Virus record (IMG/VR): IMGVR_UViG_3300027759_000056
Coordinates: 32,001-96,000 of that record
From: a virus
Direction: 5' to 3' (one strand)
Length of the DNA: 64,000 nt
In this document: piece by piece, positions 1-64,000 of the stretch
How positions within the stretch are numbered: the first letter of the stretch is position 1
How the letters are laid out: every line of letters begins with the position of its first letter
The notes under the pieces: generated by a model
Database searches by the model: none
Told to the model about the DNA's origin: nothing
Seen by the model: the letters and a program-made list of their open reading frames with translations, nothing else
Translations under genes and position numbers: made by a program

Positions 1-147
1 AGATTTTATTTTATCAAAAAATATAATACATACATCATCAAGAAGATTAAAATCTAAAGGTGTTTGGTACATGGCCAAATTAATGTTCCTTTCTTTTCTT
101 AATAGAAATAACCAAAGTTTTTTTGAAAAAACACATTCGTATTGGTC

Positions 148-864
148 ATGAGTTATAAAACGGTAATAATTTCAGATTTACATTTGGGTTCAAAAGCTTC
201 AAGGTCAAAAGATATTATTAATTTTTTGGAAACAATTGAGTGTAATAATTTATTTCTTAATGGTGATATTATTGATGGGTGGGCGATGAAACGTGGTTCA
301 AAATGGAAGGATTCACATACCAAAGTTATTAGAAAACTACTTAAAATGGCTGAGAAAGGAACAAATGTAGTTTGGATTAGAGGTAACCACGATGATTTTT
401 TAGATAACTACATGGGATTAACATTAGGTAATATTACAATAAAAAAAGATTTAATATACAAAGGTGTTGATAAAAGATTGTATTATATTTTTCATGGTGA
501 TGTTTTAGATGTATTCTCATCAAAATTTAAACTAATAGCAAAAATAGGTTCTATTGGGTATGATTTGGCTTTGTGGTTAAATAGAGTTTACAACAAATAC
601 AGAGAACTCAGAAAACTACCATACTATTCAATATCTAATGATATTAAACAAGGTGTTAAAGCTGCGGTTAATTTTGTTGGTGACTTTGAAAAAAATGCGG
701 TACTTTTGTCTAAACAAAAAAATTGTGACGTTGCGGTTTGTGGACATATCCATAAAGTTGAATTGAGTGAAAAATATATGAACTCTGGTGATTGGTGTGA
801 AAGTTGTACAGCATTGGTTGAAGATTATGATGGAAAGTGGACTATTATTAATTTCCATTTATAA
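148..864 (+). CDS. LpxH-like calcineurin-family metallophosphoesterase (UDP-2,3-diacylglucosamine hydrolase-like)
   Basis: Motifs SDLHLG, GDIID, GNHD, HGD, GHIH, NSGDW; probable ATG at 148. Confidence 0.85.
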   Translation: MSYKTVIISDLHLGSKASRSKDIINFLETIECNNLFLNGDIIDGWAMKRGSKWKDSHTKVIRKLLKMAEKGTNVVWIRGNHDDFLDNYMGLTLGNITIKKDLIYKGVDKRLYYIFHGDVLDVFSSKFKLIAKIGSIGYDLALWLNRVYNKYRELRKLPYYSISNDIKQGVKAAVNFVGDFEKNAVLLSKQKNCDVAVCGHIHKVELSEKYMNSGDWCESCTALVEDYDGKWTIINFHL

Positions 865-872
865 TTATAAAT

Positions 873-1142
873 GTGAACTTTCCTTTTACACAAAAAAATG
901 AAGACGGATATATTGTCCGTACATTTGCACATGATGTTGAATCAGAAGAATTAACTTGGCATTACGATTTACACGAAAGATTTGTTGTTTGTGAACACGA
1001 TACTGATTGGCAAATCCAATTTGATAATGGATTACCAAAACAAATAAAAAAAGGTGAAACAGTTCATGTTCCACCTTTAGTATATCACCGAGTTATAAAA
1101 GGTACTGGTGATTTAACAGTTAAAATTAAAGAAATTATTTAA
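873..1142 (+). CDS. small cupin-fold protein
   Basis: WHxD...GETVHVPPLVYHRVIKG cupin motifs. Confidence 0.65.
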   Translation: MNFPFTQKNEDGYIVRTFAHDVESEELTWHYDLHERFVVCEHDTDWQIQFDNGLPKQIKKGETVHVPPLVYHRVIKGTGDLTVKIKEII

Positions 1143-1719
1143 CAATATACAGTTTGAAATCACTACTTAATGGTTTTTCATTCTTAAAAAAGTATTTTGT
1201 TGTTTTACCATTAACTGTGATGTATTTGTAAAATCCTGAAGGTACTGTAGCACCTGTAGGTAACTTAATTGATTTTTTATCAAACACTAAAACAATTTTA
1301 ACTTTTACAGTTGATGTCTTTGACAATTCTCTTTCGTGTACTTCTAACAATCTCCAAGTACCACGATTTAAGTATTGGTCTTGTAAACAACAATTTAGAA
1401 ATGTGAACGTAGAAAATAACATCTCTTTAGTACAATTAAAGTCAGCTGCTGGTGCTAAATGACCTTTATCGTAAATGTTATTTTCATAGTCTTTACCGTC
1501 AGATGTTTTAATTGAATCTACGGTAAAGAAATCCATACCAGTTCTTGGTGTACTTCCATTTGGACATTTAACAACATACTCAACCCATAAAGGTTCCTCT
1601 AATACTTCAGAATACATTCCCTTAAAGATTGGGTTTTGAAAAAAAACCGAATCTCTTAATTTAGTTTGTGAAAACAAAAAAGTTGGTAGTAAACATAGTA
1701 CGAATAATAATTTTTTCAT
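1135..1719 (-). CDS. secreted DNA/RNA non-specific endonuclease (NucA-like)
   Basis: Signal peptide MKKLLFVLCLLP; YDKGHLAPAAD and LNRGTWRLLE motifs. Confidence 0.85.
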   Translation of the reverse strand: MKKLLFVLCLLPTFLFSQTKLRDSVFFQNPIFKGMYSEVLEEPLWVEYVVKCPNGSTPRTGMDFFTVDSIKTSDGKDYENNIYDKGHLAPAADFNCTKEMLFSTFTFLNCCLQDQYLNRGTWRLLEVHERELSKTSTVKVKIVLVFDKKSIKLPTGATVPSGFYKYITVNGKTTKYFFKNEKPLSSDFKLYIVK

Positions 1720-1748
1720 ACTAATAAATACTACCAACCAAATACTAT

Positions 1749-2729
1749 TTATCCACCACCATATTCTACATATTCACTCCAATCAGGTTGGTCATTAGTG
1801 GGTTCATCAATTGTTACTAAAACTTCATTTCTAACACGTCTGTTAACAGTTCTCATTGGTCCATCATCCGCAAGAGGTATTGGTTCTGATTCATCTTCTT
1901 TCATATGTAAATCATGAGATTTTGTCCAATACTCACCACCAAGTTCTTTATTGGTTTTTGTTTCTGAAGATGAGTACATTTTTTTAATCAAATTATAAAC
2001 ATCAAAATCAATTTCAGCCGACAAAGAATCTATTCTATCATCAATGGAGTTCCAAAATGAAATATCGTAAAATTTTTTATTTTCTTTCCACATATGAAAC
2101 GCTAATTTATATCCTGTTTCTTTATTTATACAATAGACTAAAACACCATTTTCAGTATATCTAAAATATTGACTGGGGTTATGTTTTGCTGAGGTACACC
2201 ATTTTGTACTTGAGCCGTATTTTAGAGATGATTCATAGGTTAATGGTCTAATAATCAACCATTTTTCAGTTTCTAAATCAACGTATGTTTGTTTTTCAAA
2301 TTCTTTACCAATGTTTTTTATACTAATTAAATTTACAATACCTTCAATTTCATCAATAGTTTTTAATTGATTAATATCAACATTATGAATTTGATTTTTT
2401 TCATACATCTCCATAAAATTTACAAAGACATCTATTTCATTATTGGGAATTCTTTCTAATAATGACCAAAAACTATAAATTAATGTAGGGTCTGAAATAC
2501 TAAATTTACCTTTTAAATGTGGTATTGTGTTTTCTATTCTTGTAAGAAATTCAGTAACTTCATATTCACCCCAAGTATCTACTCGTTCTTTAAATGATGA
2601 ATCAGCAATTTTTACCAATAATGGTAAAAATTTATTTGTATTTGATGGGTCCACCATTTCTAACACATCAATAAGTGATAGGTTCATCCAAGGTGGTACG
2701 GTTTCTTTAAACTTTTTTAATTTTGTCAT
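1749..2729 (-). CDS. hypothetical protein carrying the 'YGSxTKWCT' domain (paralog of 24569 and 34476)
   Basis: IRPLTYESSLKYGSSTKWCTS motif; the ORF-track start lies inside a tRNA, so the likely start is ATG 2729 behind a TAnnTTTG promoter. Confidence 0.7.
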   Translation of the reverse strand: MTKLKKFKETVPPWMNLSLIDVLEMVDPSNTNKFLPLLVKIADSSFKERVDTWGEYEVTEFLTRIENTIPHLKGKFSISDPTLIYSFWSLLERIPNNEIDVFVNFMEMYEKNQIHNVDINQLKTIDEIEGIVNLISIKNIGKEFEKQTYVDLETEKWLIIRPLTYESSLKYGSSTKWCTSAKHNPSQYFRYTENGVLVYCINKETGYKLAFHMWKENKKFYDISFWNSIDDRIDSLSAEIDFDVYNLIKKMYSSSETKTNKELGGEYWTKSHDLHMKEDESEPIPLADDGPMRTVNRRVRNEVLVTIDEPTNDQPDWSEYVEYGGG

Positions 2730-2797
2730 GATTAAATTATTTGATACAAAGATAGTAAATAAAAAAAACCGAGTCAAATAACTCGGTTCTTTTTCTG

Positions 2798-2882
2798 CGG
2801 AAGATGAGGGACTTGAACCCACGCATCCTTTTACGGATGTACGGTTTAGCAAACCGCTGCATTACCACTCTGCCAATCTTCC
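2798..2882 (-). tRNA. tRNA-Ser(GCT)
   Basis: GGAAGAT/ATCTTCC acceptor, GCGGT-TTGCTAA-ACCGT anticodon arm, long variable arm, GGTTCAAGTCC T-arm. Confidence 0.92.
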
Positions 2883-3430
2883 GTATTATTTTTTATAATT
2901 TGATATCCATTATATTCTAATATTTTAACACAATTTTCAAATAACTCATTTATAGTTAAATCTCCTTTCATCATATTAATTTCAGACTTTAATATACCCA
3001 TATTTTCTAATGTATTTTTTCCACCTTTATTTACTGGTATTATATGGTCTAAATGATAATCTTTTGGATTTGTAATGTCAATTGGTTGACCTGTTAAATA
3101 ACAAATTGGATTATCACTTATTTTTTCTTTACCTTCTTTTATTGTGAAATTTTTTTCTTGAATATTCATTAATTTAGTTGAACCATCTCTTCTTTGAAAA
3201 TCCCTAAATTTCAAATTAGTATTTCTATTTCTATACCTATCAATTTTTTCAACTAACTTATCTTGTCTTTTTTGTTTTACTCTATCATAAGCCTTTTCTT
3301 TTTGACCTTCACCACAATAGTATGATATTGTTGACATTGAACAATTAAGTTCTTTTTTAATTTCTGAATATGTTTTACCTTCTTCCCTTAATTTCAATAT
3401 ATTTTCTTTCATACTTATGTTTCTAATCAT
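2846..3430 (-). CDS. HNH homing-type endonuclease with N-terminal HTH
   Basis: CYLTG...HLDHIIPVNKGGKNTLENMGIL...N HNH motif; N-terminal LREEGKTYSEIKKELNCSMSTISYY HTH; lies between two tRNA-Ser genes. Confidence 0.8.
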   Translation of the reverse strand: MIRNISMKENILKLREEGKTYSEIKKELNCSMSTISYYCGEGQKEKAYDRVKQKRQDKLVEKIDRYRNRNTNLKFRDFQRRDGSTKLMNIQEKNFTIKEGKEKISDNPICYLTGQPIDITNPKDYHLDHIIPVNKGGKNTLENMGILKSEINMMKGDLTINELFENCVKILEYNGYQIIKNNTEDWQSGNAAVC

Positions 3431-3500
3431 AAATATATGATACGAACACTAAATACTTATTAAATAAAAAAATTCTTGGGTTAGTGTCCCAAGAATTTTG

Positions 3501-3588
3501 TGGAAGTTGAGGGATTCGAACCCCCGAACGACTTTCACCGTTGCTAGTTTTCAAGACTAGTGCGTTCAACCAACTCTGCCAAACTTCC
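3501..3588 (-). tRNA. tRNA-Ser(TGA)
   Basis: GGAAGTT/AACTTCC acceptor, CTAGT-CTTGAAA-ACTAG anticodon arm, long variable arm. Confidence 0.92.
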
Positions 3589-3609
3589 AAAGTAATTATA
3601 AATACAAAG

Positions 3610-4035
3610 TTATATAGTTTTATCTAAAATATCAAGATTACCTTCAATAATTTGATTGATTCTATTTTTTGCTCTGTCACTAATAGGAATTGGATTACCC
3701 TCATCATCAATCCTAACAAACGTAATTTGTGTGTGTAAAATCACTGTTTGTTTTCCAGTATACACACTATGTGACCTTGCTTCTAAATAAAGAGTGATGG
3801 ATGTATTTCCAACTTTAACAGGTTTACCATATATTTTGAGTAGTTGACCTTCTTTACCTGGTTTGATAAATCTACATTCATCCAAAGCGATTGTTACCAA
3901 TCTTGGTGAATCACAAAGTTGCATTGATAGACCTGATGCTGCTGAGTCCACCCAAGCCAAAATCTTACCTCCAAATAAATTTCCGTGAAAACCCAAGTCT
4001 GATTTTTTGATTGGGTGTGTGTTTAACAATTCCAT
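3610..4035 (-). CDS. hotdog-fold acyl-CoA thioesterase (YciA-like)
   Basis: DLGFHGNLFGGKILAWVDSAA and VGNTSI motifs. Confidence 0.85.
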   Translation of the reverse strand: MELLNTHPIKKSDLGFHGNLFGGKILAWVDSAASGLSMQLCDSPRLVTIALDECRFIKPGKEGQLLKIYGKPVKVGNTSITLYLEARSHSVYTGKQTVILHTQITFVRIDDEGNPIPISDRAKNRINQIIEGNLDILDKTI

Positions 4036-4091
4036 GACAAAAATATACAAGTTTATTTGTTGAAATCAATTTGTTTATGTATCTTTGTTTT

Positions 4092-4568
4092 ATGAAACGT
4101 TTAATAATTTTCATTTTTGTTTTGTTTACAATATCTATTAAGGCACAGACAAACTACAACAATGGTAGGACGTGTGATTTTATTTTGGTTCAAGGTGACA
4201 CATCTTTAATTACTGGATTCAATGGGTTAGATAAAAAAGATTTTGGGATATACTTGGGTGTAAAGTATGGTGGTTTATTCAGTGGGAGTATTTTTTATAC
4301 ACCATTTAATTCAATTAATAGGTTAGGTATTTCTAAAGGTTATATGCACGATGGTATAAGAGGAACTGCTGGTATTAAGATTACACCAACAGGAACAAAT
4401 AGTTATTCTTTGGTACCTGAGTTCGGTATTGCGTTACACCCAATTCGTTTAATCAGTAAAGACCCATATTCTTTTGATATTGTATTATCATATTATCAAT
4501 CAAGCACAGCTCGTTTTGGTTTTGGTATCTCATTCCCTATTCAATATAGAAATAACTTTAGGTTATGA
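4092..4568 (+). CDS. secreted/outer-membrane hypothetical protein
   Basis: Signal peptide ending IKAQ, amphipathic beta-strand pattern; TATCTTTG promoter at 4080. Confidence 0.55.
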   Translation: MKRLIIFIFVLFTISIKAQTNYNNGRTCDFILVQGDTSLITGFNGLDKKDFGIYLGVKYGGLFSGSIFYTPFNSINRLGISKGYMHDGIRGTAGIKITPTGTNSYSLVPEFGIALHPIRLISKDPYSFDIVLSYYQSSTARFGFGISFPIQYRNNFRL

Positions 4569-4577
4569 TATTTATAT

Positions 4578-5543
4578 TTGATGGACAATTCAACCATAGA
4601 GCAGATTAACAAGATTTTTGGAACTAAAAAATTAACTTGGTGCGGTAATTTTTTAAGGTATGATAAGAATGCCAGACAAGATTGTTACAATTTTACTTTT
4701 CAAATCAAAGAAATCAAACCGATGATTTCTGTTGGTGAGTGGAAAGACCATGCCCTTGTTGATGTTACTTTATATGTTGACCCAAATATCTTACTTGGTA
4801 AACTTGTGTCTGGTGAATACAAAGACATTTGGGGGGATAGTGAACAGTTACTACGTTTTTACCCAATTAAAAATGGTACTGCGGAAAAAATAACAAATGC
4901 CTTAAAATTAGTTTCTAATTTAGATGTTATTGTAAAATCAATCAAACCGGTTCTTATTGGTGGTGAAGAAGAAACTATTACAGAACAAAAAGTGAGTAAT
5001 AGTTTAATTCGTAATATTGTTAGAGAAATTGCCTTCGAAATAAAAAAAGATTTGCACGGTAAACGTAAAAAGAATATTGGGAGTTACGATATTGGAATGG
5101 AAGAGCCTGTGGATATTGTTTTATTTGTTAACCCAACACCAAACAAAGATGAAAATATAAAACCATTGGACATTCAAGGGTATTGGGATGAAGATGAAAA
5201 TCAGATTGAAATTGATATTGACATTGATGATGATGCCGATATGGATGTCATGTATGAATTGATTGGTGAATTAAATGATGTGGTAACACATGAATTTGAA
5301 CACGCAAAACAAACAAAAAGAGGATACGTTTTTCCTGATGTTGAGTATACTCAACCAAAACGTTATTACTTACAACAACACGAAATTGAAGCTCAGGTTG
5401 CTGGTTTCAAAAGAAAGGCAAAATTACAGAAAAGACCTATTGAAGAAATTATTCGAGAGTACTTCCAAAAAAGAGGTATTAGAAAAAGTTTGATTAATCT
5501 TTTGGTGGAACGATTAATGGACTACTACGTAAATAAAAATTAA
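4578..5543 (+). CDS. hypothetical protein with C-terminal HExxH zincin-like domain
   Basis: VVTHEFEHAKQ...YYLQQHEIEAQ. Confidence 0.6.
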   Translation: MMDNSTIEQINKIFGTKKLTWCGNFLRYDKNARQDCYNFTFQIKEIKPMISVGEWKDHALVDVTLYVDPNILLGKLVSGEYKDIWGDSEQLLRFYPIKNGTAEKITNALKLVSNLDVIVKSIKPVLIGGEEETITEQKVSNSLIRNIVREIAFEIKKDLHGKRKKNIGSYDIGMEEPVDIVLFVNPTPNKDENIKPLDIQGYWDEDENQIEIDIDIDDDADMDVMYELIGELNDVVTHEFEHAKQTKRGYVFPDVEYTQPKRYYLQQHEIEAQVAGFKRKAKLQKRPIEEIIREYFQKRGIRKSLINLLVERLMDYYVNKN

Positions 5544-6154
5544 GATTTTAATATTCTTTTAACAATCTCCTCAAGAGCTGCTGTTGAAACGTGCATTATT
5601 CCTGTTGCTGCCAATGTTTTAACAAGTGTTTCTATTTGGTCAGGAGATAAACTATTACCTTGTAATGCGATTGTTAAATACCCCAATAACGGTATCAAAT
5701 AAATGTATGACATAATATCAGTCAAAAACGCTGCGGAGTTCCCTAAGGTACCTAAAAATCCCTTAAACACGGTTACCAATCTCTTTGTTTTTAATACAGA
5801 ATATCTAAATTCATTTTCAATATTGTCTTCTTTTATTTTTGGTAGAATTTCTTTTAATACATCTTTACCTTCATTGAATACAATACAAATGGTTCCAACA
5901 ATAATCATTAATTTTTGGTCTTCGGTCAAATGTGGGAATTTGTTATTTATTAAATCCATTAATGGTTGCATTAAACCACCAACACCAGCACCAAAAGTTA
6001 ATAATATTCTAAGATTAAATTTTAATCTTTTACTAATTCTTTTATATAGATTGGCTGAAAAGTCCGTACTTTTTTCATAAATTGTTGACAGGATATCTGG
6101 CATCCCCTCAACAAGAATTACTTTTGTTTGTTCTTCCGTAATTAATACGTTCAT
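5540..6154 (-). CDS. hypothetical membrane-associated, probably virion protein
   Basis: Several hydrophobic segments; N-terminal ITEEQ motif; TATTTAT motif upstream. Confidence 0.55.
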   Translation of the reverse strand: MNVLITEEQTKVILVEGMPDILSTIYEKSTDFSANLYKRISKRLKFNLRILLTFGAGVGGLMQPLMDLINNKFPHLTEDQKLMIIVGTICIVFNEGKDVLKEILPKIKEDNIENEFRYSVLKTKRLVTVFKGFLGTLGNSAAFLTDIMSYIYLIPLLGYLTIALQGNSLSPDQIETLVKTLAATGIMHVSTAALEEIVKRILKS

Positions 6155-6190
6155 ACTAATAAATACTTCGATATATTTATTCTTTATAGT

Positions 6191-6817
6191 ATGTCACAAT
6201 TAAATCCAAAATTAGAACCTGGCGATAGAATAGTTTTACTACATATGGATGACCCGTATAGTGCGGTCCGTATGGGTACAAAAGGTACAGTACTTAAAAT
6301 TGTTAAAGTTCCATTTGATATGGGATACCAATATAATGTTAAATGGGATGATGGTTCTGTGTTAGATTTATTACCTGAAGCCGACAGTTGGGTATTAGCC
6401 ACGGATGTTAAACCAAAGAAAAATTTAACAACTGAAGAATTTAATCAAGAATTAAAAACGTTATCAAAACATAAAGACATTATTAAAAATATGGATTATA
6501 GACCAGTTCTTGATTATCTAAAACTTATTCAAAAATCAGGATTGGTTAATATGCTTCAGGCAAGAGCATTTTTAATGACTGACTCAAAAAATTTACACAA
6601 GTTAATTTATAAGTTTGATGGCGAACCTGAAGATTATCCTGAGTTATTTGAGAATATTGATGAAGTAAGAGACATTCTAATTAACGAAACAATTAGAATC
6701 ATGCAAGAACAAAATATGGAATTTGACGATTCAACAGTCAATCGTGTTTTTCAAAAAGTTTGTGGTGCGGTTATGGAGATGTACGTAAGTCTATACTCAA
6801 CTTACTTTAAGAAGTAA
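6191..6817 (+). CDS. hypothetical protein, DUF4314-like N-terminal domain
   Basis: GTKGTV...VKWDDGSVLDL pattern recalled from DUF4314 proteins. Confidence 0.5.
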   Translation: MSQLNPKLEPGDRIVLLHMDDPYSAVRMGTKGTVLKIVKVPFDMGYQYNVKWDDGSVLDLLPEADSWVLATDVKPKKNLTTEEFNQELKTLSKHKDIIKNMDYRPVLDYLKLIQKSGLVNMLQARAFLMTDSKNLHKLIYKFDGEPEDYPELFENIDEVRDILINETIRIMQEQNMEFDDSTVNRVFQKVCGAVMEMYVSLYSTYFKK

Positions 6818-7106
6818 TTTCGTATCTATACTCATCGTGAGTTTTAATTGGTATTACCGTAGTTTCCAAAAAAACTGGTGACAACTCACCATAATACCCA
6901 CCTTTAATATTATAGTCAAAATATTCTTCTGCTTCCAACCAAGTCATTCCATCTTTACACAGGGTTTCAATTATTTGGTTTTTTGAATATAATATTCTAC
7001 GACCTTCAAATGATTCTACAATACCAATAATTGCTGCGTTATAACCATCTAAGAGTATGGAACCTTCACAATATTCGTCAAGTTCTAATATATGTCTAGT
7101 TTCCAT
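6807..7106 (-). CDS. conserved phage hypothetical protein
   Basis: LDGYNAAIIG...MTWLEAEEYFDYNIKGGYYGELSPVF. Confidence 0.6.
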   Translation of the reverse strand: METRHILELDEYCEGSILLDGYNAAIIGIVESFEGRRILYSKNQIIETLCKDGMTWLEAEEYFDYNIKGGYYGELSPVFLETTVIPIKTHDEYRYEITS

Positions 7107-7501
7107 TACGGGAAAAAATAATATGAAACCCTTTGTTCTTTATCAAAAACAACAACACCCAAACCATTTTCCAATACTTTGATAACAATTTCCATGTTTC
7201 TTTTAAGAAATGTGTTATAAACTTTCAAATACGCAGCGTCATCAACTTTTGAGTAGGATAAAATATCATAATTAATATCACCATTAGAAATCATACCAGT
7301 GTTTTCGTCAGTAACATTAAAAACCCAAAGAGTTTTATATGTTGTCATATCTTGATTTGGAACAAAATCCCATTTCTGAGTCTGATAATTGTATATCATC
7401 TTAGATGTGGATAACGTATTAGTCATAACTTTTGTAGTTGTGTACTGACCAAATAATGATGTTGAAAACAACAATAACAGAGACAAGAATATATTTTTCA
7501 T
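7106..7501 (-). CDS. secreted hypothetical protein
   Basis: Signal peptide MKNIFLSLLLLFSTSLFGQ. Confidence 0.6.
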   Translation of the reverse strand: MKNIFLSLLLLFSTSLFGQYTTTKVMTNTLSTSKMIYNYQTQKWDFVPNQDMTTYKTLWVFNVTDENTGMISNGDINYDILSYSKVDDAAYLKVYNTFLKRNMEIVIKVLENGLGVVVFDKEQRVSYYFFP

Positions 7502-7624
7502 TTAGTTTTAATTCAAAAAAAAGGTTCTCCGTTGTTGACAGGGCTTAAATAAATTACCAAGATACTACTACTCTAAACAACAACGTGAGAACCGTATATA
7601 ATAAACTTAGATATTATATTTCAT

Positions 7625-7861
7625 TTAGTCAAGTTCATCATCATCTTCAACAAGATAATTACCATTTTTAATGTCATCTATGGATAATTCATCACCCCCA
7701 TCAAAAGAATCATATTCTTCTTTTGTTGAACGAGTAATCACATAACCTGTATCGAACAGGGAATCCATAACCTCAATGTTATCCCCCAGTACATCCTCAT
7801 CGGGGAAAGTTACATACCCGATGAGGTCACCATTTTTTTCAATCTTTATATAAACTTCCAT
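7625..7861 (-). CDS. small acidic hypothetical protein
   Basis: ORF coupled to the upstream gene. Confidence 0.5.
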   Translation of the reverse strand: MEVYIKIEKNGDLIGYVTFPDEDVLGDNIEVMDSLFDTGYVITRSTKEEYDSFDGGDELSIDDIKNGNYLVEDDDELD

Positions 7862-8604
7862 TAGTTATAGAACCTTTCTGCCAAGAATTTGAAACGACCA
7901 CCTTGAACAAACTCTCTGATTTGGGATTTCGGTAACCAAAACTCGAACTCACCAATTTCTTCAACACGAAGAGCCAATTCCTCGTGGAAACGAGCCACCT
8001 CAACCTTGTCTTTGATGTATTTCAATCTCAAGTTCTTAGCACATACTGGACCCATACCAGTCAAAATTGAGAACTCGTCAGTCAATTCAGCTCCACAACA
8101 ACGACACACATCACCATTTTCTTTAGTCAATTTGGCACGAACTCTTACCGCTTTGGCACTGATGTGAGTTGTTCCAACCAAGTCAACCAAGATTGGCATG
8201 AACTCCAAACCATATTCTTCTTTGATTTTCAAAGCGATACCACGTTTGATACGGATAGATTCGTTCTTCAAATCAACACGAATTTCCATAGTGGGGGTCT
8301 TTTCTTTTTTGATGCTTTTAACCGCCGCAGAGATTTGACGTTCAGACAAGTTTCTCCATTTGGTGTAGTCTTCTTTCATCTTCAAGATGAACTCATTTGA
8401 ACCTGTGTAGTTCATAATCAATTGTAAATCTTCAGAAAGATTCTCAATTACAAGTTCACCACTACGTTCAATTGTACGTAGAGCTCGTTCAGCAATATCA
8501 CGCTGACGGTTAGTTAAAGATGAGTAGCGAGTCAAAGACTGTTTTAGGCTGTTCAAGAAGTTATTTGAACCTTGGTAGTTGCGGACTTTTTGTTCTGTTG
8601 TCAT
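7861..8604 (-). CDS. hypothetical protein with DUF6011-like zinc finger
   Basis: CRCCGAELTDEFSILTGMGPVCAK; duplicated N-terminal YxGSNxF...LT/SxRQ repeat; codon usage of a highly expressed gene. Confidence 0.65.
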   Translation of the reverse strand: MTTEQKVRNYQGSNNFLNSLKQSLTRYSSLTNRQRDIAERALRTIERSGELVIENLSEDLQLIMNYTGSNEFILKMKEDYTKWRNLSERQISAAVKSIKKEKTPTMEIRVDLKNESIRIKRGIALKIKEEYGLEFMPILVDLVGTTHISAKAVRVRAKLTKENGDVCRCCGAELTDEFSILTGMGPVCAKNLRLKYIKDKVEVARFHEELALRVEEIGEFEFWLPKSQIREFVQGGRFKFLAERFYN

Positions 8605-8675
8605 GGTGGTGGTTATTTGTTATACAAAGATAATACTTTTTTCTTACTGCACAACTATTTATAGAGAAAAAGATT

Positions 8676-9968
8676 ATGAACGCATATTTTTTCCCAGTAT
8701 CAAACGAAGAACGTGAAAACATCTTGAATAAACACAAACATGTTTATAATGGATACAAGACGTTGAATCCTAATCCCGTTGAAAATGAACAACCATTATT
8801 TGTTCAAGACTTTGCAAATGACAAAGGTGGGTTAGTAGTAAATAATAAAGGTGAAGTGAAAGCATACACCAACATGGGTATTAACGAAGCTAGAAAAAGA
8901 AAACCATATTTAGATGATGATGATGCTACTGATGTCCACCCTCATGGTGAATCAGATTGGAACAAACCTAAAGAAATGGATGAAAGTGAACACATGTGTG
9001 AACAATGTGGTTTGAAAGAATCATTATGTGAGTGTGGTGGTTATATGGAAGAGGCTGAATGTAATGAGTGTTGGAATGAAGGTGAAGTAGACGAAGCTGA
9101 AGATGGTGGATTATCAACAATTGAAGAATTGGGTGATGCCATTATGGGTTCAGGAAGATTGGAAGAGATATTAGAAGAAAACAAACCTGAAGATTACTCA
9201 GATGAATTTGAATTTGTTGATAACATTATATTTCAATTAGTAGACCCATATATGGACGATGAGTACTATGATGAGTTGTATGAGTATATAAAAGACATGT
9301 ACGGTGAAACATTATTTGACGAATATAGGTCTGAAATGGGTGATGAGTTTGATGATGATATGTTTGATGATGAAGAAGATGACGAGTCCGATGATGAAGA
9401 AGATGAATATGTTACAGAACAATCAAACAACATATTATCAAATGAATTAGATTCACCAATAGGTAGAAGTTCTTACAGTTATATCAGTGGTGGTCCTGAA
9501 CAATTCAGTGATGATGAAGATGAAGAACACGATGGTTATGAAGATGATATTGAAAACATCCAAAATATGTTTGATTATGCATCACAACACGATGCTGACC
9601 CAGATTCCAAAGATATGATTAGAAATCTTAATAAAGATATGAATCAAGAATTTGATGGTGATGAACCATCTGATGATGAAAAAGAAGCATACACATTTAT
9701 TTCAGGAGGACCTCCAGGTGTGACATTCAGAGAGGAAGAAGAAGAACTTGATGAAGAAGAAGTTGAAGAAAAATGGTCTGAAAAATACAAAAATAGTATT
9801 GACTGTAATAACCCAAAAGGATTCAGTCAAAAAGCTCATTGTCAAGGAAAGAAAAAAGAATCAAAAGAGGAAGTAGAAAAAGAAGTGGACGAAGATTTAA
9901 GAGAGTCTTTTGTAACACAAAGGAACAAAATAACAGAAATGTTCCAAAGATTTAACAAATATAATTAA
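8676..9968 (+). CDS. very acidic probable internal head protein
   Basis: D/E-rich; CEQCG and CNEC motifs; KWSEKYKNSIDCNNPKGFSQKAHC module; TATTTAT at 8656. Confidence 0.6.
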   Translation: MNAYFFPVSNEERENILNKHKHVYNGYKTLNPNPVENEQPLFVQDFANDKGGLVVNNKGEVKAYTNMGINEARKRKPYLDDDDATDVHPHGESDWNKPKEMDESEHMCEQCGLKESLCECGGYMEEAECNECWNEGEVDEAEDGGLSTIEELGDAIMGSGRLEEILEENKPEDYSDEFEFVDNIIFQLVDPYMDDEYYDELYEYIKDMYGETLFDEYRSEMGDEFDDDMFDDEEDDESDDEEDEYVTEQSNNILSNELDSPIGRSSYSYISGGPEQFSDDEDEEHDGYEDDIENIQNMFDYASQHDADPDSKDMIRNLNKDMNQEFDGDEPSDDEKEAYTFISGGPPGVTFREEEEELDEEEVEEKWSEKYKNSIDCNNPKGFSQKAHCQGKKKESKEEVEKEVDEDLRESFVTQRNKITEMFQRFNKYN

Positions 9969-9973
9969 CACTC

Positions 9974-10002
9974 AAAACCCTCACATAAAGTGGGGGTTTT
10001 TT
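9974..10002 (+). terminator. intrinsic terminator
   Basis: AAAACCCTCAC-ATAAA-GTGGGGGTTTTTT. Confidence 0.75.
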
Positions 10003-10069
10003 ATTTGCTATGTCTTTTACTTTTTTATTTGATATTTCTTAGTAAATAAACTTTTTTTTTAACAAAAAG

Positions 10070-10378
10070 ATGGAAGTTAGGGAAATAATAGAAACCACAA
10101 TCAAAGAACCGATTATTGAGGTTAAGTTTAGATTAGCAACAGATAGTGATGAAGTGATGAGAACCGTTGAATTTCAATTGGACGAGATTGAAGAATATGG
10201 TTATAATGTTCTTACAGAAGATTTTGATTTATTTGACATTGATGATGATTGGGAGGATGAAGATTTTGATTATATGGAAGATGAAGACGAGTTAAATGTT
10301 GATGAGGATGAATTAATATCATTTATGAATGAATATTTTCTAATTAATGACCATGTCCCACCCGCAGAACTATTTTAA
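10070..10378 (+). CDS. acidic hypothetical protein
   Basis: Intact ORF, D/E-rich. Confidence 0.55.
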   Translation: MEVREIIETTIKEPIIEVKFRLATDSDEVMRTVEFQLDEIEEYGYNVLTEDFDLFDIDDDWEDEDFDYMEDEDELNVDEDELISFMNEYFLINDHVPPAELF

Positions 10379-10393
10379 GTAGTATTTATAGAT

Positions 10394-10642
10394 ATGAACA
10401 TTAAAACAATTGATATGGATACATTGATTGATATATTCAATCAATTGGCAAAACAAAAAAATGAGTTTACTGAACAAGATGCTGCTGGAGGTGAATCCGC
10501 TGGTTCATCATCAGGCGGTAAAGTTCCACCAAAATGGGCCGATACTTACACAATTGCAAGAGGACCTGCAAATATGTTAGGAAAACAAGGTGAAAAATGG
10601 GATACTGGTCTAAAAAGAGGTGCTGGTAATCAAATTTGGTAA
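10394..10642 (+). CDS. hypothetical protein
   Basis: Two W...RGxxN repeats; TATTTAT at 10383. Confidence 0.55.
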   Translation: MNIKTIDMDTLIDIFNQLAKQKNEFTEQDAAGGESAGSSSGGKVPPKWADTYTIARGPANMLGKQGEKWDTGLKRGAGNQIW

Positions 10643-10662
10643 TTAAAAGATATTTATAACTT

Positions 10663-11916
10663 ATGGAAAACATTTATGATATGAAATTATCCCAAAATGG
10701 TAAATATATTTTAGCCAATGGAATGGTGTATGACATATCATTAGACGAATCAGTTTCAATAAACGACTTATCGTTTGGTTTTTGGTTTGATTTTATTAAA
10801 GAAAATTCAATATCATCTTTATTCAATAAAACAAAAACAACATTAGAAATTCAAAAAATTTTAAGAGAAACGGTTTATAATATTTCTGAAATATTTGATA
10901 CTGATAGTAAATTGAATGTTTTGATTGAATATGAAACAAAATTTGGAAATAATTTATTGATTGAGAGTGAGGAAAATTTATCATCAAAAATCAATGAAAC
11001 TTTTGATTTTGTAAAATCAAAATTATTATCGTATGGAATTTTAAGTGAACAAAGTTGGTGGGATAAGACTAAAAATTTTGTATCATCAACCGCAAAAAAA
11101 GTTAGTGATAAAATTTCAGGGGCTTGGAATTGGGTAAAAGAAAAAGGTGCTGGATGGTTCTTTGAGAACTTAAGAAGTGCATTGTTTAGTTGGGGTGGAG
11201 CTGCGGTTCAGGCGTTTTTATCTTCAGGGGCAACTGCTGGAATTGGAAATGTTGTTTTGGTTATAGTTTGGGGAGCAATGTTGGCTTATGACCTTTATTT
11301 GGCTGTAGGTGGAAATGTTAATTGGGTAAATTTAATTATTGATATAGTTGGTATTGCTACCACAGGACCTGGAGCCAAGATAGTTGGTGAGGCATTCAAA
11401 AAATTAGGTATTTTTGGAAAAAAACTTCCTTTAAATTCTATATTAGAAACCCTTTCAAAATCATCAATTGGTAAATGGTTTGTTGGTATTATTGAAATGG
11501 CGGTAAAAGGACTTTCAGGAATTGCTAATACATTAACTAAAGGAATTACGTGGTTAGCTGAAAAATTTGGAATTAATTTTACAAATAGTTCAGGTCAATT
11601 ACAAACATTTTTGAATAAAGCGGTTACTGATATATCATCAAGTCCTACTCTTAAAACAGTCGCGGGTAAAGTTGGACAAAAAGCCGGTAAGACATTAGTA
11701 AAAAATGTTGCATCTAAAGTTGGTAAAGCAGCATCAACAAAAGTTGGTCAAACTGCGGTGGCTGGAGGAGCCACATATGGAATAAACAAAAAAACGGGAG
11801 CAAACACTGAGGTACTTGGTGGAGCATTCAAAGATAAACCAAATCAAGAACAAGAACTATACGCATCTCTTGGTAATGTAAAATCAAGTGATTTTGTAGA
11901 TGGAGTTGATTTTTAA
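10663..11916 (+). CDS. probable virion/ejection protein with hydrophobic segments
   Basis: LSEQ-type sites followed by Gly/Ala-rich hydrophobic helices; TATTTAT at 10651. Confidence 0.5.
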   Translation: MENIYDMKLSQNGKYILANGMVYDISLDESVSINDLSFGFWFDFIKENSISSLFNKTKTTLEIQKILRETVYNISEIFDTDSKLNVLIEYETKFGNNLLIESEENLSSKINETFDFVKSKLLSYGILSEQSWWDKTKNFVSSTAKKVSDKISGAWNWVKEKGAGWFFENLRSALFSWGGAAVQAFLSSGATAGIGNVVLVIVWGAMLAYDLYLAVGGNVNWVNLIIDIVGIATTGPGAKIVGEAFKKLGIFGKKLPLNSILETLSKSSIGKWFVGIIEMAVKGLSGIANTLTKGITWLAEKFGINFTNSSGQLQTFLNKAVTDISSSPTLKTVAGKVGQKAGKTLVKNVASKVGKAASTKVGQTAVAGGATYGINKKTGANTEVLGGAFKDKPNQEQELYASLGNVKSSDFVDGVDF

Positions 11917-11921
11917 TATAT

Positions 11922-14042
11922 ATGAAAAACGAAATACTAAATGAAGGACAATTAGCTTTGGAAAAAGCACTTTTGATGATGAAATATGATTCAAAAGATA
12001 CTCTAAGTGAAAATTTAGAAAAAATAAATTTAAGTGAACAAGTTCAATCATTACTTGGAGCGGCTGAACGTGGATTAAGTAATGCTGCTGCAACTGAGAT
12101 TAAAACTGTTTTACAAAATCTTAGAAAACCACTACAAACTATTGATGGAGTTGTTTTATCAAATGGTGACGATGTGGTAAAGGCATTAAAGGCTGGTAAA
12201 CTTGCCGATGATGGTATCAGAAGTATTAGAACTGCACTTTTGAAAAGTACGACTAACCCAAAAATAAGAACAAAATTAATTGATTCATTATTGGAGAACC
12301 CACAAGTTCTTTCAAAATATGCAGGAAAAACTGAAAATCAAATTAAAGCGGCTTTTAAGAAATTGGGTTATAGTGATGAAGCAGCACTTGAAACCGCAAC
12401 AAAAATAGTAAACAAAAGTGCTGGTGGAGTTGGAGCTGGGGCTGGAGCCGCAGCAAATACCACGGTTAACGCATCAAAATTAGCATCACTTTATTCAAGT
12501 GTAAAAGGGTTAAAATGGAAAGGTCTTCCAAGAATTGTAAGATGGGGTTTAACAGGTGCTGGGTTATATGCGGCATATAGATATTTTATCCATGAAGAAG
12601 AATTGTTTCCACAATGTTTAGAAAAGAAAATACCTGATAATTTATTATCAGATGCCTTAAAAAACAAAAGTGTGATTATTAAGTCTACAGGTAATAGACA
12701 AATTGATACTTTAGGTGGTTTGAAATTTTATTTAGATTCAAACAAAGTATCATCTGTTAATGGTTCTTATACTGGTACGTATAGTTGTGATGGTGATAAT
12801 TTAATGAGTGATATTGGTGGAAGTGAATTTATTGTTACCGGTTCAGTAGTTGGTTCAGGTTTAGCTTCCGCAGCAGCACCCGCAACAGCTTCCGCAGCAG
12901 CACCCGCAACAGCTTCCGCAGCAGCACCCGCAACAAAAGTGGCCCCAATTACTGATACAAAATTATTAAATACGTTAAAATTCGATTATGAGTTTCCGGG
13001 TGATAAAGGATACACATACGCATTTGTTCCAACAGTAACTGAAGATACCTCAACTCAAAGTGGAACATGGTATGCTAAAAGTAACAAAACGGGTAAAGTA
13101 TTCGATATTACTAAAAACTATCCACAAACAGCTGAAAAATTAAATACACAATTTCCAAATGCGGCTACAACTGGAAGTCAAACAACTCAAACATCAAATG
13201 AGTCAAATAAAACAACAACCGCAGCTGATGACGTATCTTCAATACAAGGTAAAAAACTTGAGGTTCAGTCTGTGAGTCCTGATTTACAAACACCAAAAAA
13301 TATTAATTTAGCAACAACTATGAATCCAAATACAAATAATTCAGATAAAATTGGTCCTAAAACCGAAAGTCTAAAAAAATCATTAAAGAAAAATTTAATT
13401 GAAGCGAAAGAAAATAAAGAAAACTTAATGGTTGAAACAAATATAGTTGAAAAACGTTTTAACTTTATTGTTGAAGGTAAAACTTTTAATAATTTAGAAG
13501 ACCAAAATAATTTAGTTGAATCTGTAATTTCTGAAATAGGGTACTTAAAGAATCAAGGATATACCTCAAAAGCAATCAATGAAGGTTTATTCTCAATGTT
13601 AAGTAGTTTATTAGGTGGTGGAGCTCAAGCGGTACCAGCGGTATTTGGTGAATACATAGCAAATTGGATAACAGGTAAATTACAAATACCAAAAAATAGT
13701 TATATGAACGGTGTTATTGTCGCGTTGATTGGTAACTTGAATATTGCGGATTATGATAGATTCTTCAGTGATTGCAGATTCGCATCAAATAAAATTGCTG
13801 ACTCGTTAATTGAGGGTTATTTAGTTCAGTTACAAAATCAAAAGGATGTTAATTCAGGAGCTTCAGGATTTATTGTGTCGGCATTAAGAAACTCAGTTGT
13901 TGATTATTTTGCTGAAGATAAAAATTCATTAATACAAATATTAGAGGACAAAATTGGTGAATTCCTTTGTCCAAAACTATCAAAACTTTCAGGAATAATT
14001 GGTGATAAGGCCAATGAAATGAAAGCTAAAGTGGTAGCATAA
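11922..14042 (+). CDS. large probable virion protein
   Basis: N-terminal ILNE...LMMKYD...LSEN/LSEQ motif, internal ASAAAPAT repeats, helical C-terminus. Confidence 0.5.
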   Translation: MKNEILNEGQLALEKALLMMKYDSKDTLSENLEKINLSEQVQSLLGAAERGLSNAAATEIKTVLQNLRKPLQTIDGVVLSNGDDVVKALKAGKLADDGIRSIRTALLKSTTNPKIRTKLIDSLLENPQVLSKYAGKTENQIKAAFKKLGYSDEAALETATKIVNKSAGGVGAGAGAAANTTVNASKLASLYSSVKGLKWKGLPRIVRWGLTGAGLYAAYRYFIHEEELFPQCLEKKIPDNLLSDALKNKSVIIKSTGNRQIDTLGGLKFYLDSNKVSSVNGSYTGTYSCDGDNLMSDIGGSEFIVTGSVVGSGLASAAAPATASAAAPATASAAAPATKVAPITDTKLLNTLKFDYEFPGDKGYTYAFVPTVTEDTSTQSGTWYAKSNKTGKVFDITKNYPQTAEKLNTQFPNAATTGSQTTQTSNESNKTTTAADDVSSIQGKKLEVQSVSPDLQTPKNINLATTMNPNTNNSDKIGPKTESLKKSLKKNLIEAKENKENLMVETNIVEKRFNFIVEGKTFNNLEDQNNLVESVISEIGYLKNQGYTSKAINEGLFSMLSSLLGGGAQAVPAVFGEYIANWITGKLQIPKNSYMNGVIVALIGNLNIADYDRFFSDCRFASNKIADSLIEGYLVQLQNQKDVNSGASGFIVSALRNSVVDYFAEDKNSLIQILEDKIGEFLCPKLSKLSGIIGDKANEMKAKVVA
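12863..12934 (+). repeat. 3 x 24-bp perfect tandem repeat (ASAAAPAT)
   Basis: AGCTTCCGCAGCAGCACCCGCAAC x3. Confidence 0.9.
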
Positions 14043-14106
14043 GAGATTTCCAAGGTAAGACTTGTAAATATAAATCACTTAATCAAAAGGGGGTGTTTTC
14101 AAAACC

Positions 14107-14133
14107 AAAGGGTTCCGTAAGGAACCCTTTTTT
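14107..14133. terminator. bidirectional intrinsic terminator between convergent genes
   Basis: AAAGGGTTCC-GTAA-GGAACCCTTTTTT. Confidence 0.8.
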
Positions 14134-14138
14134 GTTGG

Positions 14139-14816
14139 TTATTTTTTCTCTTTTCTAACTACAATCTCATCAATAATTCCGTATTCTAATGCATCATTTG
14201 CACTTAACCACAAATCACGACTTGAGTCTTTCATAACTTGTTTTGCTGTTTTACCACAATACCCACCTAACAAATCAAAAAGAATTTGGTTAATTTTTTT
14301 CCACTCAACCATATCAATTTCTGCGTCTTGAATGTTTCCACGGAACCCACCTGAAGATTGGTGTAACATTGTTCTTGAAAACCTCAAAGATGAACGTTTA
14401 CCTTTGGTACCAGCACCTAATAATACTGAACCCATTGACGCTGCCATACCAGTGTTAACTGTACGAATATCACAACGTATATAATCCATAACATCAACCA
14501 TAGACAAACCTGACTTTACTGAACCACCAGGACTGTCAATATGCATTGTAATGTCTGAACCTTCAACAGAATCCAAATACATTAACTGTGCTTGAACTAC
14601 CGTTGACATATTATCATCAACAGGTCCCGCAACCCATAATAATCTTTCCCTCATTAAACGAGAAAAGATATCCATTTGGGTAACCCTCATTTCTCTTTCT
14701 TCAAGAATGTAGGGTGTCATCGAATTCTCAATTCGTTGATTGTAATAATGTAAATCTAATGAACCTTTACCAAGATGCTTGGTGTAGTAACTTTGAAACT
14801 CTTTTGTAGTATCCAT
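14139..14816 (-). CDS. clpP: ATP-dependent Clp protease proteolytic subunit
   Basis: DIFSRLMRER, DSPGGSV, GMAASMGS (catalytic Ser), MLHQ, DLWLSA..ALEYGIID. Confidence 0.95.
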   Translation of the reverse strand: MDTTKEFQSYYTKHLGKGSLDLHYYNQRIENSMTPYILEEREMRVTQMDIFSRLMRERLLWVAGPVDDNMSTVVQAQLMYLDSVEGSDITMHIDSPGGSVKSGLSMVDVMDYIRCDIRTVNTGMAASMGSVLLGAGTKGKRSSLRFSRTMLHQSSGGFRGNIQDAEIDMVEWKKINQILFDLLGGYCGKTAKQVMKDSSRDLWLSANDALEYGIIDEIVVRKEKK

Positions 14817-14837
14817 ATTTTATTTTGTATAATTTAG

Positions 14838-14922
14838 TACCGATGGCCGGAGTCGAACCGGCACGGACCTTACAGTCCACAGGATTTTAAGTCCTGCGTG
14901 GCTACCTTTTCACCACATCGGC
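14838..14922 (-). tRNA. tRNA-Leu(TAA)
   Basis: GCCGATG/CATCGGT acceptor, CAGGA-CTTAAAA-TCCTG arm, long variable arm. Confidence 0.92.
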
Positions 14923-14954
14923 ATTGTTATACAAATATAAGAACTATTTTTTAA

Positions 14955-15446
14955 TTAAACAAATGATTGTTTGTAATCAGACCACAATACTTCAACTTCT
15001 GAACTTATAATAGATGAAAAAACAGTTGGTTCATAAACTCTGTATCTCATTTTCATATTTGCTTCTTCAGGTGTCTTGTTGGCCTTTTTCAAATTACAAG
15101 AAGAACAACATGTTACCAAGTTAGTCCAACTGTTTTTTCCATCACGTGAACGAGGTATGATATGGTCAATTGTTAAATTTTTTTCACTTCCACAATAAAC
15201 ACATTGGTTGTTATCTCTTTTATAGATACGTTTTCTATTTAACCTAACACCTCGTGTTTTAAATCTAACATATGACAATAAACGAATTATTAATGGTTTA
15301 ACATAATTTTTAACTGATGATGATATTTTTTGAGAGTCTTGTTTTAAAACCTCAGCCTTTCCTTTTATGACCAATACAAATCCCTTACGAACCGAAGTTA
15401 CGTTCAAAGGTGTGTAGTCTGAGTTTAATACTAATACTTTATCCAT
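14955..15446 (-). CDS. HNH endonuclease (McrA-like)
   Basis: VLVLNSDYTPL; RDNNQCVYCG, TIDHIIPRSRDG, WTNLVTCCSSCNLKK; probable ATG 15446. Confidence 0.88.
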   Translation of the reverse strand: MDKVLVLNSDYTPLNVTSVRKGFVLVIKGKAEVLKQDSQKISSSVKNYVKPLIIRLLSYVRFKTRGVRLNRKRIYKRDNNQCVYCGSEKNLTIDHIIPRSRDGKNSWTNLVTCCSSCNLKKANKTPEEANMKMRYRVYEPTVFSSIISSEVEVLWSDYKQSFV

Positions 15447-15482
15447 TTCAATATGTTTTACAAATTTACAAAATTTATGTGT

Positions 15483-15509
15483 AAAAAAAAAGTCCTGATT
15501 TCTCAGGAC
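15483..15509 (-). terminator. intrinsic terminator, possibly regulated
   Basis: Minus strand GTCCTGA-GAAA-TCAGGAC-T9. Confidence 0.8.
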
Positions 15510-15526
15510 CCTTCTAAACACGTTTA

Positions 15527-15622
15527 TTATCTTTTTCGGCGTTTCAAAAGGGTCATAGGTTTATCAAACAATAACGATGGCGTACCGTTAAGATACACAA
15601 TCTCTGTTTGCCCAATATTCAT
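15527..15622 (-). CDS. putative 31-aa leader peptide MNIGQTEIVYLNGTPSLLFDKPMTLLKRRKR
   Basis: Short ORF between a TATTTAT motif and a terminator; its GACCCTTTTGAAAC segment pairs with GTTTAGAAGGGTC, which overlaps the terminator 5' arm. Confidence 0.5.
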   Translation of the reverse strand: MNIGQTEIVYLNGTPSLLFDKPMTLLKRRKR

Positions 15623-15697
15623 TGCCGTACAATTCATCTACACATAAATAGGTGTAAATGTTGAAAAAGTCAAATATTTTGTTTATCTTTCTATCAT

Positions 15698-16051
15698 ATG
15701 AATATTAACTTAAAGTATTTTCTACTAACTTGTTTGTTTTTTTTATTAGGTCAAACTGGTGTGTGGTTCCAACTAAATGCACAATTTATGTGGGATTGGG
15801 CAAAAAAGAATCCATTGGCTATGTCGTTTGTTGGTGTGCCGTTCACATATCTTTTTATATTAGCCACAGGTTATGGTGAAAAAGCATTTATGGGATTAAT
15901 GTGGCCACAAAGATTTTTAGGATTCTCAATTGGTATTGTAATCTACGCAATTTTAACATATTTTTTCTTAAACCAAGGTATGACACCTAAAACATGGGTT
16001 AGTTTGACTTTGGCAATTATGATTATTATAATTCAAGTAATATTTAATTAA
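15698..16051 (+). CDS. small 4-TM membrane protein (DMT/SMR-like)
   Basis: Four hydrophobic helices. Confidence 0.55.
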   Translation: MNINLKYFLLTCLFFLLGQTGVWFQLNAQFMWDWAKKNPLAMSFVGVPFTYLFILATGYGEKAFMGLMWPQRFLGFSIGIVIYAILTYFFLNQGMTPKTWVSLTLAIMIIIIQVIFN

Positions 16052-16055
16052 AGTT

Positions 16056-16235
16056 ATGGCATATTGTATTGTAAAATTGATGAAAACTAATAATGGTGTT
16101 GAAATACCTGTTATATTATTGGATAACCACGATGAGGTTTGGGAATTTGATGATGTGGATATTGCCATTAAAATGTCTGAAATTTTAACAAAGAATTCTG
16201 ATTCGGGATATAGATATTTCGTAAAGAAAGTTTAA
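16056..16235 (+). CDS. 59-aa hypothetical protein not in the ORF track
   Basis: MAYCIVKLMKTNNGVEIPVILLDNHDEVWEFDDVDIAIKMSEILTKNSDSGYRYFVKKV*. Confidence 0.55.
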   Translation: MAYCIVKLMKTNNGVEIPVILLDNHDEVWEFDDVDIAIKMSEILTKNSDSGYRYFVKKV

Positions 16236-16253
16236 CTTTGTGAAATAATAAAT

Positions 16254-16327
16254 GCCTTCGTAGCTCAGCTGGATAGAGCAACTGCCTTCTAAGCAGTAGG
16301 TCACAGGTTCGAATCCTGTCGGGGGTA
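16254..16327 (+). tRNA. tRNA-Arg(TCT)
   Basis: ACTGC-CTTCTAA-GCAGT arm, canonical D and T arms; TAACTTTG promoter just upstream. Confidence 0.93.
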
Positions 16328-16462
16328 CAAAATGAAATTTTGGAATAAAGACGAATGGCAAGGTAGGTCCAAAGAACAAGTGGAAAGCTATTATAGAAAT
16401 ATTGGTACCGTAACAACAATTGCGGTTTTATCATTTTGTTTGGTAAGTTTTATCATTTCAAT

Positions 16463-16816
16463 ATGGCACATCCTTTAATTCACGCAAAATCTTCTGCTAA
16501 AAAGTTTGGTGGAAAATTTGAAGATTACATTCATTTACACGATTGGTTAGATGAAACAAAGGCATGGGTGGGACATTCAAATCATAGAATGTTTCGTCAT
16601 CACTCAGAAGGTATTTTTGAGATGGAAAAAATATTTGGTAAATCATTTATTAATAGCGATGGTAAAACAGTTTACACCAGATATGTTGGTGAACAACACA
16701 TAAAAGAAGATTGTTTTAATTACATCCCAACAGCAAAAGATTGGATTGATGCTTTACAGGCTGAAAAGAAACCAATGTGGATGATAAGAACATTGGACCT
16801 CAAAGTTGATGATTGA
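16463..16816 (+). CDS. His-rich DUF6915-like protein
   Basis: MAHPLIHAKSSAKKFGG..DY..LHDWLDETK..HRMFRHHSEGIF..GEQHIKED. Confidence 0.7.
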   Translation: MAHPLIHAKSSAKKFGGKFEDYIHLHDWLDETKAWVGHSNHRMFRHHSEGIFEMEKIFGKSFINSDGKTVYTRYVGEQHIKEDCFNYIPTAKDWIDALQAEKKPMWMIRTLDLKVDD

Positions 16817-17502
16817 TATTTATTATTATGACTCCCAAACAAAAATCAATTTTTGAATTAGTTAGTAAATACGCATCTTCTCGTGGTTGTGAGTATCTTG
16901 AGATGGATGTTGACCCTTGGAATTTCACACCATATAACGGTAGAAATTTTGGTTGTGGAACTGAAAGACATGAAAATCCGCAAAAATTACCATTTGACAT
17001 AAGTGATATGATTACAGAATATGTTGGTGAAAATGCTTCAGATATTGATGAAGATAATTTGAGTGGGTTAAGTTTTAGATTATATCCCCAAACAAGGACA
17101 ATTACTATTAGTGGAACTTATCAAGAAGTTGTTGACGGACCTTTAGATGAAACTGAAAAAAGTGAAGAAGATGATGAAATTCTAAAAGAGATTATGGATT
17201 ATCTTAAAAACGAAGACATATATCCATTTGCGGAAGTTGAGTTTAGTGGTGCTGGTGATGATGGATATATTGAAGATAACTTATATGTTGATGCAGGTTC
17301 AAAACCACAAAGAAAAGTAGGTGATGTTCCAGGGTTAGAGGATTATTTATATGACATGTTAAATGTGTATGGTGGTTGGATGAATGATGAAGGTTCTTTT
17401 GGAAATTTCATGATTGACTCAAGAGCGGGTACAATTACATTAAAATTTACTTGGAATGAATATGCGTATGAAGATGTTGTATTCCATCAAGAAGAATTTT
17501 AA
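16813..17502 (+). CDS. DUF6878-like protein
   Basis: VEFSGAGDDGYIE and GWMNDEGSFG motifs; adjacent to the DUF6915-like gene. Confidence 0.55.
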   Translation: MIFIIMTPKQKSIFELVSKYASSRGCEYLEMDVDPWNFTPYNGRNFGCGTERHENPQKLPFDISDMITEYVGENASDIDEDNLSGLSFRLYPQTRTITISGTYQEVVDGPLDETEKSEEDDEILKEIMDYLKNEDIYPFAEVEFSGAGDDGYIEDNLYVDAGSKPQRKVGDVPGLEDYLYDMLNVYGGWMNDEGSFGNFMIDSRAGTITLKFTWNEYAYEDVVFHQEEF

Positions 17503-17505
17503 CCT

Positions 17506-18132
17506 ATGTCAGTTCTAAACCACAACATACCAAGTTTTAAGGCTTTAGTCCGCAAATCACATTTTACAAAAAACGAATCTGATTTTGAAACATTCTTAAA
17601 TGTTTATTGTTTTGGAATTCAATCTGTTAATGGAAAGATTTTAACTTTTCATGTTATGACAGATGATGGTATGGTAAGAAGTCGTGTACCAATGTCAGAA
17701 ATATTCACAAAACCCCCCACCAATGATATTCCTTTTCATTTCAAACAATTATGGGATTGTTTTTCAGAAAATGTTAGTGTTATAGAATATGATTTTCTTA
17801 AGGGTCATAAAGTTCAAGTTGCCTTAAGAGACGGTAATAAAGTTTGGGGGACCTATATGTTTACTGTGGATTGGTATAACAATCCGTTTAGTGATGAGCC
17901 GTCAGATTATAAGTGTGGACACATCTTCAGTGCTGATGATGGTTACTTGATGTGTCAACCAAATAACAGAATATTTTGGAAAGATTCAAATTGGGTTACC
18001 AAGGGGTTACCTGAAAACCTAAAACAATTCAAAGTAGATACCGAATTACCATCTGTAGAAAATGTTAGTGATAGATGGGTGTCTGAAGATTCCGATAGTT
18101 TTTATTACGATATTTCTTTGATTAAAGAATAA
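17506..18132 (+). CDS. conserved phage hypothetical protein
   Basis: LNHNIP...QLWDCFS...YMFTVDW...QPNNRI. Confidence 0.65.
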   Translation: MSVLNHNIPSFKALVRKSHFTKNESDFETFLNVYCFGIQSVNGKILTFHVMTDDGMVRSRVPMSEIFTKPPTNDIPFHFKQLWDCFSENVSVIEYDFLKGHKVQVALRDGNKVWGTYMFTVDWYNNPFSDEPSDYKCGHIFSADDGYLMCQPNNRIFWKDSNWVTKGLPENLKQFKVDTELPSVENVSDRWVSEDSDSFYYDISLIKE

Positions 18133-18151
18133 TCTTCATTACCTTTGCTTT

Positions 18152-18715
18152 ATGAAAGTTATATTTTTGGACCACGATGGTGTTATATGTCTATCTGACA
18201 ATTGGGGTAATCGTTTCAAAAAACAAAAAGAGTGGGGCGGTCGTAAATTATCTATGGGTTTGAATGAAATCCCGTTGGAGTATCGTTTTGACAATTTTGA
18301 TAAAAAAGCGATTAAAGTACTTAATGAAATCTTAGAGGAAACAGATGCCGAAATTGTTGTGTCTTCAGATTGGAAGAAATGGGCAACAGTTGAAGAGATG
18401 GGAGAATATTACGAATCACAGGGTATTATCAAAAAACCAATTGCGTTTACTGACTCTATTTTATATGATGACTATGAGAATTTTCCATGGCATAACAAAT
18501 GGGAGTCAGAACAAACTCGTAGTTTGGAGATTGCACAATATCTTGGTCAGAATCCTGTAATTACACATTGGGTGGCAATAGATGATTTGAATATGTCATT
18601 GAGAGAGATAGATGATACATCTTGGGGATTGAAGAACTTTGTATTAACTCCTGTAAATAATGAAGGGATTAAACAAACGGGTATAAAAGAAAAAGTATTG
18701 GAATATTTATTATAA
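18152..18715 (+). CDS. HAD-superfamily phosphatase (Swiss-Army-Knife RNA-repair type)
   Basis: IFLDHDGV, IVVSSDW, WVAIDD motifs. Confidence 0.8.
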   Translation: MKVIFLDHDGVICLSDNWGNRFKKQKEWGGRKLSMGLNEIPLEYRFDNFDKKAIKVLNEILEETDAEIVVSSDWKKWATVEEMGEYYESQGIIKKPIAFTDSILYDDYENFPWHNKWESEQTRSLEIAQYLGQNPVITHWVAIDDLNMSLREIDDTSWGLKNFVLTPVNNEGIKQTGIKEKVLEYLL

Positions 18716-19972
18716 ATGAGAAAAGTTTCTAAACAAAACATTAAAGAAGCTGTTGGTGTTCCAGCAAACATTGAAGTTGCATCACAGAATTTATATAATG
18801 ACATTGCAAAAAAATTAAAGAATAAAGAAATTGGTCCTGAGGATGTTGTTAAATTCAAATTTATTAACAAAGATGGTAGATATTCATTTGGAGATTTTAA
18901 TCCAAATTTTATAACCGCTGAGTTCGGTTTAGGTACTTATTCTGGTGATGCCATAGATAATAGTACCGGAAATAAAATAACGGGTGGGTTGGTTCACAGT
19001 ATGGGATTTTCAAAACAATCAAAATTAAATGATGTATTTGATTTGGTTAGTGTGGATGATGATGGTGGTATTGAATTAAATATTGATTATGCTCAACCTA
19101 ATGATGATGAAGAGTGGTCAGGGAATAAAATTTTGGACACAATGGAAAAAAACAAGTCCAATAGTATATCATCATTGGGGCATGAATTAAAACATGCTTA
19201 CGACAACTACAAAAAGCCGGTAGAAAAATTGGTTGATAGAAGCAATTATGCTGGATTTCAAAGGTCAAGGTCAGGAGTACGACCAATGGACCAATTTATG
19301 TTCAATATGTATTTTATAAATCAAATTGAAAATTTGGTTAGACCAACTGAATCATATGTTGAAATGGTTTCTGATGGTGTTGTAACAAAAGAACAATTCT
19401 TAAAGTTTTTGTTAAATTCAAAAACATATAAAACTTTGGTGCAAATACGTGACAGTTCATTTGATAATTTGGTTGAAGACTTAAAAGGTTACGAAACTGA
19501 AATTGATGATTACTTAAATAACACAGTTGATGATTATGATTCATCTTCATTAGACATTGATGATAAGGTAAAATACTTTCTAAAAGTATTTGCATTCGTA
19601 ACAGCACAAAAGGTTCACGAAGTAAGAAAACAAATGGTTTCTCCAAATATTTTTCAAATGTTATTTAGTAGTAGTTTATTTGGTGGTAATGATGAGGCTG
19701 ATAAATTTTTAGAAAGTACTTTAGGTGATTTAACCAAAATGATGGACAATCCAAATAAGTTTTACTACACTTCAATTGAAAACATGAAAAAAATTGCAAT
19801 TAAAATGATGAAAAAATTGTCAAAACTATACTCTTTAATTAACAAAGACAAAACAATCACTGTTGAAACAAGAGACCCTATGAGTTTTGAGATGGACCAA
19901 TTGATGAGAAAAACTCAAAAACCAAGAAAGATTGATACCAAGTTGGATGAAAGATTTACCAAAAAAAAATAA
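18716..19972 (+). CDS. probable virion protein with HExxH zincin motif
   Basis: LGHELKHAYD; N-terminal IKEAVGVP; TATTTAT upstream. Confidence 0.55.
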   Translation: MRKVSKQNIKEAVGVPANIEVASQNLYNDIAKKLKNKEIGPEDVVKFKFINKDGRYSFGDFNPNFITAEFGLGTYSGDAIDNSTGNKITGGLVHSMGFSKQSKLNDVFDLVSVDDDGGIELNIDYAQPNDDEEWSGNKILDTMEKNKSNSISSLGHELKHAYDNYKKPVEKLVDRSNYAGFQRSRSGVRPMDQFMFNMYFINQIENLVRPTESYVEMVSDGVVTKEQFLKFLLNSKTYKTLVQIRDSSFDNLVEDLKGYETEIDDYLNNTVDDYDSSSLDIDDKVKYFLKVFAFVTAQKVHEVRKQMVSPNIFQMLFSSSLFGGNDEADKFLESTLGDLTKMMDNPNKFYYTSIENMKKIAIKMMKKLSKLYSLINKDKTITVETRDPMSFEMDQLMRKTQKPRKIDTKLDERFTKKK

Positions 19973-19973
19973 T

Positions 19974-20210
19974 ATGATTACAATGGAAGACTTAAAAGAT
20001 TTTGACTTCACAAATGATAGTAAGGTTGAATTTATGACCAAACCAGGTTTTGTAGAAAAACGTATTCAACAAATGATTCAAATTGGTGCGAATGAAGAGT
20101 ATGAAAAATACAGTGAAGGAATGAGTGATGATGACATTGCAAAATGGAAAGAAGGGTTTGTAGTCGGAGCAAACTGGTTATTAAAAAATAAAAACGAAAA
20201 AAATATTTGA
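19974..20210 (+). CDS. small hypothetical protein
   Basis: ORF following 18716..19972. Confidence 0.45.
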   Translation: MITMEDLKDFDFTNDSKVEFMTKPGFVEKRIQQMIQIGANEEYEKYSEGMSDDDIAKWKEGFVVGANWLLKNKNEKNI

Positions 20211-20250
20211 CATATCAATAAACTTTTGTATCTTTGTACCATATTTAATA
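20206..20250 (+). promoter_or_regulatory. Bacteroidota-type promoter (TTTG...TATCTTTG) plus ATATTTAATA late-like motif, driving leader 1 and tRNA array 1
   Basis: TTTG 20206-20209, TATCTTTG 20229-20236, ATATTTAATA 20241-20250. Confidence 0.7.
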
Positions 20251-20259
20251 CTAAACACA

Positions 20260-20355
20260 ATGAAACTCGTAAATAAACAAATCGTGAAACATGTCATTCA
20301 ATTCTGTTCGAATTGGTATCTTCGCGTATTCGTAAGTTCGGGTGTTTTAAGTTAA
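20260..20355 (+). CDS. leader peptide 1, MKLVNKQIVKHVIQFCSNWYLRVFVSSGVLS (attenuator of tRNA array 1)
   Basis: 31-codon ORF between promoter and terminator; contains all 13 amino acids of the downstream tRNAs; AGTTCGGGT (20335-20343) is complementary to the terminator 5' arm. Confidence 0.8.
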   Translation: MKLVNKQIVKHVIQFCSNWYLRVFVSSGVLS

Positions 20356-20376
20356 CACATAGTAGCCTTAAAAAGG

Positions 20377-20407
20377 AAACCCGAACTCACAAGGTTCGGG
20401 TTTTTTT
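20377..20407 (+). terminator. attenuator terminator upstream of tRNA array 1
   Basis: AAACCCGAAC-TCACAAG-GTTCGGGTTTTTTT. Confidence 0.88.
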
Positions 20408-20415
20408 GTTTTTAA

Positions 20416-20426
20416 GTTCTTTGACA
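20416..20426 (+). promoter_or_regulatory. boxA-like antitermination element
   Basis: GTTCTTTGACA; near-identical copies precede array 2 and the tmRNA. Confidence 0.6.
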
Positions 20427-20443
20427 TGTTGGTAATCAAAAAT

Positions 20444-20516
20444 GGGACGGTAGCAAAGATGGTCAATGCGCTGGACTGAAAATCCAGTCATGGTGGTTCG
20501 AGTCCACCCCGTCCCA
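20444..20516 (+). tRNA. tRNA-Phe(GAA)
   Basis: CTGGA-CTGAAAA-TCCAG arm, cloverleaf. Confidence 0.9.
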
Positions 20517-20524
20517 CAATACAT

Positions 20525-20601
20525 TGGTGATTAGCTCAGTTGGTTAGAGCACTACGCTGATACCGTAGGGGTCACAGGTTCAAATCCTGTATCACCAACC
20601 A
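20525..20601 (+). tRNA. tRNA-Ile(GAT)
   Basis: CTACG-CTGATAC-CGTAG arm, encoded CCA. Confidence 0.92.
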
Positions 20602-20606
20602 TAAAT

Positions 20607-20677
20607 TACCCTTTCGTCTAACGGCAGGACGAGTGGTTTTGGTCCACTTAGTGGAGGTTCGAATCCTTCAGGGGTAA
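20607..20677 (+). tRNA. tRNA-Gln(TTG)
   Basis: AGTGG-TTTTGGT-CCACT arm, U1-A72. Confidence 0.9.
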
Positions 20678-20683
20678 CAATAT

Positions 20684-20757
20684 GACTTCGTAGCTCAATT
20701 GGCTAGAGCACCGTGCTTTTAACACGGGGGTTTCGGGTTCAAGTCCCGATGGGGTCA
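20684..20757 (+). tRNA. tRNA-Lys(TTT)
   Basis: CCGTG-CTTTTAA-CACGG arm. Confidence 0.92.
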
Positions 20758-20763
20758 CAATAT

Positions 20764-20836
20764 CTTTCCTTAGCTCAGTTGGAAGAGCACTTGGCTTACA
20801 TCCAAGATGTCGTTGGTTCAAATCCAACAGGAAAGA
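20764..20836 (+). tRNA. tRNA-Val(TAC)
   Basis: CTTGG-CTTACAT-CCAAG arm. Confidence 0.9.
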
Positions 20837-20843
20837 CAAAAAT

Positions 20844-20925
20844 GCCAGTATCGCATAGCGGCAATTGCGGCGGATTGTAAACCCGCTCTCATTTGAGTTC
20901 GTAGGTTCGAGTCCTACTGCTGGCA
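20844..20925 (+). tRNA. tRNA-Tyr(GTA)
   Basis: GCGGA-TTGTAAA-CCCGC arm, long variable arm. Confidence 0.9.
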
Positions 20926-20987
20926 CAAAACTTATAATCCTCCAAAACTCACTTTTTTTACTAGTTTTGGAGAGTTATAGAATATAA

Positions 20988-21061
20988 GTCCATATGCCTG
21001 AGAGGTTCAAAGGGACAGTCTGCAAAACTGTTATTCGTTGGTTCGATTCCAACTATGGACT
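20988..21061 (+). tRNA. tRNA-Cys(GCA)
   Basis: ACAGT-CTGCAAA-ACTGT arm, U73. Confidence 0.9.
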
Positions 21062-21063
21062 CT

Positions 21064-21138
21064 GTGACTGTAGTTCAGTGGTAGAGCATCGGCTTGTGGT
21101 GCCGAGTGTCGTGGGTTCGAATCCCATCAGTCACCCCA
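21064..21138 (+). tRNA. tRNA-His(GTG)
   Basis: TCGGC-TTGTGGT-GCCGA arm, C73, encoded CCA. Confidence 0.92.
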
Positions 21139-21143
21139 AATAC

Positions 21144-21226
21144 GGAAGTGGTCCGAATGGACGAGGACACCGCCTTGAAAGCGGCTGGCTGTAAAAGGCT
21201 TGGGGGTTCGATTCCCTTCTCTTCCG
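21144..21226 (+). tRNA. tRNA-Ser(TGA)
   Basis: CCGC-CTTGAAA-GCGG arm, long variable arm, G73. Confidence 0.88.
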
Positions 21227-21234
21227 CAAAAAAT

Positions 21235-21309
21235 GGTTCCTTAGTTTAATTGGATAAAACATCTCGCTACGGACGAGAAGATGTGGGGGTTCGAATCCCT
21301 CAGGAATCA
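21235..21309 (+). tRNA. tRNA-Arg(ACG)
   Basis: TCTCG-CTACGGA-CGAGA arm. Confidence 0.9.
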
Positions 21310-21316
21310 CAACTAC

Positions 21317-21387
21317 GTAAGTGTGGTGTAATGGTAGCATAAAGGTCTCCAAAACTTTTGGCGAGGGTTCGAGTCCTTCCACTTGCG
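21317..21387 (+). tRNA. tRNA-Trp(CCA)
   Basis: AAGGT-CTCCAAA-ACTTT arm, G73. Confidence 0.9.
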
Positions 21388-21393
21388 CAAAAT

Positions 21394-21475
21394 ACCAAAG
21401 TGGCGTAACGGTAGCCGCATTAGTCTTAGAAACTAATGTCCTAAGGGCGTGTGGGTTCGACTCCCACCTTTGGTA
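21394..21475 (+). tRNA. tRNA-Leu(TAG)
   Basis: TTAGT-CTTAGAA-ACTAA arm, long variable arm. Confidence 0.92.
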
Positions 21476-21486
21476 CAAAAATAAAT

Positions 21487-21568
21487 TGGCAGGTAGCCTA
21501 GAGGTCAGGCAGCAGACTGTTAATCTGCGACGGAAACGTCTACGTGGGTTCGATTCCCACCCTGTCAG
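21487..21568 (+). tRNA. tRNA-Asn(GTT) with atypical long variable arm
   Basis: GCAGA-CTGTTAA-TCTGC arm; GACG-GAAA-CGTC variable hairpin. Confidence 0.85.
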
Positions 21569-21613
21569 CAAAATATTTTTTGTAAAGTCAAATATCTGTT
21601 GTATATTTGTTGT

Positions 21614-22090
21614 ATGGAAAAGGGGTTTATATCATCTTCAAAAGCAATCAAAGGATATACTGAATCAAAAATTGCCAAATCTGAAAACAACGATTGTGTT
21701 GTTAGAGCAATTGCATCAGCTGCGGATATGGATTATGATTCCGCCCACCAATTCGTTAAAGAAACATTCAATAGAAAAAATGGTAAAGGTACTTTTGGAC
21801 TTGGTACTGGTATGAATTTGTTGTCAAAGAATGGTAAACAAATTAACGGTAAAAACATTCAAATTATTTCTGAAGAACACAACACCATGTTGTATTATGT
21901 GGTAGTTAAAGGTGTAAAAAAATTAAGAGCAACAACAACCGCATCATTCATCAAAAAACACCCTGTTGGTTCTTATGTGGTTGTTGTTAAAGGTCATGCG
22001 TTTACCATCAAAGATGGTGTTGTTATTGGTAACCCTGATGATGGTAAAAAAATGAAAAAACACATTACAGGGGCTTGGAAAATTGGATAA
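21614..22090 (+). CDS. conserved phage hypothetical protein (DCVVRA motif)
   Basis: NNDCVVRAIASA...GHAFTIKDG; TATATTTG promoter at 21602. Confidence 0.65.
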   Translation: MEKGFISSSKAIKGYTESKIAKSENNDCVVRAIASAADMDYDSAHQFVKETFNRKNGKGTFGLGTGMNLLSKNGKQINGKNIQIISEEHNTMLYYVVVKGVKKLRATTTASFIKKHPVGSYVVVVKGHAFTIKDGVVIGNPDDGKKMKKHITGAWKIG

Positions 22091-22117
22091 TATGTTTTAA
22101 CTTTGTATAACAATAAT

Positions 22118-22191
22118 GGTGTGGTAGCTCAGCAGGTAGAGCAGTAGATTGAAACCCTACGTGCCACGTGGTTCGATTCCCGTTCACACCA
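22118..22191 (+). tRNA. tRNA-Phe(GAA), second copy with irregular T-stem
   Basis: GGTGTGG/TCACACC acceptor, GTAG-ATTGAAACC-CTAC arm; own TAACTTTG promoter. Confidence 0.7.
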
Positions 22192-22195
22192 CAAA

Positions 22196-22330
22196 ATAAT
22201 TAGATGGGCGTAATGAGGGATGGTACCCGAGTCCCCAAGATTGGAGGTCACCAGTAATAGGTGGCCGTTGCGTCGTAAGGTTGTCTAATCCGTCCTGAAC
22301 GGTATTCGGTTCGAGTCCGACTCTAATTAT
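22196..22330 (+). ncRNA. tRNA-like structured RNA A (acceptor-like stem plus T-arm, expanded core)
   Basis: ATAATTAGA/TCTAATTAT closing stem; TCGG-TTCGAGT-CCGA T-arm; internal GGTCACC/GGTGGCC hairpin. Confidence 0.6.
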
Positions 22331-22336
22331 GAAAAA

Positions 22337-22402
22337 CTAACCCAGTTTCACAATGAGGGCTGATACCTTCGGAGTGGGGGTGACGGTCAGGAAAGACTGA
22401 CA
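22337..22402 (+). ncRNA. small structured RNA resembling C4/CI antisense RNA
   Basis: CAGTTTC-ACAAT-GAGGGCTG and CTTCGG hairpins; 3' TGACG-GTCAG-GAAAGA-CTGAC. Confidence 0.4.
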
Positions 22403-22407
22403 ACCAT

Positions 22408-22565
22408 AGTCAGGTGGCGGAATTGGTAGACGATAATGGAGTTATACTATCAAACACAGAGGGTGCGGCGTAGATGGGAACTACTACATTATCTCTTGGA
22501 CGCAAGAGAGCAATATAACCCTAACCATTTGGTATAACGTGTAGGTTCGAATCCTACCCTGACTA
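22408..22565 (+). ncRNA. tRNA-like RNA C with about 100 nt replacing the anticodon arm
   Basis: AGTCAGG/CCTGACT-A acceptor, Leu-type D arm TGGCGGAATTGGTAGACG, GTAGG-TTCGAAT-CCTAC T-arm. Confidence 0.7.
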
Positions 22566-22566
22566 C

Positions 22567-22660
22567 AAAAACATAAACTCAAGTACCCACACAGTGGTGA
22601 GACGGGCTAAGTAAGATACAATTCCTCGGAACTGGGAGTAGAGAGCTTGAGAGTGTTTTT
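22567..22660 (+). ncRNA. small structured RNA D
   Basis: AAAACAT..CTCAAG / CTTGAG..GTGTTTT closing helix around a GC-richer core. Confidence 0.4.
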
Positions 22661-22671
22661 TAATTAAAAAT

Positions 22672-23355
22672 ATGAAAAATTTAGTAAAAGCAATTATTTT
22701 GGTCATTGTTATAGGAATTTTAGGTTTCATAACAAGTTGGAAAGTTTGGGGTAACAATAAACCAATTGAAGATACCGTTAAAATTGATACGGTAAAAATT
22801 AAACCACAAGACACAATTGTGGATGTTAAAGGAAAATACGTTCTTTTTATTGGTGATTCACATACATCAAATCCTAATGGATGGCAAACAATCTTATCCA
22901 ACAAAACAAAGATGAGAATGAATAACATTTCTGTTGGTGGAAAAACTACAGGTTGGATGTTAGAAAGGGCAAAAGAATCAATTCACGAGAATTTAGATTA
23001 TTGTTTTATCTATGGTGGTGCCAATGATATGTTTAACAGTAAAATTACTATTGAAAGTGCCATAAAGAACATTCAAAGAATTGTTAATATTTGTAATTCC
23101 AAAGGTGTTAAACCAGTTGTGATTACGGGATTTGACCCCCTTACTTGTATTAACACACCAGAAAATCCAAACTATAAATTTAAGTATTCCAAATTTCAGA
23201 ATGAATTGATTAAAAAAATTGTTGGTGGAAAGGTGATTAATACTCGTGTGATTACAAAATCGGATTGTTGGGATGGACTTTGTCATATGGCACCATCAGG
23301 ACATAAAAAAATTGGAAATTGTGTTATCAAAGAAATGAAGTTTAAGACATATTAA
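22672..23355 (+). CDS. membrane-anchored SGNH/GDSL hydrolase
   Basis: FIGDSHT, GGAND, DGLCH motifs; N-terminal TM helix. Confidence 0.85.
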   Translation: MKNLVKAIILVIVIGILGFITSWKVWGNNKPIEDTVKIDTVKIKPQDTIVDVKGKYVLFIGDSHTSNPNGWQTILSNKTKMRMNNISVGGKTTGWMLERAKESIHENLDYCFIYGGANDMFNSKITIESAIKNIQRIVNICNSKGVKPVVITGFDPLTCINTPENPNYKFKYSKFQNELIKKIVGGKVINTRVITKSDCWDGLCHMAPSGHKKIGNCVIKEMKFKTY

Positions 23356-23376
23356 CACATCAGTATATTTATTGAT

Positions 23377-23814
23377 ATGGAAATTACAAAAAGAGACCTT
23401 TTAAATGGTTTATCATCAAAATCAAATCCAGCAACTGAAACTGCAGATGTGGTTGATATGATTGCAACATTACTTCATTCAAGAAATCAGGCTCATGTTT
23501 TTCATTGGCAAACAAAATCACAATCATCATTTGCTGAACATATGGCCTTAGGTACGTATTACGATGAGATTGTTGAATTAATTGATAATATTGTTGAAAG
23601 TTATCAAGGAAAATACGAAATAATTACTGGTTATAAAACAATTAAAACAGTTGATTATAAATCAACAGAACAAGTAATATCTTATTTTAAAGAATTAGAT
23701 GAAAATATTGAAAAAAATAGAACATCGGTTAAAGAATCCTATATTCAAAATCAAATTGATGGAGTTCAAGAATTGATTTACTCAACATTATACAAATTAA
23801 GATTCTTAAAATAA
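23377..23814 (+). CDS. ferritin/Dps-like phage protein (DUF5856-like)
   Basis: HVFHWQT..FAEHMALGTYYD..D.IVESYQGKY..STLYKLRFL. Confidence 0.75.
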   Translation: MEITKRDLLNGLSSKSNPATETADVVDMIATLLHSRNQAHVFHWQTKSQSSFAEHMALGTYYDEIVELIDNIVESYQGKYEIITGYKTIKTVDYKSTEQVISYFKELDENIEKNRTSVKESYIQNQIDGVQELIYSTLYKLRFLK

Positions 23815-23849
23815 TTGACGAATCACGGTTTTAAACATATATTTGCCTC

Positions 23850-24461
23850 ATGGCTAAATACACACTTAATACCTATGGATGGTCTTTTGAGGCTATCTGC
23901 AAATCTCTAACTGACGAACAAGTCCAAATTATTAAAGACAAAATGGAAGAAGAAGGTTTTTCGGAACTCCATGAAATCCGTTTTGATTTGGATGAACTAT
24001 TGGACCTTGATTTTTGGGACGGTGAAATATTTCACAAAACCGAAGCGTTTGACAATGGTACAATGCACTTTGAACTTCTTGATGAAGAAGAAAATAAAGT
24101 ATTAGAGTTTGGTATTGGTGAAACCGCCGACTTATACGAAACAATTGAAGATTTTGAAGAAAAGTATGAGTATAGAGGTTATAGTCCGATTCCTGAAGAA
24201 AAAGGACCAACCAATTTGTATTTAAGCATAGATGAAAACAAAGGTGGGATTTTTACATTCAAACTTGAATCTGATACCATACCGACACCATCGGATTTTA
24301 CTTACTCAACAGGTTCAATAGACACAACTGATGGTGATTATGATTTTATTGACAAAATTTTCTTTAAAGGACAACCATTAGAAATTGAAGATTGTTTGGA
24401 TAATTCAGGGAAATCATCCTCATGTATGATTTATACATTGGATGGTGAAACCATAGAATAA
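23850..24461 (+). CDS. acidic hypothetical protein
   Basis: Intact ORF; TATATTTG promoter at 23838. Confidence 0.6.
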   Translation: MAKYTLNTYGWSFEAICKSLTDEQVQIIKDKMEEEGFSELHEIRFDLDELLDLDFWDGEIFHKTEAFDNGTMHFELLDEEENKVLEFGIGETADLYETIEDFEEKYEYRGYSPIPEEKGPTNLYLSIDENKGGIFTFKLESDTIPTPSDFTYSTGSIDTTDGDYDFIDKIFFKGQPLEIEDCLDNSGKSSSCMIYTLDGETIE

Positions 24462-24465
24462 TTAT

Positions 24466-24539
24466 GGCGAGGTAGCTCAGTCGGTTAGAGCGCAGGATTC
24501 ATAACCCTGAGGTGGGGGGTTCAATTCCCTCCCTCGCTA
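24466..24539 (+). tRNA. tRNA-Met(CAT), elongator type
   Basis: GGCGAGG/CCTCGCT acceptor, CAGG-ATTCATAAC-CCTG arm. Confidence 0.88.
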
Positions 24540-24568
24540 CAAATACATAATTGTGAGTATTTATATAT

Positions 24569-26122
24569 ATGATTTTATTTGAAGGTCGTAAGGAAGACTC
24601 ATTTAAGAAATTCCAAAAAAGTATTGATGGTGAAAGAAAGATGATATCCACTTACATGGATGATGCGTCTGCGTATGATTTTTTAATTGGTGAACCTTTT
24701 ATAAAAGAGACTAATTACAAATATCTTAATGATATTTTGGATTATTATTATACCGTAAATTATTATTCAGGTGAAGCTGAGCCTTTAGACAAAGACAAAG
24801 CAAGAAATCTAATATTTGGAATGAGGAGTGAAATTGACAAGATTGTTGCTTCTTTAGAAACATTTGAAAAACACAAATCCAAATTCAAATATCCTGAGTT
24901 TAGAAAATACAATACAAATATAGAAGATTTTTTTAAGGAAGCTCAAAAGATTAAAACTGACGTTGAGACCAAACAGATTGAAAAATCCGCCAAGAAAGAA
25001 ATAGATAAAATTTTTGAAAACGATACGTTGTTGGTTATAAAACCAAAATCATTTACAGCATCTTGTTATTATGGTTCAGGTACAAAATGGTGTACAACAA
25101 TGAAAGGTAATCCATCGTACTTTAATCAATATAGCTCAAGTGGAAACTTGTATTATTTAATATTAAAAAATGTTGATAGAAGTAACAAGTTTTACAAAAT
25201 GGCTATTCACGCACCAAAGAATAAAAGATTTGATGAAGCTTCAATTTGGTACGATTCAACTGACGAAAGATTAACATCAAGAGAAAAAGAATCTGTATTA
25301 GCTCATATGCCAAAAGACGCTTATAATGCAATGGTTAATGACTATAAAACTTCATTCCCTGAAGAGAATCCAATAGATATTATTTACAAGATAATGCCAA
25401 ATGTGAACCAAAATGTGGATGATTATGTATATAAATTCAAAGGTGGTGAAATAGAATTGGCAATTGATTCACCTGAGATTGAAGATACTGACACAAATAG
25501 TCTTAGAATTAGTTCTACTTGGGGTATATCGGAACAAAGAAATGGTAAAGAGGTTTATCATGAAGATGGTGCCATTGATTGTTATTTGGAATCTTATCCA
25601 AATCAAGTGTTATTACCAAACTATTACATAGTTAAAATAAGTTATGAGATAATACCATATTCAGATACTAAAATTGTTGAAAGATATGATGGTACTACAA
25701 CATTACAACTTGACAACGAAAGAAAAAACGACCCAGAATATGTTAGAATACAACTTAACGGTGCATTAAAACAAATATTTGACGGTTTCCAAAATAAAAT
25801 GGAGTATAGACTTAGAAATGATGAGGATTTATTAGAGAAATATCCACCAACAAAGTCTAAAGCTTATACCATGTCAAAATACACCTTCACAGGTAAAGGA
25901 GCGTTAACCAAAGCATTTATGGAATATCTTAAAAACATTCCTGAAGGTAAGGTCGGTAATAAGAACGAATTTTTAACTCAAATAGGTAGAAGAAGTGGTC
26001 CTGGTCAATATAGTAGTTTCTTTTCAGCGTCAAATATGGCAGGTATTAGTGCCAGACAAGGAAAAAGTGGTTTGGTTAAAGGACCAAACTTTGACAAATT
26101 TTACAAGAAAATATTTGAATAA
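24569..26122 (+). CDS. probable head-packaged protein with 'YGSGTKWCT' domain
   Basis: MILFEGRKED N-terminus; ASCYYGSGTKWCTT motif; TATTTAT upstream. Confidence 0.6.
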   Translation: MILFEGRKEDSFKKFQKSIDGERKMISTYMDDASAYDFLIGEPFIKETNYKYLNDILDYYYTVNYYSGEAEPLDKDKARNLIFGMRSEIDKIVASLETFEKHKSKFKYPEFRKYNTNIEDFFKEAQKIKTDVETKQIEKSAKKEIDKIFENDTLLVIKPKSFTASCYYGSGTKWCTTMKGNPSYFNQYSSSGNLYYLILKNVDRSNKFYKMAIHAPKNKRFDEASIWYDSTDERLTSREKESVLAHMPKDAYNAMVNDYKTSFPEENPIDIIYKIMPNVNQNVDDYVYKFKGGEIELAIDSPEIEDTDTNSLRISSTWGISEQRNGKEVYHEDGAIDCYLESYPNQVLLPNYYIVKISYEIIPYSDTKIVERYDGTTTLQLDNERKNDPEYVRIQLNGALKQIFDGFQNKMEYRLRNDEDLLEKYPPTKSKAYTMSKYTFTGKGALTKAFMEYLKNIPEGKVGNKNEFLTQIGRRSGPGQYSSFFSASNMAGISARQGKSGLVKGPNFDKFYKKIFE

Positions 26123-26150
26123 TTCTTATTAGTGTCTTATACTTTTGATA

Positions 26151-27419
26151 ATGGAAAAATTATCAAATGTAGGGAACAATATTGTGGGCTCTGAAATTAT
26201 TAAAATCTCACAACAAATCAAAGAAATTGCTAAAACAAAATCAGTATCTAACCTAACCATAGGTGACTTTAATTCCAAACTATGGCCAATACCCTCAAAA
26301 TTAAGAGAACACATTCAAGATGCGTATGAGTGGGATTTAACCAACTATCCAAACTCACAAGGAGAACTTGAATTAAGAGAATCCGTATCCAAACACATTA
26401 AACATCAGTTCAATGTTGATTATTCACCTGAAGAAATATTAATTGGTGGTGGAGTTCGTCCATTAATTTATACGGTTTATAAAGCCACGGTAAATCCAAA
26501 TGAAGAGGTGATTTATCCTGTACCATCTTGGAATAATAACCACTATTGTTTTTTACATAACGCAAAAAAAGAAGAAATTGAATGTACACCTGAAAATTCA
26601 TTTTTCCCAACCGTTGAAGATGTTGACGGCAGAATAAGTGATAAAACATCATTGGTTTGTATTTGTTCACCGCAAAATCCAACAGGTCGTGTAATTGACC
26701 CCGAAGTTCTGAAAGGTATTTGTGAGTTGATTGTGAGAGAAAATAAAATCAGGTCAACACAAGTAGGTTCAAGACCATTGTATTTGTTCTTTGACCAGAT
26801 TTATTCTGACATCACCAAAGAAGGTTTGTTTATCCACCCATTAACTTTATGTCCTGAAATCAGAGATTATTTGATTTGTGCTGATGGTATTTCAAAGTCA
26901 TTAAACGCAACTGGTGTTCGTGTTGGTTGGTTGTTTGGTCCAAAAGATATTATTGGAAAGATGACCGAAGTTTTGTCTCACATTGGAGCATGGGCTCCAA
27001 AACCTGAACAACGAGCATTGGATGCGTACATCAGAGAAGATTATGAAGATTACATTTCTCACATTAACTATGTAACAAAATCGTACGAATTTATATCAGA
27101 TAAAATATGTGGTAAGTTGGAAGAATTGAAAAACAAAGGTCATAATGTTGATTACCAAAAACCTGATGGTGGAATTTATATTTCGGTTTATTTGGGTTAT
27201 GTTCATTCATTTCCAACAACTGAAGAGTATATTTCGTTCTTAATTAATACCTGTGGGTTGGGAATTGTTCCGTTTGAATATTTTGGTTCAAAGAGTAACA
27301 AAGGATGGTTTAGAATATCAATTGGTAATGTTGCCGAGTTAAATTTGGACTCAATTATTAAAACAATTGAAAATTCTGTACAAAAATCAGTAAGTTATGT
27401 AAATTCTTTAGCATTTTAA
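26151..27419 (+). CDS. PLP-dependent class I/II aminotransferase (aspartate aminotransferase-like)
   Basis: CSPQNPTG, FDQIY, DGISKSLNATGVRVGW (PLP Lys), GWFRIS. Confidence 0.9.
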   Translation: MEKLSNVGNNIVGSEIIKISQQIKEIAKTKSVSNLTIGDFNSKLWPIPSKLREHIQDAYEWDLTNYPNSQGELELRESVSKHIKHQFNVDYSPEEILIGGGVRPLIYTVYKATVNPNEEVIYPVPSWNNNHYCFLHNAKKEEIECTPENSFFPTVEDVDGRISDKTSLVCICSPQNPTGRVIDPEVLKGICELIVRENKIRSTQVGSRPLYLFFDQIYSDITKEGLFIHPLTLCPEIRDYLICADGISKSLNATGVRVGWLFGPKDIIGKMTEVLSHIGAWAPKPEQRALDAYIREDYEDYISHINYVTKSYEFISDKICGKLEELKNKGHNVDYQKPDGGIYISVYLGYVHSFPTTEEYISFLINTCGLGIVPFEYFGSKSNKGWFRISIGNVAELNLDSIIKTIENSVQKSVSYVNSLAF

Positions 27420-27476
27420 TTGACACTTTTCAAAAGTTTGATATATTTAATAAGAAATTAAATAATAATACATTCA

Positions 27477-27545
27477 ATGATTACCATCAACATATTCGGC
27501 ACACCAGCAACAGAGGCTGATACTTCCAAAGTGGAGATGGGATAA
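27477..27545 (+). CDS. leader peptide 2, MITINIFGTPATEADTSKVEMG (attenuator of tRNA array 2)
   Basis: 22-codon ORF after ATATTTAATA; GAGATGGG (27534-27541) is complementary to terminator 5' arm CCCATCTC; amino acids match the downstream tRNAs. Confidence 0.75.
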   Translation: MITINIFGTPATEADTSKVEMG

Positions 27546-27566
27546 TATTGTAAAAAAATATCTTAC

Positions 27567-27598
27567 AAAAACCCATCTCAAAAGGATGGGTTTTTTTT
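27567..27598 (+). terminator. attenuator terminator upstream of tRNA array 2
   Basis: AAAAACCCATC-TCAAAAG-GATGGGTTTTTTTT. Confidence 0.88.
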
Positions 27599-27605
27599 GT
27601 GTTTG

Positions 27606-27677
27606 TTTGGCAGTATCAAAAAAATGTATTAACTTTGTAGTGTTGAAAAACACAACAGAACAAAAAAGTTCTTTGAC
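27606..27677 (+). promoter_or_regulatory. Bacteroidota-type promoter plus boxA-like element
   Basis: TTTG 27606, TAACTTTG 27630-27637, GTTCTTTGAC 27668-27677. Confidence 0.65.
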
Positions 27678-27696
27678 GTATTGGTAAGAAAAAATT

Positions 27697-27768
27697 GCTC
27701 GGTTCATCTATCGGTTAGGATGCTAGGTTTTCATCCTAGAAAGAGGGGTTCGACTCCCCTACCGAGTA
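27697..27768 (+). tRNA. tRNA-Glu(TTC)
   Basis: CTAGG-TTTTCAT-CCTAG arm. Confidence 0.9.
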
Positions 27769-27777
27769 CAAATAAAT

Positions 27778-27852
27778 AGCGGGGTGGAGCAGAGGTAGCT
27801 TGCGAGGCTCATAACCTTGAGGTCACAGGTTCGAATCCTGTCCCCGCTACCA
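27778..27852 (+). tRNA. tRNA-Met(CAT), initiator-like body with A1-U72
   Basis: AGCGGGG/CCCCGCT-A-CCA; CGAGG-CTCATAA-CCTTG. Confidence 0.9.
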
Positions 27853-27860
27853 AAATAAAT

Positions 27861-27934
27861 CGCGAGTTGGTGTAATGGTAACATAATGGGCTCATAACCC
27901 ATAGTTCCGAGTTCGAGTCTCGGGTTCGCAACCA
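27861..27934 (+). tRNA. tRNA-fMet(CAT)
   Basis: C1:A72 mismatch, GGG/CCC anticodon stem, encoded CCA. Confidence 0.9.
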
Positions 27935-27935
27935 A

Positions 27936-28150
27936 TGGATGTAACTTGGGTCGTGCCACATTGGCCACTTTTACATCAAGAGTCAGAAGGATTAGAGGTG
28001 GCCGTGACTACTCTGACTCGAATACAAAGTACCACGATGCTTACCGTAAGAACAGCACAGTGGTAGATAGAGTTAACGTGAATAACCCAAGGCATAAGCG
28101 TTAACAACCCCCAATAAGACTATTTGGCCAATAGAAACTGTTGGGGTTAT
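27936..28150 (+). ncRNA. structured RNA: five consecutive large-loop hairpins
   Basis: GATGTAA/TTACATC, GAGTCAGA/TCTGACTC, TACCAC/GTGGTA, GTTAACG/CGTTAAC, CCCCAA/TTGGGG stems. Confidence 0.55.
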
Positions 28151-28155
28151 TAAAA

Positions 28156-28227
28156 GCGAGTGTAGTATAAAGGCTATTACTCCAGCCTTCCAAGCTGGAT
28201 ATGCGAGTTCGATTCTCGCCACTCGCT
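28156..28227 (+). tRNA. tRNA-Gly(TCC)
   Basis: CCAGC-CTTCCAA-GCTGG arm, U73. Confidence 0.92.
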
Positions 28228-28230
28228 CAA

Positions 28231-28430
28231 AAAGAACCTTTTCTTACGGAAGTCCGATTAGCGCGGATGAAAGGAACCTTGACTTCACGGGAGTAGCTAC
28301 CCAATTGAAGCTTGAATGACTCAAGGTACTCTGTAATGGACCCTGCTCTATGGTGCACACATAACAGGTGATGGGGAACAAACCATCGGTAAAATCTAAA
28401 CCCACGGTGAGCGTGGAAGGAAAGTTTCTT
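28231..28430 (+). ncRNA. about 200-nt multi-branched structured RNA of unknown class
   Basis: AAGAACCTTTTCTT/AAGGAAAGTTTCTT closing helix; internal TCCG/CGGA, CCTTGA/TCAAGG, CCTG/CAGG, GATGG/CCATC, CCACG/CGTGG helices. Confidence 0.6.
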
Positions 28431-28436
28431 TTTTTT

Positions 28437-28511
28437 GCGGGAGTAGCTCAGGGGTAGAGCTTCAGTTTACCAAACTGAAAGTCGAAGGTTCGAATCCTTT
28501 TTCCCGCTCCA
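28437..28511 (+). tRNA. tRNA-Gly(ACC), rare A34 anticodon
   Basis: GCGGGAG/TTCCCGC-T-CCA Gly-type acceptor; TCAGT-TTACCAA-ACTGA. Confidence 0.85.
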
Positions 28512-28579
28512 AATGTAAATCTTAAAAAGGGCCCTTCCGTGTTTATCACGGCTTGTTGGGCCCGGGTTTACTAACTTAC

Positions 28580-28651
28580 GGTCCTGTAGTTAATCGGCTA
28601 TAATATTGCCCTGTCACGGCAAAGTGCCGGGTTCGATTCCCGGTGGGACCG
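28580..28651 (+). tRNA. tRNA-Asp(GTC)
   Basis: TTGCC-CTGTCAC-GGCAA arm, G73. Confidence 0.9.
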
Positions 28652-28662
28652 CAAAAATAAAA

Positions 28663-28732
28663 GGGCCTGATGTCAACGGCAGACCGTTTGATTTGCAATC
28701 AGAACGTATGGGTTCGATTCCCACAGTGTCCA
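28663..28732 (+). tRNA. tRNA-Ala(TGC), atypical (bulged acceptor, short D arm)
   Basis: TTTGA-TTTGCAA-TCAGA arm; G3:U70 pair and A73. Confidence 0.75.
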
Positions 28733-28741
28733 CAAACAAAT

Positions 28742-28817
28742 AGCGTAGTAGAGGAGTCAGGTTTATCTCATCTGCTTTGGGAGCAGAGGCACGCTGGTTC
28801 GAATCCAGTCTACGCTA
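28742..28817 (+). tRNA. tRNA-Pro(TGG)
   Basis: TCTGC-TTTGGGA-GCAGA arm. Confidence 0.9.
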
Positions 28818-28850
28818 CTAATTATAAAAAAAATTTACTATCTTTGTAAC

Positions 28851-29138
28851 ATGAAAAACATATTAAAAGACCCCCGATTTTATTTTTTCCTATGGATTGT
28901 TCTATCTATTATTCTTGCCATTACGTTAGGAGCTTGTAAACAGAAACCTTTGATTGAAAAAGGTGATGTAGTTGAAAAGTTCGTTATTGATTCAATGGTT
29001 CAATTGCCACCTCACAGCACAATTGAACTTGACAGGAAGTACAAGTATTTCATGTCAGACAGCAGTGAGTTTACTTCTTTGAAGAAATATAACATTGGTG
29101 ATACAATCACTTATGTTTACAAAAAACAAGGAAAGTAA
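28851..29138 (+). CDS. small lipoprotein
   Basis: Hydrophobic signal with LGAC lipobox; TATCTTTG at 28839. Confidence 0.6.
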   Translation: MKNILKDPRFYFFLWIVLSIILAITLGACKQKPLIEKGDVVEKFVIDSMVQLPPHSTIELDRKYKYFMSDSSEFTSLKKYNIGDTITYVYKKQGK

Positions 29139-29157
29139 TATATATTAAAACATAAAT

Positions 29158-29234
29158 GCCTGAATAGCTTTAATTGGTAGAGCACCTGACTTGTAATCAG
29201 GGGGTTGGCGGTTCGAGTCCGTCTTCAGGCTCCA
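29158..29234 (+). tRNA. tRNA-Thr(TGT)
   Basis: CCTGA-CTTGTAA-TCAGG arm, encoded CCA. Confidence 0.92.
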
Positions 29235-29246
29235 AACACAATAATC

Positions 29247-29432
29247 ATGGACCCCAAGACTCAAATGACGCAGGAAGATTTTTTAACTGAATTGACTGAA
29301 TTAAGTCAGTCATTTGGATTGTATGGTGAAAATGACAACTTTGGTGTTGATGGAGTTTACATACATACCCAACCAGAAATGTACATATGTCCGTGGGATA
29401 ATACTCAAGGGGATTGTACTCATTTCAACTAA
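29247..29432 (+). CDS. small hypothetical protein
   Basis: ORF between tRNAs; ATG 29247. Confidence 0.45.
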   Translation: MDPKTQMTQEDFLTELTELSQSFGLYGENDNFGVDGVYIHTQPEMYICPWDNTQGDCTHFN

Positions 29433-29437
29433 TATTT

Positions 29438-29511
29438 GGACGGGTAGCTCAACAGGTTAGAGCAGGATGCTTATATCATCAAGGTTGGGGGTTCAAGTCC
29501 CTTCTCGTCTA
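29438..29511 (+). tRNA. tRNA-Ile(TAT), rare in bacteria
   Basis: GATG-CTTATAT-CATC arm, GGACGGG/CTCGTCT acceptor, A73. Confidence 0.82.
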
Positions 29512-29525
29512 CTAAAAATTTAATT

Positions 29526-30098
29526 ATGAGCAACGAATATAATCAATGGTATTGGAAACTTTATAGATGGTTCAGATGGGACGCTAAACATCTTCATCGT
29601 GATATTGCACAGGGTTTTAGAAACCTATGGAAATGGTTACCAATAATTTGGAAAGACCGTGATTGGGATGACCATTTTATTTTTGAAGTTTTGAAATTCA
29701 AAATCAAGAATACCGCCAAGTATACAGAAAAAAAACAAAGGTTTGTTGGTTGGGAAAAAGAAGTTAGATATATGAGAATATGTGAAACTTTAATTGATAG
29801 AATTCAAAATGAGTATTATCAGATGGAGTATCAAGATTATCATGATTTTGATATTAGTACGGTACCAACAGAAGATGGTTTGTATGAAGTTGTCTTTGAT
29901 GTTAAACGTGATGATACTGATGAATTTGTTAAAAAATACCCACACGCTCTAAGAAAAGCAAAAAAAGACCCAAGATTTAAGAGTTATTTTAAGAATGAAA
30001 GAAATGGTTATCTTGCTGTGGGTATGATTAGACACGAAAAAGCAAGAAAACTGTTATTCAAAATTTTGGAACAAAGAATTGAGCGTTGGTGGGATTGA
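29526..30098 (+). CDS. conserved phage hypothetical protein (Trp-rich)
   Basis: WLPIIWKDRDWD...IERWWD. Confidence 0.65.
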   Translation: MSNEYNQWYWKLYRWFRWDAKHLHRDIAQGFRNLWKWLPIIWKDRDWDDHFIFEVLKFKIKNTAKYTEKKQRFVGWEKEVRYMRICETLIDRIQNEYYQMEYQDYHDFDISTVPTEDGLYEVVFDVKRDDTDEFVKKYPHALRKAKKDPRFKSYFKNERNGYLAVGMIRHEKARKLLFKILEQRIERWWD

Positions 30099-30126
30099 TT
30101 TTTTTCACTATATTTGTATAACAAAT

Positions 30127-30200
30127 GGACCTTTAGCTCAGTTGGTCAGAGCGGCTGACTCATAATCAGTAGGTCGTAGGTTCAAGCCCTACAGGGTCCA
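30127..30200 (+). tRNA. tRNA-Ile2(CAT, lysidine type), possibly Met
   Basis: GGACCTTTAGCTCAG 5' end typical of Ile2; GCTGA-CTCATAA-TCAGT. Confidence 0.85.
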
Positions 30201-30203
30201 CAA

Positions 30204-30389
30204 ATGAAACAAAAAATGTATAGACCAAAAATTGACCGAGTTATTGGTGGAGTATGTTCTGGTATTGCATACCACGTAGACATTGACCCAATTTTTGTTC
30301 GAGTATTATTCTCAATATTAATTTTTAGTCCACTCCCAATTATCTTTGCTTATTTATTATTTTGGTTTTTTACACCAGGTGGTGAATAA
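30204..30389 (+). CDS. pspC: PspC-domain membrane protein
   Basis: YRPKIDRVIGGVCSGIAYHVDIDPIFVRV...AYLLFW. Confidence 0.85.
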   Translation: MKQKMYRPKIDRVIGGVCSGIAYHVDIDPIFVRVLFSILIFSPLPIIFAYLLFWFFTPGGE

Positions 30390-30456
30390 AAAGTTTTAAT
30401 ACCTGATTTATATCAGTTTTTTTTGTATTTATTTAGTAAATAACACTTTTTTACTA

Positions 30457-31083
30457 ATGGAATGGGCTGATATTCTTAAAACATTAATAACCGCTGTATC
30501 ATCAATTGTTGTTGCATTGGTTGCTGCAGGGTATTTTAGAAAAAATTCTGAAAAAAACAAAGAAGAAAAAAGCCGTGGTAAATTAATGGAACAAATTCAA
30601 CGTGATGAATTGGTTCATTTTACATTAAGAGAAATTAGAAGAAAATTTAATTCAGATAGAGTTTATATTATTCAATTTCATAATGGTGGAAGTTTTTATA
30701 CTCAAACACCAATGCAAAAAGCATCCATTACATATGAAAGATGTTCAGATGGATTAGAAAAATTTTCAGAAAGATTTCAAAATATTTTAATTTCAAATCA
30801 TAATTGGTATTTTACCGAAATTATTAACAATCGTTGTTTTTTTTCAGACATTGAAACACAGGTCAAAGATTTACCTGAAAAAAGTTTATTAAAAAATTAT
30901 GGTAATTACGCACATGCTGGAGTACCAATTTATGATGTTGAAAAAAGATTAATTGGTGTTATGTGTTTATCTTGGGTATTTTCTGATTTACAAATAAATG
31001 ATATACATGATGGTAAATTCAATGATGAGTTCAAAAAACAACTTTATGATGATGCCAATTCTTTAAGACCATATCTTGTATGA
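30457..31083 (+). CDS. holin-like protein (N-terminal TM plus GAF-like domain, T4 holin T architecture)
   Basis: Single TM followed by DRVYIIQFHNGG...GVPIYD..LIGVMCL GAF pattern. Confidence 0.55.
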   Translation: MEWADILKTLITAVSSIVVALVAAGYFRKNSEKNKEEKSRGKLMEQIQRDELVHFTLREIRRKFNSDRVYIIQFHNGGSFYTQTPMQKASITYERCSDGLEKFSERFQNILISNHNWYFTEIINNRCFFSDIETQVKDLPEKSLLKNYGNYAHAGVPIYDVEKRLIGVMCLSWVFSDLQINDIHDGKFNDEFKKQLYDDANSLRPYLV

Positions 31084-31361
31084 TTGAATTTTGGGACATA
31101 GATTTTGATGACGAATTAGATTTAGAGGTTGAAGATTTTGTTGAAGGTTTATTAAAATTAGGATTCAAAAGAAAAAACAAAGACATTTTTGTTAAATCAG
31201 TAATTAATCATAATGGTGATAAAGTTGATGACGGATTATTTTACCATCTAAACGAACAACTTTTGGTTTATTATCCTGAACCTAATAGTGGAATAACAAT
31301 CAAAGGTGTAGGTGATGACATCAATAAAATTGATGAATTTATCCGAAAGAATATAATGTAA
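31080..31361 (+). CDS. hypothetical protein
   Basis: Overlaps the stop of the upstream gene. Confidence 0.5.
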   Translation: MIEFWDIDFDDELDLEVEDFVEGLLKLGFKRKNKDIFVKSVINHNGDKVDDGLFYHLNEQLLVYYPEPNSGITIKGVGDDINKIDEFIRKNIM

Positions 31362-31372
31362 TATTTATTGTT

Positions 31373-32038
31373 ATGGAAATGACTTATCCCGTAGCCGGAG
31401 AAACCTTTAATAGTAACTCATCATTTGGTATGAGAGGAACTGGTACACACAAAGGAATTGACCTTAAAGCCGATTCTGGTGACCGTGTAGTTGCCGCTTT
31501 ACCAGGTACTGTAATAAAATCAGACGATAATACTGACCCACAAGGTTATGGTGGACAAATATTAATTAAACACAATATTGACGGTGATATTTTTTATACT
31601 CGTTATGCTCACTTAAGAAAAAGATATGTTCAAGTAAATGAGAACGTTTCTCAGGGTGAAAAAATTGGAGAATCAGGTGGTGGTGAAGGTGATGCAAATA
31701 GAGGTAGAGCAACTGGTCCACATTTACATTTTGAATTATTAGATTACGGTCAAAAAGCAATTGACCCTGAACCATACTTAAAAGGTGCTTTAGCGGTTGG
31801 AGCTGCGGGTCTTGTTGCTGGAGGAACAAATAGTGGAAGTACAAGTTCATCAGGCTCAACTCTTAATACCGACGCTGCTGGAAAAGCGGTTGATAAAATT
31901 ATGGCTGGGTTTATGAAAGGATATTCACCTATAGGTTATTTATCATCACTAAAAGGATTGTCTGAACCAAAAAAAGAATCGGAAATTTCAAAACCAATAC
32001 TTGAAGATATAGAACGAATTAAACAACTCTTAAAATAA
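31373..32038 (+). CDS. M23-family peptidoglycan endopeptidase
   Basis: HKGID, YAHL, TGPHLHFE motifs. Confidence 0.9.
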   Translation: MEMTYPVAGETFNSNSSFGMRGTGTHKGIDLKADSGDRVVAALPGTVIKSDDNTDPQGYGGQILIKHNIDGDIFYTRYAHLRKRYVQVNENVSQGEKIGESGGGEGDANRGRATGPHLHFELLDYGQKAIDPEPYLKGALAVGAAGLVAGGTNSGSTSSSGSTLNTDAAGKAVDKIMAGFMKGYSPIGYLSSLKGLSEPKKESEISKPILEDIERIKQLLK

Positions 32039-32085
32039 AAAAACCCCTCGATTGAGGGGTTTTTTGTTAATGATTACGGTGTTGA

Positions 32086-32262
32086 TTATTTCTTCTCAAC
32101 TACAACTGAATCAGCTTTAACTGAATCTTTAGCAACTACCATAGTAGAATCACACTTAAGTGAATCTGCACAAGTTGAATCGCATTTAGTTGTTTCGGTT
32201 TCTTGGCTTGAACAAGCAACCAACGCAGTCATCATTACTAAACCTAAAATGTACTTTTTCAT
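32086..32262 (-). CDS. 58-aa lipoprotein rich in D-S/T motifs, not in the ORF track
   Basis: MKKYILGLVMMTALVAC-SSQETETTKCDSTCADSLKCDSTMVVAKDSVKADSVVVEKK*. Confidence 0.75.
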   Translation of the reverse strand: MKKYILGLVMMTALVACSSQETETTKCDSTCADSLKCDSTMVVAKDSVKADSVVVEKK

Positions 32263-32369
32263 AATTTGTTTTTGATTATTTTATCTTTGAATTTTAATTA
32301 TAGTCAATAAATATACCTATGACAATAGAAGGACTAATTTTTTTTCTATTATTAAGGTATTTATACATT

Positions 32370-32684
32370 ATGAAAGATATTAAAACACTTATCAGAGAAG
32401 GTCTGAACAACTATATCAACGAAGCCGAAGGTAAAAGTACTAAGGAGCAAGAAATTCCATTACCAAAAGGATGTTTTGGTGGACCAAAAAGTGAATTAGG
32501 AGCATTGATATCTTTGGTTGAATTACTATTAAAAGAAAAAGGTGATGGTGGTCATGGTCAAAGAGCTGTTGATGATTTGAAACAATTTTTAAAAGGTACT
32601 AAGAAAATCAATGCTGAACATGTTGCTGGGATTTTAAGAAAACACCACAAGACTCAATTTATTCATTGGGTTGGTTGTTTATAA
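32370..32684 (+). CDS. hypothetical, probable head protein
   Basis: MKDIKTLIREGLNNYINE N-terminus; TATTTAT upstream. Confidence 0.5.
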   Translation: MKDIKTLIREGLNNYINEAEGKSTKEQEIPLPKGCFGGPKSELGALISLVELLLKEKGDGGHGQRAVDDLKQFLKGTKKINAEHVAGILRKHHKTQFIHWVGCL

Positions 32685-32747
32685 AAAAATTTTATAAAAA
32701 AATATTAAATTAAAGTGGTCTAAATTGACCACTTTAATTGTTTTTAG

Positions 32748-33128
32748 TGGAGATGGAGGGTATCGAACCCTCGTCCAGACTACCTCAACCGATAGATACT
32801 ACACGTTTAGGTCAGTGTTTGCCAACACTCCGAAATTCACAATTCCCTTATTTTATAGTGGTTCGGTTTACTGAGAACTAATCCTCCACTTGTTTCTTTT
32901 TAGATAGAAACCACACCTCTAAAGACTTCTGTTCTTAGGTTAATGTCTCCCGACCTGTTTTGTAATAGCGATTAGGCTACTACAGAAGCGTTTTCACGGA
33001 TTAATCCGATAGTCGCCATTTTGTCTAAAACGTTGCCGTCTAATTTTTCGAACCAGTTTTTAATGAGTTATTTCAGCTCATACGTGCATCCATCAATCAA
33101 CAATACCTGTCGATTCCATGTCATCCCC
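32748..33128 (-). ncRNA. ssrA: tmRNA; tag ORF GNVLDKMATIGLIRENASVVA* at 33037-32972
   Basis: 5' GGGGATGACATGGAATCGAC; 3' GAGGGTTCGATACCCTCCATCTCCA; G3:U70 Ala acceptor; internal tag frame ending VVA-stop. Confidence 0.92.
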
Positions 33129-33200
33129 ATAAATCAAAGAACTTTCTACAAATATAAATATACTTTTTTAACAATACAACTATTTATAATGAAAATAACT

Positions 33201-33938
33201 ATGAAAAAATCAATTTTATTGAATGAAGACGAAAAGAGTAGAATTTTGAATCTTCACGAGACGGCAAAAAATTTATATGAAAATAAAAAACCTGTATCTT
33301 CAATAAAAGAAGATAAATCAAAAAAAGAAAATATGAAAAAAGTAATCAAATTAACTGAATCTGATTTAGAAAAAATCGTAAGACGTGTTATTGAAGAACA
33401 ATACATGGGTGTTGCCTTTGGTGGTGAACAAAATGGTTTACAAATCAAAAAAATGGAAACTAAGGAACAAATGGAACAACCTGCTGTTACGGGTGGTGCT
33501 CCTGTAGACAAAAAACAAATTTACAACCAATTAATTTCAAAAATAAATCAATTTTTACCTGTTGATACAACACAATTCAAACCTATTTTTGCGTTAATTA
33601 AATCAGGTCAAGATAATATGAAAACATTTAATCAATATCAAAATGTTATTAAACAAGTCCAAGATGATGTTCTCCCTAAATTTAATCCACAGGGTGCTAG
33701 AGAATTGGCTAACTCAAATGCTGAAAGATATACATCAGTAACTGGTTTAGGTAGTGCCGCTCAAAGTTATAAAGGAGCTTTGAATCTTACTTTACAAGAT
33801 ATTCTAAATTTAAAAATGGGGTTATCTTATTTGGCTGGAGTTAAAGCTGGTGTTATGAATCCAAAACCGGCTTGGGTAAAAAGTCAAAACGAAATGGAAA
33901 TGTTAAAGAAAATTGGTAATCAAATTGGATTAGCATAA
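33201..33938 (+). CDS. probable head-packaged protein
   Basis: LNEDEKSRILNLHE and MKKVIKLTESDLEKIVRRVIEEQ motifs; the ORF-track start overlaps the tmRNA. Confidence 0.6.
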   Translation: MKKSILLNEDEKSRILNLHETAKNLYENKKPVSSIKEDKSKKENMKKVIKLTESDLEKIVRRVIEEQYMGVAFGGEQNGLQIKKMETKEQMEQPAVTGGAPVDKKQIYNQLISKINQFLPVDTTQFKPIFALIKSGQDNMKTFNQYQNVIKQVQDDVLPKFNPQGARELANSNAERYTSVTGLGSAAQSYKGALNLTLQDILNLKMGLSYLAGVKAGVMNPKPAWVKSQNEMEMLKKIGNQIGLA

Positions 33939-33984
33939 TTAAAATTCTATATAAATGAAAAAGGGGGTTAATAACCCCCTTTTT

Positions 33985-34410
33985 TTATTCTACAATTACA
34001 CTCTGCCAACCTTCGTATTCTTTGAACTCATTAACCCAAACACACAACACTTGAACTTCATCAGGGGTGTTTTGGAAGATGGTGAAAATTACATCTTTAC
34101 CTTTGTAGTTTACGATGTACAAATCAGTGTTCTCACCCAAAACTTCTTTTTTCTTGATGAAGTATTTGCTTACTTTACCATTCTCAATGTCATTCAAACT
34201 CATGATGCGAGATGCTGTATCAATAGTCAAAACCACATCACCACGAGAACTCGGAAGTTTAGTTTCCAAATCATTGTTCAAAGCGTACATAGTATTGTAC
34301 TTAGCGTTGTGGGTAAATCCGTAAAAAGCATTCATCTTGTAAGATACTGATTGTGCTTGAGCGGTGATTGTCAAGATGAACATTGCGATGGTGGTGATGA
34401 TGTTTTTCAT
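33985..34410 (-). CDS. secreted hypothetical protein
   Basis: Signal peptide ending AQAQ; TATATTTG promoter upstream. Confidence 0.6.
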   Translation of the reverse strand: MKNIITTIAMFILTITAQAQSVSYKMNAFYGFTHNAKYNTMYALNNDLETKLPSSRGDVVLTIDTASRIMSLNDIENGKVSKYFIKKKEVLGENTDLYIVNYKGKDVIFTIFQNTPDEVQVLCVWVNEFKEYEGWQSVIVE

Positions 34411-34475
34411 AGTTTGTCTTCCTTTCTTATACAAATATACAACCATTTTTCAATCTACACAACTATTTATAAGAA

Positions 34476-36275
34476 ATGTACAAAATATTTTTACAAGAAG
34501 GTAAGAAAGAAGATGCCATCCAAAAGGTAAAAGAAATGTTTTCATCTCCTGAGGATGCTGAGATGATTAACAAAATTTTTGATGCTACGTCAAGTTTGGG
34601 AACCAAGTTTATTCCGTTTGTTGAGAACGAAACCAAAAGATATTTGATTGACCAAAATACAGATATTAATGATTTTATTAATCTACTTATAAGTAGACTT
34701 AGGTCATTTATCAAAAACAATGCTAAAATTACATCTGAAGTCATTGGTACAACCAAAGAATTGTGGGATAGTATTGAATCAAGAGCATTTCCAAAGTTAG
34801 ACGTTGTATTAAACGCACCAAAAGATATTAATTCGTATAATATTGATTCATTGGGTTATTTGACACAAGCTCTTTCAATGATTTCATCCAAAAGAGAAAA
34901 AGAACGTGAGGCGAAAAAAGAGGCTGAAAGAGTATTTGAAGATGGTGATGTGATAGGAATTAGAGCCATCACACATAATGCTTCTTGTTATTATGGTTCA
35001 GGTACACGTTGGTGTACTGCGGGACAACAGCCCGATTATTTTAACAAATACACCAGAGATGGTAAACTTTATTACTTTATTGACAAATCAAATAGAAGAC
35101 AAAAGATTGCTTTATATATTAAAGACGGTGACCCAACTGTGTATGATGCTGCGGACACTGGACATGATGTGGATTTTCTATACCATGTTTATCCTGAGGT
35201 TGAGAATTTTGTTATTGAAAAATTATTGGGTGGTGGAAAAGTAAAAGCAGGATTTGAAAGAATTAAAGACGGAACCATTTCAAGTTGGAATGCTGATAGG
35301 GTGGACCCATTAATCACCAGTTACAATAGAGATAATGAGGATAATGTCACTTTAAATTTAGATTTTAACGGAAGAGATAACGATTATTTTGATTTATTTG
35401 AGTGGAACGAAGGTGACGGTGATAGAATGTACTTAGATATTTCATTATCTAGTTACGGTACAGGTGACATTTTTGATAGTTATTATGGTGAAGAAGAATG
35501 GAAAGATGGATATATGTATTCTTATTTTGATGACGAACAAATGAAAAGACTTCAAACGTATATGAAGATTATTAATCCAAAATTATATGAATGTACGTTG
35601 GGATTAAAAGAATATGGTAATGATGACTGTAAAATTAAAGTTTCCGAATTCTTATCAAAGACATTTGAAAATGCCGTTGATAACATAACCAGTGAATATA
35701 CTTATGACATGAATGCTGATACCGAACGAGGTATTAAAGAATATTTGGAAAGAGATTATTCAAATATGTTTGCCGAATATGGATTACCAATGACGGGTAC
35801 TTTTTATAAAAAAACTGTCAAATTAGACGACCTTATAAAAACATATCAAAAATACAATCCAAAGTTTAATATTGGAATTTATGGATTATTAAGAAGAATT
35901 ATTAATCTTGAAAATATTGACCCCCCAAGTATTGCAGATAGTGTATATGAGTTTAGAACTGGTAATTATGAATATAGTAGTACCAACAGTGCCATAGAAA
36001 AATTATTGGACACTATGGAAGAAACTATCAATGAAAATGAAAATATAACAGGTGATTATGTTGACCATTATGATTTTATCAAAAAATTGGGTGGTTTTGA
36101 TGAGTGGATTGATATGCCTGGTGACAAAAGATACATGTTAAAAATCACCGATTTGGACATGGAAGATGATAGGGTAACGTTTGCACTACAAAATAGGGAG
36201 ACAAGGGATTTCAAAAAAATGAGATTACCGTTTGAAAAATTCAAAGATTTTATTTATAATCTGCAACTTTTTTGA
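34476..36275 (+). CDS. probable head-packaged protein with 'YGSGTRWCT' domain
   Basis: MYKIFLQEGKKED; ASCYYGSGTRWCTA; TATTTAT upstream. Confidence 0.6.
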   Translation: MYKIFLQEGKKEDAIQKVKEMFSSPEDAEMINKIFDATSSLGTKFIPFVENETKRYLIDQNTDINDFINLLISRLRSFIKNNAKITSEVIGTTKELWDSIESRAFPKLDVVLNAPKDINSYNIDSLGYLTQALSMISSKREKEREAKKEAERVFEDGDVIGIRAITHNASCYYGSGTRWCTAGQQPDYFNKYTRDGKLYYFIDKSNRRQKIALYIKDGDPTVYDAADTGHDVDFLYHVYPEVENFVIEKLLGGGKVKAGFERIKDGTISSWNADRVDPLITSYNRDNEDNVTLNLDFNGRDNDYFDLFEWNEGDGDRMYLDISLSSYGTGDIFDSYYGEEEWKDGYMYSYFDDEQMKRLQTYMKIINPKLYECTLGLKEYGNDDCKIKVSEFLSKTFENAVDNITSEYTYDMNADTERGIKEYLERDYSNMFAEYGLPMTGTFYKKTVKLDDLIKTYQKYNPKFNIGIYGLLRRIINLENIDPPSIADSVYEFRTGNYEYSSTNSAIEKLLDTMEETINENENITGDYVDHYDFIKKLGGFDEWIDMPGDKRYMLKITDLDMEDDRVTFALQNRETRDFKKMRLPFEKFKDFIYNLQLF

Positions 36276-36308
36276 TAATTCATAATTTTGTTGTATCTTT
36301 GTGGTAAG

Positions 36309-37133
36309 ATGAACAGATTAGATTTATTAGAAAAAGTCCTTAGCGTCCCAACAGCTACGTATCATGAAGAGTATATGGTGGAATTTATTTCCAACTGGCT
36401 TAAGGAAAACAACATTCCATACGTAGTGGACGAAATGATGAACATTTATGCAACCAAAACAAGTGAAGGTTTTGAAGGAAAACTTTATCCATGTATGGTT
36501 GCCCATACCGACACTGTTCACGGAATGAACGAGATTGTTGTTCACACGGAAACTTTACCTGACTATGAAGGAAACCTTAAAGTTTGTCTTAAGGGTTACA
36601 CACCTGAAGGAAAAGAAACAGGTATTGGTGGTGATGACAAGTGTGGTGTGTTCGGAGCAATGTCGGCTCTGTTGGATTTACCACACGTAAAAGCGGCGTT
36701 CTTTGTTAGTGAAGAAACAGGATGTTGGGGTTCTCGTAAAGCTGACCCAAATTTCTTTGTTGATGTAGCTTACGCAATTCAGTTGGACGCACCGTTGAAC
36801 TACATGGTTACTGAAGTTTGTTCTGGTGTACGTTTATTTGACCGTGAGAGTGAATTCTTCACCATTGTTGATAAGGTATTAGATGAATATATGCCAACAC
36901 GTCAATACATGGTTCACCCATACACAGACGTTTCTCAGTTAAAGATGAAGTTTGATTTCTCATGTATCAACATTTCTTGTGGGTATTACAATTACCACAG
37001 ACCAAGTGAGTATGTTGTAATTGATGATTTGGATAACTCAATCAAGACCGCTTATGCGATGATTGATAAACTTGGATATAAAAAATATGAGTTCTTATTT
37101 GATAAGGAACTCATGAGGAATGGTTGGTATTAA
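36309..37133 (+). CDS. M20/M28-family zinc peptidase
   Basis: VAHTDTV, GIGGDDKCG, SEETGCWGS, GYYNYH. Confidence 0.8.
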   Translation: MNRLDLLEKVLSVPTATYHEEYMVEFISNWLKENNIPYVVDEMMNIYATKTSEGFEGKLYPCMVAHTDTVHGMNEIVVHTETLPDYEGNLKVCLKGYTPEGKETGIGGDDKCGVFGAMSALLDLPHVKAAFFVSEETGCWGSRKADPNFFVDVAYAIQLDAPLNYMVTEVCSGVRLFDRESEFFTIVDKVLDEYMPTRQYMVHPYTDVSQLKMKFDFSCINISCGYYNYHRPSEYVVIDDLDNSIKTAYAMIDKLGYKKYEFLFDKELMRNGWY

Positions 37134-37233
37134 TATAAAAGGGTCTTAACGACCCTTTTTTTATGCTTATAACTTAACAAAAAAAATGGGGTCAATGACC
37201 CCACTTTTATTACCGATAAGGAATATTATTCAC

Positions 37234-39228
37234 TTATTTGATGATTACCTTATCAGATTTTACCGATAGGGAATATTGTTTACCCTCAACCACGTTCCCG
37301 TTCAAAACTTCTTCTGACACCAAATCTTCCACTTGGTCCTGAATGGCCCTTTTGATATGACGAGCTCCATATGTATCATCAAAACCAACCTTGGAGATGT
37401 GAGATACCAATTTATCGTCAAACTTGAATACAAGTTTCAATTCACCCAAACGTTTAATCAATTTTCCCAATTCAATATTAACAATTTGTTTGATTGATTC
37501 TTCATTCAAAGAGTTGAATACGATTGTATCATCAATACGGTTCAAGAACTCAGGAGAGAAATAATTCTTCATTTCTTTCTTCAGGATATCTTTCTTCTGT
37601 TCTTCATTTGAATATGAATTGCTTGAGAAACCAATACCAGCACCAAAGTCTTGTAGTTTCTTAACCCCAATGTTTGATGTCATAATAATCAAACAATTTT
37701 TGAAGTTAATCTTTCTACCCAAAGAATCTGTAAGGTGACCTTCATCCAACATCTGAAGAAGTGTGTGGAAGATTTCTTTGTTTGCCTTTTCCACTTCATC
37801 AAACAAGATTACAGAATAAGGTTTGTTCTTAACTTGTTCAGTCAATTGTCCACCTTCTTCATAACCCACGTAACCTGGAGGGGAACCAATCAAACGAGAG
37901 ATGGAATGTTTCTCTTGGTACTCACTCATGTCCACACGGATAAGATTATCCACCGAACCAAAGATTTGTTTTGCGAGTTGTTTAGCCAAGTGAGTTTTAC
38001 CAACACCAGTTGAACCCAAGAAAATGAATGAACCAATTGGTTTGTTTGGGTCTTTAATACCCAAACGGTTTCTACGGATTGCTTTAGCAATTTTGGTAAC
38101 CGCTTCTTCTTGTCCAATAACGTCTTTTTGGAGAGATTTTTCCAAATCAATCAAGGATGTTTTATCGTCAGTTGACAATTTGTTTACTGGAATTTTGGTC
38201 ATTGAAGATACAACCGTCAAAACCAATTCAGGGTCAATTTCCTTACGGTTGGCAGCTTGTTCATCTTCAAACTTTTTCTTTTCAAGTTCCAAACGTTCCA
38301 ACAATTTCTTTTCTTTATCACGAATTGCCGCCGCTTCTTCAAATTGTTGAGATTTAACAACATTAATTTTTTGTTGTTGAAGTTCTTTTGCTTTTTGACG
38401 CAAAATCTCAATTGACTCAGGAGTTTTAACATCCACTTGAGAACGAGCACCCACTTCATCCAAGATGTCAAATGCTTTATCAGGGAACTCACGGTCCGTG
38501 ATGTAACGGTCCGCCAAGTTTACACACATTTCCAATACCTCAGGTGTGTATGTTACTTTGTGATATTCTTCGTACTTGTCTTTTACGTTGGTGATGATTT
38601 TCAAGGTTTCTTCCTTGTTTGGTGAATCAACCACAACTTTTTGGAAACGACGCTCAAGTGCTCCGTCTTTTTCAAAGTTGGTTCTATATTCATCCAAAGT
38701 TGTTGCTCCGATACATTGGATTTCACCACGAGCAAGTGCTGGTTTGAAGATGTTGGAACCGTCCATTGAACCTGATGAGTTACCAGCCCCCACCAATGTG
38801 TGGATTTCATCGATGAAAATAATGATGTCAGGGTTTTCACTCAACTCTTCAATAATCACTTTCATACGTTCTTCAAATTGTCCACGGTATTTTGTACCTG
38901 CAACAATTGATGTTAAGTCCAAAAGAACAATACGTTTATCTTTTAGATTACGAGGACATTCCCCGTTAAAGATTTTCATGGCAAGACCTTCCACAATCGC
39001 AGTTTTACCACAACCTGGCTCACCTATAATGATGGGGTTGTTTTTCTTCCTACGTGAAAGAATCTGTGCAATACGATTAATCTCCATTTCTCTGCCAATC
39101 ACAGGGTCTAATTTACCCTCCGAGGCCATTTTAATTAGGTCTTTTGAGAAGTTGTCCAAAACAGGTGTTCCACCTGATTTACGTTTTGACTTCTGTGAAC
39201 CTTCGTTGTTATCAATAGAATCTATCAT
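37234..39228 (-). CDS. clpC: Clp/Hsp100 AAA+ ATPase, ClpC-like, lacking the N-terminal Clp repeat domain
   Basis: Two Walker A motifs (GEPGCGKT, GSTGVGKT), UVR-type middle domain, GAGIGF ClpP-docking loop. Confidence 0.88.
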   Translation of the reverse strand: MIDSIDNNEGSQKSKRKSGGTPVLDNFSKDLIKMASEGKLDPVIGREMEINRIAQILSRRKKNNPIIIGEPGCGKTAIVEGLAMKIFNGECPRNLKDKRIVLLDLTSIVAGTKYRGQFEERMKVIIEELSENPDIIIFIDEIHTLVGAGNSSGSMDGSNIFKPALARGEIQCIGATTLDEYRTNFEKDGALERRFQKVVVDSPNKEETLKIITNVKDKYEEYHKVTYTPEVLEMCVNLADRYITDREFPDKAFDILDEVGARSQVDVKTPESIEILRQKAKELQQQKINVVKSQQFEEAAAIRDKEKKLLERLELEKKKFEDEQAANRKEIDPELVLTVVSSMTKIPVNKLSTDDKTSLIDLEKSLQKDVIGQEEAVTKIAKAIRRNRLGIKDPNKPIGSFIFLGSTGVGKTHLAKQLAKQIFGSVDNLIRVDMSEYQEKHSISRLIGSPPGYVGYEEGGQLTEQVKNKPYSVILFDEVEKANKEIFHTLLQMLDEGHLTDSLGRKINFKNCLIIMTSNIGVKKLQDFGAGIGFSSNSYSNEEQKKDILKKEMKNYFSPEFLNRIDDTIVFNSLNEESIKQIVNIELGKLIKRLGELKLVFKFDDKLVSHISKVGFDDTYGARHIKRAIQDQVEDLVSEEVLNGNVVEGKQYSLSVKSDKVIIK

Positions 39229-39283
39229 AGTCGTTTTTATTTCTGTTACAAATATACAATATCTTTTCCAAAAAAACCAATAC

Positions 39284-39317
39284 TGACAAATTGTCATATT
39301 TACCTGACATTATGTCA
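39284..39317. promoter_or_regulatory. tandem palindromic operators TGACA-N3-TGTCA
   Basis: TGACAaatTGTCA 39284-39296 and TGACAttaTGTCA 39305-39317, 21 bp apart, between divergent genes. Confidence 0.65.
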
Positions 39318-39390
39318 TAATCATTGATTTGGCATTTTTTTTATTGTATACTGTACAAAGATAAACTAAAAAAGTGTAATTATAAAAGAT

Positions 39391-39843
39391 ATGTTTAATT
39401 TATTTGGAAGAAATCACGGAAAGTCATTAAAACAACTAATGGACGAACTAAACGAAATGATGAATGACGACTGGTCCTCATTCACCCGTATGGACATAAA
39501 CGAATTAAAAGGTACTGACGAATTGGGTGAATTTGAAACCGAAACGTTTGAATCTCCTGATGGTTCTATGAAATATACAATTAGAACCTATAAGATTGGT
39601 GGTTCACCTAAACCCAACAAAGAAGAACGTGGTTCATTGGAATCATTGAAAAAACAACTTGATACCGCAGTTAAAAAAGAAGATTATCAACTCGCAATTT
39701 ACCTTAGAGACAAAATTAAAAATTTTGAAAAAGACCAAGAAGAAATTAAAAAGATTGAAGATGAGTTAAAAGCTTGTGTTGAAGCTCAAGAGTTTGAAAA
39801 GGCGATTGAACTACGAAACCAATTACGAAAAATGAAACCCTAA
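39391..39843 (+). CDS. double UVR (UvrB/C coiled-coil) protein, McsA-C-terminus-like
   Basis: LKKQLDTAVKKEDYQLAIYLRDKIK and LKACVEAQEFEKAIELRNQLR. Confidence 0.75.
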   Translation: MFNLFGRNHGKSLKQLMDELNEMMNDDWSSFTRMDINELKGTDELGEFETETFESPDGSMKYTIRTYKIGGSPKPNKEERGSLESLKKQLDTAVKKEDYQLAIYLRDKIKNFEKDQEEIKKIEDELKACVEAQEFEKAIELRNQLRKMKP

Positions 39844-39896
39844 CTTAACAACCCTCACTTTACAGTGGGGGTTTTTTATTTATACTATTTATTATT

Positions 39897-40142
39897 ATGG
39901 GAGTTAAACATCAAAAAATCGAAGGTACCAAAATCATCAATGAGATTGATTCTACCAACATAGTAAAAACAACTTACGATACTGCAGATAATTCGTTAAT
40001 TGCGGAGTTCAAAAACGGAACAAAATATGAGTACGAACAAGTTCCACACAATGTATATGCGGAATTTAGATTATCAGAATCACAAGGAAAATACTTTAAT
40101 TCAAAAATTTCTAAGGTATATAAATACAAAAAATTACCTTAA
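39897..40142 (+). CDS. KTSC-domain protein
   Basis: STNI..TYD....L.AEFKNG.KYEYEQVP..VY.EF..SESQGKYFN..I. Confidence 0.85.
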   Translation: MGVKHQKIEGTKIINEIDSTNIVKTTYDTADNSLIAEFKNGTKYEYEQVPHNVYAEFRLSESQGKYFNSKISKVYKYKKLP

Positions 40143-40166
40143 TGAATTTCGTGGTATTTATTTAAG

Positions 40167-40919
40167 ATGGATAAATACTACGAAATATTATCTTCGTTTG
40201 GAACACATGATACATTAGACCCAAAAATATGGGACGATGTTGATGGTGATACACCAAAATTAAAACCACAAATCAGAAAAGCATTATTGATGATTGCCGG
40301 AGAATTCTTGGAATTTTTGGGTGAAAATATATTTGTGGACGATGTAAGATTTACGGGTTCCTTAGCCAATTATAATTGGTCAAAATTTTCTGACGTTGAT
40401 TTACACTTATATGTGGACTTTAATCAATTTGATGAAGAAGATAAAGAAGTCTATAAAGAACTATTCCAATTAAAGAAAACTTTATTTAATACAACACATA
40501 ATATTACCGTTAAGGGTTATGAAGTTGAATTATATGCCGAAGATGTAAACGAAGAACATTTCTCAACAGGTGTGTATTCTGTTTTGTTTGACGAGTGGGT
40601 TGAACAACCTGTTAAAGAAGATGTGAAGATTGATAAACAAATGTTGAAAAACAAAGCTCAATCAATGATGGATAAAATTGATACTGTTTTAGATGGGGCC
40701 AAAAAGGAAAATTACGATGAAGCCGTTAAACACATTGACAGTTTCAAAGAAAAATTAAAAAAATATAGAAGTGCTGGATTGGAGAAAGAAGGTGAGTTTT
40801 CTTACGAGAATTTGGTCTTTAAGGTAATGAGAAGAAACGGTTATATCGACAAATTATTTGATTTCAAAAATAAACTTATGGATAAAGAATTATCTATAGA
40901 AACTAAGAATACAGAATAA
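40167..40919 (+). CDS. Pol-beta-superfamily nucleotidyltransferase
   Basis: TGSLANYNWSKFSDVDLH (GS..DxD) and VELY. Confidence 0.7.
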   Translation: MDKYYEILSSFGTHDTLDPKIWDDVDGDTPKLKPQIRKALLMIAGEFLEFLGENIFVDDVRFTGSLANYNWSKFSDVDLHLYVDFNQFDEEDKEVYKELFQLKKTLFNTTHNITVKGYEVELYAEDVNEEHFSTGVYSVLFDEWVEQPVKEDVKIDKQMLKNKAQSMMDKIDTVLDGAKKENYDEAVKHIDSFKEKLKKYRSAGLEKEGEFSYENLVFKVMRRNGYIDKLFDFKNKLMDKELSIETKNTE

Positions 40920-40962
40920 TTCAACAATTTAGTATTATTCGTATATTTATATAGTAAAAATT

Positions 40963-41907
40963 ATGGCATTAGTAACATATTTAATAGCACCTTGTGAAGG
41001 ACCAGCGGCAATTAACGTTGATTTTGATAGTAGTTCACTTCCCGTAGTTGGAGGTAATTACTATTTAACATTTGTTGGGTCAACAGATAGTGGATGTTAT
41101 GAAATTGTTGACACTGCAGAGCCTGGTGTAGGTATTGATGTGGTCGCAACCAAATCAACAAATTATGGTGATTGTGCAACATGTCAAGGTGCCTCAACAC
41201 CAACACCAACACCAAGTGTTACCGCAACTGTTACACCAACTGTAACTAAAACACCTACAGTAACACCAACAAAAACAGTTACACCAAGTGTTACGACAAC
41301 TACAACACCAACCGTAACACCTACTAAAACTGTAACACCGAGTGTGACACCGACCAAAACTGTAACACCTTCGGTAACACCCACAAATACTATTACACCA
41401 ACAGTTACGGCAACTAAAACGCCAACACCAAGTGTGACTAGAACACAAACACCAAGTGTGACTCCAAGTGTTACGGCAACTAAAACGCCAACACCAAGTG
41501 TGACTAGAACACAAACACCAAGTGTGACTCCAAGTGTTACGGCAACTAATACTCAAACACCAACGGTTACTCCAACAAAAACAGTAACTCCAAGTGTTAC
41601 GGCAACTGTAACAAAAACACCAACAGTAACTCCAACAAAAACAGTTACACCAAGTGTTACGGCAACTGTAACAATAACACCTACAAAAACGGCAACACCA
41701 ACACCAACACTTACACAAACACCAACACCAACACCGAGTATGTTTGCATTATCGGCTGGTACTGAGTATTTTGAATGTAGATGGTGTCCAGGTGAAACAC
41801 CAACAATTGAAGCTGTTCCACACGCAGTTTATTCAAACGCTCAAGGAAGAAGTGTTATCCAAGAAAATTCTGTAGCATTAGGTGGATTTAACGGACTAAA
41901 CTCATAA
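40963..41907 (+). CDS. Thr/Pro-repeat (mucin-like) probable virion surface protein
   Basis: About 185 aa of TPSVT/TPTKT repeats flanked by Cys-containing ends. Confidence 0.7.
   Translation: MALVTYLIAPCEGPAAINVDFDSSSLPVVGGNYYLTFVGSTDSGCYEIVDTAEPGVGIDVVATKSTNYGDCATCQGASTPTPTPSVTATVTPTVTKTPTVTPTKTVTPSVTTTTTPTVTPTKTVTPSVTPTKTVTPSVTPTNTITPTVTATKTPTPSVTRTQTPSVTPSVTATKTPTPSVTRTQTPSVTPSVTATNTQTPTVTPTKTVTPSVTATVTKTPTVTPTKTVTPSVTATVTITPTKTATPTPTLTQTPTPTPSMFALSAGTEYFECRWCPGETPTIEAVPHAVYSNAQGRSVIQENSVALGGFNGLNS
41195..41736 (+). repeat. degenerate Thr/Pro tandem repeat with 60-bp duplications
   Basis: Recurrent CCAAGTGTTACGGCAACT and ACACCAACA units. Confidence 0.85.
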
Positions 41908-41928
41908 CAACATAAAAATAATATAAAA

Positions 41929-43386
41929 ATGGCTGACTTAAAACCAATAGGAAGTGAAAAACTTCAAGGACAAGACAAGATAAACAGAATTCTTGAAATC
42001 GCAAGATACAAAGAGAATACTCCATCATCATTAAATGAAACTTCAAGAGTTGAGTTTGAAAGAGTATTAGCTGACGGAAACAATTACGAGATTGTAAAAG
42101 AAAAATCTGGATACGTAATAAAGAAAAAGGTTAACGAATCTTTGGAGTACATTGAACCAATGAAAAATAGAAAACATTATGGTTCATATAGTGCCGCTCT
42201 TAAAAGACTTAACTTAATTGCCGGTGAGGTAAACAGACTTACTGAAAATGAAGAAGAAGTTTCTATGTTCAATTTAGGTGAGCAAAAAAAATTCACATTA
42301 AAAACTCCTAAACCAGCGATGCCGGCACCAACACCTGAATTACCAACACCTCCAGCAGCACCTGAGGTAGGGTCAATGGACGCACCATTAGATGATGCAT
42401 CTCTTGATACACCTGAAGGTGGTGAGGAATTGGATTTTGAAATGGATGCCGAATCACCTGAAGGTGGTGAGGAATTGGATTTTGAAATGGATGCTGATGA
42501 AGAACCAATGGGTGGTGAGGAAGAAGAAGTTACTTTCAAAACAATCCAAAAGTTAACAGGTAAATTGGGTCAGAAAATCAGAATGATGAATGATTCAGTT
42601 GGTATGACTTCTGAAGATGTTAAGTATGTTATAAATTCATTATTGTCAGCTTTGGATTTAAGCAAACTTGACGAAGAAGACCAAGAGGATATCATGGCTA
42701 AATTTGAAGAAGATGCTGAATCGGATTATGATTCAGATATGGATTTTGGTTCTATGGGTGATGATGAGGAAGAAGATGTTGATATGGATATTGAAGAACC
42801 AGTAGATGGTGAAATGGGTGAAGGTATGTATGGTTCATTTAAAAACGATGAATGGTACGATGAAAATGATAGACCATATACAGGTGATTTTGACTTTGAT
42901 TTTGATGAAGAAGAGTTTGACGAACTTGAACCAATGATGAAAAAACATGGTGATAGTAGATGGTTTCAAAAAGGACCTGCTGGTGAAAGAATGTTTAACA
43001 TGTACAAAGAAAAACACGGTCCAATGAAAGTTAGAACAAGAAAAATGGGTGATGAAATGTCTGAAGAAGATAAAATCAACTCACACGTTTCTAGTGTAAT
43101 GGATGAAATTTTCAGTGAATCTAAAATAGATAAAGTTTTATCTTCATATTTTGAAATTACAGAATCTGAAAAGAAAGAAAAAAAACAAAAGTTAAATGAA
43201 AGTAAGAAAGTTGCAGTAAGTTCGATTAAAAGACTTTCAGAAACTATTGAACAAGAATTAGCGGCAGAATTTATCGTAAGAGAAAATTCAAACTATAAAC
43301 TCGTTGGTAAAACAAACAAGAGTAACTTGGTGTTTGAACACAACGGAGAACAAATCAGAGTAACTCCAAAAGGAGAAGTTCTATGA
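41929..43386 (+). CDS. acidic probable head/prohead-associated protein
   Basis: D/E-rich; internal PEGGEELDFEMDA duplication; in the operon leading to terminase. Confidence 0.55.
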   Translation: MADLKPIGSEKLQGQDKINRILEIARYKENTPSSLNETSRVEFERVLADGNNYEIVKEKSGYVIKKKVNESLEYIEPMKNRKHYGSYSAALKRLNLIAGEVNRLTENEEEVSMFNLGEQKKFTLKTPKPAMPAPTPELPTPPAAPEVGSMDAPLDDASLDTPEGGEELDFEMDAESPEGGEELDFEMDADEEPMGGEEEEVTFKTIQKLTGKLGQKIRMMNDSVGMTSEDVKYVINSLLSALDLSKLDEEDQEDIMAKFEEDAESDYDSDMDFGSMGDDEEEDVDMDIEEPVDGEMGEGMYGSFKNDEWYDENDRPYTGDFDFDFDEEEFDELEPMMKKHGDSRWFQKGPAGERMFNMYKEKHGPMKVRTRKMGDEMSEEDKINSHVSSVMDEIFSESKIDKVLSSYFEITESEKKEKKQKLNESKKVAVSSIKRLSETIEQELAAEFIVRENSNYKLVGKTNKSNLVFEHNGEQIRVTPKGEVL

Positions 43387-43781
43387 GTCATCTAATCTAT
43401 ATTAATGGACTTGGTCCAAACTATAGAGGAGATAACATGTATGAATTTATCTTTAGTGATGAACTCGATGTTTGGGGAGATGATTGGGACTCAAAACCAG
43501 CACATGGTTACCCACAACCACCTGAACTAAAATATATAAAAACGGTTGGTACGTTGAAAAAAACAACAATCCAATTAGAACTTATACAAGACTCCGATTT
43601 TATGGGAGTAACAGACGCGATGGAAGATATCATCGCGTTAGCCTGGGAGAAAGATGAAAGTTGTGAAGATGAGACTCGTCTTGTTTTCCGTTTCGGAGAC
43701 TCCGTAGATAAAGTAAAAGATAAACTGTACGAAAGAGACCTCATCTTAGATTTTGATAAAGAAGTCGTTTATGAAAAATAA
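43383..43781 (+). CDS. hypothetical protein
   Basis: Translationally coupled within the head operon. Confidence 0.6.
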   Translation: MSHLIYINGLGPNYRGDNMYEFIFSDELDVWGDDWDSKPAHGYPQPPELKYIKTVGTLKKTTIQLELIQDSDFMGVTDAMEDIIALAWEKDESCEDETRLVFRFGDSVDKVKDKLYERDLILDFDKEVVYEK

Positions 43782-44823
43782 AATACAACAATTAATTAGA
43801 GTTGGATTATCCAAAGAATTATTAAAGAATTTGTCTGAAGGACAAGTTAATCAATTGCACCGCAGAATGATTTCTGAACAAGTGGTACCTTTACCATCAA
43901 AACCATCGTATAAAGTGGGTCCTGAAGGTGGAGAATTACCTAAGTCAGAAAAGGGATATGCCATTAAGAAAAATCAAGATAATTCTATTACCGCAACTCC
44001 AATGGAAAGTGAGATTGATGAAAATCTTGGTACGGATTATCAATCAGGTTATAACGCAGATGAATTTGGTGGTAATTTACCCGTTAATTATAATAACCCT
44101 GAAGATGATAGTGAACCAGATGTAATGGGTAAAAATGATGGTATGCCGACAGAAGGTGAAGTAGGTGAAGGAAAAAAGAAAAAATCTAAATACAATCCTT
44201 GGGCTATTTGTACATCATCTGTTGGTAGAGAAGACAACGATAAATTTGAAAGATGTGTTAAAGATGTTAAAAGAAATGTTAGAGAAGGTAAAAACCCACA
44301 TCAAGTAATTGTTGAAATGGCTTTAGAAAAAATGGTTGAAAAACACATTTCTCCAAGAATGACTAAGGGTGATTTAATTAAAACTTTATCAGAACAGGGA
44401 ATTATCCGTAGACCGATGTCAAATATGAGAATTGGTTTTGTTGATGAAGGAATGGACAAACCAACAAAAAAATCTTATTCTTCTAAAAAAGAAGATATGG
44501 AACAACAAACAAAAGAGGCTCCAACAAGAGTAAAACCTGGTACTAAGGAAAAAGAAAAACCAGGAAAAATGGACCCATTTAAGAATCCAAAACATCAACC
44601 AAAGCCAAAGGCTAAAAAAGATATTGAGGAACAAGTTACTAAAACAGCCCCTCCTGTGGTTAAACCAGGTACAAAAGAAAAACCAAAAACTTCTGACCCG
44701 TTTAAGAACCCAAAACACCAACCAAAACCAAAGGCTTCAACAAAAGCACCAAAAATGGGTACGGTTGAGATACCAGATTATTTAACTTTTGACCAATTAA
44801 AAATTAATTTCAAAGACCAATAA
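43771..44823 (+). CDS. hypothetical protein with basic Pro-rich repeats
   Basis: YNPWAICTSSVG module; 2x KPGTKEK...DPFKNPKHQPKPKA. Confidence 0.6.
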   Translation: MKNKIQQLIRVGLSKELLKNLSEGQVNQLHRRMISEQVVPLPSKPSYKVGPEGGELPKSEKGYAIKKNQDNSITATPMESEIDENLGTDYQSGYNADEFGGNLPVNYNNPEDDSEPDVMGKNDGMPTEGEVGEGKKKKSKYNPWAICTSSVGREDNDKFERCVKDVKRNVREGKNPHQVIVEMALEKMVEKHISPRMTKGDLIKTLSEQGIIRRPMSNMRIGFVDEGMDKPTKKSYSSKKEDMEQQTKEAPTRVKPGTKEKEKPGKMDPFKNPKHQPKPKAKKDIEEQVTKTAPPVVKPGTKEKPKTSDPFKNPKHQPKPKASTKAPKMGTVEIPDYLTFDQLKINFKDQ

Positions 44824-46109
44824 TGGCTAAAAAGAATAGAATACACGAAGCTCCAATTGATTATGGAGATAGACCTGAAAGAATGTCACCAGATGTTGAG
44901 GGTAAAATTAATAGAGGTGAAACTCCATTATCTAAAAACCCTGCGTTTCCTGATATTCAAGGTGGTCAAGTACCACAAACTTTTGAACAACTTATTGCAT
45001 CTAAAAGATTCAAAGATGTTGTTGATAAAGTAAAAAGATATACTGGACAAGAAAACATTTCAGGTCAAAATGCTTTAATGCAACTCCAAATGGCAATGAT
45101 GAGAGGGGTTCAAGATTTATTCGCCATCCAAAGAAACAATAAAGAATATTTGGAAAATTTGGCTGTTGATTTAGTTAGAAAAGAAATGGGTGTTAGACCA
45201 GACCAACTACAGTATGATGCAAAACTTGTTGGTATGGGTGAAATTGATATGGAAGGATTTTCTAAAGAAGGTGAAGAACCTGAAGAAGAAGATATTGAAC
45301 AAAATTTCCAACAACAAGAAGAAGATATTGAAGACTTCATTACAGCATTTGAAAGATTTGATATTGAAAAGGCGAAAAGAAGATTTATTAACGCTTTAAT
45401 TCAAGGTTCATCTAAAAAAGGACATTACATGTTTGAATTAGTGAGAGATGAACTTGATAGAATTGACCCAAGATTGTTAAATCTATACGGTGTTGTTATG
45501 TCTATTAATGACTTAATGTATTGGGTATTACCTGACCAAATGATGGATATGATGATGAGTCAAAGTGGTGTTGGTGGAAAAGAAGAGGTTGATATTGAAA
45601 CTGACCCCCCAACAGTAAAGGCTCGTGGTTTATTTTTTCCTATTTTGGTTCATGAGTTAATTAAAGGTACAATGGAAGTATTAGGTACTCAAGGACTTCC
45701 TGATGACCCAAAACAAGCCGAAATGGTAATGGCATCTACAGACACTTTATCAAATGAAATTTGGGATTTAAGATTAGGACCTGTATTATGGGAAAAATTC
45801 TTAACAGCATATCCTGAAAGATTATTTGAAGAAGATAAAAAATTCATACAAAGCTACCTATTTGCAAGATTTTCAGCATTATCCGCTGATGAGTTTTTCA
45901 AACTAGCAAAAATGATTTTAAGAGGTGATGCAAAAGCAACATCTATCTTAGACAGAATGGTTACTGAAATTGTTAATCATCTTAATGAAATTCACAGTGA
46001 TGATGAAGAAGAATCTTCAGATTACGGTAATGAAGATGATGACATTGACCCAGATGATTTAAGTGATTTAGATGATTTCTTAGGTAGTTTAGGTATCGAC
46101 AGGTCCTAA
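44823..46109 (+). CDS. conserved hypothetical protein upstream of terminase
   Basis: KRRFINALIQG; FPILVHELIKG. Confidence 0.6.
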   Translation: MAKKNRIHEAPIDYGDRPERMSPDVEGKINRGETPLSKNPAFPDIQGGQVPQTFEQLIASKRFKDVVDKVKRYTGQENISGQNALMQLQMAMMRGVQDLFAIQRNNKEYLENLAVDLVRKEMGVRPDQLQYDAKLVGMGEIDMEGFSKEGEEPEEEDIEQNFQQQEEDIEDFITAFERFDIEKAKRRFINALIQGSSKKGHYMFELVRDELDRIDPRLLNLYGVVMSINDLMYWVLPDQMMDMMMSQSGVGGKEEVDIETDPPTVKARGLFFPILVHELIKGTMEVLGTQGLPDDPKQAEMVMASTDTLSNEIWDLRLGPVLWEKFLTAYPERLFEEDKKFIQSYLFARFSALSADEFFKLAKMILRGDAKATSILDRMVTEIVNHLNEIHSDDEEESSDYGNEDDDIDPDDLSDLDDFLGSLGIDRS

Positions 46110-46121
46110 CACTAACCTTTT

Positions 46122-47891
46122 ATGGGTTTCACCAAAGAACAATTATTATTAGAATATTCAAGATGTATTAAAAATACACCATACGCTCTTAAGACGTATC
46201 TTCAGACTTATGATAACACTCAGTCAAGATACGTCCCTTTAGAGTTATTTCCCGACCAAGTAAATTTGGTTGAGGACTATGAAAATTACAACGAAAACAT
46301 TGCGTTAAAATATCGTCAGGCAGGTGTGTCTACGGTAACTGCTGCTTGGGCTAGTAAAAGACTTGTATTTGCATCTAAACAAAGACCTGAAAAGGTTTTG
46401 ATTATTGCAAACAAATTGGATACTGCTGTGGAAATGGCAAACAAAATTCGTGGTTTTACAGAACAATGGCCAGCTTGGGTTGGTGTTGGGTTTTCACCAG
46501 ACAAAAACGCGGCGAGACACTTTAAGTTAACTAATGGTTGTGAGGTAAAAGCGGTTGCAACATCAAAAGATGCACTTCGTGGTTATACCCCCACTATGTT
46601 GATATTTGACGAAGCTGCGTATATTGAAGCCGATGGTGATTTCTGGGCTGCCTGTATGGCTTCGTTATCTACGGGTGGTAAAGTTGTTGTTGTATCAACA
46701 CCAAACGGATACGACCCGATTTACTATGAAATTTACGAACAAGCCAATCGTGGAATGAACGATTTCAAAATTACAGAAATGTTTTGGTATCGTGACCCTC
46801 GTTATACAAAAGATTTATATTTGGTTAAAACGGATGAGATTATTCATTACTTGTTAAACCGTGAGGAATATACTGCAGATAAAGTTATTGATTTTTCAGG
46901 TCGTGACCCTTACGAAAGAAATTACGATGAGTTAAAGGCATATTTTGAATTGGGTTATAGACCATGTTCGTCTTGGTTTGAAGCGATGGTTAAAAAACTT
47001 AAGTATGACAAACGTAAAGTTTCTCAGGAATTGGAATGCAACTTCTTGGGTTCGGGTGATAACGTGTTTGATTCTAACTTAATTAAAAACATTACTGACA
47101 ACATGATTAAAGAACCTATCAATAAAATGATGGGTGGTGGACTTTGGATATGGAAAGAACCTGAAATGGGACACAGATACATTATGGGTGTGGACGTTTC
47201 TCGTGGGGATTCTGAGGATTATTCAACATTCCAAATTTACGACTTTGATGTTAAGGAACAAGTTGCTGAATATGTTGGTAAACTTCCCCCTGATGTATTG
47301 GCAGAGATTGCTTACAAATGGGGAAATATGTACAATTGTTTTATCGTAATTGATATCACGGGTGGTATGGGTGTTGCAACGGCAAGAAAACTACAAGAAC
47401 TTGGATACAAAGATTTGTATGTTGATGGTGTTGATTTTGGAAACAAATGGAAATATGACCCAAAGGCTGCTGAAAAAATACCTGGTATTAACTTTAACAA
47501 CAAAAGGGTTCAAATTATTGCGGCACTTGAAGAAAGTTTAAGACACGGATTAATAGTTCATTCATCAAGAATGTTGAATGAAATGAATACATTTGTTTAT
47601 ATCAATGGACGACCAGACCACATGAAAGGACAACATGATGATTTAATTATGTCTTTGGCTATGGCTGTTTATGTATCTGACTCATCTTTTTCACAACTTA
47701 CAAAGGTTACACAACAAGCCAAAACAATGTTGGAATCTTGGACGGTTCAATCTTATGACCCACCAAAAGAACAGTATTTTAATCCAGCAATTCCAAATAA
47801 TAATTTAAAAGATAACCCGGCATATAGAAATCAACCTTCAAAAAAAGATTATGAACAGTATTTATGGGTATTCGGCGGAATGAAGCGTTGA
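46122..47891 (+). CDS. terminase large subunit (T4 gp17-like)
   Basis: KYRQAGVST Walker A, LIFDEAA Walker B, VSTPNG, QELECNF, GVDVSRG, HDDLIMS. Confidence 0.95.
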   Translation: MGFTKEQLLLEYSRCIKNTPYALKTYLQTYDNTQSRYVPLELFPDQVNLVEDYENYNENIALKYRQAGVSTVTAAWASKRLVFASKQRPEKVLIIANKLDTAVEMANKIRGFTEQWPAWVGVGFSPDKNAARHFKLTNGCEVKAVATSKDALRGYTPTMLIFDEAAYIEADGDFWAACMASLSTGGKVVVVSTPNGYDPIYYEIYEQANRGMNDFKITEMFWYRDPRYTKDLYLVKTDEIIHYLLNREEYTADKVIDFSGRDPYERNYDELKAYFELGYRPCSSWFEAMVKKLKYDKRKVSQELECNFLGSGDNVFDSNLIKNITDNMIKEPINKMMGGGLWIWKEPEMGHRYIMGVDVSRGDSEDYSTFQIYDFDVKEQVAEYVGKLPPDVLAEIAYKWGNMYNCFIVIDITGGMGVATARKLQELGYKDLYVDGVDFGNKWKYDPKAAEKIPGINFNNKRVQIIAALEESLRHGLIVHSSRMLNEMNTFVYINGRPDHMKGQHDDLIMSLAMAVYVSDSSFSQLTKVTQQAKTMLESWTVQSYDPPKEQYFNPAIPNNNLKDNPAYRNQPSKKDYEQYLWVFGGMKR

Positions 47892-47921
47892 TAAAAAAAT
47901 AATATAATATAGATTTTTAAT

Positions 47922-49745
47922 ATGGAGCAAAAAAACTTGACAATATGGCAAAGATTATCCCAAGAGTTAGGACCTAATTCTTTGATGGGTCAAGATATAC
48001 CCACATTTAAGTTTGATAAAAAAGAACTTTTAAGAACTCAAGATAAGGCCGAGTACGAAAAACAAAAATTACAAGCACAACAAACTTTTTATATTACAAG
48101 CCAATGGGCTAAAATTGAAAACAATCTTTATAGTCAAGCGGTATATTATGAACCAACTCGTTTGGCATCTTATTATGATTACGAATCAATGGAATATACT
48201 CCTGAGATTTCTGCTGCGTTGGATACATACGCTGAAGAATCTACAACTGTAGATGAAGATGGTTACATGTTACAAATATATTGTGATTCACCAAGAATCA
48301 AAGCAGTATTGGGGGATTTATTCAACAATGCTTTAGATATCAATACAAACTTACCAATGTGGACTCGTAATACCTCTAAATATGGTGATAACTTTGTTTT
48401 CTTAAAGTTGGACCCTGAAAAAGGTGTTGTGGGTTGTTTACAATTACCAAACATTGAGGTAGAACGTATTGAAGTTGGTATGAAAGGTAGAGCCACTTCA
48501 GGTTATGGTGGACCAACAGCGTCAAACGCTGGTGTTAAGAGTCTTACATTTACTTGGAAAAACAAACAACTTGAATTTAACAGTTGGGAAATTGCCCACT
48601 TTAGATTATTGGGTGACGATAGAAAACTTCCTTACGGTACATCAATGTTGGAAAAAGCAAGACGTACTTGGAAACAGTTGGTATTGGCTGAAGACGCCAT
48701 GTTGGTTTACAGAACATCAAGAGCACCTGAAAGACGTGTGTTCAAAGTGTTTGTTGGTAACATGGATGATGCGGATATTCAACCATATGTTCAAAGATTC
48801 GCACAACAGTTTAAGAAAGACCAAGTTGTTGACCCTCAATCAGGAAACGTGGATATGAGATTCAACCAAATGGCGGTTGACCAAGATTTCTTTGTTCCTG
48901 TTCGTGACCCGTCAGCACCAAACCCAATCGATACTTTGCCAGGAGCACAAAACTTATCAGAAATTGCTGATATTGAATATATCCAAAAGAAACTTTTAAC
49001 AGCGTTAAGAATTCCAAAAGCATTTTTAGGATTTGAAGAAGTTGTTGGTGATGGTAGAAACTTGTCATTACAAGATATTCGTTTCGCTCGTACAATTAAC
49101 AGAATTCAAAAATCTATGGTTGCTGAACTTAACAAGATTGCAATCATTCACTTATTCTTATTAGGATTTGAAGATGAATTGGGTTCATTTCAATTAAGTT
49201 TAACTAACCCATCTAAACAAGCTGACTTACTTACCATTGACGTATGGAAAGAGAAAATGTTGTTATATAAAGATGCTGTCGCACCTGTTGAAGGTATTGC
49301 TCCAACATCACAAACTTGGGCTAAGAAACATATTCTTGGATTCTCTGATGAAGAAATTAAGTTGGATTTACAACAACAAAGATTGGAAAAAGCGGTTTCA
49401 CTTGAAATACAAAATACTGGTAATGTTATTACCAAGACAGGTATTTTTGATAACATGGATAGACTGTATGGTAATGGTTCATCATCAGGAGCCACAGCAA
49501 CACCACCAGCTGAAGGTGGAGGTGATATGGGTGGATTTGGTTCTGATTTAGGTGGAGGAGCTACACCACCGGCAGAGGCACCACCAGCAGGAGGTGAAAC
49601 TGCGGTTACACCAGAATCAGTTAAAAAAGATATGAATATGATTTTGGAACGTGATAATGTCTATGGTGTTGATGATATTGATTTAGAAAAAGGTAGTCGT
49701 TCTTTGGGGGTTATTGAAGAATCTCTTAGAAAACTGATAGATTGA
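47922..49745 (+). CDS. portal protein (T4 gp20-like)
   Basis: EDAMLVYRTSRAPERRVFKV.VGN, DTLPG, I.DIEY.QKKL..ALRIP. Confidence 0.95.
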   Translation: MEQKNLTIWQRLSQELGPNSLMGQDIPTFKFDKKELLRTQDKAEYEKQKLQAQQTFYITSQWAKIENNLYSQAVYYEPTRLASYYDYESMEYTPEISAALDTYAEESTTVDEDGYMLQIYCDSPRIKAVLGDLFNNALDINTNLPMWTRNTSKYGDNFVFLKLDPEKGVVGCLQLPNIEVERIEVGMKGRATSGYGGPTASNAGVKSLTFTWKNKQLEFNSWEIAHFRLLGDDRKLPYGTSMLEKARRTWKQLVLAEDAMLVYRTSRAPERRVFKVFVGNMDDADIQPYVQRFAQQFKKDQVVDPQSGNVDMRFNQMAVDQDFFVPVRDPSAPNPIDTLPGAQNLSEIADIEYIQKKLLTALRIPKAFLGFEEVVGDGRNLSLQDIRFARTINRIQKSMVAELNKIAIIHLFLLGFEDELGSFQLSLTNPSKQADLLTIDVWKEKMLLYKDAVAPVEGIAPTSQTWAKKHILGFSDEEIKLDLQQQRLEKAVSLEIQNTGNVITKTGIFDNMDRLYGNGSSSGATATPPAEGGGDMGGFGSDLGGGATPPAEAPPAGGETAVTPESVKKDMNMILERDNVYGVDDIDLEKGSRSLGVIEESLRKLID

Positions 49746-49768
49746 TATATTTATTAATAAAACCTATT

Positions 49769-50470
49769 ATGAAATTTGGACAATTAATGAGCAAAATAGA
49801 AGAGTTATTGGTTAACTCTTATATTACAGAAACCGCTAAAATGGAGTTAAAGAACTTCAAAAGCTTGGTATTGGAAAATAAAAACGCCAGTACAATGTTT
49901 TATATTTACACTGAATTGTCTAAGAAAAAAGGTTATGATAAAGAAATTGCTGAAGCATATATCAATGAATCTTTGAAACACATCGAAAAATTTTTACCAA
50001 AATTAAATACACAAAAGATTGAATATTGGGTTAAAGATGTAGTGTGTGAAAATAACTACAAAGATATCGACAATATCGTTTACGGTACACCAGACAAAAT
50101 TATTGAAACGGTTACTAGCAAAAAAACGTTAATAAAATTATTAGGTGAATCAACTGAGGTTAAATCTCACATTAATTTACCAATAGAAACTTTATTAAAC
50201 ATAGCCAACAAATCAATCAAAGGATACATCGAAAATTTAGATGAAGATTCTAAGAAAGATTTGTCTAAAGTATTAATGACAGAAGATGTGGAACTCTCGA
50301 AAGAATTTGATGACTTAAAATCAAAGACTATTGGTAAATTGGGTAACATCAGAGAATCTTTAGATGACGTAACTAGTAAGAAATTACAGGAAACTATCGA
50401 ACAGATTCAGTCAGATACTTTTTCAAAAATCAATTATGTGAGATTATATAATCTCCACAACAATTTATAA
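49769..50470 (+). CDS. hypothetical head-module protein
   Basis: Directly after portal; TATTTAT at 49748. Confidence 0.55.
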   Translation: MKFGQLMSKIEELLVNSYITETAKMELKNFKSLVLENKNASTMFYIYTELSKKKGYDKEIAEAYINESLKHIEKFLPKLNTQKIEYWVKDVVCENNYKDIDNIVYGTPDKIIETVTSKKTLIKLLGESTEVKSHINLPIETLLNIANKSIKGYIENLDEDSKKDLSKVLMTEDVELSKEFDDLKSKTIGKLGNIRESLDDVTSKKLQETIEQIQSDTFSKINYVRLYNLHNNL

Positions 50471-50659
50471 ATTATCTTTATCTTTTTGGGACTGAACGTA
50501 TTTGGCTTTCAGTTTCTGATTTCTTTTCAAAACACTTTGTTTTTCGTACTGTAATCTCTCACGTAACTTTTCATTTTGTTTTGTTTTGATTACTTTTCCT
50601 TTCAGAACTTTCAAAGCTTTCTCCAAATTCTGACCATTTTCTATTTTTACTTTTAACAT
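50465..50659 (-). CDS. rpsU: ribosomal protein bS21
   Basis: VKIENGQNLEKALKVLK.KV.KT....LRERLQYEKQSVLKR bS21 pattern. Confidence 0.85.
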   Translation of the reverse strand: MLKVKIENGQNLEKALKVLKGKVIKTKQNEKLRERLQYEKQSVLKRNQKLKAKYVQSQKDKDNL

Positions 50660-50756
50660 ATCCTATTAAATAACCCAAAGATACAAAAAAGTTTGACATG
50701 GTAATTAAATTTGATTAAATTTTATCAACAAATAAATCTAATTAAAATGATTATTA

Positions 50757-51200
50757 ATGAAAAAAGGGAAAACGGCACGAATCATTGGGTTCAATGATTC
50801 AAAGGTGAGTTATGGTACAGTTGATTCAAAAAATTTCAAATCACTATACTTAAACTTACAAAGTTGGGTATCACCAAAAGAAAGTTATGAGAAGTGGGAA
50901 AGAATTGTAGGAAATTTTAGCAGAAGCATAAAACATACAGTTTACGAAATTGCTGATAAAGACACATTCAAAGAAACAAATATTGTTGATTTAGATTTAC
51001 GAACAAGTGGAATTTATTATGGAAAAAAGAGTTTTATGAATTTGGAAATAACTCTTTTTCTAAATGAAAACACGGATTTCAAAGACCCCCAACTCAAAGA
51101 AAAACTTAAGAAAATTGCCAAAGCTATTTACGTAGATAATTTTAAGAATAACGACTATTTTGATTTTACTGTCTCAAAGAAAGTAAAAGATACAATTTGA
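50757..51200 (+). CDS. hypothetical protein
   Basis: Intact ORF divergent from bS21. Confidence 0.6.
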   Translation: MKKGKTARIIGFNDSKVSYGTVDSKNFKSLYLNLQSWVSPKESYEKWERIVGNFSRSIKHTVYEIADKDTFKETNIVDLDLRTSGIYYGKKSFMNLEITLFLNENTDFKDPQLKEKLKKIAKAIYVDNFKNNDYFDFTVSKKVKDTI

Positions 51201-51225
51201 TGGTATTTATTATTAAAATGTTTTT

Positions 51226-51954
51226 ATGAAAATATTAGGACCACAAGATACAGGTAAAGGAATATTGGTTGAAATGGATGCGGGATATATTTCCCCAAAC
51301 GAAACTCACAATAAGAATTTATTAGAGCAAGCCAACAAAAACATGTTGGACTATTCAAAACCATTTGAATTCTATGCCGTACTGCAAAAATACAATACAC
51401 CAAACCGTAACGGTAGAGTGTATCCTGAAAAGATTCTCAAAAGAGAAGCTGACAACTATAAGAAGATGATTGCCAAAGGTACATCATTGTCTGAATTAAA
51501 CCACCCTGAATCATCGTTAATTGACCTTGACAGAGTATCTCACCTTATCAATGACGTATGGTGGGACGGACACATCCTTATGGGTAAATTAAAGCTTCTA
51601 ACGTCACCTGGGTTCCACGAAAGAGGAATTGTATCTACCAAGGGTGACCAAGCGGCAAACTTACTAAGACAGGGGGTTACATTAGGTATATCATCACGTG
51701 GTGTTGGTTCACTTAAAAAGGTTGGTGAACAGAATGAAGTACAAGGAGATTTTGAATTAATTTGTTTTGACTTAGTATCATCACCATCTACACCTGGTGC
51801 ATACTTGTTTACTAATGTTGAAGATAGAAATAAATTTGAGGAAAATTTGGAAGAAGAGAAGGTTTCAAGAACACCCGAAATTGGAGTAAGTGAAAAAGGA
51901 ATGAACCGCTCTATTGACTTATTGAAAAAATTAAATCATTATTTGGACAAATAA
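51226..51954 (+). CDS. prohead core protease (T4 gp21-like)
   Basis: NRNGRVYP, ELNHP, VSHLI, GISSRGVGS, FDLVSSPSTPGA. Confidence 0.95.
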   Translation: MKILGPQDTGKGILVEMDAGYISPNETHNKNLLEQANKNMLDYSKPFEFYAVLQKYNTPNRNGRVYPEKILKREADNYKKMIAKGTSLSELNHPESSLIDLDRVSHLINDVWWDGHILMGKLKLLTSPGFHERGIVSTKGDQAANLLRQGVTLGISSRGVGSLKKVGEQNEVQGDFELICFDLVSSPSTPGAYLFTNVEDRNKFEENLEEEKVSRTPEIGVSEKGMNRSIDLLKKLNHYLDK

Positions 51955-51964
51955 TATTAAAAAC

Positions 51965-52177
51965 ATGGACGAAAAATATTTTGTAGCAAAAGTACAGTAC
52001 GAACTACCTGATGAAAATACAGGTAAATTGAAGAAAATTAGAGAAGAGAAATTGGTGAAAGGTTACTCAGTAACCGATGTAGAAGCCAAGGTTACTTCAC
52101 GATACCAAGGGTTCCAACATGATTGGCGAATCACGGCAGTATCAGAGAGTAAAATTGACGAAGTTATTGAAGATTAA
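51965..52177 (+). CDS. DUF4494-like small protein
   Basis: YFVAKVQY...GKLKKIREEKLV...SVTDVEA. Confidence 0.55.
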   Translation: MDEKYFVAKVQYELPDENTGKLKKIREEKLVKGYSVTDVEAKVTSRYQGFQHDWRITAVSESKIDEVIED

Positions 52178-52291
52178 TAAAAACCCCTCCTAACCGAGGG
52201 GTTTTTTTATTTATTTTGGGTTTCTGCCAACCCAACACCAACTTTTTTTAAGTTGGGGCATATTTATTATGTAAATTATTCTAAAATTTAT

Positions 52292-53869
52292 ATGGCAGAC
52301 AAAAAGTCATTAGTCGAGGAAGCATTACTTCAAATGAAAAATTTGGAAGAAGTAGTGGCTGAAAATGCAAAAGGAATACTTGCTTCAACAATGAAGGGAG
52401 AAATCGCAGAATTAGTAAAAGAGTCTTTGAAAAAAGAGACTGACGAACAAGAAGAAGACGAGATGGGTATTGAAATGGATTCTATGGATGACATGGGAGA
52501 CGAAGATGAAATGGAAATCGACATGGATATGGACGATGAAGATGACATGGACGTTGAAGACATGGAAGATGACATGGAAATGGATTTCGATATGGACTCG
52601 GAAGATGAACAACCAATTGACCTTACAAACGCTTCAGATGAAGAAATCTTAAAGGTTTTCAAATCTATGGGTGATGAAGATGGTATTATCGTTAAAAAAG
52701 ACGACAACCAAATCACTTTGGAAGATGAAGACGAAGATGCTGAATATATTATTCAGTTAGAAAGCGACATGGAAGAAGACACTATTGAAGAAATGGATGA
52801 TGTTGAAATGGACGAGTATGAAATGGAAGAATCTGAATTATCTAACAAACAGTTAGATGATATGATGGCTGACATTTTTGGTTCTGAAATGGGAGAGTCT
52901 GATATGGAAGAAGAGTGGAACGAATCTGATTTAGAAGAAGACGATGATGTTGTTTACGAAATAACTATGGATGATGACGATGAAGAAGAAGAGGAAGAAG
53001 AAGAATCCGTAAACGAAAATAAATTTACAGTTAAACCAAAAATGGGAACATTGAAAAAATCATCATTAACTACTAAAGCAGAAACTAAAGAAGGTTCAAT
53101 GATGTCAAAACCTGTAGTTGGTAAAGGTGTAAAAACAGGTACAGCTAAATTTGAATATAAAGGAGGTAAAAAAATGGAAACAAAAGAAGCTTCTATCGAA
53201 CCAAAAGGTAAAGCTAAAGGTGTCGGTATGAATTTATCTCCAAAGAAATTCGAATACAAAGAGGGTGAAATGGAAGAAAACTATGGTTCTAAAAAACACG
53301 AATACAGACGTAAGGATGTTGATGGTGTTGAAAAGAAAGCTGGTGAAAAAGGTGGTCATTACAAAGATTACGAAAAAGAGGAAACTAAAGAAGCTGCTAG
53401 AACTTTATCTAACGGTACAAGAAACTACCCAATGAGAAAAGGATTACCTAAAATGAAAGTTAAACCTAATTCAGCTCTTTCTGAAGAAGTAGTACGTTTG
53501 AGAGAAAAGAACGAAGAGTATAGAAAAGCTTTGAATGTATTCAGAGAAAAATTAAATGAAGTTGCGGTGTTCAACTCAAACTTAGCTTACGCTACAAGAT
53601 TGTTTACTGAACATACAACAACTAAACAAGAAAAAATCAACATCTTAAGAAGATTTGATGACGTTGAATCATTGAAAGAATCTAAGTCTTTGTACGGCTC
53701 AATCAAAAACGAATTAACAAATAATAATCAAAGTGTTGTAACTGAATCTATGTCTAAGATTGAAAAATCTCCATCATCAGGTTCGGCTCAAAACTTAATT
53801 GAATCTAAGACATACGAAAATCCACAATTCTTAAGAATGAAGGATATCATGTCTAAAATAGTAAAATAA
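52292..53869 (+). CDS. prohead scaffolding/core protein (T4 gp22-like)
   Basis: Acidic coiled-coil between protease and capsid gene; LNEVAVFNSNLAY. Confidence 0.7.
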   Translation: MADKKSLVEEALLQMKNLEEVVAENAKGILASTMKGEIAELVKESLKKETDEQEEDEMGIEMDSMDDMGDEDEMEIDMDMDDEDDMDVEDMEDDMEMDFDMDSEDEQPIDLTNASDEEILKVFKSMGDEDGIIVKKDDNQITLEDEDEDAEYIIQLESDMEEDTIEEMDDVEMDEYEMEESELSNKQLDDMMADIFGSEMGESDMEEEWNESDLEEDDDVVYEITMDDDDEEEEEEEESVNENKFTVKPKMGTLKKSSLTTKAETKEGSMMSKPVVGKGVKTGTAKFEYKGGKKMETKEASIEPKGKAKGVGMNLSPKKFEYKEGEMEENYGSKKHEYRRKDVDGVEKKAGEKGGHYKDYEKEETKEAARTLSNGTRNYPMRKGLPKMKVKPNSALSEEVVRLREKNEEYRKALNVFREKLNEVAVFNSNLAYATRLFTEHTTTKQEKINILRRFDDVESLKESKSLYGSIKNELTNNNQSVVTESMSKIEKSPSSGSAQNLIESKTYENPQFLRMKDIMSKIVK

Positions 53870-53905
53870 AAATAAACATAAAACTAAAAAAAAAATAAAA
53901 TTAAA

Positions 53906-55798
53906 ATGGGTGCATTATTAGAAAGCGGTCTAGTTGGTAACATTGGGTTGAAACACTTAAAAGTTATCAAAGAAGACACAATTAACAAATGGGATAAACT
54001 TGGCTTTTTGGAAGGTTTGAAAGGTCACATGAAAGAAAACGTAGCTCAGTTGTACGAAAACCAAGCTTCACACTTAATCAATGAGGCTTCTTCAACTTCT
54101 GACTCTGGTTCTTTTGAAACAGTTGTTTTCCCAATCGTGAGAAGAGTATTCTCTAAATTATTAGCTAACGACATCGTGTCAGTACAAGCAATGAACTTAC
54201 CAATCGGTAAATTGTTCTACTTCGTACCTAAAATTCAAGGTTACTCTGGTGGTACTTCTACTAACGGATACTTTGGTGATAGTGGTTCACACTACGCTCC
54301 AATAGGTTCTCCAGGAAACTATCAAGGTAATCCTAATCTTGGTTATACTGAGGTAAATGCTGGTTCTGGTACCTACAATCCTATCTTTAACAAAGATTTG
54401 TATGACTTATTCTACGAAGGTAACGAACCAAACTTGGACCCACCAGGATTGTTTGATTACTCTAAAGGTCAGTGGACAGCTGTAACAGCTACAACTGTAA
54501 CTTACGCATGGGATGCAGCTGGTTATTTATTACCATCAGCATATAACACAAGTACACCTATCCCTAATAACACAACTTCTAATTTCAGAAAAGTAATCAT
54601 CGTTATGAGTGGATTCTCTAGTGCGGGTGCTGGTCAATTGATTGGTCCAAATGGTAATACTATGGACACTGAAGAATTCTTGTCTGGTTTGAACATTTTT
54701 GGTGTTTCTGGTAACCAATACACTTCAGGTAACACACAAGCTCCTTACTTATTCAGAGTAGTAACTCAAAGATATGGTAAAGGTATTGTTCAATACGGTA
54801 GTAACGTTAATGTTAACTTCCCTAGTGGTCCTGGTACTTACAACGCTAACTCAGGTGGTTCTTTCTACAACGTATGTGACGCACAAGGTTTCATTTTCTT
54901 AGAAATCGATTTACAAACACCTGTTTGTATTTCTTGTGGTGACACATCTCCTGATGGTTACACAGGTTCAACATTCTCTTCATCAACAGTTGCAAACAAC
55001 GCATTCATTGCAGTTTACAGATTGTATAAAGAGTTGGAATTTGAAGACCAAATCGGTGAAGTTTCTTTCGACCTTGAATCAGTTACTGTTTCAGTTACAG
55101 AAAGAAAATTAAGAGCTCAATGGTCTCCTGAATTGGCTCAAGACGTTGCAGCGTTCCACAACATTGATGCTGAAGCTGAATTAACAGCTTTATTGTCAGA
55201 ACAAGTTGCGGCTGAAATCGACAGAGAAATCTTACGTGATTTGAGAAAAGGTGCGGCATGGAACTTGAGATGGGATTACAACGGTTGGAAGAGATTAGCT
55301 TCTTCTGGAACTACACCATACACTCAAAAAGATTGGAACCAAACTTTGATTACTGCTATCAACCAATTGTCAGCTCAAATCCACAAATCAACATTGAGAG
55401 GTGGAGCTAACTGGATTGTTGTATCTTCTGAAGTTTCAGCTATCTTTGATGATTTGGAATACTTCCACGTATCAAACGCAGCTCCTGACCAAGACCAATA
55501 CAACATGGGTATCGAAAGAATCGGTACATTGTCAGGAAGATACCAAGTGTATCGTGACCCTTACTTCCCAGCTAACCAAGTGTTAATCGGACACAAAGGT
55601 ACAAGCTTGTTGGATACTGGTTACATCTACGCTCCATATGTTCCTTTACAGTTGACTCCAACTATGTATAACCCATTCAACTTCACACCTATCAAGGGTA
55701 TCATGACAAGATACGCTAAGAAAATGGTTAACAACCGTTTCTATGGTAGAGTAACAGTTGATGGTGTAAGAACATTCAACTTACAAGAATTGAGATAA
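53906..55798 (+). CDS. major capsid protein (T4 gp23-like) with large insertion
   Basis: FPIVRRVF, VSVQAM..P.G, RKLRAQWSPELAQD..AFH.IDAEAEL, EIDREI, YAPYVPL, GIMTRY. Confidence 0.97.
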   Translation: MGALLESGLVGNIGLKHLKVIKEDTINKWDKLGFLEGLKGHMKENVAQLYENQASHLINEASSTSDSGSFETVVFPIVRRVFSKLLANDIVSVQAMNLPIGKLFYFVPKIQGYSGGTSTNGYFGDSGSHYAPIGSPGNYQGNPNLGYTEVNAGSGTYNPIFNKDLYDLFYEGNEPNLDPPGLFDYSKGQWTAVTATTVTYAWDAAGYLLPSAYNTSTPIPNNTTSNFRKVIIVMSGFSSAGAGQLIGPNGNTMDTEEFLSGLNIFGVSGNQYTSGNTQAPYLFRVVTQRYGKGIVQYGSNVNVNFPSGPGTYNANSGGSFYNVCDAQGFIFLEIDLQTPVCISCGDTSPDGYTGSTFSSSTVANNAFIAVYRLYKELEFEDQIGEVSFDLESVTVSVTERKLRAQWSPELAQDVAAFHNIDAEAELTALLSEQVAAEIDREILRDLRKGAAWNLRWDYNGWKRLASSGTTPYTQKDWNQTLITAINQLSAQIHKSTLRGGANWIVVSSEVSAIFDDLEYFHVSNAAPDQDQYNMGIERIGTLSGRYQVYRDPYFPANQVLIGHKGTSLLDTGYIYAPYVPLQLTPTMYNPFNFTPIKGIMTRYAKKMVNNRFYGRVTVDGVRTFNLQELR

Positions 55799-55815
55799 TC
55801 TCAAAAATTCATAAA

Positions 55816-55846
55816 AAGAAAAGGGGACCAAAAGTCCCCTTTTTTT
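55816..55846. terminator. bidirectional terminator after the capsid gene
   Basis: AAAAGGGGAC-CAAAA-GTCCCCTTTTTTT. Confidence 0.85.
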
Positions 55847-56084
55847 ATTTACTAAAAACTATTCTTAATGATTTAGAAATTGCTTCAGATTCTTGCAAAT
55901 CAAACAACCCTTTAACAAAAGCATAATTTAATGACTCCTTAATACAATATATTGCTTGGTCTTCAGTCATACTATCTAAGAAGAGATTTAACTGTTCTTG
56001 TGAAGTATAATGTAATGATTCAAAAAGAACTCCAATAACTTCTTTTTTTTCGGTTATTTTTTCGTTATTGTCAGTATTTTCCAT
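55845..56084 (-). CDS. small hypothetical protein
   Basis: Intact ORF. Confidence 0.55.
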   Translation of the reverse strand: MENTDNNEKITEKKEVIGVLFESLHYTSQEQLNLFLDSMTEDQAIYCIKESLNYAFVKGLFDLQESEAISKSLRIVFSK

Positions 56085-56152
56085 ATTTTTTTATATTTAT
56101 CTGTGGTTATTTTTTATAATCAAATAATAAGAAAATTTTACGTAAAAAACAA

Positions 56153-56734
56153 ATGAAAAACCCAAACAAATCAAACAATGTTAATCTTGTATTGAAAGAA
56201 GATTTAGCTGTTTGGTTTGGAACAAAAAAGAAACCAAAAGGTAGTAAACAACCAAAAGGTCCATGGGTTAATATTTGTCGTAAAGATGAGAATGGTAAAC
56301 ATCCATCATGTGGAAGACCTGACACATCTAAAGGCGGATATCCAAAATGTAGAGCCGCTGGAGTTGCGGGTAAAATGTCTGATTCTCAAAAAAGAGCAGC
56401 TTGTTCACAAAAAAGAACCGCTGAAAAAAAAGATACTCAAACAGGAAAAGGTCAAAAACCTGTAATGACATCGTATAAACCAAAAAAATCTAAAAATGAA
56501 GGTATGAGACAAACAATTAAGTCCATCCTCCAAGAACAAGTTAGAAAAAGTAACATGCTAGAACTTGGAACTTTATTCGAATCAAGAGAAGTTGGAAATA
56601 TTAAAGAAGCAAAGAAAATTGCTCAACAACACTTGAACGAAAATCCAAGATATTATTGTGTCTTACATAGAATAGGACTTATTGAAGGAGCGGATGCAAG
56701 TAACTTAGCAAACAAAACTTGCCCATCAAGTTAA
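56153..56734 (+). CDS. basic Cys-containing probable internal head protein
   Basis: EDLAVWFG..GPWVNIC..HPSCGR..YPKCR; IKSILQEQ. Confidence 0.55.
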   Translation: MKNPNKSNNVNLVLKEDLAVWFGTKKKPKGSKQPKGPWVNICRKDENGKHPSCGRPDTSKGGYPKCRAAGVAGKMSDSQKRAACSQKRTAEKKDTQTGKGQKPVMTSYKPKKSKNEGMRQTIKSILQEQVRKSNMLELGTLFESREVGNIKEAKKIAQQHLNENPRYYCVLHRIGLIEGADASNLANKTCPSS

Positions 56735-57133
56735 AGTATGTAAAATATTTTTTAATGAGTGTTTGATGTTTGAAGTAATTTCTTCTTCCATCTTTAATCT
56801 TTGATTTTCTAAAACCTCATTAAAATAGTTAAGAATTTCTTCTTTAGATTTGTCTTGAATTGATACCGTATAAGAATATTTGTGATTAATCACATTTACC
56901 GTATTACCCTCAATAGTAATAAAAATAGAATTTTCAGGGTTATGAATGTATTTTTTGTTTGACAATGGTGTCATCAATAATTGAGTTTCAGGTTTATCAA
57001 TGAGTTTTTTACAAATTGAAATACAATCCATTTCGTATTTTGTTCGTTGACCTCTTTGATAGTCCATCTTTCTCGCAGAATCAATATACATTCTTTGAAT
57101 CCATCTTCTAAATGCGTGTTTATACTCTTTCAT
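56726..57133 (-). CDS. hypothetical protein
   Basis: Intact ORF; TATATTTG promoter upstream. Confidence 0.6.
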   Translation of the reverse strand: MKEYKHAFRRWIQRMYIDSARKMDYQRGQRTKYEMDCISICKKLIDKPETQLLMTPLSNKKYIHNPENSIFITIEGNTVNVINHKYSYTVSIQDKSKEEILNYFNEVLENQRLKMEEEITSNIKHSLKNILHTLT

Positions 57134-57170
57134 AGTGTTTAGGATACAAATATACTAATGTTTTTTGATA

Positions 57171-57647
57171 TTAACAATAGGAACCTGAACAATGTTTCTT
57201 ACCGTCTAAACCTTTGATTTTACCTTTACATACCTGAACCGCATATCCGTTAGCATATGCTGATGGATAAACATCAAACTTTGATTTAGCCGCTGATTTA
57301 CCACGAGCACAAAGTTTAGTACCTGTTTTTTTCTTACCTTCTTGCATTTGCATTTCGTCCCCCATTGAATCATCGGTAATGTGGTCTGTATTAATTTGAT
57401 TCATCATAAAATCAAACACTTGGTCAATGTTTTCTTTCGCTACGGCTACGTGGTCTTGAGCCCAATCGTGACCTTGTTCTAAAATACTAACTACAGCGTC
57501 CTCACCCAATTCAAGTAGGATTGCGGTTTGTCTGTGTAATTGTTCTAAATTACTGAAGAACATGTATCTTTCATTTTCTTGTTCAGCTAAAACCTTTTTA
57601 ACTAAGGCGTTAATATCTGATTCTTTAAGTCTAACTATTTTTTTCAT
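57171..57647 (-). CDS. probable head protein with basic C-terminal module
   Basis: MKKIVRLKESDINALVKKVLAEQ; LCARGKSAAKSKFDVYPSAYANGYAVQVC. Confidence 0.6.
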   Translation of the reverse strand: MKKIVRLKESDINALVKKVLAEQENERYMFFSNLEQLHRQTAILLELGEDAVVSILEQGHDWAQDHVAVAKENIDQVFDFMMNQINTDHITDDSMGDEMQMQEGKKKTGTKLCARGKSAAKSKFDVYPSAYANGYAVQVCKGKIKGLDGKKHCSGSYC

Positions 57648-59128
57648 TTTTTGTTTACAATTTGGAACATTAATTCTCTTTGATAAGTATCTCTTTCTCC
57701 GCTAGTATTCACACGGATATCTACATAATATTGATTTGGAATTTTATCTCTTGTGTCAAACATGAAATAATATTCATTTGGTGTTCTGTTTATTGGAGTC
57801 CAATCTTGAACTTGAACTTCGGTATTACCTTCTCTCACATAAACACGATAGAACGCTTCAATATCGTTCAACACTACTTGACTTGTATATGCTTGTTTGA
57901 TGGTCACCATGACCTTCCTAATGTCTGTATTAAGTATTTTTTCGTTTTGTTTAATACCACTAAAATCAAATCCGTATAGTATTGGGTCTTTTGATTGATA
58001 ACCAATTTGATACACAGATGATTGACTTAATAATACAAACTCATTTTCCACATTACTTAATGTTACACCATTTTTTACCAAATCAGACCATTGGTCAGTA
58101 AATTGACATGGAGTTGAGTATCCCGTAATTGGTGGAATTGTAACTTCATAAACTCCCTTTGTCTTCAAACATGTTGTAAGTGCTGACATACCAGGTACAA
58201 TTTCGCCATTTGAGTCTAAAATCGCGACTGTTGGGTCATTATCTAAGTTCATAAAGTCACCACTTGAATATACGTATAGATATAAGTGATTTGTTCTGCC
58301 AGCAGGGAATTGGTTTCTATCATCTTTGATAATATCATCATAAGTTGTTTGAAGATACGGTTCATAGAATGTTTGAGTGTGTTTTGTAAAGAACCCGACT
58401 GAATATGTTTCAGTCAGTCCTGTAATATTTTCAATTTCAGGTACGTAGGCAATACCCCATCCAGTCACACCTGTAATTGTTCCTTGTAAAACACCATTAA
58501 TTTCGTTTGACATATCAAATGAAATATCTTCATTACCCAATTCAAAATGTTGTCTGTCAACGATAGTAAGGGCTGAGTAGTTAAGACCCGAATAATTACC
58601 AACAATTGTGTTTGTATTGTTATATAAACCAGGGTAAGACCAATTGTTTAATGTTGTTCCCTGAAACCAATTTGATGGTCGAGTACTAAATGCTTGGTTA
58701 TTTGAATATTCGGCAACTGCTGGTTGATAAACATAATCAAAACCAACACCTTCATCCCATTCTTGAGCAATACCCGTAGAACCTGAATATTCAGGTATTC
58801 TAAATAAAATTAAATCAAATGATGTTGCTCTTCTTGAACCTTCAGATGTTGTACCATTTAATAATTCAATATCAAATGATGCGGTGTTTATCATATTAAG
58901 AACGTGAGTCATTCCTGATGTACATCCTGTTGAAATAATACCTGAGGCGATTTGTTCTTCTAAATAAGTTAAATCCAAATCAAATATAAATCTTGTAAAT
59001 CCTCTTGGGGCGTAAGTTGCTAAATCACCACCAAAATATAATTGGGTTACAGGGTTTCTACCAGTGTTGGTATAACTGTTGTATTCAAGTGTGTTGTTCT
59101 TGCTAAAATATGACTTTAATATAGACAT
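57644..59128 (-). CDS. probable virion structural protein (beta-rich)
   Basis: Beta-rich composition, FFTKHTQTFYEPYL motif, TATTTAT upstream. Confidence 0.55.
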   Translation of the reverse strand: MSILKSYFSKNNTLEYNSYTNTGRNPVTQLYFGGDLATYAPRGFTRFIFDLDLTYLEEQIASGIISTGCTSGMTHVLNMINTASFDIELLNGTTSEGSRRATSFDLILFRIPEYSGSTGIAQEWDEGVGFDYVYQPAVAEYSNNQAFSTRPSNWFQGTTLNNWSYPGLYNNTNTIVGNYSGLNYSALTIVDRQHFELGNEDISFDMSNEINGVLQGTITGVTGWGIAYVPEIENITGLTETYSVGFFTKHTQTFYEPYLQTTYDDIIKDDRNQFPAGRTNHLYLYVYSSGDFMNLDNDPTVAILDSNGEIVPGMSALTTCLKTKGVYEVTIPPITGYSTPCQFTDQWSDLVKNGVTLSNVENEFVLLSQSSVYQIGYQSKDPILYGFDFSGIKQNEKILNTDIRKVMVTIKQAYTSQVVLNDIEAFYRVYVREGNTEVQVQDWTPINRTPNEYYFMFDTRDKIPNQYYVDIRVNTSGERDTYQRELMFQIVNKK

Positions 59129-59149
59129 TGATACTTTAGTATATAAATA

Positions 59150-60637
59150 TCAATTAACTCTAATATGTGGATTCAAAATTGTATTTTGAGCATTTTGGAG
59201 TTGAGAAAGTATATTATTTGCCGATGTACCATCAGTTCCAACAGGTACTGCAGGTGCTCCTGGTATTGCGTGAACGTGAGATAATAAGAATTGTACGATA
59301 ACATTTAGTAATTGAATTAACTCCTCACCACGTACCATAGACGAAGTACTTGGTAATATTTTTTCAGTTAAATCATTTTGACTAATACCGTATAAAGTAC
59401 CTTCCAAATTAACTGGTTTGTTTGATAAATAAGATAATAAAAATAAAGTATCGGCACCCATACCCCCAAATGTTCCGTATGTTGATTCAATATCTTTTGG
59501 GATATAATCTTGAATATCTACTTTGTATGGTTTACCCACTTGATTTTTTTCTCTAACAATAGCAAATCTATAACTTTCAATCCCCAAACCTGAATTTAAT
59601 GTAACATTACTTGCAAATTTGGTAACATTTGAAAACACAATTGGATTAATTGTCAAATCTGTTGATGTTAATATTTTTCGATTTGGTGTTGATGGACGAT
59701 ATGCGAATGGAAATTGGTTTTCAACTTTTGGACCATTATGAATTTGACCTTCATTTACACCTTTGATAAAGTCATTAATTAATTTTACGGTCCTTTCAAA
59801 TGAATAACCAATAAACGGTTGATAATATTCTAAAAATTTAACATCTTCTAAATCAGAATCAAAATTAATATTATCACTCAATGTTTTATTAACTGGTTTC
59901 AAACTATACAATCTAATTGCACCAGTAAAAGCATTTTGTTCATTTTCTAAATTTTGAATATCCCATTCAACAAGTTTTAATACTTGTTGGTTAACACTAT
60001 TAATACCCAAAAATGTCTTTTTTGGTTTTGTTACAGTTTTTGTGGTAAAGTTTGAAAGTTGTAAAAAGGCTCTATTTGGATTTCCAACAGGTTGTTGATT
60101 TGCTTCCAACCTTTTTGTTTTACCAGCACGTAACATAATTGTGTCGGGTTTAACAATCATATCAGCAGCACCCCTACCCATGATAGCGTTATCACCTGGT
60201 TCAGGGAAAATACCGTCAGTAGAACCTGAAAAATAAGTACCATTAAGGTTTTTTAATTTTAATGTTTTGGCAACTCTATCACCTTGTGCTGTAAATGCGT
60301 TTGCTTGTTGTATTTGTTCATATGGTAAACTCATTGGAGATGAGAATCCACCCTGAACATAATATTGGTCTTGGTATGGATAAAAACTATTTTGATAAAT
60401 AATATTAACTCTTTCATGGAGTAATGGTACCTGAGCAAAGAACATTGGTAACAATGGTGTTTGTACAAATGGGTCTTTTGGTCCCCACTTATCTTTTGTT
60501 GGGTCAAATTCAAAGGCTTCTAACGCAGCTCTAATTGTTTGGTCAACAGGATACGCACGAATTCTCCCCAAAACCCAAGGGTCTTGGTTATCAACTACTT
60601 CAGCTGGGAATAATATCCTTTTATAACTTTTGTCCAT
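59150..60637 (-). CDS. baseplate hub/spike protein (T4 gp5/VgrG-like N-terminal OB fold)
   Basis: VVDNQDPWVLGRIRA N-terminus; C-terminal VRGEEL...HVH. Confidence 0.65.
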   Translation of the reverse strand: MDKSYKRILFPAEVVDNQDPWVLGRIRAYPVDQTIRAALEAFEFDPTKDKWGPKDPFVQTPLLPMFFAQVPLLHERVNIIYQNSFYPYQDQYYVQGGFSSPMSLPYEQIQQANAFTAQGDRVAKTLKLKNLNGTYFSGSTDGIFPEPGDNAIMGRGAADMIVKPDTIMLRAGKTKRLEANQQPVGNPNRAFLQLSNFTTKTVTKPKKTFLGINSVNQQVLKLVEWDIQNLENEQNAFTGAIRLYSLKPVNKTLSDNINFDSDLEDVKFLEYYQPFIGYSFERTVKLINDFIKGVNEGQIHNGPKVENQFPFAYRPSTPNRKILTSTDLTINPIVFSNVTKFASNVTLNSGLGIESYRFAIVREKNQVGKPYKVDIQDYIPKDIESTYGTFGGMGADTLFLLSYLSNKPVNLEGTLYGISQNDLTEKILPSTSSMVRGEELIQLLNVIVQFLLSHVHAIPGAPAVPVGTDGTSANNILSQLQNAQNTILNPHIRVN

Positions 60638-60848
60638 GTAATCTTGTTTCGTGTTCTTTTAATAACTTATTATAAAGCTCTTCAATATTATCTAAATGTT
60701 TTGTAAGGCTAAGAATCATTTCTTTGGTTTCTTCAAAGTCTTCACTTAAAAAATCCATGACTTTTGTTAAATCAGTATTGCTTTTATTTTTGATATCGGC
60801 AATAATCTCATTAAATTCTTCAATTGATATTTTGTTTGATGTAATCAT
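60621..60848 (-). CDS. small coiled-coil protein
   Basis: Overlaps both neighbours in the operon. Confidence 0.55.
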   Translation of the reverse strand: MITSNKISIEEFNEIIADIKNKSNTDLTKVMDFLSEDFEETKEMILSLTKHLDNIEELYNKLLKEHETRLHGQKL

Positions 60849-62794
60849 AATGGTATTCCTGTAAACGGTACTGGTATTGTAATACCTATTGGTAAAACAA
60901 TTTGTTGTGGTGTCATACCAGCAATTTTTGAATTTTTATCCCTTTCGGATTCAACACCTGTTATTGCGGCTTGTTGAGCAATCATAAATTGATTTGGACT
61001 TCCATCTGGCATTGGACCTGTTGGTATCCCCAAAGCTTGGAAATTTTGTATTACCTGTAAAGACGCTCGTACTGAATTAAATCCTGAACGTAATGATGCT
61101 AATGGTAGTAAAAATGGTGGTATTTGTATACTAGTTCCTCGTAAGGCAAATTCAATAATGTTTAATATATCACCAATAACACTTTTACATTTTCTATAAT
61201 CATCAACTAATTGAGTTATTAAAATTGTTAATTCAATTAATTGTGTAATTATAGCGTATTTTTTAGTTACCGCACTTTTTTGTAAATCTTTTGTTACTAC
61301 TTGTAAAAGTTTTCTAACATCTCTTACAATAATATTTCTTAATATTTTGACAAACTCAGCACCAATTTTGGACATAATCTGAATGTTCATTTTCTTAAAG
61401 ACATTTATGAATGTTTTTAAGTTATAAACTTGATTTACCGCTGAAGTTGTTGTACTTACCAACGCACTTTCTAACGCTTTAAACATTACCATAAATGGTA
61501 GTAAAACTTTTGGTGACAAAACGGCAGTATATAGGGCTTTTGGTAATGATTTTACAATTTCATTATCAATTTTAATTCCTATTGAATCAATTTGGGGCCA
61601 ACCAGTATTACCTTTAACAGAATTTACTGTTTGGTTTAATAATGCTATTGTTTTGGCTGAATCATTTTCATCAAAATCTAATATTTGTAATAAATTATTA
61701 AAAATTGCTTGGGTATCAACAGGTAATTTAACATTTGTACAATCTTGATATTCAATTACACCTCTTTGTATGTTAGATAATTTTGATTCAATTTCTCTTA
61801 AATCAATATCCGTTAACTCAAAGAAACTTTCATCGACACCATCTAAAGGAGCCACTTTGGCATTTCCACTTACATCTATTTCACTTCTATCATCAAAACA
61901 CAATCCTAAAATTCTTGTTAAAATTTTTTGAAAATATTCACCATCTTCAACTTGGCCAACACCCATCTTTAAGTCAATTGAAACGGCTCCAAATAAATTT
62001 TGAAATAATTGTAGGAAAATATTTTTGGTGTTAACTATTTCAATTGAGTTAAAATAGTCAGTCATAAACTGACTAATTAAATTTAAGTTATCGGCTCTAT
62101 TTTTTAAATCAACTTTGAAAAAGTTACCATTATTTCCATTTCCATCTTTTGTTACATACACAATATCAAATAATGATTGATTAGATGACCCTAAATAATC
62201 TTGACCATAACTATCACTGTATGAAACATTTTCATTTTGAACTCGTTCATAAAGTTCTTTATTCATTGAAAACGGAGCGTCTTGAATTGTGATTTTTGGT
62301 GATTCGTAAGTCAATTTTCCTACAGTAGTATCCGGTGATAACTTTAATGTACCAAATAAATCAACACTCTCAACCGGAATATAAAATGATAAAGAATTAT
62401 ATGTTTGTTCTTGAGAACAACCTAATTGATTCATCATTTCATCAACAATAATTTGAGGTATTCTTGATTTAATTCGATTTAATGATTCAGTAAATTGATT
62501 TTTAATTAAACTTGCAGTTGAACTAACTGTCTGTCCTGACACACGGTTATTTGGTAATAACGTATTTAAGTCAAGTAATTTATCTAATTGTGATGTTACT
62601 TGTCTTTGAAATCTTTTTTGTTGTTCTTGTAATTGTGATAATTGTGAGGCAGTATTTGTTGTGTCTTGTTCAAAAGACGATTGTTGTTGTGAAAGAAGTT
62701 GTTGTGTACCTTGGGTTACTTGATTGTAAGTATCAAGGGACTTAATTCGTTCACTAGTTTTTGCATATTCCTCATTTAGGTCAAGTCCTGGCAT
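60845..62794 (-). CDS. large hypothetical, probably structural protein
   Basis: 649-aa ORF in the late operon. Confidence 0.55.
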   Translation of the reverse strand: MPGLDLNEEYAKTSERIKSLDTYNQVTQGTQQLLSQQQSSFEQDTTNTASQLSQLQEQQKRFQRQVTSQLDKLLDLNTLLPNNRVSGQTVSSTASLIKNQFTESLNRIKSRIPQIIVDEMMNQLGCSQEQTYNSLSFYIPVESVDLFGTLKLSPDTTVGKLTYESPKITIQDAPFSMNKELYERVQNENVSYSDSYGQDYLGSSNQSLFDIVYVTKDGNGNNGNFFKVDLKNRADNLNLISQFMTDYFNSIEIVNTKNIFLQLFQNLFGAVSIDLKMGVGQVEDGEYFQKILTRILGLCFDDRSEIDVSGNAKVAPLDGVDESFFELTDIDLREIESKLSNIQRGVIEYQDCTNVKLPVDTQAIFNNLLQILDFDENDSAKTIALLNQTVNSVKGNTGWPQIDSIGIKIDNEIVKSLPKALYTAVLSPKVLLPFMVMFKALESALVSTTTSAVNQVYNLKTFINVFKKMNIQIMSKIGAEFVKILRNIIVRDVRKLLQVVTKDLQKSAVTKKYAIITQLIELTILITQLVDDYRKCKSVIGDILNIIEFALRGTSIQIPPFLLPLASLRSGFNSVRASLQVIQNFQALGIPTGPMPDGSPNQFMIAQQAAITGVESERDKNSKIAGMTPQQIVLPIGITIPVPFTGIPL

Positions 62795-62800
62795 TTACAA

Positions 62801-63172
62801 TTATTTAAGTTTGTATGGCTTATCCGCCATACTTTCAATATCTTTATGTATTAAAGATTGTAACATATCATCATCAATATCGCTTAATGACATATTATCG
62901 TCTTCTTTGTTATTTGATTTTTCCCAAATTGTAGATTGTAATTTGGCAAGTGTTAATTTTTTCTCAACAACATCATTAATAATTTTTTGTTGTTTTTCCA
63001 ATACAGGACCAATAACAGTCATGTCTTCAGGGTCTTTTAACAAAGCCAACATTTTATTTTGAACTCTAATCGCTGTTGACCTTTGTTCCACTAATTCATT
63101 ATATATCTCTTGTAATAGAGATAATACAGAATCTTTACTAAGATTTATTTCTTTTTTCTTTGGTCTAGACAT
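62801..63172 (-). CDS. hypothetical coiled-coil protein
   Basis: Intact ORF; TATTTAT upstream. Confidence 0.55.
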   Translation of the reverse strand: MSRPKKKEINLSKDSVLSLLQEIYNELVEQRSTAIRVQNKMLALLKDPEDMTVIGPVLEKQQKIINDVVEKKLTLAKLQSTIWEKSNNKEDDNMSLSDIDDDMLQSLIHKDIESMADKPYKLK

Positions 63173-63197
63173 ACTGATAAATATTATTTTTTATGTT

Positions 63198-63938
63198 TTA
63201 TTCAATTATGCCATTAAGAACCACATAATATAACTTCTTAAATCTTTTCATTGCTGTTCTAATTTCTTTGGTTGAAAGGTTTGTCATTTCCCTTATCGAT
63301 AATAAAATAATGTTTTTATTAAACTTGTTATTATCACTACCTAAGAAAATAGTTTTGTAATTTTCAAATAACTCTAACAATGCAATTCCTAATTTTGTTT
63401 CATTGTCGGTTAGTTGTTCATTTTCCAAATATCTTTTTAATTCATCTAAAAATCCTTGAATTACATCATCAGCTTCTGTTTTTTCAAATTCCATATAATA
63501 AACCATGTCCGGTCTATTTTCTAAATTTGAAGAAATATCTTCATACGAAACTTTTCTGTTTGTATCTTTTTGGTCTTTAATAATTTGACCCATTAAATAA
63601 TTCTTACAAATTGTACCAAAATAAGAATACGCTTTTTTGTTTTTTGACGGTTTGAATTTATCAACTTTAGTCATTAAAAACGAATGAGTATCTGTGTGAA
63701 TATCGATAAAATTCATATCTTTACGATATAATTTATACCTTCTAATGATTGACGAAATCATCTTATCCAACGGACCTCTTAAAAATTCATTGTAGATTTG
63801 ATTCTTTTCTTCAAAAGTTTCTGCCGTGAGATACATTCTCACGGCATTCTCTTCTACAACATCAAAATAGTTTGTGTTCGTTGCTTTCCTACCTCTTTTT
63901 TTGGAAGTAGTTGTTGTCGTTGTTTCTGATGAAAACAT
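63198..63938 (-). CDS. phage late sigma factor (T4 gp55-like)
   Basis: KFKPSKNKKAYSYFGTICKNYL resembles sigma region 2 of gp55 (NPFAYFTQI). Confidence 0.65.
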   Translation of the reverse strand: MFSSETTTTTTSKKRGRKATNTNYFDVVEENAVRMYLTAETFEEKNQIYNEFLRGPLDKMISSIIRRYKLYRKDMNFIDIHTDTHSFLMTKVDKFKPSKNKKAYSYFGTICKNYLMGQIIKDQKDTNRKVSYEDISSNLENRPDMVYYMEFEKTEADDVIQGFLDELKRYLENEQLTDNETKLGIALLELFENYKTIFLGSDNNKFNKNIILLSIREMTNLSTKEIRTAMKRFKKLYYVVLNGIIE

Positions 63939-64000
63939 TAAACACTTTGGGCGTCATATTTTATATTTCTGTCATCAACAAAGAAGTATTCTTTTTTTGC

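Follow-up and report, generated by a model that had tools for sequence, protein, structure and literature searches.

To our knowledge, all of the described leader-peptide attenuators control enzymes of amino-acid biosynthesis or tRNA synthetases. The enterobacterial amino-acid leaders include those of ilvGMEDA (Ile, Leu and Val), thr (Thr and Ile), trp, his, leu and pheA. In E. coli pheST, the pheM leader is an attenuator that controls a tRNA synthetase, a part of the translation machinery, through the decoding of cognate codons; a single amino acid is sensed by a run of Phe codons, and what is controlled is a protein-coding operon. Discussion of phage tRNA genes is usually confined to codon usage or to the evasion of defences that cleave tRNAs, and as far as we know the control of their expression is largely unknown. 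In a freshwater phage of Bacteroidota, we found a locus that shares with the enterobacterial leaders a short 5' leader ORF with an intrinsic terminator, a terminator 5' arm that has an alternative pairing partner in the last stretch of the ORF so that ribosome position would decide the outcome, and regulatory codons cognate to what the operon supplies. The genes behind it are 13 tRNA genes and not biosynthesis or synthetase genes. We consider it likely that this element acts as a leader-peptide (ribosome-mediated) attenuator of transcription and gates a phage tRNA operon by sensing the decoding of the array's own codons; that the ORF is translated, which way it switches, what the boxA-like box does and what triggers it are inferences.

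The window analysed here is a stretch of 64,000 nucleotides (positions 32,001 to 96,000 of IMG/VR record IMGVR_UViG_3300027759_000056), and the features of both modules described below lie on its plus strand. Promoter 1 (20206-20236) is of Bacteroidota type, with TTTG at -33 (20206-20209), a 19-nt spacer and TAtcTTTG at -7 (20229-20236); the transcript is predicted to start at about 20241. It fits the Bacteroidota promoter consensus TTTG/TANNTTTG with G at -5 (PMC6847099), and the same motif precedes 18 of the 27 leader families compared below. Leader ORF 1 (20260-20355) has 31 codons and a TAA stop; it belongs to a phage of Bacteroidota, whose mRNAs are without Shine-Dalgarno sites (PMC6847099). 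Within its codons 26-28 lies the antiterminator 5' strand AGTTCGGGT (20335-20343), the exact complement of ACCCGAACT (20379-20387). The latter is part of the 5' arm of intrinsic terminator 1 (20377-20407; 5' arm 20377-20387, loop 20388-20392, 3' arm 20393-20403, U-tract to 20407), and this arm is common to antiterminator and terminator. A boxA-like box of 19 nt (20416-20434) is followed by array 1 (20444-21569), in which ARAGORN, together with Rfam tRNA matches, identified 13 genes in the order Phe(gaa), Ile(gat), Gln(ttg), Lys(ttt), Val(tac), Tyr(gta), Cys(gca), His(gtg), Ser(tga), Arg(acg), Trp(cca), Leu(tag), Asn(gtt). The initial annotation had placed the promoter, ORF, antiterminator and terminator, box and 13 tRNAs at these same positions and had described the 9-nt pairing, and both descriptions were borne out. 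Its further 7-bp extension of the pairing (TTTTAAG/CTTAAAA) was not, being lost without compensation in relatives L004-L007, and is not counted as part of the switch. When folded in isolation, the antiterminator hairpin reached -17.2 kcal/mol (z = -3.2), and the duplex of leader tail and terminator arm -15.5 kcal/mol, against -5.7 +/- 2.2 for shuffled tails.

The product of leader ORF 1 is built from 15 amino acids: the full 13 of array 1, the start Met and one Gly. Ala, Asp, Glu, Pro and Thr are absent; our re-count agrees with the composition first reported. Each of the 13 tRNAs has at least one cognate codon in the ORF. The head of the ORF (codons 2-21) has 20/20 residues within the array set and cognate codons for 12/13 of the tRNAs. 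With Met and Trp set aside, 23 of the 28 codons for array amino acids can be read, with wobble, by the array anticodons, in keeping with the earlier claim that most are readable. However, the composition match within the window alone is only suggestive: among 160 ATG-ORFs of 25-40 codons in its six frames, two meet a strict composition rule, one of them being leader ORF 1. The case for attenuation comes from comparison with other sequences and not from the window by itself.

A module of the same build lies 5' of a second array in the same genome, and the amino-acid set of its leader is complementary to that of leader 1. As judged from the sequence, promoter 2 (27420-27449) consists of TTG (27420-27422), a 19-nt spacer and TAtaTTTA (27442-27449). 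Leader ORF 2 (27477-27545; 22 codons and TAA) codes for Thr, Pro, Ala, Glu, Asp, Gly and Met and contains an ATA codon, the set that leader 1 is without. Its tail carries the antiterminator strand GAGATGGG (27534-27541), which pairs with CCCATCTC (27572-27579) in terminator 2 (27569-27598; 5' arm 27569-27578, 3' arm 27584-27593, U-tract to 27598); the duplex of tail and arm has -15.1 kcal/mol against -6.5 +/- 2.0 after shuffling. Box 2 (27668-27686) precedes array 2 (27697-30201), which contains Glu, Met, Met, Gly(tcc), Gly(acc), Asp, Ala(tgc), Pro, Thr, Ile(tat) and Met with structured spacers and small ORFs between the tRNAs. The tRNA-Ala(tgc) at 28663-28732 was detected in the window by Rfam only (29.5 bits), and ARAGORN calls it in relatives L200 and L267. 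Array 1 is not the whole tRNA set of this phage; ARAGORN finds 29 tRNAs in the window, array 2 included. Leader ORF 2 has a cognate codon for all 8 ARAGORN anticodons of array 2. Each leader covers its own array completely (100%) and the other array only at 2/7 and 6/13, and the same own-array specificity was seen in three further two-module genomes. Since tRNAs act in trans, such a module-specific match makes sense only for control in cis. On the other hand, a promoter-like site is predicted between terminator 2 and box 2 (27606-27637; TTTG, 20 nt, TAacTTTG). If active, it would bypass attenuator 2, which counts against the gating reading; similar sites occur in relatives with a long gap between terminator and box.

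The comparison set comprised 41 IMG/VR modules and 75 metagenome modules, which form 27 leader families with tRNA arrays of varied content. What is observed across them is a conserved architecture and ORF, covariation of antiterminator and terminator, a match of leader codons to array anticodons, and a characteristic position of these codons. The last ORF codons form a helix of 8-11 bp with their own terminator 5' arm in 16/19 families, although the sequences differ between families. Leader tails paired with their own arm at -13.5 kcal/mol, compared with -7.9 +/- 0.6 for the arms of other families (p<=5e-5). Together with the cognate codons located upstream of the antiterminator strand, this helix supports the trp/his-type geometry that the initial annotation had assigned to the locus. 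The 1:2-type helix of the enterobacterial leaders, an upstream pairing that keeps the antiterminator strand occupied in untranslated RNA and serves as a pause signal, is not clearly present: its pairing probability was 0.61 versus 0.53 for shuffled heads (Wilcoxon p = 0.017), and several families have none. With such weak support, the outcome in the absence of translation is not settled.

The agreement between leader codons and arrays is not confined to the window. Pooled over the set, the leaders provide a cognate codon for 149 of the 153 tRNAs in the arrays behind them. A wobble-cognate codon is present for 115/117 tRNAs, whereas synonymous redraw of the codons left 108.3 +/- 1.75 (P<1/2000). 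Shuffling arrays among leaders gave p ~1e-5, also without the window and with the families collapsed to 11 superfamilies. In the 18 families other than that of the window, coverage was 0.972 versus 0.826 +/- 0.042 and precision 0.398 versus 0.287 +/- 0.021 (both p<=1e-4). The 11 superfamilies without the window gave p = 5e-6, 8e-5 and 5e-6, and the new metagenome families alone gave p = 0.0018 for precision and 0.037 for coverage. The match held at array gap limits of 120-1500 nt, and windows of real proteins from the same loci, used as a control, reached a coverage of only 0.72 and a precision of 0.30. Co-variation of leader and array, which the initial annotation had proposed to examine by permutation, is therefore supported: it holds in independent leader families, in a second collection and without the discovery window. 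Common ancestry is still possible for families that are less than 50% identical, which makes the p-values of the permutations somewhat too favourable. The stricter idea that a leader contains exactly the amino acids of its array holds here (29/30 residues), with the window as an extreme case; it fails across families, where the conserved property is coverage, the presence of a codon for every tRNA. The cognate codons are also placed so that a ribosome stalled on them would not occupy the antiterminator: the ORF head alone covers 108/117 tRNAs and the tail 43/117, and precision drops from 0.48 for the head to 0.29 for the tail (Fisher p = 1.4e-5).

On short time scales, changes in the array are not followed by the leader. 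Within families the evidence is mixed: the loss of Glu in L122 and the gain of Met in L131, L194 and L231 fit, while L178/L218, L137, L003 and L084 do not. L137 is without tRNA-Leu and tRNA-Asn, yet it keeps the codons for both. A change of Ser17 to Gln in relatives without tRNA-Ser was considered as covariation and dropped, as L195 keeps Ser17 without tRNA-Ser. In the family of the window, 16 of the 17 non-synonymous variants of head codons remain within the array set.

Other explanations of the locus have to be weighed against these data. It is improbable, in our judgement, that the element is an attenuator with a real leader ORF which senses translation in general (free ribosomes, elongation rate or stress), the codon content being incidental. 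Cognate codons are scattered, mostly once or twice per tRNA and without tandem runs. Single codons of this kind are poor sensors of one tRNA, and low sensitivity to a mild shortage is to be expected. In most families about half of the leader residues are outside the array set. A third unit of leader ORF, antiterminator and terminator also lies on the minus strand of the window (15483-15637), 5' of an HNH gene and with no box or tRNA array directly behind it. All of this would suit a general sensor, which nevertheless leaves unexplained why the two leaders of one genome each match their own array, why nearly all tRNAs have a cognate codon in excess of synonymous redraw, and why these codons cluster upstream of the antiterminator strand.

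The pairing data likewise bear on another possibility: that the ORF is simply a small protein gene having a promoter and terminator of its own, that the tRNAs come from leaky read-through or another source, and that the match reflects chance or shared descent. We find this very hard to accept. A plain gene terminator does not need tail pairing that is specific to its own arm across differing arms; the sequence from terminator 1 to tRNA-Phe contains no promoter-like site; the peptides, of only 22-44 residues, differ widely between families; and the superfamily-level permutation remains significant without the window. It draws some support from the one in 159 other short ORFs of the window that meets the strict rule, from motifs shared by the leaders of many families, which indicate that they are related, and from close relatives that retain the same leader with an array cut to Phe-Ile-Gln (L003, L084, L174, L204). 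Shared nucleotide motifs might instead point to a small non-coding RNA, or to an antiterminator controlled by protein or RNA, between promoter and terminator, with the ORF incidental. An ACATA motif is fixed at ORF nt 12-19 in 19/27 families and occurs in all three frames, so that it acts at the nucleotide level, and the first 48 nt of leader ORF 1 are identical in seven close relatives. We give such a reading very little weight. Every unit of terminator, box and array (27/27 families) has an ATG-ORF of 22-44 codons that ends 19-35 nt 5' of the terminator arm, a rule met by only 6.5% of shuffled upstream regions (product over families 5e-33). AAA is the second codon in 19/27 families. In the window's family, 17 unique CDS variants retain the ORF, with 11, 9 and 19 variable sites at the first, second and third codon positions, the third being the most variable. 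Neither a matching Rfam family (Thr_leader, at 27.8 bits, is below the gathering score of 55 and is not counted) nor a T-box match at E<=0.1 in 19800-30400 was found.

The 112-kb genome has just two copies of the boxA-like 19-mer, both of them 25-30 nt 5' of the first tRNA of an array. The copy at 20416-20434 is identical to an element located 12-35 nt before the 23S rRNA in the rrn spacers of Bacteroidota, and we take it to resemble the NusB/NusE-dependent boxA sites of rRNA operons. In L289 and L339 the box precedes a 23S rRNA (Rfam). Of 115 boxes in bacterial contigs, whose matches are mostly from Bacteroidota, 48 are followed by the 5' end of 23S rRNA. None of 123 boxes in 120 bacterial loci stood directly before a tRNA, so that no host version of the module was present in this sample, which is not proof of its absence. 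In related phages the box is also found 5' of other untranslated RNA genes.

Further searches gave limited information. Blastn against INPHARED phage records matched only individual tRNAs and returned nothing related to the leader, an exact 19-mer search gave one match inside a coding region (L002), which was rejected as chance, a search for related loci with the upstream 418-aa protein found none, and PHROGs assigned the neighbouring ORFs only to families of unknown function and, weakly, to tail fibres. RNA-library contigs of relatives cover the array. One metatranscriptome contig from a relative runs from the leader through the terminator into the tRNAs, although this is a single record and DNA carry-over is not excluded. 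These contigs do not show ends, strand or level, and their uncovered parts carry no meaning. No description of such control of tRNA genes was found in the literature.

Under the attenuator reading, transcription would start at the Bacteroidota-type promoter and a ribosome would load on the 31-codon leader, in which the first ~20 codons would match almost all tRNAs of the following array with one cognate codon or more. With fast decoding of all of them, the ribosome would reach the last codons and the stop and cover AGTTCGGGT, the terminator hairpin would form, and transcription would end at 20407. If any test codon were decoded slowly, its cognate charged tRNA being scarce, cleaved or uncharged, the ribosome would wait upstream, the free AGTTCGGGT strand would pair with the terminator 5' arm, and RNA polymerase would read through. 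The polymerase would then pass the boxA-like site, probably recruiting host antitermination factors of the rRNA type, and transcribe the 13 tRNAs. As tRNAs build up, faster translation of the leader would shut the gate, which amounts to a negative feedback on tRNA supply set for each array. That cleavage of tRNAs by defence nucleases is the natural trigger is a guess. It is conceivable, though we hold it only tentatively and think it rather doubtful, that the leaders serve in counter-defence as sensors of tRNA integrity for each array: loss of any one tRNA species to a host anticodon nuclease or host shut-off would stall the ribosome at the single test codon for that species and open just the array with the replacement, making one ORF a many-input OR gate that is widespread in Bacteroidota phages.

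If the attenuator reading is correct, the leader-peptide attenuation of textbook amino-acid operons also governs operons of non-coding RNA, one short ORF reports on a dozen tRNA species together, and phages regulate each set of tRNAs through decoding feedback. It would connect the loss of tRNAs in infected cells to the response of the phage in a directly testable way, and offer a compact natural design for multi-input translation sensors. The signature of promoter, ORF, antiterminator, terminator and boxA-like box may be used to annotate tRNA operons of Bacteroidota phages.

Compared with known systems, the proposed switch combines familiar parts in a different arrangement. The boxA sites of rrn operons precede rRNA; the box here stands behind the proposed attenuator and before phage tRNA genes, and its binding of Nus factors is inferred. 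T-box riboswitches likewise respond to the state of one particular tRNA by choosing between terminator and antiterminator ahead of genes for translation or amino-acid supply. However, they do so by direct tRNA binding, which involves a specifier codon and the T-box sequence and needs no translation, whereas the sensor here is an ORF. The enterobacterial amino-acid leaders control enzymes; the module described here is placed before tRNA genes, and the feedback would act on tRNA and not on amino-acid supply. In the his, leu, phe and thr leaders the regulatory codons form tandem runs (two codons in trp), while in the present leader they are scattered and up to 13 tRNAs are sampled. In pheST, as proposed for this phage, a component of translation is placed under cognate-codon control, but here the control would extend to many tRNAs, and the target is non-coding.

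The two tRNA arrays of this phage stand behind modules that are best read as ribosome-mediated attenuators; the parts of these modules, their conservation, their covariation, and the match of leader codons to the array and its position in the leader are all observed. The window (G+C = 33%, i.e. AT-rich) belongs to a 112-kb genome on a single contig, and all 29 tRNA genes that ARAGORN calls in this genome fall inside it. In module 1, on the plus strand, a Bacteroidota-type promoter (TTTG at 20206-20209, 19 nt, TAtcTTTG at 20229-20236; consensus TTTG/TANNTTTG with G at -5, PMC6847099) precedes a 31-codon leader ORF (20260-20355) with an ATG start and no Shine-Dalgarno site, as is normal in Bacteroidota (PMC6847099). 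A strong intrinsic terminator (20377-20407), a 19-nt box (20416-20434) and 13 tightly spaced tRNA genes called by ARAGORN (20444-21569) follow on the same strand. The leader peptide contains all 13 amino acids of the array, the start Met and one Gly, and lacks Ala, Asp, Glu, Pro and Thr. Codons 26-28 include a strand, AGTTCGGGT (20335-20343), that is the exact complement of the terminator 5' arm at 20379-20387, and the antiterminator hairpin has a folding energy of -17.2 kcal/mol (z = -3.2). The initial annotation, which had proposed an attenuator whose leader peptide holds the amino acids of the tRNA array behind it, was correct in this anatomy and composition. The sole long spacer of the array, between tRNA-Tyr and tRNA-Cys, holds a hairpin (CTCCAAAACT ... 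AGTTTTGGAG, 20936-20975), and a tRNA-like gene at 22408-22565 contains about 85 inserted nucleotides (Rfam tRNA, 30.5 bits over 158 nt).

The composition match in the window alone is little proof. Out-of-frame ORFs of AT-rich DNA tend to leader-like composition. The six frames of the window contain 160 ATG-initiated ORFs of 25-40 codons; 4 of them have all 13 array amino acids, and 2 of these also lack the five absent amino acids, leader ORF 1 being one of the two. The case must therefore rest on comparison.

In close IMG/VR relatives (contigs L001 and L003-L007), the promoter, ORF, switch and box are all kept, and the differences fall mostly in leader codons 17-30. A divergent tRNA-Phe is the first array gene behind a near-identical leader, with a few codon changes close to its 3' end, in L005 (3424-3497), L006 (6138-6211) and L007 (807-880), which suggests from sequence that single tRNA genes may be exchanged as cassettes. 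Immediately upstream of the leader promoter in L001 lies a tRNA with the amber-reading anticodon cta (5291-5363; 'Pyl' per ARAGORN).

A wider survey was anchored on the box, independently of the leader. Many viral and metagenome contigs, with very different array contents, carry the box 24-34 nt upstream of their first array tRNA. A terminator had to lie within the 175 nt that precede the box; the leader was the longest ORF with an ATG start and 12-45 codons that stopped in the interval from 45 nt upstream to 12 nt downstream of the point where the terminator 5' arm begins, and all downstream ARAGORN tRNAs counted as the array. This yielded 41 unique IMG/VR modules and 75 metagenome modules, grouped into 27 leader families at <50% identity. 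A leader ORF was present in 88 of 88 metagenome units having terminator, box and array, and the stop codon lies 19-35 nt upstream of the terminator arm in all modules. A stricter rule, with 20-45 codons and a stop 15-40 nt upstream of the arm, was met by 27/27 families vs 6.5% of shuffled upstream regions (product 5e-33). The second codon is AAA in 19 of the 27 families, and the Bacteroidota promoter motif is found upstream of 18. In the module 1 leader family (17 unique CDS variants), 11, 9 and 19 sites vary at codon positions 1, 2 and 3. A motif, ACATA, has a fixed place at ORF nt 12-19 in 19/27 families vs 1.5 expected (for example at window 27490-27494 and in L048, L089 and L134); it is seen in each of the three reading frames and so acts on the nucleotide level. 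A role in pausing or loading is possible, and its function is unexplained. At most loci ACATA also lies within the box consensus (GACATATTGG), but the window's two boxes (GACATG, GACGTA) lack it.

The pairing between leader and terminator covaries. When the last 12 leader codons plus 9 nt were paired with terminator 5' arms, the mean was -13.5 kcal/mol for a family's own arm vs -7.9 +/- 0.6 for the arms of other families, and none of 20,000 shuffles reached the own-arm value. The helix with the own arm has 8-11 bp in 16 of 19 families, and the antiterminator strand without exception falls within the last 3-12 ORF codons or touches the stop. The pairing sequences vary by family (GTTCGGG, GTTCAGG, GAGATGG, ATCTCGG and ACTTAGGG types), differences that amount to compensatory change. 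A trp-like 1:2 helix is no more than weakly indicated.

The codon inventory was assessed as coverage (the fraction of array amino-acid kinds found in the leader) and precision (the fraction of leader residues in the array set), with arrays shuffled among leader families as the null. In 18 families without the window's own, coverage was 0.972 vs 0.826 +/- 0.042 and precision 0.398 vs 0.287 +/- 0.021 (p<=1e-4); eight metagenome families absent from this set gave p = 0.0018 for precision and p = 0.037 for coverage, and the 27 families pooled gave p<=2e-5 for all measures, with a wobble-cognate codon in the own leader for 149 of 153 tRNAs. As a guard against shared descent, plainly related families were merged into 11 superfamilies, window excluded; p was 5e-6 for precision, 8e-5 for coverage and 5e-6 for anticodon coverage. 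Leader amino-acid sets thus co-vary with array content outside the window, a positive outcome of the test that the initial annotation had called for. The result was stable for array gap limits of 120-1500 nt; precision rose to 0.58 at the largest limit, suggesting that tRNAs past small ORFs and spacers may be part of the same unit. Windows cut from real proteins encoded at these loci reached a coverage of 0.72 and a precision of 0.30. Synonymous redrawing by local usage covered 108.3 +/- 1.75 of 117 tRNAs vs 115 observed (P<1/2000), so the choice among synonymous codons is itself tuned. A stall in the leader tail would keep the ribosome on the antiterminator strand and favour termination; the stalling model needs cognate codons in the head, where the ribosome footprint would not touch that strand. 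The head covers 108 of the 117 tRNAs and the tail 43, with a precision of 0.48 vs 0.29 (p = 1.4e-5).

The same genome contains a second module on the plus strand (27420-30201). Promoter 2 (27420-27449) is followed by a 22-codon leader ORF (27477-27545), whose final codons contain the strand GAGATGGG (27534-27541) that pairs with CCCATCTC in the 5' arm of terminator 2 (27569-27598), and then by a box identical in kind to the first (27668-27686) and an array of Glu, Met, Met, Gly, Gly, Asp, Ala, Pro, Thr, Ile(tat) and Met tRNAs. The Ala tRNA is only an Rfam call in the window, and ARAGORN calls it in relatives. Leader 2 carries precisely the residues missing from leader 1, and the two amino-acid sets are complementary: leader 1 covers 13/13 and leader 2 covers 7/7 amino acids of their own arrays vs only 2/7 and 6/13, respectively, of those in the other array, and the same asymmetry is seen in three further two-module genomes. 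Adaptation of the leaders to codon usage would be hard put to explain this module-specific match, since tRNAs serve all mRNAs of the cell in trans; judged from sequence, the match within one genome points to control in cis. A Bacteroidota-type promoter-like site between terminator 2 and box 2 (27606-27637; TTTG, 20 nt, TAacTTTG) would bypass attenuator 2, and comparable sites occur in relatives with a long terminator-box gap. Inside array 2, the Rfam freshwater-1 RNA (RF02979) matches at 28332-28394 (73.8 bits, gathering score 72), and two spacers (27935-28155 and 28229-28436) are structured, non-tRNA and about 210 nt each. A third unit on the minus strand (15483-15637) has a 36-codon leader ORF whose tail pairs with the terminator 5' side, without box or codon inventory. 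Downstream are an HNH-type gene and, behind it, a tRNA-Leu(taa) that has a promoter of its own; as the unit precedes the HNH gene, the phage employs the leader device for other genes too.

On short time scales, leader and array track each other loosely among relatives. The full leader is kept despite an array cut to three tRNAs in L003, L084, L174 and L204; L137 retains Leu and Asn codons without tRNA-Leu and tRNA-Asn, and L195 retains Ser17 without tRNA-Ser. A fitting case is L122, where tRNA-Glu is gone together with the two Glu codons of its family. Internal Met codons occur in three relatives with an added tRNA-Met and in none of the WIN1-type leaders or L137/L151, whose arrays lack tRNA-Met; L178/L218, with an internal Met codon and no tRNA-Met, are the exception. 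Of 17 non-synonymous codon variants in the head of the window's leader family, 16 encode an amino acid of the array set (expected share 0.75), which gives marginal support.

Only two boxes are present in the 112-kb genome, each 25-30 nt upstream of the first tRNA of an array. The 19-mer also occurs in bacterial genomes, mostly Bacteroidota; the 23S 5' end lies behind 48 of 115 boxes in bacterial contigs, and in L289 and L339 the box is in the 16S-23S spacer, 12-27 nt upstream of the 23S rRNA. In many viral contigs (L008, L014, L026, L032, L056, L077 and others), boxes also stand ahead of other non-coding RNAs that are large, structured and of unknown kind. The box resembles the boxA consensus. 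By position and this likeness, its most likely identity is an rRNA-type antitermination site that was borrowed and guards a long untranslated transcript; there are no factor-binding data. In L003 and L010, the box sits after tRNA-Gln and before a protein gene.

Translation, switch direction and trigger are inferences, drawn from the geometry and from how the trp, his and ilv leaders behave. If the head is decoded fast, the ribosome would occupy the antiterminator strand and the terminator hairpin would form; if any test codon is decoded slowly, the strand would stay free and the polymerase would continue into the box and tRNAs, until the newly made tRNAs shut the gate again. The test codons are single and scattered, not tandem. 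Single codons are better suited to detecting severe loss of one tRNA than graded starvation, which fits, without proving, the earlier suggestion of a sensor for tRNA cleavage, or one for host shut-off. Relatives of the stretch are present in four metatranscriptome runs, and one contig spans the leader 3' half, terminator, box and four tRNAs. It is compatible with read-through transcripts; contigs reveal no ends or strand, and DNA carry-over is possible.

An Rfam search gave no family for the leader (Thr_leader, 27.8 bits, is under its gathering score of 55) and no T-box, and in full-text literature on phage tRNA genes and arrays we found no account of control by leader peptide, attenuation, antiterminator or ribosome stalling. 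The tRNA-array module is best classed as a variant of leader-peptide attenuation that we did not find described in the literature searched. Its nearest known counterparts are multivalent leader-peptide attenuators that control amino-acid operons. The phage module is read as working on the same principle; however, tandem codons and enzyme-coding targets are usual there, whereas the phage module has neither.

Follow-up and report, generated by a model that had tools for sequence, protein, structure and literature searches.

A tRNA-shaped phage gene with a structured insert in place of its anticodon arm belongs to a large phage family with a common leucine-tRNA chassis

The 158-nt gene at positions 22408–22565 (+ strand) of the window (the whole 64,000-nt stretch of virus DNA analyzed here) has both termini and the elbow of a tRNA-Leu, and 105 nt of other RNA occupy the site of its anticodon and variable arms. 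The gene belongs to a phage family and shares its chassis structure, lacks an anticodon, and carries an insert that is conserved in several phage contexts and swapped for another in sister phages. We interpret the product, with a probability of about 0.65, as a non-decoding, tRNA-framed stable RNA from a large phage family in which one leucine-tRNA chassis holds interchangeable structured inserts. A preliminary description, made from the sequence letters alone, had suggested a tRNA-mimic noncoding RNA, which is borne out in that the RNA is non-decoding; it had also taken the element for a one-off, whereas the family runs to hundreds of members. The analysis confirms a tRNA-shaped gene that is neither an intron-containing nor a decayed tRNA.

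Anatomy of the element and its genomic setting

A 7-bp acceptor stem, a D arm that contains G18G19, and a T arm whose T loop is of the standard type are present in the element (Table 1). An anticodon arm of the usual form (stem of 5 bp, loop of 7 nt, U33, consistent anticodon) was not found. In the window copy position 25 is an A, which creates a G10/A25 mismatch in the D stem that could weaken the elbow of this copy, and the T stem departs from the family majority at two pairs, both of which are compensated. CCA is not encoded at the 3' end, where CAAAA comes next; the U at −1 and the C at +74, putative processing signals, match the pattern of the ordinary tRNAs of this phage. All sequence features named in the preliminary description lie where it placed them, including its helices 22435–22439/22525–22529 and 22441–22446/22514–22519, a hairpin at 22492–22509, and a second 7-mer at 22532–22538.

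Table 1. Coordinates of the element, its predicted parts, and relevant neighboring features in the window
Feature	Position	Strand	Remark
Putative Bacteroidota-type −7 promoter box, TAnnTTTG	22098–22105	+	12 nt upstream of tRNA-Phe
U at −1 of the element	22407	+	family upstream consensus terminates in AAAAT
Acceptor stem 5' strand, AGUCAGG (family-constant)	22408–22414	+	perfect 7 bp with 22558–22564
U8, G9	22415–22416	+	
U8, G9, and leucine-type D arm (G10–G12 stem, A14, A15, G18G19, A20a)	22415–22433	+	D arm itself 22417–22433
Cargo domain, 105 nt, in place of anticodon arm and variable arm	22434–22538	+	
Favored closing helix, 5' strand	22441–22449	+	pairs with 22530–22538
Predicted inner branched region	22460–22522	+	helix 22460–22464/22518–22522 around two hairpins
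Predicted hairpins inside the branched region	~22468–22487; 22492–22509	+	4-nt loop in the second
Favored closing helix, 3' strand	22530–22538	+	holds the second 7-mer of the preliminary description
Positions 47–48	22539–22540	+	U48 is 22540; Levitt pair with A15 possible
T arm, 5-bp stem and standard 7-nt T loop	22541–22557	+	
Acceptor stem 3' strand and discriminator A73 (22565)	22558–22565	+	22558–22564 pairs with 22408–22414
Normal tRNA-Ile(UAU) of the phage	29438–29512		
Genuine tmRNA	32745–33128		RF00023 match

In E-value mode, the Rfam tRNA model (RF00005) matches exactly 22408–22565 with 30.5 bits (gathering score 29) and two large insertions; the faster gathering-mode scan did not report this stretch, and default ARAGORN called no tRNA there. 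The preliminary description had proposed an Rfam search as a check, and the tRNA model is the only Rfam match to the element. With a chassis covariance model built here (R1), the window gene scores 60.5 bits (E = 1.7e-12), compared with 37.8 bits for the phage's own tRNA-Leu and at most 37.8 for the true tRNAs of the window.

The element sits in an RNA-only unit alongside tRNA-Phe. The TAnnTTTG box is enriched in the window (139 copies vs 104 ± 9 in shuffles), and the copy at 22098, the last on the + strand before 23838, likely starts the RNA-only transcription unit that holds the element. A second tRNA-like RNA at 22196–22330 is undetected by the chassis model, and its 21-mer has no other match in IMG/VR. 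PHROGs and Pfam searches of the window neighbors found nothing tRNA-related except the HAD domain of RNA-repair proteins at 18152–18715. The 112-kb record (~37% of the genome) contains no gene for a CCA-adding enzyme, so that maturation would depend on the host, nor any for a Leu/Phe-tRNA protein transferase, a family also absent from the control genome Bacteroides thetaiotaomicron, or for Ro60 (TROVE).

A phage family with a constant chassis and exchangeable inserts

The element matches a 25-nt 5'-end pattern that occurs in more than 119 IMG/VR contigs among the matches listed, and that was found among 185,579 bacterial species genomes in five short MAG contigs only. These pattern counts indicate that the AGUCAGG-chassis RNA family is large and essentially phage-only. 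We compiled 103 distinct complete genes with common ends, whose middles range from 23 nt to ~120 nt and comprise 90 unrelated types. Like them, the element has the constant 5' end (acceptor strand and leucine-type D arm), the constant 3' end (T arm, acceptor strand, and A73), and, between the D stem and T stem, a non-tRNA insert that is exchangeable between related phages. Family members score ~46–90 bits with the family model, and no further member was found in the window's own record.

Counted on an alignment fitted to the model, with part of the sample gathered by the fixed 5' pattern, 98.7% of chassis cells are paired and both-sided changes occur in 13 of the 15 pairs, a level that none of 500 shuffles reaches; controls in which the alignment was slid have 22–42% of cells paired. 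Acceptor pairs 1–7 are 98.6% paired, with compensatory changes in six of the seven, and the T stem is 99.7% paired, with compensatory changes in four of its five pairs. The compensatory changes in all three chassis helices are of the RNA type, with G-U intermediates. Among 138 members, U48 is present in 129 (93%) and A73 in 120 (87%), while only eight have an A at position 25. The exact acceptor-stem sequence is nearly invariant across the family, well beyond the needs of LeuRS or RNase P, which points to a sequence-specific reader or to a role at the DNA level.

More than half of the members (57 of 103) are surrounded by protein genes and have their nearest other tRNA, if any, more than 3 kb away, and no conserved neighbor protein was found across the 103 loci, the best cluster covering five. 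The exact 27-mer spanning the D arm and insert start has no match in IMG/VR because of the unusual position 25 of the window copy. A set of 50,697 phage records searched by blastn contained no match to the element, and megablast of the surrounding 18 kb gave tRNA matches and nothing else. Rfam has no entry for the AGUCAGG-chassis family, and we found no description of it in the literature; the three bacterial tRNA-mimic families of a 2026 preprint are other RNAs, and the tRNA-like candidates in the IMG/VR structured-RNA survey are generic only.

The 105-nt insert of the window copy recurs in six other phage contexts, identical in three and with one base different in the other three. The flanks of these seven contexts are unrelated, and their chassis differ at the D loop, position 25, positions 47–48, the T stem, and the T loop. 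In comparison with contig L153, the flanks are 88–92% identical and the insert has none of its 105 positions changed, which would have a chance of ~1e-4 if the insert were neutral. The preliminary description would have given way to a decayed tRNA had the insert been unconserved; it is conserved. We propose that the insert is the selected, phage-specific part of the gene, a compact folded module without a known partner, although the near-identity of the insert across phages could instead reflect recent horizontal spread. A 20-mer from the insert occurs in metagenomes only within such tRNA frames, bar one unrelated sequence in two contigs.

Exchange is seen at the same locus in the sister phages L002–L005, where flanks 90–98% identical to those of the window enclose a different insert. 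This ortholog contains a 28-nt GNRA hairpin region (5-bp stem, 4-nt tetraloop) and no anticodon. Among family members, the flanks of the insert vary as far as the D stem and the T stem, and, as read from the sequences, the closing helices of related inserts within a type show compensatory changes. In contigs L031 and L108, the chassis 3' end is interrupted and adjoins an HNH_3 gene; in L031, L089, and L108, the 3' acceptor strand contains an inserted HNH gene that brings its own promoter cassette.

With the tRNA frame held fixed, the pairing 22441–22449/22530–22538 is predicted at −41.3 kcal/mol, while the two-helix model of the preliminary description comes to −32.0 kcal/mol and is thus ~9 kcal/mol less favorable. 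The basis of its proposed conformational switch is one repeated 7-mer, and since the seven insert copies are 0–1 base apart, covariation cannot choose between these pairings. A helix ending 2 nt before the T stem, as in the favored fold, is the commonest layout of the family (59% of members vs 45% of shuffled inserts). Family inserts also fold better than their shuffles (mean z = −0.96, p = 1e-11) and are 2.4-fold enriched in GNRA-capped hairpins. A search for a universal insert motif gave weak k-mer enrichments and nothing more, and a scan of the 18 loci with the longest inserts for known RNA families returned tRNA-model matches only. Anticodon-arm-like hairpins are not enriched in the family inserts (6 vs 4.8 ± 2.2), which is one point against an anticodon-loop nuclease decoy.

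Possible functions and alternative explanations

Over bases 5–25, the element is a 100% match to annotated E. coli tRNA-Leu genes, in 5426 of 5426 genomes. In E. coli, leucine identity resides in A73, A15-U48, G18G19, A20a, U8-A14, and T loop/D-loop contacts, and leucylation requires neither the anticodon arm nor the variable arm (PMC9976931). Every E. coli LeuRS identity nucleotide is present in the element (22565, 22422/22540, 22425–22426, 22428, and 22415/22421), so that the earlier suggestion of a LeuRS substrate gains support at the level of sequence. As all of these identity elements are preserved and the anticodon does not matter to LeuRS, leucylation of the mature RNA is probable. The A1-U72 pair of the element is unusual for a bacterial tRNA-Leu.

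An intron-containing decoding tRNA, an option in the preliminary description, would leave a tRNA-Ile(UAU) or a tRNA-Leu upon removal of the insert. Group I introns occur in bacterial tRNA-Leu genes, and ARAGORN with introns allowed reports a tRNA-Ile(tat) whose intron, 76 nt long, is at the canonical position. However, the last pair of the anticodon stem in this call is an A/A mismatch, position 32 is a G, the tRNA body is leucine-type rather than isoleucine-type, and the phage already encodes a normal tRNA-Ile(UAU). A length of 76 nt is far below that of a group I intron, and bulge-helix-bulge splicing is absent from bacteria; a tRNA gene with a self-splicing (group I) intron was rejected, as scanning with intron and ribozyme models gave no match at E ≤ 10 and the flanks of the insert vary among family members. 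When ARAGORN was forced to call introns in the 103 members, the anticodons scattered over ~20 amino acids and many intron sites, and together with the tetraloop of the sister-phage ortholog this makes the option extremely unlikely. A functionless, decayed tRNA-Leu with a random insertion deserves next to no credence: the missing anticodon and the G10/A25 mismatch of the window copy would suit it, but the insert is invariant to within one base in seven independent contexts, the chassis pairs have changed in compensation, A73 and U48 are kept in ~90% of members, and diverse phages carry members of the family, which number in the hundreds. Hardly more credible is a tmRNA-like or peptide-coding RNA in which a 33-codon frame (22436–22537) is translated. 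This frame, from ATG to TAA, takes up almost the entire insert, and 99.4% of shuffles have a shorter one; tRNA ends around an internal domain are, moreover, the tmRNA layout. Against this, open frames are not enriched in inserts family-wide (0.101 vs 0.116 in shuffles) and the start codon lies within predicted helices, while the two substitutions seen in the frame (one synonymous, one Trp to Cys) are uninformative. The element was rejected as a tmRNA itself, with no RF00023 match at the locus, a U-A at pair 3-70, where alanine charging requires G-U, and a complete D arm, unlike tmRNA; a true tmRNA is encoded elsewhere in the window. We also consider very unlikely an antisense or guide RNA in a tRNA frame, in which the insert would base-pair with a transcript of the phage or its host. 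Such a role would suit variable specificity regions flanked by constant handles, and the C4 RNA of P1/P7 is a precedent for an RNase P-processed phage regulator. However, the longest insert match to its own locus on either strand is 9.87 nt, compared with 9.92 nt for the inserts of other phages, with 5.9% reaching p = 0.05; for the window insert this match is 11 nt, against a control mean of 12.3. The inserts are, moreover, highly self-paired, and the occurrence of the insert 20-mer almost exclusively inside tRNA frames in metagenomes also argues against antisense pairing.

Two further explanations leave the insert or the RNA itself without a role, and both are improbable. The tRNA frame could be a processing signal that recruits RNase P and 3' nucleases to polycistronic transcripts, like the t-elements of plant mitochondria, with the insert as self-folding stuffer. 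For RNase P and RNase Z the upper half of a tRNA is sufficient, many members sit among protein genes away from tRNAs, and the inserts lack a universal motif, all of which would agree with this idea. A stuffer should drift, however, and the insert has 0–1 changes per 105 nt while chassis and flanks diverge; A73, A15/U48, and A20a are unneeded for cutting yet kept, GNRA hairpins are enriched in the inserts, and in the window's RNA-only unit tRNA-Phe already provides cut sites. Alternatively, the constant ends could be a target of a homing endonuclease or recombinase, or sites of homology, in a DNA-level element that spreads selfishly and whose RNA is incidental. The near-invariance of the acceptor sequence, rather than of its pairing alone, the presence of whole units within unrelated flanks, and the HNH genes inserted in three 3' acceptor strands are consistent with such an element, but the RNA-type compensatory changes in all three helices, the retention of leucine identity nucleotides outside helices, and the covariation of insert helices within insert types are not what it would predict. 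The DNA-level and RNA readings are compatible and not mutually exclusive.

For the preferred reading, a non-decoding stable RNA, we suggest the following route. The element would be transcribed with tRNA-Phe and the neighboring small RNAs from the box at 22098, and its chassis would allow host tRNA enzymes to free the RNA, with RNase P cutting after U-1, 3' trimming, and CCA addition. The mature RNA, probably leucylated, would then bind EF-Tu or at least have its 3' end shielded, and would have no ability to read codons. At the DNA level, the constant ends may serve as homology handles through which co-infecting phages trade inserts as well as entire units, possibly aided by the homing endonucleases found beside such genes.

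A broader proposal, which we advance as a doubtful conjecture, is that Bacteroidota phages share a pool of hundreds of structured RNA cargos on the leucine-tRNA chassis, which would be processed, CCA-tailed, leucylated, and stabilized or delivered, for example by EF-Tu. The cargos might be effectors of phage-host or phage-phage conflict, such as decoys or inhibitors of host defense or translation factors, shuffled at the chassis ends with homing endonucleases. If this conjecture is correct, the cargo pool would be an RNA counterpart of swappable islands of anti-defense protein genes. Current annotation overlooks genes of this kind or labels them wrongly as aberrant or intron-containing tRNAs with random specificities. 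The family also offers a testable system for leucylation in vivo without an anticodon, for the binders of the inserts, and for the role of the inserts in the outcome of infection.

Comparison with known tRNA-like RNAs

The closest known RNA is T5 RNA1 (AY543070, 30501–30644), annotated as a "tRNA-like stable RNA with unknown functions" and listed with T5 RNA2 and RNA3. It lies in a phage tRNA region that also contains HNH endonuclease genes, and in its 144 nt combines a D arm of the leucine type and a canonical T arm with ~70–85 nt that replace the anticodon and variable arms. Its acceptor stem and insert, in contrast, are unrelated in sequence to those of the element. Because T5 RNA1 scores 28.9 bits with R1, no better than T5's own tRNA-Leu (30.7 bits), it appears to be an analogue and at most a very distant relative. 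To our knowledge, it does not belong to a family with a constant frame and exchangeable inserts. The T4 species 1 and 2 RNAs (rnaC and rnaD; NC_000866, 70908–71171) are likewise small stable RNAs at the end of a tRNA cluster with an adjoining homing endonuclease gene, and a T arm and an acceptor-like stem form the end of rnaC; however, the two RNAs lack a leucine-type D arm, have no sequence relation to the element, and give a partial, 24.9-bit match to the family model. If the preferred reading is correct, the family would provide a context for these 40-year-old orphan RNAs of T5 and T4.

Class II tRNA-Leu (RF00005) shares with the element the acceptor, D, and T arms, A73, A15/U48, and G18G19; the element differs in having no anticodon stem-loop, with 105 nt of branched RNA replacing the anticodon and variable arms, and no decoding. 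A tRNA-like upper half formed from both ends around a large internal domain is also found in tmRNA (RF00023), which is chargeable and processed by RNase P. The traits specific to tmRNA, namely the lack of a true D arm, G3-U70, the need for SmpB, a tag frame, and pseudoknots, are not seen in the element. YrlA and other bacterial Y RNAs (RF02553) are noncoding RNAs of bacteria and phages with a tRNA-like domain, but they are permuted, with both termini of the RNA located in the Ro-binding stem instead of an acceptor stem; the element has no RF02553 match. The tRNA-like structures of plant RNA viruses (TYMV, BMV, and TMV) are substrates of CCA-adding enzyme, synthetase, and elongation factor without decoding. 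These structures are 3' ends of RNA genomes with a pseudoknotted acceptor, and not free-standing genes of DNA phages, and they have no exchangeable insert. The phage family, if made as proposed, would bring a large further class to the few known tRNA mimics of bacteria.

The layout of the element is the same as that of the engineered "tRNA scaffold" of Ponchon and Dardel (2007), in which a foreign RNA in place of the anticodon stem is reportedly processed and stabilized. That scaffold is man-made, whereas the chassis RNAs are a natural family on a leucine-type class II frame in which the variable arm is replaced too. If these RNAs are made and charged along the route suggested above, phages would have invented the engineers' trick naturally and on a large scale.

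Frame and family of the element

The tRNA-like features, helices and hairpin listed in the preliminary description are all present in the 158-nt element. Over its bases 5–25 it perfectly matches annotated tRNA-Leu genes of 5426 of 5426 E. coli genomes, and the Rfam tRNA model matches it at 30.5 bits, ending exactly at the element ends and skipping two long insertions. The interval from D stem to T stem comprises the 105-nt insert and two linker bases.

The constant 25-nt 5' end occurs in at least 119 IMG/VR contigs, but a search of 185,579 species genomes of bacteria and archaea gave only five short MAG contigs. From the loci fetched (L-numbers) we extracted 103 distinct complete genes, all with the same 5' end, T arm and 3' acceptor strand, and 88 of them with A73; their middles range from 23 nt to ~120 nt and fall into 90 types without sequence relation. 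The element is a new member of this large, uncatalogued phage RNA family, and is the only member in the window's record.

We described the frame by a covariance model (R1) and aligned 150 matches from 100 loci. In this alignment, which is fitted to the model and many of whose rows were found through the fixed 5' pattern, 98.7% of cells hold standard pairs and 13 of the 15 frame pairs show two-sided changes, a result matched by 0 of 500 column shuffles; pairing falls to 22–42% in slid-partner controls. Across the 47 rows lacking the exact 5' pattern, acceptor-stem and T-arm sequences are near-invariant and the D arm is more variable. Two positions that lie outside the helices are conserved, U48 in 93% and A73 in 87% of family members. 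The frame is a selected RNA structure.

Features of the element, its neighbourhood and related loci (window positions unless a locus is named)
Feature	Position	Observation
Acceptor stem	22408-22414 with 22558-22564	Perfect pairing
D arm	22415-22433	Class II, leucine-type
T arm	22541-22557	Normal
Discriminator A73	22565	
Preferred closing helix of insert	22441-22449 with 22530-22538	Predicted
Open frame	22436-22537	33 codons, ATG to TAA, almost filling the insert; longer than in 99.4% of shuffles
Protein with HAD domain of 'Swiss Army Knife' RNA repair proteins	18152-18715	PF18143, E = 3e-20
158-aa protein	21614-22090	phrog_3754, function unassigned
Second tRNA-like RNA	22196-22330	7-bp terminal stem, 4-bp T stem and T loop; no leucine-type D arm
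Upstream non-coding stretch	22333-22407	Conserved; 90% identical in sister phages
Hairpin within upstream stretch	22392-22407	GAAAGA loop
Downstream RNA motif	22578-22651	Conserved, ~75 nt; T run at 22656-22661
tRNA-Met	27778-27849	T arm identical to the family's, acceptor start similar; 32.9 bits with the frame model
freshwater-1 RNA	28332-28394	73.8 bits; in or near tRNA arrays
tmRNA	32745-33128, minus strand	Phage-encoded; 112 bits; in or near tRNA arrays; unreported by ARAGORN
Tandem family members	L078:174-284 (minus strand); L110, L139, L092, L083, L100, L131	Runs of four to at least six genes, no two with the same insert
Split 3' acceptor strand and HNH gene	L031:5114-5728; L108:9936-10528; L089 (minus strand)	

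Exchange and folding of the inserts

Four sister contigs (L002–L005) encode a neighbouring GDSL-type protein 95% identical to that of the window, in flanking non-coding DNA 90–98% identical. In these contigs the element's position is occupied by a 79-nt gene whose acceptor stem and D arm are those of the element and whose T stem has two compensated changes. Its "anticodon arm", a 5-bp stem ending in a GNRA tetraloop, cannot decode.

Further copies of the window's insert were recovered from viral and metagenome contigs with a 20-mer and a 22-mer. The 105-nt insert is found in seven contexts with unrelated flanks, identical in the window, L153, the L147 group and L155, and with one base different in L078, L149 and L151. 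These copies sit in frames that vary in D-loop length, at positions 13, 25 and 47–48, in the T loop and the first T-stem pairs, and at one acceptor pair. L153 is of the same lineage as the window, with flanks 88–92% identical over 1.4 kb; at the flank rate, the chance of an unchanged insert is ~1e-4. L078 has only the element and ordinary tRNAs in common with the window genome. Based on the swap at the sister locus and on copies in unrelated contexts on differing frames, we conclude that one insert is exchanged for another at an orthologous locus and that a given insert travels between genomes and frames. The insert also appears to be under constraint; the zero to one changes across seven contexts speak against the decayed tRNA with an unconserved insertion that the preliminary description had considered.

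With the tRNA frame fixed, the lowest-energy fold of the element (−41.3 kcal/mol) closes the insert with a 9-bp helix, and the two-helix model proposed earlier is 9 kcal/mol costlier. A helix ending two bases before the T stem, at the site of the class II tRNA variable arm, is the commonest layout in relatives (59%, versus 45% of shuffled inserts). Because it is lower in energy and follows the commonest family layout, the 9-bp helix is the preferred prediction. The open frame within the insert is probably due to chance, since inserts family-wide show no excess of open frames.

In other insert types the closing helix is kept by paired substitutions (L068 versus L131, L084 versus L056, and the L119/L126/L109 trio). 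Taken together, the inserts show better folding than their shuffles do (mean z = −0.96, p = 1e-11), and they contain GNRA-capped hairpins at 2.4 times expectation. In appearance they are closer to compact, folded modules than to single-stranded guides, and their longest matches to their own locus do not surpass those that foreign inserts give. A stronger reading, in which the inserts are exchangeable effectors in conflicts, strikes us as unlikely.

LeuRS and the processing enzymes need far less conservation than the exact acceptor-stem sequence shows, which suggests either that a sequence-specific reader recognises it or that the DNA serves as a recombination handle. At three loci (Table), an insertion of ~85 nt, consisting of a hairpin with a conserved 8-nt loop and then a TAnnTTTG box, splits the 3' acceptor strand and is followed by an HNH endonuclease gene; Pfam confirms HNH_3 for the L031 and L108 genes. 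Homing endonuclease genes also lie among the tRNA and small-RNA genes of T5 and T4. Given these genes at split frames and the T5 and T4 precedents, inserts could plausibly be exchanged by endonuclease-driven gene conversion at the constant ends. Similar hairpin cassettes are present in L028, L041 and L045.

Decoding, charging and genomic setting

An intron-containing tRNA was among the possibilities raised in the preliminary description, and ARAGORN with introns allowed does call the element a tRNA-Ile(UAU) with a 76-nt intron. Over the whole family, however, the same mode returns about twenty specificities, stop "anticodons" and many intron positions, as expected when a model is forced on non-tRNA sequence. 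Anticodon-arm-shaped hairpins are no more frequent in inserts than in shuffles. Rfam yields no match to an intron, ribozyme or other family in the element region at E up to 10, or in the 18 loci with the longest inserts. These results, together with the tetraloop in the sister-phage gene, lead us to reject the intron-containing tRNA. The proposed tRNA mimic is supported within the limits of sequence evidence, the frame covarying and an anticodon arm being absent.

The suggestion that the RNA is a LeuRS substrate also gains support at the sequence level. E. coli LeuRS depends on A73, the A15-U48 pair, G18G19, A20a and D-loop/T-loop contacts; the anticodon and long variable arm are immaterial to it, and tRNA-Leu variants without anticodon and variable arms are still charged (PMC9976931, review). 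All of these identity nucleotides are present in the element and conserved in the family. The base 5' of the element is U (the family upstream consensus ends AAAAT), the base 3' of A73 is C, which also holds for the ordinary tRNAs of the phage, and the element does not encode its own CCA. The sole upstream promoter box on the same strand, at 22098, precedes a tRNA-Phe. The most economical reading is that the element would be co-transcribed with this tRNA-Phe, released by RNase P and 3' processing, given CCA and then probably leucylated. Overall, we assign a probability of about 0.65 to the element being a non-decoding, tRNA-framed stable RNA with an interchangeable structured insert.

The source record is 112 kb long and judged ~37% complete, and the source is therefore a large phage. 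Besides 29 tRNA genes, the window encodes a tmRNA and a freshwater-1 RNA. TAnnTTTG, the Bacteroidota promoter box, occurs more often than in shuffles (139 versus 104 ± 9 copies), and the few bacterial contigs that carry a relative of the element are for the most part MAG fragments of Flavobacterium and Chitinophagaceae, so the host is probably a freshwater member of the Bacteroidota. The PF18143 protein hints that the phage repairs tRNA damage. Homologs of the phrog_3754 protein lie directly upstream of family members at 5 of 103 loci, making it the most frequent neighbour found.

Other RNAs adjoin the element. The second tRNA-like RNA has a different frame, escapes the frame model and is an insertion missing from L002–L005 and L153; in L149 a tRNA-Phe is followed by a homolog with 73% identity, which has four compensated terminal-stem changes and lacks the 26-nt hairpin at ~22236-22262. 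The stem of the GAAAGA-loop hairpin covaries in similar hairpins beside family members at L024, L034 and L061. The downstream motif has six sequence variants at other phage loci, in which the closing 6-bp helix and two inner helices have changed in a compensated way, and it has no Rfam match; it likely forms a pseudoknot around a conserved 14-nt core and may also terminate the RNA operon.

Comparison with known RNAs

Neither an Rfam entry nor a description of the family in the literature was found in our searches. tmRNA, plant-virus tRNA-like structures, YrlA and the engineered tRNA scaffold each resemble the element in one respect and fail the defining tests. The closest described objects, and the only described look-alikes, are orphan stable RNAs of coliphages. 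T4 rnaC has only the T arm and terminal stem in common with the family. T5 RNA1, annotated as a "tRNA-like stable RNA with unknown functions", is built like the element, with a long insert alongside a T arm and a D arm of leucine type. However, its R1 score (28.9 bits) is no better than that of T5 tRNA-Leu (30.7), family members scoring ~46–90, and T5 RNA1 is thus an analogue rather than a member of the family.

Follow-up and report, generated by a model that had tools for sequence, protein, structure and literature searches.

Introduction

Why phages carry tRNA genes is a 50-year-old question, and the locus described here raises it in a specific form, namely whether transcription of a phage tRNA gene block can be tied to the decoding of the codons that its own tRNAs serve. 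Phage tRNAs are currently proposed to serve in codon compensation or to make good the loss of tRNAs that host defences destroy (PMC10264068, PMC11464382). A leader spelling out the codons that the downstream tRNAs read would amount to a built-in record of what is limiting from the phage's point of view. Attenuation by leader peptides is familiar from textbooks for amino-acid operons, and its occurrence at such a locus would extend classic attenuation to stable-RNA genes and to sensors of up to 13 different codons. Full-text literature searches turned up no description of tRNA genes controlled in this way.

The leader analysed here (leader 2) stands ahead of the second tRNA gene block of a lake phage, in a 64,000-nt stretch of DNA (IMG/VR record IMGVR_UViG_3300027759_000056, positions 32,001 to 96,000) that is referred to as the window; all coordinates are those of the window and all features lie on the plus strand. 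With a probability of roughly 0.78, the element attenuates transcription into the phage tRNA array by a ribosome-mediated (leader-peptide) mechanism. The computational analysis established its anatomy, its conservation and covariation, and a match between leaders and arrays at the levels of amino acid, codon, frame and position. The same overall reading had been given in a preliminary description made from the sequence alone, and is supported by the conservation of the element, by its own promoter, and by the tracking of array content in 44 modules.

Organization of the leader region

The leader is preceded by promoter P1 (27420..27449; TTGACA, 16 nt, TATATT(TA); 11 of 12 matches), which can alternatively be read as TTG-N19-TAnnTTTA, one base from the Bacteroidota -33/-7 type. 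A transcription start near 27455 is proposed. The arrangement TTGACW-N16/17-TATATTTA was found in all eight leader-2-type sequences. The motif ATATTTAATA, described earlier as shared between leaders, was rejected as a signal in its own right, because by itself it does not occur significantly often (3 matches in the window versus 1.0 expected; 7 of 100 shuffles reach 3), but in the relatives it corresponds to a -7-like box that is conserved in the promoter preceding the leader.

The leader ORF (27477..27545) consists of 22 codons and a TAA stop, and in all 8 homologues the frame is open and the stop occupies the same alignment column. It is followed by an intrinsic terminator (27567..27598) with a 12-bp stem (27569-27593) and an 8-T run, the hairpin part extending to 27595 and the T-run to 27598; its 5' arm is designated region 3 and its 3' arm region 4. 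The last codons of the ORF contain the antiterminator strand (region 2, 27534..27541), which ends 2 nt 5' of the TAA and can form, as read directly, an 8-bp alternative pairing of GAGATGGG with CCCATCTC (27572-27579) in the 5' arm of the terminator. Folding without the 3' terminator arm gives, as the minimum-energy structure, exactly this pairing plus a nested TTGTAA/TTACAA helix. This small A/U helix, inside the antiterminator loop (27548..27568; 27548-53 with 27563-68), rests on folding and is weakly supported; it is kept in the relatives L109 and L005, and other small hairpins are found instead in L038 and L017. The distance from the stop codon to the terminator stem is 24 nt here and 18-41 nt in most of the family, and a terminating ribosome of established footprint size would mask region 2, not region 3. 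In the full-length fold CCAUC (27484-88) is paired with GAUGG, a pairing that is altered in the relatives, and no convincing conserved 1:2 helix (pause/anti-antiterminator) was seen in the window and its relatives; region 2 would therefore be free in the absence of translation, with read-through as the predicted outcome.

A second promoter, P2 (27606..27637; TTTG at 27606-09, 20 nt, TAACTTTG at 27630-37), lies between the terminator and the array. Its consensus is that established for Bacteroidota promoters, and its -7 box is conserved in L109, L005, L017 and L038. Because of the position of P2, only transcripts initiated farther upstream can be subject to attenuation, a limit already pointed out in the preliminary description, where a late role for the upstream promoter was offered as conjecture. 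P2 thus represents attenuator-independent transcription, on top of which the attenuator would add a demand-driven component; the attenuator is not the sole control of array 2, and its quantitative weight could be small. Between P2 and the boxA-like element, in a boxB-like position, the sequence contains a 5-bp hairpin with a GAAA loop (27640..27653), and relatives that differ in sequence there yet still form a hairpin. The boxA-like element itself is a 20-nt pattern (27668..27687) located 9 nt 5' of tRNA-Glu. The ORF, the terminator, the alternative pairing with its nested helix, the second promoter and the boxA-like element had all been claimed before, and each was recovered by the present reading and folding.

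Array 2 (27697..28818) comprises tRNAs for Glu (27697), Met(CAU) (27778), an initiator-like CAU (27861), Gly(UCC) (28156), Gly(ACC) (28437), Asp (28580), a borderline Ala(UGC) and Pro (28742), and contains two spacers of ~200 nt. Further tRNAs are located between small ORFs (29158..30201), namely Thr(UGU) (29158-29234), Ile(UAU) (29438-29512) and another CAU (30127-30201); in L005 and L017 Thr sits directly within the array. The CAU tRNA at 27861 has, in our reading, the three G-C pairs and the C1xA72 mismatch of an initiator, and those at 27778 and 30127 could not be assigned to Met or Ile2 from the analysis. The tRNA set listed earlier is accordingly present, with the exception that Ala (28663-28732) is borderline, being detected by Rfam only (29.5 bits versus a threshold of 29) without an ARAGORN call.

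Composition of the predicted leader peptide

The sensor window GTPATEADT at codons 8-16 (27498..27524; Gly, Thr, Pro, Ala, Thr, Glu, Ala, Asp and Thr) is built only from amino acids of the downstream tRNAs. As had been counted before, 17 of the 22 leader residues belong to the set of eight array amino acids, the five outside it being N, F, S, K and V, and leader 1 and leader 2 jointly use all 20 amino acids. The sensor of leader 2 covers 6 amino acids and that of leader 1 covers 13. Judged by its own composition the match of leader 2 is modest, with 16 of 21 residues in the array set after removal of Met1 versus an expected fraction of 0.45 (binomial P = 0.004). It is weakened by its need for the Thr and Ile tRNAs, 0.3-0.7 kb past the contiguous block, and by its counting of the borderline Ala tRNA; with the contiguous Glu-to-Pro block alone, only 9 of the 21 residues match. 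Moreover, the Ile residues are weaker evidence than the core codons 8-16, since they sit at codons 2-6, outside the sensor window of the family. The end of the sensor window is separated from region 2 by 3 codons (10 nt).

Translation of leader 2 is inferred, on indirect evidence only, from the conserved frame, the frame-specific composition and RNA-library contigs. The latter, from four metatranscriptome runs, span leader and terminator (X1, 27518-27769; X2, 27473-27623), give no strand and no 5' or 3' ends, and do not exclude carried-over DNA.

Conservation of leader 2 in related phages

Leader 2 was compared in 8 sequences, i.e., the window and seven related phage sequences (alignment A1). 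In all seven relatives the ORF is retained and stops at the equivalent position, and both the terminator and the antiterminator persist, showing compensatory changes; the ORF varies between 22 and 24 codons through indels that are multiples of 3. In A1, 91.9% of the antiterminator cells are paired, including 2 compensatory pairs, versus 34-57% in slid controls; L017, for example, has GGGTGGG/CCCACCC in place of GAGATGGG/CCCATCTC. For the terminator, 97.2% of cells are paired and 3 pairs carry compensatory changes. Covariation in an alignment of 8 sequences is limited, the observed score being reached by 14 of 500 shuffles. Codons 8-22 are 96-98% identical to those of L005 and L038, versus 77-83% for the flanking aminotransferase gene. 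The preliminary description would have been refuted by a terminator that merely ended the aminotransferase mRNA, together with lack of conservation of the ORF and of the GAGATGGG/CCCATCTC pairing; both the ORF and the pairing are conserved in the seven relatives, and the module has its own conserved promoter. A megablast search of 19000-31000 against deposited phages returned only a 54-nt tRNA match, in two huge-phage records.

In most relatives the content of the leader tracks that of the array. The leader of L017 (7323-7394) is without Pro, and no Pro tRNA was found in that locus. The leaders of L113 (5210-5278) and L071 (2776-2850) have gained TTA/TTG and AGR codons, and in both the first tRNA of the array is Leu(UAA); the L113 array additionally contains Arg(UCU), and the L071 locus ends before its array is readable. 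In L108 (6680-6754, minus strand) Arg has been gained in the leader and is present in the array. The homologous leaders of L113 and L108 have no promoter-like box from terminator to boxA.

Matching of leaders and tRNA arrays across the family

The wider family consists of 44 non-redundant modules from phages of Bacteroidota-type hosts, selected by a rule that is blind to composition; the modules share descent, and the P values are therefore not those of independent samples. The excess of in-array residues was 0.152 versus 0.003 +/- 0.015 for permuted pairings (z 9.9; 0 of 20,000), and the leaders covered a fraction of 0.92 of the array amino acids versus 0.745 (z 7.6). Trp occurred in the leaders of all 21 modules with a downstream Trp tRNA and in 8 of the 23 without one. 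At the codon level, 318 of 458 codons of multi-codon families were readable by array anticodons versus 240 expected (P = 8e-14); ATA accounted for 17 of 25 Ile codons when Ile(UAU) was in the array versus 10 of 48 when only Ile(GAU) was, and the corresponding AGR shares of Arg codons were 15 of 19 and 8 of 25. The excess was confined to the reading frame (+0.30, versus -0.05 and -0.09 in the other two frames). Along the leader, the match peaked at codons 8-19, stayed at background over codons 1-7 and the final 6 codons, and was limited to codon 8 through about 7 codons before the stop, which is the placement that an attenuator requires.

The antiterminator duplex scored z < -2 in 36 of 54 modules, its upstream strand usually lying in the last ~10 codons. 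A boxA followed within 45 nt of the terminator in 19 of 40 modules, 18 of these 19 without a promoter-like box in between, which leaves the terminator as the only gate in such modules. Arrays are, moreover, divided, and each block is preceded by a leader that matches it.

Proposed mechanism and alternative explanations

The array 2 tRNAs are probably made in larger amounts when ribosomes decode the matching codons slowly; all of this, from translation of the leader and stalling to read-through and the identity of the physiological signal, is inferred, without experiment. Transcription would start from P1 near 27455, and the 22-codon leader would be translated close behind the polymerase. With fast decoding of codons 8-16 the ribosome would reach the TAA at 27543 and cover region 2 (27534-41), allowing the terminator hairpin (27569-93) to form and the transcript to end at the T-run. 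When a matching charged tRNA is scarce, the ribosome would stall in codons 8-16 and leave region 2 free to pair within region 3 (27572-79), with read-through via boxA into the tRNA genes. The extra tRNA would relieve the stall, constituting negative feedback on the pool of array-encoded tRNA species.

An unlikely alternative accepts the leader-peptide attenuator as real and takes its signal to be amino-acid starvation or overall translation speed (host shut-off, temperature), with the array merely being on during translational stress and not per tRNA species. The architecture would be identical, a stall cannot tell a missing tRNA from missing charging, and general translational stress is what the closest system in the literature, the trn operon of Anabaena, responds to (PMC8421152, PMC10272220). 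However, the match reaches down to codon boxes and anticodons and the blocks each have their own matched leader, neither of which a general stress sensor needs, and more tRNA would, we infer, not cure amino-acid starvation.

Alternatively, P1, leader and terminator could form a self-contained small gene, encoding a stable small RNA or micropeptide, with the array driven by P2 only and the attenuator-like layout being without regulatory effect in this phage. This is quite improbable: the canonical P2 is indeed conserved in the window, L109, L005, L017 and L038, and the terminator is strong (12-bp stem and 8 T), but the antiterminator pairing is kept in exactly these P2-bearing relatives, including the compensatory change in L017, the L113 and L108 leaders have no such box between terminator and boxA, and a small RNA or peptide has no cause to track the downstream tRNA set. 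Two RNA-library contigs cross the terminator from inside the leader, which is weak evidence against it as DNA carry-over is possible. That the hairpin is only the constitutive terminator of the aminotransferase gene, whose stop lies 150 nt upstream, and that ORF and composition arose by chance, can hardly be maintained, since the modest composition of leader 2 by itself and the non-significant ATATTTAATA count are outweighed by the ORF, stop column and antiterminator conserved in 8 sequences, which already contradict it, by codons 8-22 being far better conserved than the upstream gene, by the L108, L113 and L071 modules, found via the boxA pattern and not via the aminotransferase gene (their upstream content was not examined), and by the family statistics.

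Under the attenuator reading, a broader suggestion is tentative, and we regard it as possible rather than probable: in phages of Bacteroidota-type hosts, tRNA blocks that are each gated by a codon-roster leader may act as a species-by-species homeostat of the tRNA pool and as a counter-defence sensor, in which loss of host tRNA (anticodon nucleases or host shut-off) would switch on the matching block alone, followed by self-shut-off. At ~150 nt the modules are short; they are also numerous and self-contained, and could find use as tRNA-specific reporters.

Comparison with known regulatory systems

Leader-peptide attenuators are known for thr (Thr and Ile), ilvGMEDA (Ile, Leu and Val), trp, his, leu and phe. 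Leader 2 fulfils the sequence-based criteria of this class, i.e., a codon-enriched ORF, an intrinsic terminator just downstream, an exclusive antiterminator and the placement of the regulatory codons. It shares with amino-acid operon attenuators the short ORF, an upstream antiterminator strand that lies at the ORF end and would be masked by the terminating ribosome, and the predicted logic of stall and read-through. In contrast to these, it is phage-borne and regulates tRNAs instead of biosynthetic enzymes, its sensor has many codons once or twice each and not runs of one, an rrn-type boxA comes after it, and the conserved 1:2 helix was not seen. No curated Rfam leader family matched at gathering level; Thr_leader (RF00506) gave a weak sub-threshold match (26.1 bits versus a gathering score of 55), so that the element is not a member, and Phe_leader matched the wrong strand (30.3 bits versus 55).

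As in T-box riboswitches, a leader RNA ties read-through to a specific tRNA state through competition between terminator and antiterminator. T-box leaders differ in that they bind uncharged tRNA directly, do not need translation, use one specifier codon and target synthetase or amino-acid genes, and the T-box model (RF00230) had no match at the gathering threshold, nor any up to E = 1 in 27400-28900. The trn operon of Anabaena PCC 7120 is likewise an accessory tRNA array that is held low and induced by impaired translation, where the repressor TrcR binds direct repeats that cover the -10 box and the transcription start (PMC8421152, PMC10272220); it differs in being cellular rather than phage-borne and in lacking a codon-matched ORF. 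The words 'attenuat', 'leader' and 'terminator' do not occur in the 2021 paper on this operon (PMC8421152).

The boxA-like element and its distribution

The 20-nt element matches the pattern of the Sediminibacterium rrn spacer and, like the NusB/NusE-dependent boxA of rrn operons, heads a long structured-RNA unit; it thereby fulfils the rrn-type criteria of a sequence found in rRNA operons of the host group and a position at the head of a stable-RNA operon. Its function at array 2 is nevertheless only inferred, from position and sequence, and it cannot suppress the attenuator terminator because it sits downstream of it. The pattern also precedes the array of leader 1, and thus both arrays of the phage, and was found 23-34 nt ahead of ~45 phage tRNA arrays. 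In Sediminibacterium it occurs in the 16S-23S spacer, 62 nt ahead of the 23S rRNA. It also turned up in rrn spacers from Chitinophagaceae genomes, where L207 has it after the spacer tRNAs and ahead of the 23S rRNA.

Among the matches listed (124 occurrences in 120 bacterial or archaeal loci), one is followed by tRNAs, and the pattern searches thus gave, within these matches, no evidence for such control in cells. The single tRNA-followed match, L171, is a 5.9-kb contig with a phage-like look. Some loci from the boxA scan have an odd ARAGORN call ~840 nt downstream; their interpretation as host rRNA operons was rejected in favour of phage loci, and in these a DUF2693-FD RNA lies directly ahead of the boxA-like motif.

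Organization of leader 2 and its array

The 22-codon ORF of leader 2 (27477-27545) and the terminator (27567-27598), which had been proposed in the preliminary description of this region, are both present, as is the complementarity between the end of the ORF (antiterminator strand, GAGATGGG, 27534-27541) and the terminator 5' arm (CCCATCTC, 27572-27579), including the nested TTGTAA/TTACAA helix. The full leader RNA folds into the terminator, and the postulated antiterminator is obtained exactly when the RNA is folded without the 3' terminator arm. The separate promoter, boxA-like element and tRNAs expected 3' of the terminator could likewise be located: promoter P2 is a canonical TTTG-N20-TAACTTTG at 27606-27637 (+), and the boxA-like element (27668-27687, +) lies between P2 and the tRNAs. 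Not counting Met1, 16 of 21 leader residues match one of the eight amino acids that the downstream tRNAs carry (expected fraction 0.45; P = 0.004). Only 9 of the matching residues are covered by the contiguous Glu-to-Pro block, and tRNA-Ala is borderline (Rfam 29.5 bits, threshold 29; no ARAGORN call).

Conservation of leader 2 in related loci

A search with the upstream aminotransferase gene retrieved 41 viral loci, and leader 2 was kept in those having the same array downstream, at aminotransferase identities of 98% (L003, L004, L023, and L029), 82% (L005), 75% (L038), and 67% (L017). Scanning for the boxA pattern additionally yielded L108:6680-6754:-, L113:5210-5278, and L071:2776-2850, three homologues that are more distant and lie in different contexts. 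The eight leader-2-type sequences all contain a terminator and, positioned 20-30 nt 5' of the ATG, a promoter-like TTGACW-N16/17-TATATTTA; their ORFs comprise 22-24 codons, with indels in multiples of three, and the stop occupies the same column immediately 3' of the antiterminator strand. Across these sequences pairing reaches 91.9% in the antiterminator helix, with 2 compensatory pairs, as compared to 34-57% for slid controls, and 97.2% in the terminator helix, with 3 compensatory pairs; in L017 both antiterminator partners are altered, to GGGTGGG with CCCACCC. Conservation of the ORF and the antiterminator pairing, on which the proposed attenuation had been made to hinge, was thus found, compensatory pairs included. 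Moreover, codons 8-22 share 96-98% identity with L005 and L038, as compared to 77-83% for the flanking protein gene.

The content of the leader tracks that of the array in most relatives. The L017 leader is devoid of a Pro codon and no Pro tRNA was found within its 11.5-kb locus. In L113 and L071 Leu(UAA) heads the array and the leaders bear TTA/TTG and AGR codons; the L113 array also includes Arg(UCU), and the L071 locus is too short for its array to be read. Arg occurs both in the array and in the leader window of L108, and leader 2 of the window contains neither Leu nor Arg, the tRNAs for these being encoded elsewhere in the genome.

Leader and array content across modules

Modules were collected by a composition-blind rule, requiring an intrinsic terminator no more than 260 nt from a tRNA and, as leader, the longest ORF that starts with ATG and stops no more than 70 nt 5' of that terminator; the tRNAs further on were counted as the array as long as the gaps between them did not exceed 1 kb. 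This resulted in 54 modules, 44 of which are below 50% identity. Leader residues belonging to the array exceed expectation by 0.152, as compared to 0.003 +/- 0.015 for permuted leader/array pairings (z 9.9; none of 20,000 permutations reached the observed excess), and leaders cover 0.92 of the amino acids of their own array versus 0.745 (z 7.6). Each of the 21 leaders followed by a Trp tRNA contains Trp, versus 8 of the 23 others. Striking examples are L074:3513-3614 (a Leu, Ser, His, Tyr codon window before the array Tyr-Ser-Tyr-His-His-Ser-Leu-Leu-Leu), L115:4242-4328:- (Ser, Arg, Trp), L154:753-821:- (Gln, Pro, Arg, His), and leader 1, the leader ORF ahead of the other array of the window (20260-20355, +), in which codons 10-22 specify each of the 13 array amino acids exactly once.

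The match operates at the codon level: array anticodons can read 318 of the 458 codons of multi-codon families (240 expected), the ATA share of Ile codons is 17/25 with Ile(UAU) in the array versus 10/48 with only Ile(GAU), and the corresponding AGR share of Arg codons is 15/19 versus 8/25. It is specific to the reading frame (+0.30, versus -0.05 and -0.09 in the other two) and limited to codon 8 through approximately 7 codons before the stop; a ribosome stalling within that stretch would not occupy the antiterminator strand. In the best duplex involving the terminator 5' arm, the upstream strand usually falls within the final ~10 codons, and z is below -2 for 36 of the 54 modules.

On this comparative evidence, without experiment, leader 2 probably (roughly 0.78) represents classic ribosome-mediated attenuation, in which the attenuator would exert negative feedback on the array's own tRNA species. 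Were the switch instead to sense amino-acid or general translational stress, the entire anatomy would be the same; this is considered an unlikely reading next to a match at the level of individual codons. Host codon scarcity, host shut-off, and tRNA-cleaving host defences (as in PMC10264068, PMC11464382) are each possible physiological triggers.

Promoter P2, boxA and possible read-through

In 19 of 40 modules boxA lies no more than 45 nt 3' of the terminator, and in 18 of these no promoter-like box intervenes, which leaves the terminator as their only gate. The terminator of leader 1 adjoins boxA with no promoter between. The spacer is longer in the remaining 21 modules, with a TAnnTTTG box in 9. 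Leader 2 belongs to the longer-spacer group, and attenuation there could therefore modulate only transcripts from P1 (27420-27449) or further upstream; the earlier caveat that a promoter 3' of the terminator may limit attenuation to one transcript holds, P2 being present. The presence of P2 would also accommodate a reading in which the leader is a small gene in its own right and P2 alone drives the array; this is given little credence, as the antiterminator is kept in P2-bearing relatives despite P2. Chance combined with a plain terminator is very improbable beside the permutation results and the compensatory pairs.

Exactly matching RNA-library contigs of two studies extend from leader 2 past the terminator (X2, 27473-27623; X1, 27518-27769, reaching into tRNA-Glu). 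They are compatible with read-through transcripts from P1, and show neither ends nor strand, nor is DNA excluded.

Between P2 and boxA is a short hairpin capped by a GAAA loop (27640-27653, +), in an arrangement resembling boxB-boxA; relatives retain a hairpin of different sequence at this position.

Relation to known systems and host group

Functionally, leader 2 would by inference resemble the multivalent leaders of thr and ilv. No curated leader family includes it (Thr_leader 26.1 bits versus 55), and it is not a T-box either. Among published regulated tRNA arrays the nearest is the Anabaena trn operon, whose promoter is controlled by the repressor TrcR; literature searches turned up no report of tRNA genes under leader-peptide attenuation. 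Its application to a phage tRNA array is a well-supported new form of a known control, as judged from comparison rather than experiment.

Chitinophagaceae and related Bacteroidota carry the boxA pattern in their rrn spacers (62 nt 5' of the 23S rRNA in Sediminibacterium, L207), which also points to this host group; the promoters of the window are of the Bacteroidota type (TTTG/TAnnTTTG). Evidently, use of the boxA element is not restricted to tRNA arrays. In other viral contigs (L049:2697-2745, L065:757-805, and L091:868-916) a DUF2693-FD RNA (Rfam, 76 bits) immediately precedes this boxA-like motif, and a tRNA follows ~840 nt downstream.

The 112-kb IMG/VR virus record includes the window, and runs containing parts of the latter (metatranscriptome and metagenome) originate from lakes or fresh water. 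The window encodes 29-30 tRNAs, a freshwater-1 RNA, and a phage-encoded tmRNA (32745-33128, -; 112 bits); the tmRNA and roughly 30 tRNAs suggest a translation-rescue toolkit.

Other features of the array

The freshwater-1 RNA (28332-28394, +; Rfam 73.8 bits, threshold 72) sits inside the array transcript, flanked by two tRNA-Gly genes and covered by RNA-library contigs. The surrounding spacer (28229-28436) looks like an insertion, because the two Gly tRNAs are only ~77 nt apart in the close relative L003. A 220-nt spacer of unknown nature (27935-28155, +), between the initiator-like tRNA and tRNA-Gly(UCC), is also covered by RNA-library contigs, gives no Rfam hit at E values of up to 1, and is apparently missing in L003. 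The tRNA-Gly at 28437-28511 (+) has anticodon ACC, with A34 being unusual for Gly, and GCC is found at the same place in L005, L017, and L038; the GGC codon of leader 2 would require tRNA-Gly(ACC) or one with GCC. Finally, 27769 is directly followed by 27853 in a contig from an RNA library (X2 record 13), a natural variant without the first CAU tRNA (27770-27852), so that array content differs between strains.
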